46,394 bases of DNA from Elsinoe ampelina (GCA_010093995.1 ML992515.1:5469-51862); one strand, 5' to 3'. Shown: positions 1 through 46,394, counted from the stretch's first letter. The notes: generated from the letters alone by a model not told the origin. Made by a program: numbers and translations.

Positions 1-1403
1 ACTACGAAAGCGTCATCTACGTCTACAAAGCCTTTGGACTCGACAGCTAGAATCGTCACGGATAAAGGCTGGAACGTACGAGGCTATTGCGCCGTTCTTT
101 AACGCGTTATCCGACTTGTTCAAAAAGCACAACTATCCGCCAACAAACGTGTATAACCTCGACGAGGTAGGTTGTACAGTCGGTACAACGCAGTCGACGC
201 GTGTACTAGTTGACGCTACAAACACACAGCGTCGAAAGAAGGCTAGAAAACGCGTTGTCGGCCGACAGGAATAGATATCAATCCTAGAGTGTGTACGAGC
301 CTCCGGAGACGCGCTTCCCCCCCTCGTCATCTACAAGGCTAAAAACCTCAAAACAAACTGGATTCCAGATCCGTGGCCGGCCGGATGGCGTTTTTCAACG
401 TCGAATAAAGGCTGGACGAGTGACGCGCACGGATTTGAATGGCTATCGACTGTCTTCGAGCCCGAAACACGTGACGTCGACGGCCGTCGACGCCTCCTTG
501 TTCTAGACGGCCACAGCTCACACGTTACGGCTGCGTTCGCCTTCTTCTGTTTCGAGCACGATATTGACCTTGTAGTGTTCCCCCCTCACGCGTCGCATAT
601 CCTCCAACCGCTTGACGTCGCATGTTTTTCGCCGTTAAAGACAGCTCTTACGAGGGAGATCGACAATCTAATGCGTCTAGATCACGGCCGAATACAACGT
701 ATACAATGGACAGAATCCTACGTCGCTGCAAGAGTACGTGCTCTAACACCAAGAAACATCAAATCTGGCTTCGAACACTCCGGTATCTATCCGATAAGCC
801 CTATTACCGTCCTTGCCAATTTGCCACACGAAGCACGTGACTGTCCGGTTACACCAACGGAAAACACAACGGAAAACAGCCAATTCGACCAAAGAGTCTT
901 GCGGTTAGGGTCGCCACAATCCGGCGCAAGTTTACGTACGGTCAACCGTAGTCTGAACGCGCGCCTCGCTATCGTCGACGTCGAAACACCGGTAAAGCGA
1001 TATATCTCGAAAATGACGTCACAATTCGAATCGTCGACGACGTCTCTTACGCTATTACGGCGCGAAATTGAACAACAGCGGCAGCTTCTCGAGACGCGTA
1101 AGCGTAAGAAAAGTGGTAAGCGCGTTGCTATCGAAGGCCGGTTCGTCTTTAGTGAGCAAGAGACTATCGATATCCTCCATAAAGCCGAAGAAGACTCAAA
1201 GAAGAAGAAGGGTAAAAAGCGTAAAAAGTCACTTACGCCGGAGCCTATATCACAGGTATCGGAAGAAGAGGTGTTTCCGGAGATACTCACTGATTCTGAG
1301 GACGAGCTAGCTTAGATTAATAGAGTAATTGACTATTCTTGTTCAAAAGTGCCTTTTTACGTGCGCGACTTGTGGGGGTGCGCGACTCGTGGGTGGGTCA
1401 CGT
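1..1403 (+). mobile_element. Fot1/pogo-like DNA transposon, copy 1 (5' end outside the window); least RIP-damaged copy
   Basis: Transposase frame followed by a 3' terminal repeat with internal repeats (gcgcgacttgtggggg / gcgcgactcgtgggtggg), ending GGGTCACGT at 1403 and followed by TA (1404-1405). Confidence 0.92.
2..1315 (+). pseudogene. DDE_1 (Fot1/pogo) transposase with one in-frame RIP-type stop
   Basis: Frame 2 reads VYNLDEVG...GRQE*ISILECV...LPPLVIYK...SNKGWT...RLLVLDGHSSH...FPPHASHILQPLDVACF...KKKKGKKRKK. The only stop is TAG at 272-274, where the family has Trp (TGG>TAG). ORF 575..1315 is the C-terminal part. Confidence 0.9.
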
Positions 1404-4317
1404 TATATAAGGGGGGAATACAACAAGGTCGATATTATGCTCGAAACAGAAGAGGGCGAATGTAGCTATAACGTACAAGCTATAGCCGTCTAGAATAAGG
1501 AGGCGTCAATAGCTATCGACGTTATATGTTTCGGGCTTAAACACTGTCGACAACCACTTAAAACTATGTACGTCACTTGTCTAGCCTTTATTCGATGTTA
1601 AGAATCGCTATCTAGCCGGCTACGGGTCCGGAATCTACCGCGTTATAAGGTGTTTAGCCTTATAGATAACAAGGGGAGGGAGCGTAATGTCGCGCGTCTA
1701 CAAGTCGTGTACGTCTATAAGTCGCATACGCCCCTATATATCTAACGCGTAACCTTCGTAACTATTCTTCCTTCCTACGTGACAAACATCACAATTCGAG
1801 CTATTCTATTATGTATTCTAAAGCCGATATCGAGGCTGCCCTCCGAGGCTATTAGAACGATACTTATACCTCTCTTTGAGCTACTACTAACGCGTTTTAA
1901 ATTCTACCGTCTACACTTCGAGATAGATATTATAGCCGACAATTACGTACTATACGTAACCTACTAAAGTAATTACTATCTCCGGCCGAAGAATAGACGC
2001 TTATAGTCTATATCCTTTAGCTCGATAGCCTCGGTACTTCTATAATACTCTCCTTCGTCTATAAGCTTGTTTATAAGATAATTTAACATCGGTTATAAGT
2101 AACTAATAACAAACTTCCTCTGTCTCTTACATATCCTATTAGTAGGACATAGATACGTCAATTCTATAAACGTCATCTAGAGATCAAACTACATTAGTTA
2201 TAGTAGCTAGAATCGCTACAGTTTAAAGCTAGAACCTATAAGGCTATTACGCTATTCTTTAATGCGTTATCTAACTTGTTTAAAAAACATAACTACCTCC
2301 CTTCTAACGTCTATAACCTCGAGAAGGTAGGCACTAGCGTCGGTTTAACTTAATCGACATAAGTTATTATTAATTTAGATAATACTTATTGTTAAAAGAA
2401 GGCTAGAAAACGCATTATTAGCCGACAAGAGTAGATATTAATCCTTAAGTATATATAAGTCTCTAGAGACATACTCTCCCTCCTTATTATATATAAGGCT
2501 AAAAACCTTAACATACGCTAGATTCTAGCTAGATAGCAATTCTTAATATTAAATAAAGGCTAGACAAGTAACGCATATAGTTACGAGTAGCTTATAACTA
2601 TCTTCGAGCCTAAAACACGTAATATTAACAGCTGTCGACGCCTCCTTGTTCTAGACAGCTATAGCTTACACGTTATAGCTATATTTACCTTCTTCTATTT
2701 CGAGTACAATATTAACCTTATTATCTTTCTACCTTATGTATTGTATATCCTTTAGCCTCTTAACATGTCTTGTTTTTCACTATTAAAGACAGCTCTTACA
2801 ATTAAGATCGACAATCTAATACGTTTTAATATAGGCTATATATACTATATATAGTAGGCTAAATTCTACACGCGCGTATAAGAGTATACTTTAACTATAA
2901 GGAATATTAAATCTAGTTTTAAATACTCTAGCGTCTATCTAATAAGCCCTATTATAGTACTTACTAATTTGCTACACGAATTACGTAACAAATCGCCTAA
3001 TTAGGCAATTACCCCGACGGAAACTAGCTAATTTAACTAGGGAGTTTTGTAGTTAGAGTCGCTATAATCCGGTATAAGCTTATATATAGCTAACTATAGT
3101 CTTAACACGTATATAGCTGTTATTAACATCGAAACACTAGTTAAGCAATATATTACAAAAATAATATTATAATTTAAATTATTAACGGCGGCCCTAGTAC
3201 TACTATAATAGTAAGTATAAGAAAAGTAGTAAGTGTATTACTATTAAAGGCTAGTTTGTCTTTAGCGAGTAAGAGACTATTAATATTCTTTATAAGGCTA
3301 AAGAAGAGACAAAGAATAAGAAGCGTAAAAAGTGTAAGAAATTACTTACGCTAGAGAATTTACTAGAGCCTAAGGAAGAGAAGAAGCTAGAGCCTATCGA
3401 GTCTAATTCTAGAGACAAGCTAGCTTAGATTAATAGAGTTATTAACTATTCTTATTTAAAAGTACTATTTTACATATATAACTCGTAGACGTATATAACT
3501 TATAGATATATATAACTCGTAGATATATAACGTTATCTCTAGAGGCTTATATATACTCTAGAATTAATATCTACTCTTATTAGCTAATAACGCGTTTTCT
3601 AGCCTTCTTTTAGCAGTAGTTATTTTTAGTAGTAACTAGTATATGTGTTAACTATGTTATTCTAACTATATAACCTACCTTATCGAGGTTATAGACATTA
3701 GTTAGTAGATAGTTATAACGTTTAAATAAGTTAAATAATATATTAAAGAATAGTATAATAGCCTTATATATTCTAGCCTTTATATATAGTAATTCTAGCT
3801 ACTGTAACTAAAGGCTTTATAGTTATAGATGTTGTTTCTATAGCTAGAATAGCTAGTTCTTACTAATAGGCTATAATAGAGACGTTAGAAGTGTATTATC
3901 TAAAATATATACTTAGTAACGAATTATCTTAATAATAAGCTCTAGTGTAAAGTATAGCATTATAGGTGTTTCTAAGCTATTAAGCTAGTTAAGATAGTTA
4001 ATAAGTACTTCTTCTTCGGCTAGTAATAGTAATTAATATAGTAGATTCTTTATAGTCTATAATTATCGTTCTTATAATTAGCTAATAAGCGTTATAGGTA
4101 GAATCTTATACGCGTTAGTAGCCTTATAGATTAAGTCGAATTTATCGTGCTAATAGTTATAGATAGCTACCTAAACGTTAGCCTTAGTATATATAATAAA
4201 ATAGGAATAATTCTAATGTTTATTATATAAGAAAGAAGAATAGTTACAAAGTATATATATAAAAAAGAAGAGGTGTAAATCGTTTATAGAGATAAACTAC
4301 TCGTAGGTAAGTCACAT
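1404..4317 (-). mobile_element. Fot1-like copy 3 (RIP-degraded), split by copy 2; pieces are 1404-1686 and 3534-4317, with the 3' part displaced outside the window by copy 1
   Basis: 1404-1686 is the reverse complement of copy-1 transposase ~310-590. 3534 onward resumes at the next base after a TA duplication. The 5' terminus GGTAAGTCACAT (RIP form of GGTGGGTCACGT) ends at 4317 and is followed by TA. Confidence 0.82.
1687..3533 (+). mobile_element. Fot1-like copy 2, near full length, heavily RIP-degraded, with a small internal deletion near 3210
   Basis: Starts TA|ATGT (RIP form of ACGT) and ends ACGT|TA. The interior is colinear with copy 1 (e.g. gaaggctagaaaacgc, cgcctccttgttctagac) with many C>T/G>A changes. 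Confidence 0.87.
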
Positions 4318-6067
4318 TAGTCGATCTAATAGCTGTTTCTCTTCTAATTTCTCTAGTATAGGTGTCGGCATAGGCGCTTTCTTATACTTCTTCTTCTTTT
4401 TTTTCTTTGTCTTTTCTTTAGCCTTATAAAGAATATTAATTGTCTCTTACTTACTAAAGATAAACTAGCCTTTAATAGTAACGTACTTACTACTTTTATA
4501 ACGCTTATATATCTCTAGAGCTTAACGCTACTTTTTAACTTTATATTGTAATAATAATAAGACTACTATTACTAATTTAAATTATAATATTATTTTTGAG
4601 ATATATTACTTAACTAGTGTTTTAACGTTAATAATAGCAATTCGCGCGTTAAGACTATAGTTAGCTATATATAAACTTACGCCGGATTATAGCGATCTTA
4701 ACTATAAGACGTTTTAGCTAGATTAGCTACTTTCTATTAGTATAACTAGCTAATTATATAATTTATATAGCAAATTAGTAAGCACTATAATAGAGCTTAT
4801 TAAATAGATACTAGAGTGTTTAAAACTAGATTTAATATTCCTTATAGTTAAAGTATATAATTATATATATATATAGGATTTAGTCTACTATATATAGTAT
4901 ATTTAGCCTAGATCGAGACGTATTAGATTATTAATCTCCCTTATAAGAGCTATCTTTAATAGTAAAAAACAAGCTATATTAAGTAGCTAGAGGATATATA
5001 ATACATAAGGGAGAAATATAACAAGGTTAATATTATACTTAAAATAGTAAAGGGCAAATATAGCTATAATATATAAGCTATAGCTATCTAGAATAAGGAG
5101 GCGTTAACGGCTATTAATATTACGTATTTTAGGCTTAAATACTGTCGATAACTACTTAAAACTATACGCGTTACTTATCTAGCCTTTATTTAATATTAAG
5201 AATCGCTAACTAGCTAGCTATAGGTCTAGAATCTAGTTTATTTAAAGGTTTTTAGCCTTATAAATAACAAGGAAGAGTAGTATATCTCTAGAGGCTTATA
5301 TATACTTTAGAATTGATATTTACTCTTATTAGCTAATAATACGTTTTCTAGCCTTCTTTTAATAATAGGTATTCTCTAAATTAATAACTACTTATATTAA
5401 TTAAGTTAAACTAATACTAGCGCCTACCTTGTTAAGGTTATAGACGTCCGAAGGTAGATAGTTATATTGTTTAAATAGGTTAGATAACGTATTAAAGAAC
5501 AGCGTAATAGCCTTATATATTCTAGCCTTATATTATAATAATTCTAATTACTAAGTCTAAAGTAAATTTAGTACTAAATAACATTTATATAGTTAAGAAA
5601 GCTAGTTCTTACTAATTGGCTATGTTAGGGACAAGGGAAGATTATTGTTAGATAGATATAACTAGTAATAAATTATCTTAGTTATAAAATTATAAATAAA
5701 CTATAGTGTTATAGGTGTTCTAAGGCTATTAAGCTAAAGGATATAAGCTATAAGAGCTTGTTCTTCGGCAGGAGATAGTAATTAGCGTACTTTAGTCCTT
5801 ATAGTACGTAATTATTGACTGTAGTATTAGTGTTAGAGTATAGCACGTAGGATTTTAAACATATTAGTAGTAGTATTTAGAGAGTCGAATTGCTCGTGTC
5901 AATAGCCTTCTAGGGCGGTAGCAATATCAGCTTCAGTATACATAATAAAACAATTTAGATTGTAATATTTGTCACGTAAGAAGGAAGAATAGTCACGAAG
6001 CTAACGCGTGAGAAAAATAGGGGCGTGAGTCGCTTGTGGGGGTGCGTCGATTGTGGGGGAGTGACGT
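4318..6067 (-). mobile_element. Fot1-like copy 4 (outermost), 3' tip displaced by copy 3
   Basis: Reverse-complement homology to copies 1 and 2 along the whole transposase. Well-preserved 5' terminal repeat at ~6020-6067, ending GTGACGT on the + strand. Confidence 0.85.
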
Positions 6068-7780
6068 CAACGACGCTCGGACAGGGTCGGGGTGATAGAG
6101 CGATTGACATCCCATGCTTCTGGTTTGAGAGCAGAGTCGATGCTGGCGACGACGGCGATAGTGGATTGATCCTGGCGAGGGCGGTAAGGACGTGTGACGT
6201 TGGAGCCACGATCTGTGAGATCCCTTAGGTAGATGTCGAGGTCGTCCAGGACGTTGTAGAGATCACTGTATGAAGGGGGCAGTTCGTCTGGACCAGAGAT
6301 ACGGAAGCTGTAGATGATGCATTGGATATCGTTGCCCGAGTTGGGAGCAGGAACAGGATTGGGGGGGAGGTCGGCGACATGCTGGGGATCCTTGAACCAT
6401 GAGCTGATGTCGTCGTTGATCATAGCACTGATGAAGCCGTCGTCGATGCAGCATAGGATGTCGAGACCCATGCGGAAGTAGTCGCCGAGGCTCATCTCTT
6501 TGGACCAGGGACCTTTGCCTCCAAGCTGCATCACATCGTCTGGTAGGTGTCAGCAAGGTTGACTTACTTTGATGACCGAGTACAACTTACCAAGCTCGAG
6601 CAGAGCGAGAAGAAGTCCAGCCCGACCAAAATCGATCCAAGCCTGCCAAAGTGCTGCGCGCTGAGGTGCACGCCAGTGCCAGTTTGGAGGCGGAACTACC
6701 TGCATGGACGACGGCATGGTGAGGCGTAGTTGGTTGTCTGGTAGAACGTCGTGCTCATTGGTAGGCAGGACTCTATCGGCGACAGGAAGCCGAGTAGCAC
6801 CATCGCGGAGAGCCTTGTGGTAGGCAGCTCGAACGTCGTCAGTGATGTCGTCGAGAATGTCCTTCATGCTCCTTTGTAGATCGGGTTGTGAGCTGAAATC
6901 TGGATAGACTGTTGGGTCAACCTCGAGGTCTTGCATAGGTCCACGGCGATGCATCTCGCGGTAGTCCGGTAGCTCTCCCCGGTTGCGGCGAAGGGGCAAT
7001 GCAGAGGAGGATAGGTCGGTCTCCGGCACTGTCGACTGTGATCGAATATCCGACAGAACAAGATCAGCGTCGTCAAACGAGTCCTCACCTCCGTCCGGTA
7101 TGCGGGCGGTTCATTCTAGCCATGAAGGCAGCGTCAATCTCTGCCTCCTCTTGATGCTCAGGTATATGTCGACTTTTCTCCCCTTCGCCAAGGGTCTCAC
7201 TACCAGAGGCATCGACGGCTTCTTCATCCTCTTCATCCTCAGGCGCATTCCCGCTCTCCTCTTCCTGATCTTTGGGTGCGCTAGCTGAGGACGGCGGAGA
7301 CGAGTCCGAGGACACCTCATGTGCTCGTTGAGCGCCAGCTTGTTGATCAAATTGGACCTGAGGTTGACCTTGACCTGGTAGGATTGGACCGCCAGCTTGT
7401 TGACCAGGTTGGACCTGAGGTTGACCTTGAGCTGGTAGGACCGGAGCGCCAGCTTGTTGACCAGATTGGACCTGAGGCCGACCTTGACCTGGCAGGACCG
7501 GAACTGTGCGAGCTGCTTGGGCTGGAGCTGCTATGCGAGTTGCTTGAGCAGGAGCTTGTTGTTGTTGTTGAGCAGGAGCTCGTCCGGCTGGAGCTCGTGT
7601 GCGGCCACCTCTGGTAGGTCTGGTTCTTGGACGCCGGGCAGACGTGTCGAAATCGCTGGTGTCTTCAGGAAAAGAGCTGTCTGTGTGACCTGGCCTATAC
7701 AGGACTGGCATGGCGGCGGTGGATAGCTTCGACGTGGTATGTGGGTAGCCCTGTGAAATGTGGAGGTCCAGTTGAGACAA
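6067..7780 (-). CDS. Hypothetical fungal gene, possibly a pseudogene: Q/P/G-rich repeats and an acidic N-terminus, then a globular C-terminal region. Model: 7780-~7100, +1 frameshift, ~7100-6591, intron 6590-6540, 6539-6067
   Basis: GC-balanced DNA without RIP signature, carrying three consecutive minus-strand ORFs (7085..7780, 6550..7029, 6067..6534). The last two join in frame through a canonical 51-nt intron, giving ...LLEL-D-DVMQLGG.... The first junction needs a 1-nt shift within 7088-7110. Confidence 0.7.
6540..6590 (-). other. Spliceosomal intron (51 nt)
   Basis: Minus strand reads GTAAGT...GCTGAC-ACCTAC-CAG (donor, branch site, acceptor). Removal keeps the frame (G|AC = Asp). Confidence 0.85.
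7331..7501 (-). repeat. Coding minisatellite, 3 x 57 bp (19 aa)
   Basis: PVLPGQGRPQVQSGQQAGA / PVLPAQGQPQVQPGQQAGG / PILPGQGQPQVQFDQQAGA in ORF 7085..7780, preceded by poly-Q and APAQA repeats. Confidence 0.9.
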
Positions 7781-8103
7781 ATCACGCTGAACAAAATTGT
7801 AGTGTGAAAAATCCTTGTGTAAGGTAACCTACCAATCTTGGCGCGATGTGCTGAGGGGACGTGTTTCTCGACTGTTCACATGTCAAGTGCAGGTACTCAA
7901 ACGAATGCAGCAAAAGCGACAGCTCCCGTGGCTTAATTAGGTCAATTGCCGAATTGAGGACGCTGAGCAGATTCACGGGGTTCAAATTCGGTATAAGCCT
8001 GTGAATTTGAAGGTCTATATTATGAGGTAACACAATGAGAACAGTGATGGTTGAAGTATGTGTGTCAAGACATGATTGTATGAGAGTTCCTATAGGAAGC
8101 TGT

Positions 8104-8264
8104 TGTTGTAATGGAAGGCTGGTACAGCTTCTCTGGTACTGAAGAACTGGTACTGATGAGTCAGCGCACGCACAGTGAGTCAGCGCACGCACAGTAGATA
8201 AATCGGTTATTGTAACTCTCTGAATGAAACACACGTCTCTCGATCCGATTTGCCAGTTATAACA
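8104..8264 (+). repeat. Putative 5' LTR of a Ty1/Copia element (~161 bp; start could be 8101)
   Basis: TGTTGTAA...TTATAACA imperfect inverted ends. Directly followed by GGTTATAAGCCC, the RIP form of the GGTTATGAGCCC motif typically found just inside fungal Copia 5' LTRs. Confidence 0.65.
8157..8194. promoter_or_regulatory. Perfect 2 x 19-bp tandem repeat, each unit with a TGAGTCA (Gcn4/CpcA/AP-1-type) site
   Basis: TGAGTCAGCGCACGCACAG at 8157-8175 and 8176-8194. The repeat is certain; its function is inferred from the motif only. Confidence 0.5.
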
Positions 8265-9414
8265 GGTTATAAGCCCGGCGCTTCTATAAAAGCACTTAAA
8301 GCTATAGCAAATTAAGCGTGTCATTATTAAAAGGATTACTAAGCTACCTATACTAAATTCTAGACTAGCTATATTAAGATAAACACTTATAGTAGCCTAT
8401 ATTAACTCTTTAATTAAATAGCTTAAATAGCTTAAACAAGCTAATTACATTAATTAAATTAATAGGCCTTTAGCTAATTACTATTATTATATCTAGATTA
8501 GTAAAAATACTTAAGACTTAGATTCTTAAGAGAGGAAGTAACTATAATACTTAGAGATTAACTCTTAAGGTAGTTCTCCTTAAAAAGGATATACTTAGAT
8601 ATATAATTTATAGTATTAACTAGATACTAGTAGTTATAAAGCCTAAAGAACTAGCTCTAGATACTAGTAAAGGCACTAAGGTAGTCTATAAGGTTAGAAA
8701 TAAAACCTAGTATAAGAATAATAGAATTACTTATAGTATTATTATAATAAGGATTTATAAATCTATTAGACCTTACTATAGTATAACTTAGAAGACTTTA
8801 AAGAAACTACTAAATATTATTAAAGCTATATTTAAACCTATTATTTTATATAAGCTATATATAGCTATCTATAACCTTAATAAGGTAATTATAATAAGTT
8901 ATAATACCTAAATATACTATAAAGATTTTATAAAGTACTATTATTAATATACTATTACTATAGAGTAAAGAGTAAGCACTATTAGTACTAAACTAGATAA
9001 GTTTAGGCTCTCTCTATACTATATTAAGACTATGTTTATTATAGGAATAAAGACTACTAAATAGTTAAGGAGCTAGAGATCTAGCCTTAACTATAAGAAG
9101 AGTCTTAAAGAAATAATAGACTCTCTTAGAATATAGAAGCCTCTATATAATAGAAGAACTAATCTAAACTCTATTTATAGAGTAGCTAGTTATATTAAGG
9201 ATTAATACACTTAGTATACTTATTATACCTACTCTAATATAGATTACTTTAAGTAGTACTTTAAGAAAGTACTAAAGAGTTAAAGTAAAAGAAATAACAA
9301 AGATAGATTAAATAATAAAGGTATAAAGGCTAAAGATAAAAGTAATAAGTTAAAGACTAAGAAAGTTAAAGGTTAAGTAGCTATTAAAGAATCTAAAGAA
9401 CCTACTAAGGTAGG

Positions 9415-9877
9415 TGTTACGAACTAGTAGGACAGCTAGAATATAGAGACGTTAGGACTAATTAAGCTACCGAGATTATTACGTAACCTAGCCCGATATT
9501 TACCTAGTTCTCTATCTTCTCTAGTAGCTCTACCTCTAAAACTATAGAGTACGTAGGTTACTAGCGGACGTGTACTCTATATTGCCCCTAACTCTCGCTA
9601 CGGAGTATATAGAGTATATAGAGAACATAATAGAGAACATATATATATAAGAATAGTCCTTACCTTATATAAGTACTATAGTTAACCTCGTCTAGATAGC
9701 GAACACTAGTATTACTAAGGCTAGCCTTTATAATACTATCTAATTGTACTTTATTATCTATAAGATATACCTTCTCTAACTCTTACTTTAGTGCTATACT
9801 ACTATAGAAGTAGAACTACCTTGTTCCTAGCTTAGCTTAGACTACTAGCGTAAGCTATATTTAGACAGTTTATAACA
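9415..9877 (+). repeat. Element A 5' LTR
   Basis: TGTTACGAAC...GTTTATAACA; colinear with 15970-16432. Confidence 0.93.
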
Positions 9878-9993
9878 TTTTAACTACCCTTACTATAGTA
9901 TAGCACGCTACGAGGTTAATAAGTAACTCTCGCTCTAAGTTACTATTAGCATCTTTAATTACTAGTAAGCTAGGAAAGCTTACTATTAACGAC

Positions 9994-11979
9994 ATGTCTA
10001 CTACTAGTTTAATCTTAGGCAAACATAGAAGGTCTTTTAGTATAGAAGGACAGAGTAGGCCTAAGTTAGAAGTAGAACTCTTCTACGGGGACTACGCCTA
10101 CTTAAGGCACTTCCTTATTTAACTTAAAGCCTTCTTCGCTCTAGAGAGAGATAAGTATAGCAACGACGTAGTAAAGGTTCTCTATACTAGGATACACCTT
10201 AAGGGCGCTACCTTCGAGTAGTTTAAGCCTTACATAAGTAGCTACCTAGATAGATAACTAGGCCTAGATACAAAGGCTATCTTTAAGAGCTTTAGTATCT
10301 TCTAGGCAAAGATTAAGTAAGTCTTTAACGTATCTAACGAGGAACACGTCGCTACGACAAAGATTTAACAATTATAACAACGTAGGTCTATAGTCTAGTA
10401 CTATTCCTAGTTCTAATAACTTGTAATATACCTAGACTAGGACGATAGTACTAAATACTTAGTATTCTATTAAGGACTAAGCGACTTAGTTAAAGACTAA
10501 ATAATACTTAAGCTACCCGATAGTCTTTAGAAACTAGTAGACACTACGATTGTTATTAATAATAGACTTTATAAACGACACATAGAACGTTATAGGGGAT
10601 ATAAGGCAAATACTAGATATACGCGTTTCTCTCGAAACTATAGAGACCCTATAGAACTTAATACTATATACGAAGGCTACTTCTTATAGGCACGAGGCTA
10701 CAGTTGTAGAGGAAAGTTCCTTAGTAGAAAAGAGAGAGAGAAGTATAGACAAGATAACTTATATTTTAAGTATAAAAGACCTAGGTATTAGGCTAGAGAC
10801 TACTAATAAGGGGCACTAGCCGATAAATTACATATAATAGTTGCTAGGCTAGTAGAAAAAAAGGCCGACACTACTATAGAAGACCTAACGACCTTTAGCG
10901 TAGGTAAGAAAACATAGAAGAGGTCTATAACGACTTAAGAGGTAATAGAATTCTCTCCGGATGTTACGCTTAACATCTCTATAACTAATAGCGAATAACA
11001 AAGCTAATATATAACGCTATTATAGATAGTATATTATAATAACTCTTATTATATTTACTTATTAGATAAGTAAAGATCTAGTTAGTTCCTATATAAGCTA
11101 TCTAAGCGTAAGTAACTAACAAAATAGCTAGACTAGGGGCTTAACCTAGAAAGGCTCTCTATAATTAGTAGTAACATTAACTAACCTTAGAAGGTAGTTA
11201 GCGATAATTACTAATATACGATTATTAAGACAAAGTATTAGGACGTAAGTACTACGTAATAATATAGTAGTCTTACCTTTAGCTCTTATAGTAAACTACA
11301 AGGAAAAGCGTATTATATATTACTCTAGAAATGTATAAATCTAAATTATAAATAGTACTATACTATCTACTTACACGATATACTCGGAGAAGACGCTATT
11401 AGTCTTAAATACACTATAGACTTCTTAGTAATTAAGATAGATAGTACTATTCTCTATAGCTAAGTAAAAGAATATACTTAGTATAGCCTTACTAACTATA
11501 ACTATACTAGAGGTAGTAGCGACAAAGAGAAATATAATAAAGAATATACTAAATAACTACGATATAACAATATAGATAAGGACTTATTTAACAACGACAA
11601 CGACGATGTACTACTATCGGGTAGACGACTTAAAGTATACCTTATAGGGATATAGAGGAATTATATAATAATATACACCTACTACTAGAATAGAACGTAA
11701 TAAGACAAATCTATATAACTTGTTTTTGTCTTTAATACTAACGCCTAGCTATACCTAGAAGAAATAGTTATACCTATACAGGTATATAACACTACTTAGT
11801 ACAACTAGTAGAGAATTATTAGACTTTATAGTTACTAAGGGACTTAGGCGCTAGAAGTTTACCTTACTATATTAAATAGCAACAAAACACAACTTACCTA
11901 ATAGATATAGTACTAATAGTAGATACGTATAGGAAGGGATTAGCTACTTATCTAAGGAGCTATAATAACAAAAAACTAG
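9994..11979 (+). pseudogene. Element A gag with a long C-terminal extension (661 codons)
   Basis: ATG at 9994. CCHC knuckle (L)CFKCGRPGHRARDC after de-RIP at 10759-10803. In-frame TAG at 11977-11979 directly after the slippery heptamer AAAAAAC (11970-11976). Confidence 0.78.
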
Positions 11980-14900
11980 CTAGTTATCGCCTAATAAGGT
12001 AAGACAATAACACTAGCTAAAGCCTTAATATAATAAAGATCTATACGTTAAACTACTTTATACTAGAAGTTGAAATATAAGAGAGTAAGGTAAGAGTAAT
12101 AATAGATTTAAGAGCTAACTATAGCTACGTCTCTACAATAGTTACTAATTAGCTTAAACCTTATTAACACTAGAAGGAGTTACCTTACCTACTTACTATA
12201 GCGGATAGAACCTCTATAGGGAAGAATAAGAAAGTTACTTAGGAACTACGAAACGTTATAATCTAAATCGGAACATACACGGAAAAATAATTAATCGATA
12301 TAGTTAATATATAGTACAATATAGTACTTAGTATAGACTAGCTTTAATAATATAATCTAGACGTAGACTAGATTAAAGAAACACTCGAATTCCCTAAGTG
12401 TAATTATAGAATATAGAGAGTATAATCGGCTCTATAGATACTAACTACAAGGATAGTATAGATACGACTAATAGTTAGAGCTATCGCTAGCGTAAGTAAT
12501 TAAGTACTTTCGCTAGAATATAAAGACTTTAAGGACTTGTTTAAAGAAAGAGAAGATATTATAGCCTTACTCTAATATAAACTATAGAATTACAAAATAC
12601 CTTTTAAAGAAGGTAAATCCCTAACACACTATTAAGGTCTTATACTACTATTGAAATAAGAGAAGAATATTCTTAAGAACTATATTGACAAGTACTTACT
12701 TAAAGGATTTATATAACTATTAAAATTACCTATTACGCACGGAGTGCTTTTTATACTAAAAAAGGATAGAACATTATAAATATACATTAATTACTAGAAA
12801 CTTAATACACTTACTAGGAAGAATTACTATTCTCTACTAAGGATCGACAAACTTTAAGACTAACTACTTAGAGCTAAATAGTTTACCGTAATTAATATTA
12901 GAGATGCCTATTATTAAGTATAAATAAAGGAGAGTAAGAAGTAGAAGACAGCTTTTAGAACGTAATAGAGTTTATATAAGTACCTTGTTATGCCCTTTAG
13001 GTTAACTAACGCTCTTATAACCTTCTAAGAGTTAATTAATAACACTCTATAAAAATACCTTAATAATTTTGTCTTAGCATATTTAGACAATATTATTATC
13101 TTCTTAAAGACGTATAATAAATATATAGGACATGTTTATAAAGTACTATAGAAACTAAAAGAAAAAGACCTACTAGTAAAACTCTCTAAGTGTAAGTTCT
13201 ATAAACATAAGATACAATTTCTAAGCTATGTTATATCTACTAATAGTATTAGACTCGATCTAAAGAAGATTAAGTTAGTAAACGACTAGCCGGAACCTAT
13301 AACAGTTAAGGAGGTTTAAGCGCTACTAGAGTTCTTTAACTACTACTATAAGTTTATTAAAGGATTCTCTAAGGTAGCTATACTAATATCTAACCTTACG
13401 AAAAAGAAAACTAGCTTTATCTTTAATAAGAGGTATAGGTAGGCCTTTAAGGAGCTAAAGCTTAGACTTACGATAGTACCTATCCTAGCACTCTTTAACT
13501 TAGACCGATAAGCACTACTAGAAACAGATGCCTCGGACTTTGTAATAGAAGCATATCTAGCGTAGAAAGGCATAGAAGGACGACGCTACTTAATTATATA
13601 CTACTTATAAAAAATAACCGGACTTAAACTTAACTATAATATATATAACAAGGAATTACTTATAATTATAAAAGTGTTCCGTAAATAGAGAGTATACCTA
13701 GAAGAAATAACCTTACCTATATAAGTCTACACTAACTATAAGAACCTTCTATATTAGACAATAACTAAGGTTCTTAATAGATAACAGGTTTAATAGTTAG
13801 AAACACTTATAAGCTATAACTTCTAGATCTACTATATTAAGGAATTAGAGAATAGCGGAGTAGACGCTCTTAGCTACTAGCCGGATTACTTAAAAAACAT
13901 AACAATAATAGAGGCCTCTATACTAAAGTAGTAGGATAGCGCTCTAGTCTATAAGCACCCGAAGGTAGAGTAGTTATATAGCCTTACCTAGAAGCTTACG
14001 TAAGAATAGAAGAAAGAAGTTATTTAAATATACTATAATAACTTAATAGTAGAACATAGTAGGATCGATAAGACTATTAAACTTATTATATAAAACTATC
14101 TCTAGAAAGAACTCCGAAACGATATTAAGATATATATTGCTACCTACGATACATGCTATAAGTCTAAGCACTTTCGACATAGACTATATAGCCTACTATA
14201 ACCCTTACTACTACCGGACAAACTATAGTAATTAGTTATAATAGACTTTATAGGACCTCTACTACTATTAGAAGAACCTCTTATAGGTATAAAGTATAAT
14301 AGTATTCTAGTCCTAGTAGATAGATTTACGAAGTATTACTACTTTGTCCTATATAAGATAATAGTAACTACTAAGAATATAGCCTTTACTTTTCTCTAAA
14401 TAATTGTTTTATAATATAGAGTACTACGAGACTTAATAACTAATAGAGATAAGCTATTTACATTATAATTCTAGTAATTATTTATAGATCTACTAGAAGT
14501 TAAATATAAGCTATTAATCTCCTTTTACCTATAAACGGACAGATAAACTAAATAGGCAAATTAAGTACTAGAGTAGTACCTACGATGCTATCTAAACTAT
14601 AAGTAAGACTTATAGGCGATACTATTACTACTCGTAGAGCTTGCTATTAATAATAGAAAGTTAGCAAATAGAATTTTACTATTCTATATAAACTATAGGA
14701 TATACCTAGATCTATACTATAATATACTTAGAATTAAGCTAGTATCTAAGGATGCTAATATACTAGTAGCTAATATTAAGAAACTACACGACTAGCTATA
14801 CTATAATATAGCATTTATATTACAAAGAATAGTAGAGTTTACTAACTAGAAGAGAATTACAAGACTAATTCTATAAGAGAGAGAGAAAGTTTACCTCCTT

Positions 14901-15350
14901 AGCAAAAACATTAAAACGAAACAACCAAGTAAGAAACTTAACTACACTAAACTAGGACCCTTTAAGATCCTAGAAAAGAAAAACAAGAACGTATATAAAC
15001 TAGAACTACTAAGACATATAAGGATTTATCTAGTCTTTTATATATTACTACTAGAGAAAGCACTATAGAATACTATACCTAGACCTATCGAACTAGAGGA
15101 AGAAACATAGGAGCTATAGTATAAAATAGAAAGAGTTTTATATTATAAACTTATAAAAGGAAAATACTACTATCTTATTTACTAGAAGGGACATTAGTAT
15201 AGTAAAGTAACATAGGAACTAGAGGAGTACCTTACCTTATAAGTAATTCTAGATTATTAGATTAAGAACCTATTCTAAGTAAACTAACTAGACGGACCTA
15301 GCACTCTAAACACTAAACAAAAACGAGAATGCCTAAGGAAGATTACTTAA
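11970..15350 (+). pseudogene. Element A pol (protease, RT, RNase H, integrase, chromodomain) in the -1 frame relative to gag; 3' end approximate
   Basis: De-RIP motifs: IDSGA ~12102, MPFGLTNAP at 12990, YLDD ~13080, ETDASDF ~13521, H..GH...C..C ~14030-14160, TDRDKLF ~14438, GPFKI ~14955, Y.VE...YLIHWKG...TWEP ~15120-15220. Confidence 0.88.
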
Positions 15351-15895
15351 CTAATAGAAGTACCTTAATTGTTACTAAGTAAGGAACTCTAATTAGAGTT
15401 AGGCATAAATAACTACTAGTCCTATAGTAGAACGGGATCTACCGACAATAGTATTTCCTTCTACTCTAAGACTTAAATATAGGTCTCTTCTAGAGAGATT
15501 ACTTTCTCTGTCTTATTCTCTAACTTTTATATCTCTTCGCGTAGGCGAAGCTTATTGCCTATAGCTCTTTAATAAGCCTCTTTTGCCTTTTTATAAGCTT
15601 CTTTAGCTTCTCTTCTAGTAGCCTTAGCTATAACTAATTCCTTTCGTAAATAAATATGCTTAGACTAAAGATGCTACTATTTTGATTTTGTTACTTAAAT
15701 ATTATAACTTAAGTAGTTACTTACGATATACTAGCTATAGATACTCGACTAAATATAGATCTTATAGTCTAGCTCCTTCGATTTGTAACGAGAATAAGCC
15801 TATAGTATATTAGTTCCGAATAGTTTAATAAACTCTAAGAGATTCTTTCGTATAGATATACTAGATTTGCTATATCTTTAATAACTAGAAGGCAT
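15350..15895 (-). pseudogene. Antisense accessory ORF of element A: six-Cys (Zn-cluster-like) motif plus coiled coil; end approximate
   Basis: ATG at 15895. De-RIP reading C-S-R-C-K-S-K-G-L-D-C-x8-C-x2-C-x7-C-D followed by an E/K/R/A-rich helix. Same ORF in element B from 35676. Confidence 0.6.
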
Positions 15896-15969
15896 ATTTA
15901 GTATATAGCGCGTAAGGACAAGGAAGAATACTTACTTGTTAGGACAACTCGATTAAAGAAGAAGAGTAA

Positions 15970-16432
15970 TATTATAAACTAGTAGGACAGCTAGAATATA
16001 GAGACGTTAGGACTAATTAAGCTACTGAGATTATTATATAACCTAGCCCGACATTTACCTAGTTCTCTATCTTCTCTAGTAGCTCTACCTCTAAAACTAT
16101 AGAGTATATAGGTTACTAGTAGACGTGTACTCTATATTGCCCCCGACTCTTACTACGGAGCATATAAAGTATATAGAGAACGTAATAGAGAATATATATA
16201 TATAGGAATAGTCCTTACCTTATATAAGTACTATAGTTAACCTTGTCTAGATAGCGAACACTAGTATTGCTAAGGCTAGCCTTTATAATACTATCTAATT
16301 GTACTTTATTATCTATAAGACATACCTTCTCTAACTCTTACCTTAGTACTATACTACTATAGAAGTAGAACTACCTCGTTCCTAGCTTAGCTTAGACTAC
16401 TAGCATAGACTATGTTTAGACAGTTCGTAATA
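15970..16432 (+). repeat. Element A 3' LTR
   Basis: 463 bp, preceded by the polypurine tract AAAGAAGAAGAGTAA and followed by TSD GTAGG. Confidence 0.93.
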
Positions 16433-16615
16433 GTAGGTAAATTAGATAAATGCTCTAATACTAATATTAATATTATTATACTAGTCTATAGAGTAGTAGT
16501 AGTGTCTATATTATTATCCTTAACCTATAGTAAGAATAGAGTAATCTATAACTCTAGTATATTAAGGCACTTTATTAAAGACAGGTTATAGTTCTTAATA
16601 ATTAAGGTATATAAA

Positions 16616-16756
16616 TGTTATATGTACTATAATAGTTAGTAATAAAAAGTGTATTAAGACATAGTTATATAATAATTGCTATAGAAAGCTATTTTAGGTT
16701 ATATATCCTACGCTAAGCCTTACGCTACGTAAGCTCTAGTTAACTATATAGTAATA
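16616..16756 (-). repeat. Putative 3' LTR of element C (~141 bp)
   Basis: TGTTAT...GTAATA is the RIP form of TGTTAC...GTAACA inverted ends. The adjacent TATCCCCTAG reads as a short polypurine tract on the minus strand. Copia homology stops here. No partner LTR in the window to confirm it. Confidence 0.45.
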
Positions 16757-16799
16757 TATCCCCTAGCTAGAGGAAAAGTGTTAATAACCTTATTAACTA

Positions 16800-19700
16800 A
16801 CTACTCTATCTCGATACTATTACTAACTATCTACTTTAAATAACTATCTTAGTTGTCCGTCTCTAACGCTTCTTAGTTATTCTTTATATCTATATTCTCT
16901 ATTGTCTCTCTTACGATTAGTAGTATCTCTATTGTGTCTATTACTACTCTTACTATCTTATTTATATATCGTGCCTATATATCGTATTCTTGTGTATTAT
17001 ATACGACTTGTCCTTCTATAGCTCTTACTCTTACGTCTAAGGCTTAGTAAGTAGTAACTACTATAGTCTCGATAGTATTATCTAGTATAGCTTATATAAT
17101 TTAGTTATATAGTACTAGTTAGGAGTAGAGGTTATAGAAGATCGATCTATAGGCACTAAACTTTCTCGTTTCTTAGCCCGACCTATAAGTCTTATAGTTA
17201 TAGAGATTAACTACTATAACTTATTCTAGTTAATATTTATTCTTACTAAGTTACTTATCTCGTATCTACTACTTAGTTACTCCTAGTAGTGTTATAACTA
17301 GTAGTTCCTCTATATATTTATATTAGAGGAGAGTTAGTTTACTACGTTCTTCTCTAGCTAGTAGTTAAGTTAGTTTATTTGTCTTTAGTGCTAATAGCGG
17401 CGTAGTAGATCTAGAAATCGAATCCTCGCGGAAGATTATATAGCTATATATATATAGTTACGCTTAGGATAGAGGTTTTGCCTAGCCTAGCTAAGAATAC
17501 TAGTTATTTAGTAATCTTCGCGTTAATAGTTGCCTTTCGCTTAGTTTCTTTTATATAAGTGTCTCTTACGCTAGTTAATTTTCCTTACTAAACTATTTAT
17601 AGAGATTATTTTTCTCTTATGCTTACCGCTTAGAAGGCCTATACTTATTAGCGTCGTTATAGTCTTCGTAGAGTTGCTTTAGTGCCTTCTATTCTTGCTT
17701 CTAAAGTTGTTCTAGTCTATTATACTAATTAAAACTAGTAAAGGCTAGTCTAGTTTAGTTTTTATTAAGAAATACGTAATCTAGTACTAGTTAGGTAGCA
17801 TCTATAGGTATAGGTTTTAGTAGGCTATATTAAACAAAGAAATCTTATAGTTTAGAGCTTAAGGTGTTAGTTAAGATATATTTCGTTTCTCTAGCTTCTT
17901 AAAAGGCTACTTCGAATTTATAGAGTTTAAGTTATAGATTATTATTGTCCTCTAACTCGTGCTACTTTAATTTAGTTACTCTAACATTACTTTCTTCTCC
18001 TATAAGGTTAATTATATTTTAAGCTAATAGTTGCTTCTAGAGAGTTAGTCGTAGTAGTAGAGTACTAGGTAGTAGTATATTATCGAGTTATTACTCTAGT
18101 TTCTTTAGAGTTAGTTACTTCTCTATAGAAATATTAGTTATGCTATTAAGTTATATTACCGAGTAGATAGAGGCGTTAGGTAGCTCTTAGATCTTATTAG
18201 GTTAAATTATAGTTTAGCTTTATAGAGGTTATAGCTTCTCTAGTGCCGAAGGTTAGTTAAGTTTCTCTAGAGGTATCTCCTCTAGGCCTTCCTAATTATT
18301 CTTCTTATTATATTACTTATATACCTTACATAGTACTAGTTCCTTTTCTAAATTCAGTTTCGGAGTTATAATAGCGTTTTTAGTATCCCTAGTAACGCTC
18401 TTAGTTATTTATTAGTTCTTTAATACTATAAGGTTAGTAGAGGTCTAGTTATTAACTACGATAAGACTAGATTCTCTTATAAGATTAGTTATACCTATAA
18501 TTAGGTAGTTGTCTTTATTAAAATTATCTCTGTTATATAGCTTATAGTCCTAGCTATTTACGTCTAACTAATTAATAATCTTATTAATAGCGCTTCTAGT
18601 AGAGACGTTATAGATATTCTATAGGGCTAGTATAGAGTTAACTAAGTCCCCTATTCCGTATACTACTGCCTTGTTAATTAGATCGATAGAGTTATAATTA
18701 CTCTAGACTATAGCCTTTAGCTTACTCTTCTACCTTTCGACTACTTCTAGTAGTAGGTTAATAAATTTATTCTTTTCCTATTTAAAGAAGCTTATTGCCT
18801 ATACTAGAAAAATTAGATAACAAGTGTTAATATTATATAGGTTAGTTTAGAGCGCTTAGTAGTAGGTATTCTACTTAGTTTATAGGAAAAGTTATATTAG
18901 GACATAGACGCTTCGTTTAACAGGTTAGAACTTCGAGGGGTATAGCCTAATACTAGCTAGAGCCTTATAAGTAGTGTAGTAGTTAGTTCCTTACGGTAGC
19001 TAGTTCTATACTATAGAGTTAGAGTATTTATATTTCTCTAGGTTAAGCTTAAGGCAACATTAGACTTCTAACCTGCTTAGGAGGTAAACTCTATAGGCTA
19101 ATACTACGACTTATTAGTGTTATTTGTTCTTAACTATATACGGATTTCTAAATAGTAGATAGTCTAGGCGTAGGAGTTAATTCTTATTAAAGATTCTAGG
19201 GAAATAGTAGTCTAACTTAGTAACTATAAACGTATTCTTATAGCGGATTATATAACTAAGTATAAAGCTATTAAAGTAGTACTATAGTAGAATTATAGCT
19301 AAAGGGAAATTAGGGACTAAGGCGTTAAAGAATTTCTTTACGTTATAATCTTTGTAGTTAATACTAAAACTCTTCTTAATATTATTAAGGTTATACTTTA
19401 TGCTCTAGAAATCCTTAGTTATACTAAAAGTATTAAAGATCTTAAGGTTCTTTTCCTCGACTATAGTACTCTAGCTAGTTCCTTAGCTTACATTAGTTAA
19501 CTTTCTCTTATAGCCTTATTTAGTTTTCTAGTTGTCTTTCTTACTAGGCGTTAGAGTACCGCTAGCGCCTATATCGATAGGTTTACGCCTTCTAGTTTTA
19601 GTTAGCTTACTCTTTAACGTAGAGGTTTTTAGTTAAGGTTATATAACTTATTATTTAAATTCCTTAAGCTTTCTATCCGATTATTCTCTAGTAGTATTAT

Positions 19701-22430
19701 ATCTCGTAATAAACTTACTTTTAATTTAGTTATTCTTTGTTAGAGCTCTTAGTAACTTTATTAATATAACTAGGTCGTATATATACTATATAGGTACCTT
19801 AGTATTATATCTAGAGTATCTTTAGAATATTAAATACTTTACTATTTTATGTAAAGTAGTCTAGTGTTCTATAATTTCTTATAATAGCAAGTCTAGGTTA
19901 CTTTTAATTTTGTACGCCTTAATTACTTTCTTCTAGTAGTTTAGTAGTTAAGTAAAGTAGGCGTACCTTGCCTAACTATAGAGTAGAACATATAACTAGT
20001 AGTTTATATAACTAGCGTTATTATTGTTATATACTAAAAGCCTCTAGTAATAGTTAGTAAGTAAAATATGTTTCTCTATTATAATTATAACTAGCCTAAA
20101 ATAGTTAATCTTTAAGAGAGGTTCGCTATCGTTATTAAGCGCTAGTTCTTCTTTAATCTAGATTTGTTCTAAGAAGTTTATTATAGTTTCTGTCTTTTTA
20201 AAACGTATTAACTCTCCTTTAGAGAATTTAGGTTAGAGTATTATCTTTATTATAGGTTCTAACTTGTTATACTATAGGTTCTTATTCTAGGTAGTATAGA
20301 GCTTCTATATCTAGTAATTATAGAATCTCCTTACTTCGTCTATATCGAGGAGGCTAACCTATCCTAGAAGAGTAGCGAGGTTCTTAAGGCCGTCTATAAG
20401 ACCTCTCTACTCTTTTAGTATCTCTTTAAGTTATACTATCTCGATAAAGACTAGTTTAGACAACTTATACTCTTAGGCGATTAATTTAAAAATTATACTT
20501 ATAGTTACTCGGAAGTGTACTACGCTATAGCCTTATAGTAGATACTATAACCTAGCTTTACTAATTTCTTTAATCTAGAGGTTAAGGATAATAAAGGCTA
20601 GGGGGTATAATAGTAGATAGTCTACCTTCTAGTTGTAGTTAAACTTTAAGATTAACCTTTCCTAGTTCTTAACTTTATAGATCTCGACTAGTTCCTCTAC
20701 TAGGTTATAGTTTAGTAGATTATATATCTTAGTAGAGAGGTCTCCGGGATTAGTATAAGTATTAATATATAGGTACCTTACCTATACCTTCTTATTGTTT
20801 CTAAATATTAGTCTCTTATAGAGTATAAGAAGATAGTTAACTATAATAACATTACTTAGACAAGATTCTTTAATCGCTTCTAACTTCTTAATGCTAGTCT
20901 AGTCTAAGTATAATATATCTATAACTTTAATATTAACTTCCGGGCAGTTTAATAAAATGTCTTTAGTTACTTATTTTAGATTAACTTCCTTTTCTCTCTC
21001 TCTATTATCTATTAGCTTTTCCTATAACGTATTAGATTAGTCCTATTCTTCTAGTTCTACCTTTACTTTCTTATAGTTCTACTATACTTAGAGGTTAGCG
21101 TACTTCTCTCTTATTCTTTTTAGAATACTATATAGCTTCTTTTCTTTAGTTAAGGAGTTCTACTTATTAAGTTATTAAAGAATATACTTAGCTATAACTG
21201 TCTTCTATAGGTTGTCTACTTTGTCTAGGAGAAGAAGTAGAACCTTCTTATATTATTTCTTATCCTAACTATAGGCCTTAAATGCTACTCTAATTATATC
21301 TCTTATTATGCCTATTATTAGTTATTGTCCTACGAAGAACAGGTATAGGCTCTATTTAGCTAGTGTTCTATTACTAACCTATATTTAGTAGTTATCTACC
21401 TCTACTTTCTTACTCTTAGTCTTTTTTATATCGGCTTAGGTTAGGAAACCTAGAACTTCGGTAGCGAAGTCTCTATTTAAGGTTAGTAGTTTCTAGATGT
21501 TACGTTAATCCCTATAGATTAATAGGGTAGATACTCTAGCCTAGAATACTTTTAGGAGGTTAGTAAGTTTAGAATCTTTCTTAAGTAGAGTAATAGCTTT
21601 ACCTATAACTTCTTTTATTATTAGTATATAGTTAAGCGAAGAGTAGTTATAGTTAGAGAAATCTTTATTAACTTCTAGTACTTCTAGGACTAACTAGAGT
21701 TCCTCCGAAAGGTCTATAGAGTTATTCTTACTAGTAGAAGATAGAGTAACTTTTAGTTCCGCTAGCTTCTTCTTCTATATTAGGCGTAGTATATCGGCCT
21801 ACTATCCCCTATAGTTATATAGTACATTTAGCTAGCTATTAGTTAAGTTAAGCTTAGTTATATTATTAACTAAATTCTATAGGGATTTTTTGTAATTAGT
21901 TTTATTATATAGCTATTTTATCTCGTCTCTACTAGTGTTAGTAGTTTCTATTTAAGTGTTTAACTCGTTTATTACTTTTATAACTATGTTAGCTCTACTC
22001 TTACCCTTGACTATTAGCCTTACTTAATGTTAGTCTCTAGCTCTTTAAAGTTCTAGTCTTCTAGTTATAGGTCCGAAGCCTTTCTTAGTTAGTAACTTCT
22101 TAGCTAGAGGTCTTATCTATACGACTAGTTTCGTTTTAATATCTTATTCGTTTAAGTCTTTAGTTACTTTTGTCTATACTCTAGTAATTTGTAGAATAGA
22201 GTTTATTTTTACCTTCTTTATAGGTGGCAGTAGTTGTTTAAGTTCCTTAGAGAGTATATACTTCTTAATTATAGTACTAGTTATATGTCTAAGGTTTATA
22301 AATAATAATTCCTTAGGTAAGGTAATAGAATTATAAGTTTATTAATATTTCTTCTAGAGGGGCACGTTCGGATTAGAAATAGCTAGAAGGTAAATTATGT
22401 AATTTATAGAGTTATTAGACATCGGCTAAG
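16800..22430 (-). pseudogene. RIP-degraded coding-like region of unknown product(s), downstream of element C pol
   Basis: Long minus-strand stretches whose stops are mostly TAA/TAG, explicable as RIP-hit Gln/Trp. Composition is helical/charged. No transposase, RT or other motif recognised. Confidence 0.4.
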
Positions 22431-22501
22431 ACTAACTCCTTTTACTTAAACTTAGATTTTAGTTATTGTCTTTAGTAGCTATACTCTCTAACGATAAGTC
22501 T

Positions 22502-23688
22502 TTAGTGTAGATAGCGGCGTTTATAGTCTTATATAAGGCTAGTTACGTCCCCTAAGTCTTTAATATCGTACTACGTATTGTTCTATAAGCTATATCCTTT
22601 CTATTTAACTAGATATTAAGTATACGCTTTTCTCTTTCTTATTACTATACGTTTATTAACTAGTACTTTAATTTCGTAAGAATCGTTATTATCTATAACC
22701 TTGTTAGAAGTCTCTACTAGCTCTAGCTAAGTATAGTCTATAACCTCGTAGTTATATAGGTCTTTCCCTTTCGGCGCTAGTTCTAGTTATTAAACTATAA
22801 CAACTAGATAGACATTTTTTAGTCTACCTATTATTTCTAACTTATATGCTATATATCTAACTCTTTATTCGATAGTAAAAGGGCTAGCGAACTAATTACC
22901 TAATTTCTTTAATTGTCCTAGAACCTTATATCTATAGTAGAGCCTTAAATAAACCTTGTCCTCTAGTTAAAACTTAATATCTTTATATTTCTCGTTGTAA
23001 TATTATTTCTATATTATTTGTGCGAAGTGTAGCGTATCTTCTACTAACTAGCGATTTTACTGTCTTATTATAACTAAGTCTCCCTTTAGTAAGCTATCTA
23101 ATTAGTTTACTAAATTAAAGTTTAGTTTACTTCTAAAGAGGTACTTATTAGGCGATATGCTTATACTTATATTATCGCTGTTGTTTATTATAGCTTATAA
23201 TTAATTAAGGTAGGAATTTTAACTAGACTCTAGTTAATTAGTATAGTAGTACCTAATAGCTATCTCTACTATTTAGTTAGTCCTTTCTAATTGTTTATCT
23301 ATCTATAGGTGCTAGACCGTTACTATAAGTATTTAGACTTCTATTCGGTAGAATACTCCTTTCTAGAATCCTAATAGAAAAAGAGAATCTCTATCGGAGA
23401 TAAACTAAGAGAGAAACTCCTACTTATACTACTCTATCTAATTAATCTAGGCCGCGCTCTATTCCGTAGCTGTCTAAGTTAATCTACCCTTTATAAATAA
23501 AATACATTTACTTGCCTTATAGGTTTATATTATTAGTTTGTCGTAACTATCTAGAGTTATTAGTAGTTCTATAACAAAATTAGCTACAACTATATAGTAA
23601 GGTATATTCGGAACTAGAATAGGTTAAAGTTAACTATTAGACTTATAACGAGGTAGCTTGTTTAATAAACAAGTATAATAATGTCTAA
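22502..23688 (-). pseudogene. Element C integrase core, GPF motif and chromodomain
   Basis: De-RIP readings: ISDRDPLFLSGFW, HPQTDGQSERTNQTVEIAIRYY, GDKVYLRLHHGY, AGPFTI, VHPV, QYLVKWKGYG..DDTWY..EDL; one apparent frameshift near 22625. Confidence 0.87.
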
Positions 23689-23891
23689 TAATCCTAACTA
23701 GTAAGATAAAGAGGTTAATTACGTCTATTCGTTAAGATATTAAGACTTAGAAGAAGAAGAAGAAAACTAGTATATAAAGCATATGTAATATCGAGGGCAG
23801 AGTAGCTAGAAGCCTAGGCTACGATACTAAGATTACATAACTAATCTAAACTAGATCCTAACTAAATCTAGTTCGTATCTATCTTATATTA
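23689..23891 (-). repeat. Element D 3' LTR
   Basis: Colinear with 29758-29960; ends TAAT...ATTA (RIP form of TGAT...ATCA). Confidence 0.9.
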
Positions 23892-26800
23892 CTACTTCTC
23901 CTCTTAAGCGTATTTACTCTTAAACGCTATTATATATTATTTATTAATCTATTTCGGCCTTAGCTTATCCATATAAGAGTCTAAATAGTTACGTAGCACA
24001 TTAGCTACTCCTTTAAGGTTGTTAATTAGCTACTAGGTAAGATTCTCTAGATAGCTCTTCTAGCTTATATAAGTAACTAGCTTCCCTTATAGTATACATA
24101 TATTAATTACATCGTCTACCTTATACTCTTCCTTACTATCGACCTCTACTAGAGGTAGTTCCTTAAAGGCTTAGCCTAGTAGAGAGTTATTTAGGTGCTT
24201 AGTAAGGAGGTTAGCGTAGAACACGGAGTAAATCCTTTATAGAGTAGCTAGTAGATTAAGCTTATACACTAATAGTAACTGTTTTTCGAGGATCTTATAA
24301 GGACTAACATGCTTTAGTAGTAGCTTTAGATTGCCTAGTAACTAGAGGTTCTTTGTTAATAGCTAAACTAAATTACCTACCTTAAACTCTATTAGCTAGT
24401 AGTGTCTATTAGCTTACTCTACTATTCGTAATTAGGTAATAGCGAGGTTAGTCTTAGTAATAGCTAGCGCTTCTTCTAGTTACTTAGTAAGGGCGTAAAT
24501 ATTAGTCTTATTTAGCTTAGCTCTTATTAATAGTGTATCGAAAGAGAGCTAGAAGCTTAGCTTAGACTTATATCCCCTAGTAACCTTAAATAGTAATAGC
24601 TTTATACTTTCTAATAGGCTAGTATTAGCGGAGAACTCTACTACTAGTAGAATAAGAGTCTAATTACTAAAACGTATAGTATATAAATAAATAACCTACT
24701 TAAACTTGCAATTTATAACCTCTAATTAGCTATCTATTTATAGATGCTCTATAGTAGATAGTTTAGTAGTAATCTTTAGGATTTAGTAGAGCCTTTTCTA
24801 TACGTCGCTAACGAACTAAGGGCTATAGTTAGAGGTAATACTATCTAGTAGGCCGTATAGTCTCTAAACATAGAAGAATAATAACTTAGTAGTCTTAAAC
24901 GCTAAGGTACCTCCTTCTCTAGAGAAGTAAGAGATTAAGTGTCGTTCCTTAGATAAGTAATTAATAATATATAGTACTATATTATAGCTATCTACTAAGA
25001 GTAGGCTAGTAACGAAATCTATAGTAATATGTTACTAAGGCCTTTCCGGAATAGGCAATAGCGATAAGAGGCCGGCTAGTAAACTATAATAAGCCTTTAA
25101 ACGCTTATAGTTATAATAGTTAGCGACGAACCTCTTAATATTACTATTATATCTAGGGATATAGAAAGTAAACTTTATTATAGTAGCTATCTTAGTAGCT
25201 CCTACGTATATATAATTCTTTAATGTATAAACTCCTTAGATAACCTTTATAGCTATAGAGAAAGGCACGATTAGTTAGCTATCGGCCTATAGTATTCCCT
25301 TTTTAATTATAACATTAGTCGATAGTAGCTATTTCCTCTTTAGGAAGACTTCTATTATATAGTAGATGCTACGAACTGTCTTAAAATTAAGGTCTTATAG
25401 GTTAGCTTTAGCTACTTTGTCGAAAAGGGGTAAAGGCTCTTTTATAGCTAAGATAGGTGCTACGTAGATGTCTAGTTTAGTAGCTAAAATAAGCACCGAT
25501 ATAGGTAGTAAAATAGAAGGTAAAATAGGTAACGAACTAGACAATAAACTAGTTCGCGAACTAGATACTAAACTAGATCTTAGTTCGGCTTAGATTAGTA
25601 ATCTAGTTTAGATACGACCTAGATTTAGTTTATTAATAATATACTAATCTAGCACCTTATATAGTAGTAGTGTCTAGCGTAGATTAGAGTTTTCTTTCGA
25701 ATATAGTATATCTCTATTCCTCCTTATAAGTACGTCGGCCTTACTATTAGTAGCGCTAGGCCTATATATAATCTTAAAGTTAAACTACGTAAGATAGAGA
25801 GCCTAGCGCGCTTAGTAGCGCGACAGCTTCTAAGTCTTTATAAAGTGTATTAAGGATTAGTAGTTAGTAAGAATATAGATAGCCTTATTAGATTAAGTAC
25901 TTATAAGCTTAGGGGTCTACTTCTTAAAGGCTTAGATAATAGCTAGTAGTTCCTTATCGTAGATAGCGTAGTTACGTTTAGCTTTATTTATAAATTTACT
26001 AAAAAAGGTAATAGGCTAGAGAATATTAGACTTATTATATTACGACAGAATTCTAGTAGTAGTAGTGTCGGAGGTATCTATCTTAAGGACTATCTATTTC
26101 GAGCAATCGAAGTACGTAAGGATAGACGCGCTTATAATAGTATACTTTATATAATTAAATATAGTAATATACTTATTATTCTATAGTATAGTGTCCTTCT
26201 TAAGTAGATTATTTAGTAGCTTAGTAATAGTGCTAAATCCCTTAATAAAGTAATAATAGTAGCTATAGAAGCTATAGAAGCTAATAAAGCTTCTTACCTA
26301 AGTAGTATTACTAGAGGCTAGCTATTTCTACACTTATATAGCTTCTACCTTCTTAGGATCTATCTTAACTCTATCTTAGCTAATAATAATACTAAGGTAC
26401 TTTACCTCCGTTAGGTAGAACTTACTCTTCTTAATATTAGTATTTAGGCCTAATTTATAGAGCCTCTAGAGTACTAGCTTAATATGCTTAGTATACTCTT
26501 AGTAAGAGTCGTTCGTATAGATAAGAATATTATTTAGATAGATTAACATAAAGCGCTCTAGTATATCGACAAAGTTATAATTTATAAATCTCTACTAGAC
26601 TATAAGGGCATTAGTAAGGCCGAATAGTATTACTAGCTACTTAAAGTTGCTTATATATATAGAGAATATAGTAAGATCTTTACTATTAATAGAGTTATAG
26701 AGGTAGTAGAAGGCTTAATAAATATTAATCTTACTAAACTATTTAGCCTTACTTACGCGTGTAAGTGTTTCTTTAATAAGAAGTAGAGGATAAATATCTT

Positions 26801-29757
26801 ACTTAGTTACCTTATTAAGGCTATAGTAGTTAACGTAGAGATAGAGTTCTTTATCTAGCTTATAAACAAAGAGAATAGATAAGGAATAGCTAGCGGAACT
26901 TAGTATAATAAAGCCTTTATTAAAATATTCTTAGATAAATTATTCTACTATATTAAGTTCTTCTAGCAATAGGTAGTATAAAGGCTCTATATATAGTAGC
27001 TTAGTACTATCTTTAAGTATAATACAGTTGTTAAAATCCGGCCGATACTAAGGAAGTATATTAGATTATTCTTTAGAAAAGATATTAGTAAACTCTTAAA
27101 GCTTCTCTAGGAGAACTACTATAGAGTCTAGTTCTAGTTTAGAGACTATTTAGTAGTAATCCTCGATGTTCTTTACTAATATTATAAACACCTTATTCTT
27201 TTAGTATTTAGCTACTAATATAAAGGTAATAGCACTAATAAAGGCAATAGTTAGCTCTTCTTATTTAGCATTACTTACGTAGGTAAGTATATAGAAGAAC
27301 TTATACATTAACTAAGTACTATAGGAGATTAGCTTAAACTCTCTATAATTTAGCTTAAAGTTCGACCTAAGAGCTAGTAGTTAATATAGTCTAGTTCGTT
27401 CTAACTTAGTAGCCGAGCTAGAACTTAGTTTATAAGTTAGACTAGAACTAAACTAGTTCTAAACTAGGGCGGCGGCTCTACCGAGCTAGATTCCTAGATC
27501 TAAGCTAGGCTTAGATCTAGATTCTAGTCTTTTAATTAGCTATAGTAGCTCTTGCTTAATAACTATCGGCGAAAACTCTTCTTTATATATAACTTAGTTG
27601 TGCTTATAGTCGATAGTAGCTCTATTAGCCTTAAGTTAGCTAAGGCTAAGAATAATATTAAATTAGCTAATATCTATAATATAAAAGGTAGTAAGGTTAT
27701 TTAGCTTACTAGAAACAGTAGTAGTAAGGGGAATACTATATATAACTTACTCTATTAGAACACTATTATAGGCTTAAAGCTAAATAGAACTAGCTAGTGC
27801 TATAGAGTAGCCGAAGCTCTTTAGCTTATTAAGGATGTTATAATTAACTACGGCGCTAATAAGCGCGCTAGTGTCGATAAAGACTTAGAGCGTAATAGTG
27901 TAAGAGTAGTTATAAGAGTTATAAATAGTAATAGGAGTTATAATAGCGAGGATATAGTAGCTAATAACGCTGTTTATTAAATATACACCTCCTCTAGATC
28001 TATCTCGAATTACTCTTATTCTACTAGAGAATAGAACTTATCCTCTAGCTACTCGTTTCTCTAGCTAGAGTAGCTAGTAGACTTATAGTCTATTTCGGAG
28101 TTAAACTAAGGCTAAACTAGATCTAGTTTATAGGCCGAACTAGTATCGACCTAGTTACTTAATTCGGCTAAGCAATTCTAAAGCTACTATATCTCCTCTA
28201 TAGCGCTAATATATATAGGGCATATAGTAGCGTAAGTAGCCTTCTCTAAGGCGCTAGCTATATACTTAGTAGAGATATATCTAAGCTTACTATATATATA
28301 ATAGGTAAGTGCTAGAGCTAGATAGAAAGGCTATAGAGCACCTCTAGTAATAGAGTAGAAGGTAGGCGGAGCTATAGGTATAGAGGTAGAATAAGGTACG
28401 TAAGTAGGTATAGTAGCGGCGTAGCTTATAGCTAGTATAGAATATAAAGCCTAAGTACGCTTAGTAATAAGATTATTCTATTAGATGTTATAGTTAGTAG
28501 CGTAGGCCTTAGTAATAAAGGTAGTAAGGTTATTAGTGTCGTAGTTAACTAGAGCATTACGTAGCTTGTTAGATATCTTCTAATAGATCTAGTATAGCTA
28601 CTTCTCTTTAGTAATCTTAGTATAAAGAGTATACTTATTAAACTTACTAATAAAGGAGTTAAATATACTATTACGCTAGAAGAGATTAGTAAACTAAGTA
28701 TATAGTAGCCCTATAGTTAAGATTCTTAAAGCGCTAGACTAAGAAAGTAAGGACCTCTTCGACGCTAATAACGTTATTACTAGCTAAGTCTATAATAAGA
28801 GTATAGGCTTCTCTAGAGAGGTATAAGTATAGATAGGTAAACTAGGTATCTCTTATAGAGAAACGATCTACGTTAGTGTATATCTTATTTCTTATCTAGT
28901 ACTTAAAGACCTTAAACTACTCTAGTATACCTGTACTAAAGATAGTAGAGTCTAGTATCTTTTCTAATAAGGTAGAGCCGCGTATAGAAAGAGCTAGTAT
29001 ACTATACTCTATCTCGTTTCTTAGTTAGTTTACCTTAGCCTTAAGCTTTTAGATTTTGTCTAGGTAGTAAGTAGCTTAGGTAGTAACGCTATTAGTATAG
29101 AACTAAGATACGTCTAGTTCGAATTAGAGGTTACTAAGCTAGGCCTAAGTAGTATCTAACTTATAGTAATAGTAGAGAGCGTTAGTATAAGTGCCTTTTA
29201 CCTACGTAGTCTACTTATTATAGAAGAACTTAATATAGTTAAATATGTCTCTTAGTACCTATATACTATACTCTTTCTATAGCTTCTTAAGAAGTATAGC
29301 GTTAGAGAAGGCAAAAAGATTATAGTAGAAGAAGTAGATAGAAGTATTATTATTATTAGGGATAGGTTAAGGTAGCTTATTTTAGTAGCGCTCTTCGTTA
29401 CTATAGTTAGATTAAGCTATGCTTAGTATAGTTAGTTATAAATAAAACAGTGTAAAACGTTAATATATAACAAAGAGAATATTAAAATTTTTAGCTAGCG
29501 GCCTACTTCCTTTAAGAGTTATCTATAACTCGACTTATTACCTTCTTCTTATATCTTTAAGGTTTATAGTATTAACCTATATAGCGGCAGCGAGAATCTA
29601 TTATAGTATACGTAGGAACTATAGTTATAATAGCTTCTTCTTTAATTCTTTAATTCTTTATAAGTAATAGTTATTAGTAGTTACGTAAGTAGTAGAATAA
29701 CTAGATAGTTTAATAGCTCTATCGCTTAGTCGTAGTTATTTTAAAGTCTCGATATAG

Positions 29758-29960
29758 TAATTCTAACTAGTAAGATAAAGAGGTTAATTACGTCTATTCG
29801 TTAAGATATTAAGACTTAGAAGAAGAAGAAGAAAACTAGTATATAAAGTACATATAATATCGAGAGCGAAGTAGCTAGAAGCCCGGGCTATAATACTAAG
29901 ATTACGTAACTAATCTAAACTAGATCCTAACTAAATCTAGTTCGTATCTATCTCGCATTA
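29758..29960 (-). repeat. Element D 5' LTR (repeated at 32759-32961 inside the gap duplication)
   Basis: 203 bp, colinear with 23689-23891. Confidence 0.9.
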
Positions 29961-32137
29961 TCTAATATACTTTCTAAGCTTATAGCTTAGGTTCTTTATG
30001 TATATAAATGCTATAAGTTAGTTATATATATAGTTAAAGCCTAAATAGAAATAGTTATCGTACGCTTATTAGAATAGTTCCTTTTTAAGGTACTCCGGAA
30101 TATATAATCTCTCTCTTCCGTCCGTAGAGTTCTTATAATAGAGCAAATTATCTTTCTAAAAGAAGAGATAGTTAATCTATACTATATTTTCTTCTATAGG
30201 TTATTCTTTAGCTAGTTAACTTCTCTTTTCCTCTGCTAGCTTAACTAATTCGAGAGTCTTTATCTAACTATCCTCTCTTAAAAGGCTAGCTTTAAGTTCC
30301 CTCTTAAAGTCTTTATCTAGTTTAACTAGTATAGAGTAAAATATATAAGAGAAAAAGTTAAGGACCTTCTTAGTTATATCTCTAGTAACCTCTTCTTTTA
30401 AGGAATTAGATATTAACTAGCTTAATACGTCTAGGATTTTGTATATTCTCCCTAGTCTATATTAAACATCGAGCCTAAACTACGATAGGTAGTTAGCTAC
30501 GTATACTAATTTAAAGTTAAGCTTATTAGTTAAAGTTATAGTTATTAGGCTATATTATTTTAAAATAGCTATTATAGTATAATAGTCCGTAAAGATAAAG
30601 ATGTTCTTTTTACTACCTTTAATTATATAGTAGACCTTATAGACAACCTAAACTAGTCTAGCTATTTCGAGTTCTATAGGCTAGTAATATATCTCTACGT
30701 CTATTAAGGCCTTACTTAAGAATATTATTAGTTCTATATCCTTGGCTTTGAACTTTATTACTTTACTATTCTCTATAATAGGTTAAGAGTCTCTCTTAAC
30801 TATATAAATAAGTGCTTTAATTCTAACTCTAGACATGTCTATATCGATATATAATTATTAATTAGAGTTAGAGTGTCGTAGGAATAAGTAGTTATAGAAC
30901 TAGTTCTAGAGCGTCTTAAAGGCCTTATAAGCCTTCTTATTATCTTACTTAACTATTGTTTTTTCCGTGTACCTTTTCCGTAAGTTACCTTTAGTACTTA
31001 GGCTTACTTTTAGTAGTTGTATTTTCTTCTTCTATAGTAGTTCGACAATCTAAGCGTAGTAGGGAATATATAGCCGTATAAATCTAGTTAACCTAAGGTA
31101 GTACTCTAGGTCTTTTAGGTTCTTTAGGAACTCTAGTGCTAGAATAGCTTTTAGTTGTTTCTTTTATATCGATATACCTAGGCCTAACACCTATTAGCTA
31201 AGTAGTAAGACTAATAGGTAGCCTATAAAGGTCTTTTTAGAGCTAATACTAATTCGGTGTATAAGTAAGATTAAGTAGACAAGTTCTAGATGTTCTATAT
31301 GTTTCTCGATAGTTGTACTAAAAATAATAATATTATCTATATAGGCTCGGCAAAATCGCTATAATTTCTATAGGATCTTATCGAGTATCTATTAGACGTA
31401 CTATATACTACTACTCTAACCTATTAGAGCTATAAGGAATTACTCTTGTCTACGGTAAGTGTTTACTATAAACTTATACCTTTTACTCTTCTTAGTTAAC
31501 TATTAGTAGAAGAATATAACTATATCTATAGTTATAATATACTTTACACTACGTAGAGCCGCGATTAGGTCTAACTATAAAGGAACAAGGTAGCTATTCT
31601 TTTAACTAATCTTATTAAGGCTACGAATGTTAACTACTAGTTTACCTTTTCGTTTTAGCTTCTTATTAACTAGGACGTCCTTCTATACTATAAAGACTAG
31701 GAACCTAAAAGGCGTTAGGCAAGTTATAAACTATATCTTACCTTCTATATAGAGTTTATTAAAAGTATTATCGATAACCTGTCTAGCTAGAGCGCTTAGT
31801 AGGTAAAGGCGAGTTAACATTATTAATACCTTCTTTTCCTAGCCTTCGATTAATAGTATCTCTATTCTCTTACTTTCTAGAAGATTAACTATTATACTCT
31901 TATCTATCTATAACTTACTAAATTTTTCTATAAGAGCTATAAGTTATACTACTACTTATAGTTCTTCTATATATATTATAATTCTATTTAGTAACTTTAC
32001 CTCTATTGTAGTTAGTTAGACTATTAGTAGTTTATTTAGCCTCTCTATAATATCTTAGTCTAGGAGAGGTTATATATTTCTTTCTAGTTACTTTTTTCCT
32101 AAAAGCGCTTCTAGAGTATAGTCTTCGTTAACCTAGT
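29961..32137 (-). pseudogene. Element C pol: RT, RNase H and integrase zinc finger (repeated at 32962-35138)
   Basis: De-RIP readings: AYIDDIVIF ~31320-31346, YIDVD ~30835-30852, YWPTELE ~30665-30690, VFTDH ~30583-30600, AHD..FHLGF ~30035-30065. Confidence 0.85.
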
Positions 32138-35100
32138 TGTTACGAACCGTCTAAACATAGCCTATGCTAGTAGTCTAAGCTAAGCCAGGAACGAGGTAGT
32201 TCTACTTCTATAGTAGTATAGTACTAAGGTAAGAGTCGGAGAAGGTATGTCTTATAGATAATAAAGTACAATTAGATAGTATTATAAAGGCTAGCCTTAG
32301 TAATACTAGTGTTTGCTATCTAGACAAGGTTAACTATAGTACTTATATAAGGTAAGGACTATTCCTATATACATGTGTTCTCTATTGTGTTCTCTATNNN
32401 NNNNNNNTTAGATTAAGCTATGCTTAGTATAGTTAGTTATAAATAAAACAGTGTAAAACGTTAATATATAACAAAGAGAATATTAAAATTTTTAGCTAGC
32501 GGCCTACTTCCTTTAAGAGTTATCTATAACTCGACTTATTACCTTCTTCTTATATCTTTAAGGTTTATAGTATTAACCTATATAGCGGCAGCGAGAATCT
32601 ATTATAGTATACGTAGGAACTATAGTTATAATAGCTTCTTCTTTAATTCTTTAATTCTTTATAAGTAATAGTTATTAGTAGTTACGTAAGTAGTAGAATA
32701 ACTAGATAGTTTAATAGCTCTATCGCTTAGTCGTAGTTATTTTAAAGTCTCGATATAGTAATTCTAACTAGTAAGATAAAGAGGTTAATTACGTCTATTC
32801 GTTAAGATATTAAGACTTAGAAGAAGAAGAAGAAAACTAGTATATAAAGTACATATAATATCGAGAGCGAAGTAGCTAGAAGCCCGGGCTATAATACTAA
32901 GATTACGTAACTAATCTAAACTAGATCCTAACTAAATCTAGTTCGTATCTATCTCGCATTATCTAATATACTTTCTAAGCTTATAGCTTAGGTTCTTTAT
33001 GTATATAAATGCTATAAGTTAGTTATATATATAGTTAAAGCCTAAATAGAAATAGTTATCGTACGCTTATTAGAATAGTTCCTTTTTAAGGTACTCCGGA
33101 ATATATAATCTCTCTCTTCCGTCCGTAGAGTTCTTATAATAGAGCAAATTATCTTTCTAAAAGAAGAGATAGTTAATCTATACTATATTTTCTTCTATAG
33201 GTTATTCTTTAGCTAGTTAACTTCTCTTTTCCTCTGCTAGCTTAACTAATTCGAGAGTCTTTATCTAACTATCCTCTCTTAAAAGGCTAGCTTTAAGTTC
33301 CCTCTTAAAGTCTTTATCTAGTTTAACTAGTATAGAGTAAAATATATAAGAGAAAAAGTTAAGGACCTTCTTAGTTATATCTCTAGTAACCTCTTCTTTT
33401 AAGGAATTAGATATTAACTAGCTTAATACGTCTAGGATTTTGTATATTCTCCCTAGTCTATATTAAACATCGAGCCTAAACTACGATAGGTAGTTAGCTA
33501 CGTATACTAATTTAAAGTTAAGCTTATTAGTTAAAGTTATAGTTATTAGGCTATATTATTTTAAAATAGCTATTATAGTATAATAGTCCGTAAAGATAAA
33601 GATGTTCTTTTTACTACCTTTAATTATATAGTAGACCTTATAGACAACCTAAACTAGTCTAGCTATTTCGAGTTCTATAGGCTAGTAATATATCTCTACG
33701 TCTATTAAGGCCTTACTTAAGAATATTATTAGTTCTATATCCTTGGCTTTGAACTTTATTACTTTACTATTCTCTATAATAGGTTAAGAGTCTCTCTTAA
33801 CTATATAAATAAGTGCTTTAATTCTAACTCTAGACATGTCTATATCGATATATAATTATTAATTAGAGTTAGAGTGTCGTAGGAATAAGTAGTTATAGAA
33901 CTAGTTCTAGAGCGTCTTAAAGGCCTTATAAGCCTTCTTATTATCTTACTTAACTATTGTTTTTTCCGTGTACCTTTTCCGTAAGTTACCTTTAGTACTT
34001 AGGCTTACTTTTAGTAGTTGTATTTTCTTCTTCTATAGTAGTTCGACAATCTAAGCGTAGTAGGGAATATATAGCCGTATAAATCTAGTTAACCTAAGGT
34101 AGTACTCTAGGTCTTTTAGGTTCTTTAGGAACTCTAGTGCTAGAATAGCTTTTAGTTGTTTCTTTTATATCGATATACCTAGGCCTAACACCTATTAGCT
34201 AAGTAGTAAGACTAATAGGTAGCCTATAAAGGTCTTTTTAGAGCTAATACTAATTCGGTGTATAAGTAAGATTAAGTAGACAAGTTCTAGATGTTCTATA
34301 TGTTTCTCGATAGTTGTACTAAAAATAATAATATTATCTATATAGGCTCGGCAAAATCGCTATAATTTCTATAGGATCTTATCGAGTATCTATTAGACGT
34401 ACTATATACTACTACTCTAACCTATTAGAGCTATAAGGAATTACTCTTGTCTACGGTAAGTGTTTACTATAAACTTATACCTTTTACTCTTCTTAGTTAA
34501 CTATTAGTAGAAGAATATAACTATATCTATAGTTATAATATACTTTACACTACGTAGAGCCGCGATTAGGTCTAACTATAAAGGAACAAGGTAGCTATTC
34601 TTTTAACTAATCTTATTAAGGCTACGAATGTTAACTACTAGTTTACCTTTTCGTTTTAGCTTCTTATTAACTAGGACGTCCTTCTATACTATAAAGACTA
34701 GGAACCTAAAAGGCGTTAGGCAAGTTATAAACTATATCTTACCTTCTATATAGAGTTTATTAAAAGTATTATCGATAACCTGTCTAGCTAGAGCGCTTAG
34801 TAGGTAAAGGCGAGTTAACATTATTAATACCTTCTTTTCCTAGCCTTCGATTAATAGTATCTCTATTCTCTTACTTTCTAGAAGATTAACTATTATACTC
34901 TTATCTATCTATAACTTACTAAATTTTTCTATAAGAGCTATAAGTTATACTACTACTTATAGTTCTTCTATATATATTATAATTCTATTTAGTAACTTTA
35001 CCTCTATTGTAGTTAGTTAGACTATTAGTAGTTTATTTAGCCTCTCTATAATATCTTAGTCTAGGAGAGGTTATATATTTCTTTCTAGTTACTTTTTTCC

Positions 35101-35138
35101 TAAAAGCGCTTCTAGAGTATAGTCTTCGTTAACCTAGT

Positions 35139-38100
35139 TGTTACGAACCGTCTAAACATAGCCTATGCTAGTAGTCTAAGCTAAGCCAGGAACGAGGTAG
35201 TTCTACTTCTATAGTAGTATAGTACTAAGGTAAGAGTCGGAGAAGGTATGTCTTATAGATAATAAAGTACAATTAGATAGTATTATAAAGGCTAGCCTTA
35301 GTAATACTAGTGTTTGCTATCTAGACAAGGTTAACTATAGTACTTATATAAGGTAAGGACTATTCCTATATACATGTGTTCTCTATTGTGTTCTCTATAT
35401 ACTCTATATACTCCGTAGCGAGAGTTAGAGGTAATATAGAGTACACGTCCGCTAGTAACCTACGTACTTTATAGTTTTAGAGGTAGAGCCGCTAGAGAAG
35501 ATAGAGAACTAGGTAAATATTAGGCTAGGTTACGTAATAATCTCGGTAGCTTAATTAGTCCTAATATCTCTATATTCTAGCTATCTTACTAGTTTGTAAC
35601 ATTACTCTCCTTCTTTAATCGAGTTGTCCTAATAAGTAAGTATTCTTTCTTATCCTTACGCGCTATATACTAAATATGCCTTCTAGTTATTAAAGGTATA
35701 GCAAATCTAGTATATCTATACGAAAGAATCTCTTAGAGTTTATCGAACTATTCGGAACTAATATACTATAGACTTATTCTCGTTGCAAATTAAAGAGGCT
35801 AGACTATAAGGTCTATATTCGGTTAGATATCTATAGCTAGTATGTCGTAAGTAACTACTTAAGTTATAATATTTAAGTAACAAAATCGAAATAGTAGTAT
35901 CTTTAGTCTAAGTATATTCGTTTACGAAAGGAATTAGTTATAGCTAAGGCTACTAGAAGAGAAGCTAAAGAAGCTTATAAAAAGGCAAAAGAGGCTCGTT
36001 AAAGAGCTATAGGCAATAAGCTTTACCTATGTAAAGAGATATAAAAGTTAGAGAATAAGGCGGAGAAAGTAATCTCTCTAGAAGAGACCTATATTCGAGT
36101 CTTAGAGTAGGAGGAAATACTATTATTAGTAGATCCTATTCTACCGTAGGACTAGTAGTTATTTATACCCGACTCTAATTAGAGTTCCTTACTTAGTAAC
36201 GATTAAGGTGCTTCTATTAGTTAAGTAATCTTCCTTAGGTATTCTCGTTTTTGTTTAGTATTTAGAGTGCTAGGTCTATCTAGTTAGTTTACTTAGGATA
36301 GGTTCTTAATCTAGTAATCTAAAATTACTTACGAGGTAAGGTACTCCTCTAGTTCCTATATTACTTTACTATACTAATGTCCCTTCTAGTAAATAAGATA
36401 GTAGTGTTTTTCTTTTATAAGTTTATAACGTAAAACCCTTTCTATCTTATACTATAGCTCCTATGTTTCTTCCTCTAGTTCGATAGGTCTAGGTATAGTA
36501 TTCTATAGTGCTTTCTCTAGTAGTAATATATAAAAGACTAGATAAATCCTTATATGTCTTAGTAGTTCTAGTTTGTATATGTTCTTGTTTTTCTTTTCTA
36601 GGATCTTAAAGAGTCCTAGTTTAGTGTAGTTAAGTTTCTTACTTAGTTGTTTCGTTTTAATATTTTTACTAAGGAGGTAAACTTTCTCTCTCTCCTATAG
36701 AATTAGTCCTATAATTCTCTTCCGGTTAGTAAACTCTACTATTCTTTATAATATAAATGCTATATTATAGTATAGCTAGTTATATAGTTTCTTAATATTA
36801 GCTACTAGTATATTAGTATCCTTAGATACTAGCTTAATTCTAAGTATATCATAGTATAGATCTAGGTATATTCTATAGTTTATATAGAATAGTAAAATTC
36901 TATTTGCTAACTTTCTATTGTTAACGGCAAGCTCTACGAGTAGTAATAGTGTCGCCTATAAGTCTTGCTTATAGTTTAGGTAGCATCGTAGGTACTACTC
37001 TAGTACTTAATTTGCCTATTTAGTTTATTCGTCCGTTTATAGGTAAAAGGAGGTTAATAGCTTATATTTAACTCCTAGTAGATCTATAAATAATTACTAG
37101 AATTATAATATAAATAGCTTATCCCTATTAGTTATTAGGTCTTATAGTACTTTATATTATAAAATAATTATTTAGAGGAAGGTAAAGGCTATATCCTCGG
37201 TAGTTACTATTGTCTTATATAGGATAAAGTAGTAATACTTTGTAAACCTATCTACTAGAACTAGAATACTATTGTACTTTATACCTGTAAGAGGTTCTTC
37301 TAATAGTAGTAGAGGTTCTATAAAGTCTATCGTAACTAATTGCTATAGTTTGTCTAGTAGTAGTAAGAGTTATAGTAGGCTATATAGTCTATGTCGAGAG
37401 TGCTTAGACTTATAGTATATATCGTAGGTAGCGATATACGTCTTAACATTATTTCGGAGTTCTTTCTAGAGGTAGTTTTATATAATAAGTTCGATAGTCT
37501 TATTAATCCTACTATGTCTCGCTATTAGGTTATTATAGTATATTTAAATAACTTCTTTCTTTCGTTCTTATATAAGCTCCTAGGTAAGGCTATATAACTA
37601 CTCTACCTTTAGGTGCTTATAGACTAGAGCGCTATTCTACTACTTTAGTATAGAGGCCTCTATTATTGTTATGTTTTTTAAGTAATCTAGCTAGTAGCTA
37701 AGAGTGTCTACTCTACTATTCTCTAATCCCTTAATATAGTAGATCTAGAAGTTATAGCTTATAAGTGTTTCTAACTATTAAACCTATTGTCTATTAAGAA
37801 CCTTAGTTATTATCTAATATAGAAGGTTCTTATAGTCGGTATAGACTTATATAGGTAAGGTTATCTCTTCTAGGTATACTCTCTATTCGTAGAACACTTC
37901 TATAATTACAAGTAATTCTTTGTTATATATATCGTAGTTAAGTTTAGGTCCGGTCATTTTTCGTAAGTAGTATATAATCGAGTAGCGTTGTCCTTCTATA
38001 CTCTTCTATACTAGATACGCTTCTATCGCAAAGTCCGAGGCATCTATTTCTAGTAGTGCTTATCGGTCTAGGTTAAAGAGTACTAGGACAAGTACTATTA

Positions 38101-41100
38101 TAAGTCTAAGCTTTAGCTTCTTAAAGGCCTACCTACACCTCTTGTCGAAGATAAAGCTAGTTTCCTTTTTCGTAAGGTTAGATATTAGCGTAGCTACCTT
38201 AGAGAATCCTTTAATAAACTTATAGTAGTAGTTAAAGAACTTTAGTAGCGCTTAAATCTCCTTAACTGTTATAGGTTCTAGCTAGTTGTTTACTAACTTA
38301 ATCTTCTTTAGATTAAGTCTAATGCTATTAGTAGATATAATATAGCTTAGAAATTATATCTTATGTTTATAGAACTTATACTTAGAGAGTTTTACTAGTA
38401 GGTCTTTTTCTTTTAGTTTCTATAGTACTTTACAAATATGTCCTACATGTTTATTATACGTCTTTAAGAAGATAATAATATTATCTAAATATACTAAGAC
38501 AAAATTATTAAGGTATTCTTATAGAGTATTATTAATTAACTCTTAGAAGGTTATAGGAGCGTTAGTTAACCTAAAGAGTATAACGAGGTACTTATATAGA
38601 CTCTATTACGTCCTAAAAGCTATCTTCTACTCCTTACTCTCCTTTATTTATACTTAATAATAGGCGTCCCTAATGTTAATTATAGTAAACTATTTAGCTC
38701 TAAGTAGTTAGTCTTAAAGCTTGTTAATCCTTAGTAGAGGATAGCGATTCTTCCTAGTAAGTGTATTAAGTTTCTAGTAATTAATGTATATTTATAATAT
38801 TCTATTCTTTTTTAGTATAAAAAGCACTCTATATGCAATAGGTAATTTTAATAGTCGTATAAATCCTTTAAGTAAGTACTTATCGATGTAGTTCTTAAGG
38901 ACATTCTTCTCTTATTTTAATAGTGGTATAAGACCTTAATAGTATATTAGGGATTTACCTTCTTCGAAAGGTATTTTGTAATTCTATAGTTTATGTTAGA
39001 GTAAGGCTATAATGCCTTCTCTTTCTTTAAATAAGTCCTTAAAGTCTTTATATTCCGGCGGAAGTGCTTAATTACTTACGCTAGTAATAGCTCTAACTAT
39101 TAGTCGTACCTATACTGTCCTTATAGTTAGTATCTATAGAGCTAATTATGCTCTCTACGTCTTATAATTATACTTAGGGAATTCGAGTGTTTCTTTAATC
39201 TAGTCTACGTCTAGATTGTATTATTAAAGCTAGTCTATACTAAGTACTATATTATACTATATGTTAACTATATTAATTAATTGTTTTTTTTGTATATGTT
39301 TTAATTTAGATTATAACGTTTTATAGTTCCTAAGTAACTTTCTTATTCTTCCCTATAGAGGTTCTATCCGCTATAGTAAGTAGGTAAGGTAACTCCTTCT
39401 AGTGTTAATAAGGTTTAAGCTAATTAGTAACTATTATAGAGACGTAGCTACAGTTAGCTCCCAAATCTATTATTACTCTTACCTTACTCCCTTATATTTT
39501 AACTTCTAGTATAAAGTAGTTTAACATATAGATCTTTATTATATTAAGGCTTTAGCTAGTGTTATTGTCTTACCTTATTAGGCGACAACTAGCTAGTTTT
39601 TTGTTATTATAGCTTCTTAGATAAGTAGCTAATCCCTTCCTACACGTATCTACTATTAGTACTATATCTATTAGATAAGTTATGTTTTGTCGCTATTTAA
39701 TATAGTAAGGTAAACTTCTAGCGCCTAAGTCCCTTAGTAACTATAAAGTCTAATAATTCTCTACTAGTTATACTAAGTAGTATTATATACTTATATAGGT
39801 ATAACTATTCCTTCTAGGTGTAGCTAGGTATTAGCATTAAAGACAAAAACAAGTTATATAGATTCGTCTTGTCGCGTTCTATTCTAGTAGTAGGTATATA
39901 TTATTATATAATTCCTCTATATCCCTATAAGGTATACTTTAAGTCGTTCGCCTAATAGTAGTATATCGTCGTTGTTGTTGTTAGATAAGTTCTTATCTAT
40001 GTTATTATATTATAGTTATTCGGTGTATTCTTCGTTATATTTCTCTTCGTTGCTACTACCCCTAGTATAGTTATAGTTAGTAAGGCTATACTAAGTATAT
40101 TCTTTTACTTAGCTATAGGGAATAGTACTACCTATCTCGATTACTAAGAAGTCCGTAGTGTATTTAAGACTAATAGCGTCTTCTTTAAGCACATTATATA
40201 AGTAGATAGTATAGTACTATTTATAATTTAGATTTATATATTTCTAGAGTAATATATAATACGCCTTTCCTTGTAGTTTGCTATAAGAGCTAAAGGTAAG
40301 GCTACTATATTGTCGCGTAGTACTTATATCTTAATACTTTATCTTAATAATTATATATTAGTAATTGTTACTAACTACCTTCTAAGGTTAGTTAATGTTA
40401 CTACTAATTATAGAGAGCCTTTCTAGGTTAAGCCTCTAGTCTAGCTATTTTGTTAGTTGCCTACGCTTAGATAGCTTATATAGGAACTAACTAGATCTTT
40501 ACTTGTCTAATAAGTAAATATAATAAGAGTTATTATAACATGCTATCTATAATAGCGTTATGTATTAGCTTTGTTGTTCGCTATTAGTTATAGAGATATT
40601 AAGCGTAACATCTAGAGAGAATTCTATTACCTCTTAAGTCGTTATAGATCTCTTTTGTATTTCCTTACCTACGCTAAAGGTCGTTAGGTCTTCTATAGTA
40701 GTATTAGCCTTTTTTTCTACTAGCCTAGCAACTATCATGTATAATCTATTAGCTAGCGCCTCTTGTCGGTAGTCTCTAGCCCGATGCCTAGGTCTTTTAT
40801 ACTTAAAATATAAGTTATTTTGTCTATACTTCTCTCTCTCTTTTCTACTAAGGAACTTTCCTTTACGACTATAGCCTCGTACCTATAAGAGGCAGCCTTC
40901 GTGTATAGCATTAAGTTCTATAGAGTCTCTATAGTTTCGAGAGAAATGCGTATATCTAGTATTTATCTTATATCCCCTATAACGTTCTATGTGTCGTTTG
41001 TAAAGTCTGTTATTAATAGTAATTATAGTGTCTACTAGTTCCTAAAGGCTATTAGGTAGCTCGGGTATTATTTAGTCTTTAACCGAGTCGCTTAGTCCTT

Positions 41101-42156
41101 AATAGAATACTAAGTGTTTAGCACTATTATCCTAGTCTAGGTATATTATAAGTTGTTAGAACTAGGAATAGTATTAGGCTATAGACCTACGTTGTTATAA
41201 TTATTAGATCTTTATCATAGCGACGTGTTCCTCGTTAGATACGTTAAAGACTTACTTAATCTTTGCCTAGAAGATGCTAAAGCTCTTAAAGATAGCCTTT
41301 GTATCTAGGCCTAGTTATCTATCTAGGTAGCTACTTATATAAGGCTCGAACTACTTAAAGGCGGCGCTCTTAAGGTATATCCCGGCATAGAAGACCTTTA
41401 CCGCGTCGTTATTATACTTATCTCTCTCTAGAGTAAAGAAGGCTTTAAGTTAAACAAGGAAGCGCCTTAAGTAGGCATAGTCCCTATAGAAGAGTTCTAC
41501 CTCTAACTTAGGCCTACTCTGTTCTTCTATACTAAAAGACTTTCTATGTTTGCCCGAGGTTAAACTAGTAGTAGACATATTATTAATAGTAAGCTTTCCT
41601 AGCTTGCTAGCGATTAAAGATGCTAATAGTAACTTAGAGCAAGAGTTACTTATTAACCTCGTAGCGTGCTATACTATAGCAAGGGTAGTTAAAATGTTAA
41701 AACCGTCTAAACATAGCTTATACTAGTAGTCTAAGCTAAGCTAGGAACGAGGTAGTTCTACTTCTATAGTAGTATAGCACTAAGGTAAGAGTTAGAGAAG
41801 GTATATCTTATAGATAATAAAGTACAATTAGATAGTATTATAAAGGCTAGCCTTAGTAATACTAGTGTTTACTATCTAGACAAAGTTAACTATAGTACTT
41901 ATATAAGGTAAGGACTATTCCTATATATATATGTTCTTTATTGTGTTCTCTATATACTCTATATACTCTATAGTAAGAGTTAGGGGTAATATAGAGTACA
42001 CGTCCGCTAGTAACCTACGTGCTCTATAGTTTTAGGGGTAGAGCTACTAGAGAAGATAGAGAACTAGGTAAATATCGAGCTAAGTTACGTAATAATCTTA
42101 GTAGCTTAATTAGTCCTAACATCTCTACATTCTAGCTGTCCTACTAGTTCGTAACA
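35139..42156 (-). mobile_element. Complete second copy of the element A family, element B (7018 bp), inverted, inserted in element C pol
   Basis: LTRs at 35139-35601 (3') and 41695-42156 (5'), TSD CTAGT (35134-35138 and 42157-42161). Reverse-complement colinear with A but with different RIP mutations. Confidence 0.95.
35676..36225 (+). pseudogene. Antisense Cys-cluster/coiled-coil ORF of element B; end approximate
   Basis: ATG at 35676. Retains an unmutated TGC (tct cgt tgc aaa = SRCK) where copy A has TAC. Confidence 0.6.
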
Positions 42157-44650
42157 CTAGTACGCTCTATTATAGTTATATAGGTATAGGACTCTAAGTT
42201 AGGTATTTACTAGTATTATAATAAATATATTAGTGTCGTTACGTACCTATATACCTTCTAGGTTTACGTTAGCGATGTATATATAGGTTATAGCTCTAGC
42301 TAAGGGGTTATAGTTAGATTTCCCAAATCTGTACTAGTTTAGAATAAGCTTAAGGTTGCCTTAGTTAGTTCCCTAGGAAATTTAGTTAAGAGCGCTATAG
42401 TTGTCCTAGGAGATTTATACGTAAGCTATAGTTCTTAGGGGTAGTTTAACTACCTTTCTAGCTCTTAATAGCATCGGGAGTTTCTTTAGTTACTTATAGT
42501 CCACCTAAATAGCTATAAGCTAACTATCTACCTTAGGCACCGAGAGAGTTTAATCTTATATATTAATTGTTAAGCTAAGTAGTTTAATAATATCTATTCC
42601 TACTAGGATTCCTAGGAGAAGATTTAGTATTACTAGGTATAGTATTATAGTTTATAGACTATAACGAAGATTGTTTCTCTAACTAAGAAGAAAAAGAGAA
42701 ACTATAATAAAATATTTAGCTACTCTTATACCTACTACTCCCTTAACTTCTAATAGTTATTAAAGTAGTTATAAGGCTAGCCTAAGAAGCTTTACTAGGT
42801 CCTCGTCGATATAGAATCCTAAGGCTTCTATATCGAGGTAAACTAGATACTCTTCTTCTTATTTAGAGAACTTAACTAAGGCCCGGAGATAGTACTAACT
42901 ACGAAAGCTATAACTAGTAACGTCCTACCGGTCTTAAAGTTTAATAATTAGCTCTTTATTTATATCTCCTTAGAGTTACTATCTAATTGCGTAACGTAGT
43001 TGCTTTAGTAGTTACTTATATTTCTTCTAGTAGAGCTATATAGTAATTTCTTATAGTCTAACGTTAGTATCTATATTCGCTAGAACGTCTAGTAGCTTCT
43101 ACTTAGAGAACTAGGTAGTTATACTTTCTACTAGAGTAATATTATAACCGAAACACTATTTATTAATCTTATGCTTATACTAAGGATAGCTACTAGCCTT
43201 GTTATAGTTAATAAACTTCTAGCTTCTCGGTCCTCTAGATCTATTATTTAGCCTATACTTATTCTCCTAACTATAGTCGACCTATTCCGGATTAGCTATG
43301 CCCTCTCTATCTATACTATAGTTAATTACTTGTCCCTCGAAATAGGCTAGAGTTAGGCCTAGCTAGTAATCGACTACTAGTCTCGGACTAATTATATTAT
43401 TAGTAGAAGTTAGCCTACCTACTTCTAGCTCTATTTTTAACGCTATGTCCTACGTGTCTACTAGGTTAGTATACTAACGCCTATAGTTCGAGTTATAGGC
43501 TATAGAGTTATTATTAAGGCTATTCCTAGGGTAGGTTGTCTAGCTTACTAGTAGTAGACTATAGAATTGTTAGCTAGGGTTTAAAGAGCCTTAGTTAGGT
43601 CCGTTAGGCCCTTAGCTACTTCTTAGGCCTTAGTTGCCCTAGTTCGAATATCTCTAACTATAGTTATTCTAGTTAGAAGACTACCTCGAAGTATTTCTAC
43701 TTCTATTAGACTAGAATTAGCAAGAGGCGTAGGCGTTGTTCTAGAATCTATTCTACTAGTTATATAGTATATAAGGTAACTTAGAGGTATAGTTACCTCT
43801 ACTATAATTATTACTATTATAACTATTGTAGTTACTAGAATTATTACTCTTGCTAGTATTATTATAGGTACTACTATTGTTAGGCCTATATAGCTAATAA
43901 TACTAGTTATTATTAGAAATAAATAGAGGGCGACCTTACTAGTAGTTAGGTCTAAACTATTGTCCGGGTCTAGTATATCTAGTAAGGTGCTAAGAGTTAC
44001 TCTTAGACTTACTAATAGTGCGCTAGGTTAGAAGAATAGATTCTATCTTTCTTATAAAGGCGTTAATAGTTGTCTTATAGTTAGGACGAGTAATATAGAG
44101 CTAGAGGTTAGAATCTAGTCTAAACTAAGCTTAAAGAAGTGCTGTCTTATTTAACTCTATACTAGTATCCCTTATAAGGCTAACTACTATATAAACATAG
44201 TTAGCTAGGTCCTTATAGTTATTAACCTACGCTATACCGAACCTCTCCTTTATTAATAGCTCGTAGGTAGTACTAGAATCTATCTTAAATTTAGTTATAA
44301 GGAGGTTATACTAACGTTTAATACTATAGCCCTTACGTACTTACCTATAGTTACTCTTAGAAAGCTCGTTAATAAACTAAGTATAAGCTTAGTCTTAGAA
44401 GTAATAGTTAAGCTAGTACCTAACTAAGTAAGAGTTGTTATACTTAATAAAATTCTTAACTATATCTATAAAGCTATAAACATTTATAAAAACCGTAGCA
44501 TTATTAGTAGTTATAACTAGATTCTAGTCTATAGATTATATATTAGAGTTAAAGTATTTAATTTCTATAGTAATAAATTTATAAGAGTAGTGTCTATAAG
44601 TTATAAATTAGTTATCTTCTTTATTCGTTAACGAGTTATTATCTAAATTA
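42157..44650 (-). pseudogene. Element C gag and protease region; boundaries approximate
   Basis: De-RIP readings: VCLDTGASGFYID ~42805-42845, ILVGTDII ~42590-42612, EIGYFDP ~44545-44565, CFQGQAHAWFINELS...W..LL.AKFK ~44285-44405. Confidence 0.75.
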
Positions 44651-46394
44651 TCTAGATAATAGTCGAGGCAATTCTACCTACTATAGTTAGTGTTATAATA
44701 GTTATAGTAGCCTTCTCTTTAGTCACGGTTGTTGCTATAATACTCTCTATAGTTATTACGCTATTCTCTACTATGCCTATTATCTCTAGGGAGCGATAGT
44801 AGTAGAACTAAGGGATAGGTATAGTTATTTAGAGGTATCTCTACTCCGGTGTAGTTGCGGTAGAAGTTAACTACCTCCTCTTCGGAGTTAGTATAGTATA
44901 TACTAGCTAGATATTAAGTATTAACGTTATAGTATACTAAGTAGTTACCTTAGGCTCGTTGTTGTTTATTCTTCCTCTTATAATAGCCGTCGTAATAGAA
45001 GCAATCTAACTCTCTATAGCGCTAGTCTATTAGTTAGTATAAGTTATAAGCTTAGTTCTACTTAGTGTTTTCCTTATAGCGGCGTTAATTATTATAGTTA
45101 TAGTTATCTACGTAGCTATAGTCGTTCTAGTCTAAACAGTATTAGTCGATATAATTGTTATAGAGTAGGGGACAATCGTTCTCTCCGTTGTTGTTGTCTA
45201 GAGTAGAAGCTTTACTAGTATAGACTCGGAGTTAATCTTATACTAGTTAATCTTAGCTAGATTAGTTAGTTAGTTCTTGCTATACCTAGGCGTCCTAGGA
45301 AAGTAGGCTAGCTACTACGAGGCGTTTAGAGTGCCTATTGCATTATTACTATTAAGTAGTAAGTGCCTCTACTATAGCTTAATAGTGTTTATTCTTAACT
45401 ATCCTCGAAGTAAAACCTTAAAGAGTATTAAGTTAAGCTTATATTATTATAGAAAAAGCTTACCTTAAGATAGTAGAGAGTTCTTCTATAGCTACTTATC
45501 GAAACTCTAGAGGAGGCTTAACTAATAGAGGAGGCTCTAGTGTACGTTATTAGGCTCGAGGGAAGAATATAATAAGGTTATCTTCCTCTAGAACTATATA
45601 TACTAATCTCTAGGAGATAGTCCTTTAATAGCTAATTCTATATTAGCGCCCTAGATAGTTAAGATTAGAGGCTATTTCGTTGGAGTAGTTATCTCTTAAC
45701 TATTGCTCTCTAATTTTAGCTTCTAGAGGTTATTTAACTATCTAGGTTACTATAGGTAAAGCTTATAACATAGCCCGAGATAGAGTAACTATCTCGGTGT
45801 ACTATTCGCTTATAACACTTAAGTGTCTAGTTAGATTGTCTAGAATATATATAACTATATTGTCGAGTTACTCGGGTGTTACTATTAGCATAGAAAAGTT
45901 ACTTATAGAACGTCTAGAGGCTCTAGGGGTTAATTAGGGATATTCCTCTAGGACTAGAGTATATAGAACTAATTCCTATAGCTCCTCCCTTACTAGTGTA
46001 TATAGAATAGCTAAGCGTCTTTAAAAAGGTTATAGTGTCTCTAGACAAGACTCTAGTTACTTCGGTCGTTGCCCTTAACTATTGTCGGTATAGGCTTCTT
46101 AAGGAGTATCTACTAGTCTTACTGCCGACTATAGAGGCTAAGACTATACTCGAGAGCCTTTGCTATTTATACTTAGAGTATATAGTTAAGTTAGGGGTTC
46201 TATTAGTAAAATACTATCTAAGCTTTAAAGTTAGTTAATATAAGCTATAGCCTATGCTCTATACGTACGAATAGCTACGTTTAACAATAATCCGTAATAT
46301 AACTAGCCTTCTAGGTAGCCTAATAGATATTAGTTATAAAGATAAGTATAACTCTATATATTTCCTTCGACTACTATTAGGTGCTATTTAATAA

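Follow-up and report, generated by a model that had tools for sequence, protein, structure and literature searches.

LTR retrotransposons are usually held to need only gag and pol, and extra genes within them provide a rare view of the dealings between elements and their hosts. A 46,394-nucleotide stretch of the genome of the fungus Elsinoe ampelina (GCA_010093995.1 ML992515.1:5469-51862), referred to here as the window, raises the question of whether an element of this type carried a large additional gene behind its pol. A preliminary description of this DNA proposed an oversized Gypsy element, here designated C, with ~5.7 kb of cargo ORFs following its chromodomain. Our analysis points to a single such gene, and suggests that it probably belonged to the element.

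The minus strand from 16,616 to 46,394 is best explained by a chromodomain Ty3/Gypsy retrotransposon (C) of low copy number, present here as a single dead copy in which two other elements are nested (Table 1). Reverse transcriptase, RNase H, the SH3 domain of the integrase, and the chromodomain follow one another in this order, in agreement with the class originally assigned. Pfam identified RVT_1 (E 3.5e-5, ~31,640-31,221), RT_RNaseH_2 (7.2e-6), and RT_RNaseH (2.9e-3), all below the gathering score, and tblastn aligned positions 31,676-31,035 with Gypsy pol (E 1e-9). The piece containing reverse transcriptase and RNase H matches 14 Gypsy pol proteins, and the piece from integrase to chromodomain matches the integrases of two neighbouring elements, A and B (9e-7 and 6e-3). 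The integrase core of C was not found by Pfam, and the chromodomain falls below its gathering score because of RIP. The stop codon of pol (22,504-22,502) lies directly behind the chromodomain match, where the end of the gene had been placed before.

Table 1. Positions of the elements, domains, and frames recognized in the window.
Feature	Position	Strand	Evidence
Reverse transcriptase, RNase H, and start of integrase of C	29961..32137	(-)	Pfam, tblastn
Tf2-type integrase SH3 domain of C	22799..22960	(-)	Pfam PF24626 (SH3_Tf2-1), E 1.6e-4, 22.2 bits, below cut-off 30
Chromodomain of C	22514..22678	(-)	Pfam PF00385, E 4.7e-4, 20.5 bits (below cut-off 25.1), profile 1-53 of 53
Upstream part of C: protease-like motif and long gag-like frame	42162..45300	(-)	Low-stop minus frame; weak support
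Extra ORF, RIP-killed	16800..22422	(-)	Single frame of ~1,880 codons; stop deficit, purine periodicity, codon-position model
Nested high-copy Gypsy B, in the integrase of C, not part of C	23684..29960	(-)	LTR pair; reverse transcriptase and integrase by tblastn
Nested high-copy Gypsy D, family of A, not part of C	35139..42156	(-)	TSD CTAGT; reverse transcriptase and integrase
Non-coding tail 3' of the extra ORF; putative 3' LTR/PPT	16616..16766	(-)	Ends ..CA at 16,617-16,616

The insertions themselves are readily distinguished from C. Element B is bounded by LTRs of 199 nt with 93% identity (23,686-23,884 and 29,755-29,953), and contigs derived from other copies of C join 23,681/23,683 to 29,959/29,961, and so are without B. 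Element D shares 92% identity with A across 7 kb, and its TSD shows that the upstream part is continuous with C. In this upstream part, a motif resembling a protease (near 42,940) was noted only on visual inspection of the translation; neither Pfam nor tblastn gave a match there, and Pfam also gave none in the plus frames of 43,000-46,394. With the insertions removed, C measures at least ~13.5 kb, as the preliminary description had calculated (7,068 + 2,177 + 4,233 = 13,478), provided that all of 42,162-46,394 belongs to it.

The DNA behind pol is uniformly marked by RIP, as had been observed: its TpA/ApT index is 2.08, its (CpA+TpG)/(ApC+GpT) index is 0.15, and only 23 TG dinucleotides remain in 5.66 kb. 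Within it, on the same strand as pol, one unbroken frame of ~1,880 codons (1,886 residues in translation) is maintained with no frame change. The first surviving ATG, at 22,422-22,420, is 79 nt from the pol stop; the true start may reach ~22,640, because RIP erases ATG, and the position of the 3' end is uncertain by ~100 nt. Stops occur in this frame at 8.1 per 100 codons, compared with 13.4 and 15.2 in the other frames, and first-order Markov simulations of the stretch that preserve its TpA excess gave a higher minimum in 200 of 200 runs, the lowest being 9.5. An antisense frame is equally open, with 7.7 stops per 100 codons. The in-frame stops consist of 82 TAA and 70 TAG, with 0 TGA; in-frame TGA was considered as a marker of stops that do not derive from RIP, and dropped as uninformative because TG has been erased in all frames.

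Base composition at the three codon positions gives a similar picture. The purine fractions are.614/.527/.529 in the extra ORF vs.604/.506/.541 in the pol frame of C, the antisense profiles of the two also match, and both have an overall purine fraction of 0.55-0.56 on the sense strand. When a codon-position model was trained on the pol of elements A, B, C, and D, it preferred this frame to the two other minus frames in 18 of the 19 bins of 300 nt, with a summed score of +49.8 nats vs +8.9 for the best plus frame. The frame is the relic of a real coding sequence. The stop deficit, the purine pattern, and the codon-position model thus bear out the earlier reading of coding-like, same-strand sequence behind pol, but the several ORFs that it envisaged reduce to one.

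Several features of the translated product were also analyzed. No internal repeat was found in the ORF, nor any second copy of it within the window; a weak hydrophobic autocorrelation at 34-35 residues was lost in a BLOSUM self-comparison and when the ORF was analyzed by region, and repeat periodicity was rejected. An identity as Env of the errantivirus or Athila type was also rejected on the basis of a Kyte-Doolittle scan for a membrane anchor, in which none of the 19-mers across the 1,886 residues reached a mean of 1.8. By eye only, the N-terminal stretch of the translation looks hydrophobic.

Searches for relatives were conducted with a range of tools. Pfam found no domain in the extra ORF when each of the three minus frames across 16,401-23,700 was analyzed, consistent with the earlier statement that the stretch has no recognizable TE domain, and the frame itself gave 0 families at E up to 10. 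Likewise, a search of PDB sequences with the same E limit of 10 gave 0 matches, and there were 0 from phmmer with codons 1-1200 (of 1,886) against 1.84 billion representative proteins, and 0 from a word-based protein search with the whole ORF, among proteins of 1,037-3,301 aa as well as among those of 30-1,036 aa. Metagenome scans with the ORF and with the RT-RNase H piece of C returned pattern matches and no relative of either, and an AlphaFold2 single-sequence model of codons 1-600 was unusable (mean pLDDT 35). RIP is so heavy that the reverse transcriptase of C itself scores only 24 bits in Pfam, and a moderately conserved domain in the extra ORF could therefore be missed.

The pol pieces of C, which are as degraded as the extra ORF, remain similar enough to retrieve those of A, B, and D (E 2e-7 to 6e-3), and the ORF has no match to any RIP-mutated pol in the window. 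Its derivation from the gag-pol of another retroelement (Gypsy, Copia, or LINE) was rejected, given 0 Pfam families and no match to a window pol, with Copia and LINE assessed via Pfam only. No support was obtained for a DNA transposon with TIRs, or for a Helitron: AT-rich inverted matches were at chance level with none at both ends, and Pfam, PDB, and phmmer were null, these domain tests being weakened by RIP.

An LTR of C that had been placed at 16,616-16,766 has no second copy anywhere within the window, and the polypurine tract suggested for the same interval amounts to a run of just 6 nt, AGGGGA (~16,765-16,759), compared with 11-12 purines in the PPTs of A, D, and B; purine runs within 16,432-17,346 all fall short of 9 nt. 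No LTR pair, PBS, PPT, or TSD of C was found within the window, and its 5' end may lie beyond it. Around the extra ORF, no LTR, TIR, or terminal direct repeat was found above chance. On the left, the neighbouring element has a plus frame that is open across the empty site of A to ~16,590 and then breaks (~16,590-16,640), and an element boundary near 16,600-16,640 is plausible. The label 'Copia' for this left-hand element received no support from Pfam.

Read contigs give further information on how the extra ORF is distributed. They come from two runs (X1 and X2) of one sample, which is probably the source of the window, and the runs are not independent of each other. Contigs cover the ORF region in all bins, and confirm the multicopy origin that had been deduced from RIP: further copies are present, 88-98% alike, and the differences between them are almost all transitions. 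Summed contig depth over the ORF averages ~670 in X1 and ~1,090 in X2, and over the pol pieces of C it is 800-960 and 950-1,540, where single-copy unitigs have depths of ~160-215 and ~320, respectively. As a rough estimate, the extra ORF has ~3-5 diverged copies, bearing in mind that summed depth does not measure copy number. The neighbouring families are 30-150 times deeper than either the ORF or the pol of C, with depths of 27,000-69,000 for element B and 84,000-137,000 for the LTRs of A and D. The depth of pol is ~1.2-1.4 times that of the ORF, and at least one copy of C may thus lack it. Among the 15 joints listed, other copies of C skip B, and no joint skips the ORF; at 22,422-22,504, between pol and the ORF, there are no joints or loose ends among those listed, and no spanning contigs among those listed. 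Copies of C are therefore older than the insertion of B, since other copies are without it, and their 88-98% likeness is compatible with transposition or with duplication.

Taken together, these data favor a reading in which the extra ORF is a sense additional ORF (aORF, or ORF3) of the long, low-copy chromovirus C, with a function that is putative only; we give this a probability of roughly 0.55. The strongest competitor, which we regard as rather unlikely, is that the ORF is the coding region of an unrelated mobile element or repeated gene, for example a Helitron-like or other large single-ORF element, which abuts a 3'-truncated C or was inserted between pol and the PPT. It gains from the missing LTR of C, as C may for that reason be truncated at ~22,500, and from the heavy RIP, which could mask a transposase or helicase domain just as the integrase core of C was itself missed by Pfam; placement on the same strand would also arise by chance in 50% of cases. 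However, such an element would have room for just ~80 nt upstream and ~30-180 nt downstream of the frame, with no TIR, LTR, or flanking direct repeat above chance, and the permissive Pfam search recovered no family for it. The codon-position and purine make-up of the ORF equals that of the pol of C, and its depth is near that of this pol and far from all other families in the window; the junction behind pol also has no joint or loose end among those listed.

Quite unlikely, in our view, is an origin as a retro-copied, intronless host gene that landed once behind the pol of C, was copied by segmental duplication, and had no role for the element. The low copy number (~3-5 by rough depth), the single intronless frame, and the lack of relatives among retroelement proteins would all suit such a passenger, but no host-gene family was recognized either, and the purine-rich sense strand resembles the retroelement genes of the window and not a recent capture. 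Finally, it is very improbable that there was no gene and that base composition and RIP between them produced the bias in the frame: although the stop density is not below that expected simply from base composition (~8.5 per 100 codons) and an antisense frame is just as open, the simulations carrying the TpA excess never reached so low a value, the same frame is kept over 5.6 kb, and its profiles, both sense and antisense, follow those of an established pol gene.

If the extra ORF is indeed an aORF of C, a single intronless sense ORF would have lain between the chromodomain and the 3' end of the element and would have travelled within its RNA genome, which would explain a gene of 5.6 kb without an intron or frame break. 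Its expression may have involved a spliced or internally initiated subgenomic RNA, as for other post-pol genes of LTR elements, and its product would be an accessory protein of large size, soluble and not membrane-bound, that served the element in trans. Less likely to have been Env or an enzyme of replication, this protein perhaps acted as a scaffold, or in host interaction or in relation to silencing, although any specific function is a guess and is unlikely to be the right one. Elements B and D are inserted into C, and the ORF was killed by saturating RIP.

On a wider view, C may represent an undescribed lineage of fungal chromoviruses whose third gene is a sense ORF of ~1,880 codons, larger than pol and in no known protein family; this is tentative, and we consider it a little short of an even chance. 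Such a gene could possibly encode a new kind of host-interaction or anti-silencing factor. The preliminary description had suggested a retrotransposon lineage with accessory genes, and this holds in part, in that C is a chromodomain Gypsy element followed by the imprint of a real, same-sense gene unlike known TE proteins, but it has to be narrowed from several cargo ORFs to a single frame. A sense gene exceeding pol in size, if carried by a fungal chromovirus, would widen the picture of extra genes in these elements, and would offer a concrete target in the search for an intact relative and for the role of a 200-kDa element-borne protein. Given that the copy is dead, that its protein falls in no family, and that its membership in C is indirect, it serves as a lead for whole-genome and cross-species follow-up and not as a result.

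Should this lineage be real, we know of no larger post-pol accessory gene in any LTR retrotransposon. A literature search for extra genes in fungal LTR elements found none described besides the small antisense brtn. This is reportedly a small additional antisense gene carried by Boty-like Gypsy elements of Botrytis cinerea, said to have been described by Zhao et al. in 2011. From its description, brtn would resemble the extra ORF of C in being the third gene of a fungal chromovirus-type element, positioned after pol and ahead of the 3' LTR, but it is small and antisense, whereas the ORF of C is sense and very large. The env-like ORFs of other elements are also usually several times smaller than ~1,880 codons.

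Among plant LTR elements, the commonest kind of aORF is in the sense orientation between pol and the 3' LTR, and sense aORFs occur in low- and high-copy families alike (PMC7264820). In the Ty3/Gypsy elements of plants, which include the Athila/Tat type with its env-like ORFs, the sense aORFs share with the ORF of C their orientation, their position behind pol and, probably, their place just before the 3' end (PMC7264820). The ORF of C differs from the env-like examples in its fungal host, its lack of a membrane anchor, and the absence of a detectable family.

Over-long elements provide a further comparison. RLG_Rolly of Leptosphaeria maculans is listed with a length of 11,875 bp, an LTR of 235 bp, and 594 copies (PMC3105345, Table 4). 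Like C, it is an over-long, RIP-affected Gypsy element of a Dothideomycete, the comparison resting on the size and copy data in this source (PMC3105345); RLG_Rolly is high-copy, whereas copies of the C family are few. In size, the remaining elements of the window do not fit the Leptosphaeria families in the same table (PMC3105345, Table 4). Giant Gypsy elements such as Burro in planarians and Ogre in legumes have, like C, a coding capacity enlarged by extra protein-coding sequence (PMC6431247). In Burro the additions, which carry recognizable host or viral domains, are situated in frame after gag and ahead of pol, whereas that of C is a separate 3' ORF without a recognized family; Ogre, unlike C, owes its size in large part to its LTRs and a 5' ORF. 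Against the 25-35 kb of these giant elements (PMC6431247), C measures at least 13.5 kb.

The window is an AT-rich block (28-33% GC) of nested, RIP-mutated retrotransposons, flanked by short GC-rich islands. Comparison of the window with itself, along with inspection of element ends, gave the element map tabulated here. Within it, 2,991 nt at 29,407-32,397 recur at 32,408-35,398 with ten Ns (32,398-32,407) between; this pair almost certainly arose in assembly or scaffolding rather than by tandem duplication. The copies flanking the N run are 100% identical, whereas true repeats around 29,407-35,398 are only 92-94% alike. Towards the left edge, positions 1-6,026 hold several copies of one repeat, 65-78% alike and in both orientations, the least mutated of which (GC 0.44-0.52) has an ORF at 575-1315 with a weak match to DDE_1, a pogo/Fot1-type transposase (E 6.7e-4). 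Next, at 6,000-8,320, comes a GC-rich island (55%) that bears no RIP marks; its four consecutive minus-strand ORFs (155-231 aa) have no Pfam match and are perhaps parts of a single intron-bearing gene bordering the repeat block.

Retrotransposons mapped in the window
Element	Position	Strand	Ends and remarks
Gypsy A	9,415-16,432	plus	LTRs about 450 nt; TSD GTAGG
Gypsy D, relative of A	35,139-42,156	minus	TSD CTAGT
Gypsy B	about 23,684-29,960	minus	199-nt LTRs
Element C	16,616-23,683 + 29,961-32,137 + 42,162 onward	minus	remainder after other elements were assigned

Judged from its sequence, element C is a chromodomain Gypsy with its domains in the correct order, all of its Pfam scores falling under the gathering cut-offs because of RIP. 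The frame at 29,954-32,135 matches RVT_1 (3.5e-5), RT_RNaseH_2 (7.2e-6), and RT_RNaseH (2.9e-3) in Pfam, and 14 Gypsy polyproteins in a protein collection. The frame at 22,504-23,698 matches a Tf2-type integrase SH3 domain (1.6e-4), and the full length of the Chromo profile is matched at 22,678-22,514 on the minus strand (4.7e-4). The pol stop lies after the chromodomain at 22,504-22,502, where the preliminary description had placed it. In contigs of other C copies, 23,681/23,683 is joined straight to 29,959/29,961; this is the empty site of B, with 6,277 nt skipped. C itself is therefore repeated, and B entered the present copy after C had multiplied.

Behind this pol, one minus-strand frame low in stops runs from ~22,640 to ~16,800 without a frame change, its codons starting at coordinates divisible by 3 and its earliest surviving ATG lying at 22,422. 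Over 1,886 codons this frame (here called the cargo) has 8.1 stops per 100 codons, compared with 13.4 and 15.2 in the remaining two; the lowest-stop frame had at least 9.5 in every one of 200 first-order Markov simulations. An antisense frame is equally open (7.7 stops per 100 codons), so another criterion than stop density was needed for the strand. RIP makes only transitions, and the purine/pyrimidine pattern therefore outlasts it. Purine fractions at codon positions 1-3 are.614/.527/.529 in the cargo frame and.604/.506/.541 in the pol frame of C, with G in the cargo at.19 in position 1 and.09 in position 2; the antisense frame of the cargo resembles the antisense of C's pol. The pol frames of A, B, C, and D were the sole training set for a codon-position model, which was applied in 300-nt bins and, of the three minus frames, placed the cargo frame best in 18 of 19. 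The cargo frame had a summed score of +49.8 nats, the best frame on the plus strand one of +8.9; above 22,500 the preference moves to the pol frame. The stop deficit, purine pattern, and codon-position model thus show that the coding-like frames proposed earlier are real and in the sense of pol; they are not several, forming instead a single ORF relic of ~1,880 codons.

RIP is saturating in the cargo (TpA/ApT 2.08, CpA+TpG index 0.15), with only 23 TG dinucleotides left in 5.66 kb and all 152 in-frame stops being TAA or TAG. Evidence on copies came from short contigs of two public runs (X1 and X2) of one sample, probably the source of the window. These include further cargo versions, 88-98% alike and differing almost entirely by transitions, and along with the RIP indices they bear out the earlier view of a mutated, multicopy sequence. 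Summed contig depth, which does not equal copy number and is usable as a rough contrast, was about 460-870 (X1) and 670-1,420 (X2) for the cargo, 800-960 and 950-1,540 for the integrase and RT pieces of C, and about 160-215 and about 320 for identical single-copy unitigs. Neighbouring families reached 27,000-69,000 (B) and 84,000-137,000 (A/D LTRs). In rough terms, the cargo, like pol, exists in few copies (about 3-6), whereas the families around them are very high-copy. These analyses show that the cargo was once an open sense ORF behind pol, and that it underwent a few duplications and was inactivated by RIP.

Two other frames were observed. Upstream of C's protease-like motif, a low-stop frame at 43,100-45,300 is about 2.2 kb, long for gag; at 44,320-45,280 the pol-trained model favours its plus-strand partner (+21 vs about -4 nats). 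Neither strand has a Pfam match; candidates are a gag of unusual length and a gene in antisense. To the left, a plus-strand coding-like frame (8,400-9,414 + 16,438-16,600, ~5 stops per 100 codons) is interrupted by A and stays open for a further 51 codons past its TSD. The preliminary description called this element a Copia; Pfam gave no match. The depth bin at 16,547-17,093, about 11,000, suggests a high-copy family.

The cargo ORF belongs to C with an estimated probability of roughly 0.55-0.65. In favour, it lies on the pol strand with 79 nt from pol stop to ATG, no boundary structure is found between the two, and they share purine skew, codon-position make-up, and a similar few-copy depth. 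The frame also reaches to ~30-180 nt from ~16,590-16,640, where the plus-strand frame of the left-hand element breaks. Among the 15 joints listed, some skip B and none skips the cargo, and an intronless 5.6-kb frame is expected for a gene cycling through RNA. Against this, no LTR of C is found: 16,431-16,900 and 44,800-46,394 have no partner anywhere in the window. The LTR and polypurine tract proposed at 16,616-16,766 likewise have no repeat partner there, and the purine run at ~16,765 is only AGGGGA, compared with 11-12 purines in A, D, and B. Among the contigs listed, none from another copy spans 22,422-22,504, and pol depth is 1.2-1.4 times that of the cargo. The proposal of an oversized Gypsy with accessory genes is partly supported, by the chromodomain Gypsy and the real sense ORF behind pol; its LTRs are putative.

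As the preliminary description had noted, no TE domain is recognisable: Pfam has no match in any minus frame, nor in the cargo frame even at E up to 10. The whole ORF had no relatives in word-based searches among proteins longer than it, similar in size, or shorter, and an exhaustive phmmer run with codons 1-1200 found none in 1.84 billion representatives; PDB sequences (E up to 10) and a metagenome scan were likewise negative. As a control, the equally mutated RT-RNase H piece of C still detects 14 Gypsy pols. Within the window, C's pol pieces detect RT and integrase of A, B, and D (2e-7 to 6e-3) and the cargo matches itself alone, which rules out a second Gypsy-type gag-pol. The cargo has no internal repeats, and its lack of a hydrophobic anchor segment argues against an Env-like product. 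No terminal inverted or direct repeats surround it, and single-sequence AlphaFold of codons 1-600 gave no usable model (pLDDT 35). In Pfam the RT of C scores only 24 bits, and RIP could therefore mask a less conserved domain in the cargo. As part of C, the cargo would be carried within its genomic RNA and may have been expressed from a subgenomic RNA, spliced or internally started, as other post-pol genes are, yielding a large, presumably soluble accessory protein; a role as scaffold, host-interaction, or anti-silencing factor is a guess.

The weight of this finding is limited by dead, unplaceable sequence and missing element ends. In plant LTR elements, the commonest additional ORFs (aORFs) are sense ones located between pol and the 3' LTR (PMC7264820). 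Extra coding sequence is also known in giant Gypsy elements such as Burro of planarians and Ogre of legumes (PMC6431247), and bdelloid elements capture extra ORFs (PMC5408684). The only fungal case found, brtn (cited in PMC7264820), is a small antisense additional gene, whereas the cargo is large and sense. A literature search without most subscription journals and Repbase turned up no large sense ORF behind pol in any fungal Gypsy, which is weak evidence that none has been published. In size, neither A (7,018 bp with LTRs of about 450) nor B (about 6.27 kb with LTRs of 199) matches the Leptosphaeria families of PMC3105345, so the sequence comes from a different species. Compared on size alone, the nearest to C is RLG_Rolly (11,875 bp), whose content Table 4 and the supplement rows of PMC3105345 do not describe. 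C with its cargo is probably a new variant of the LTR retrotransposon with an additional ORF.
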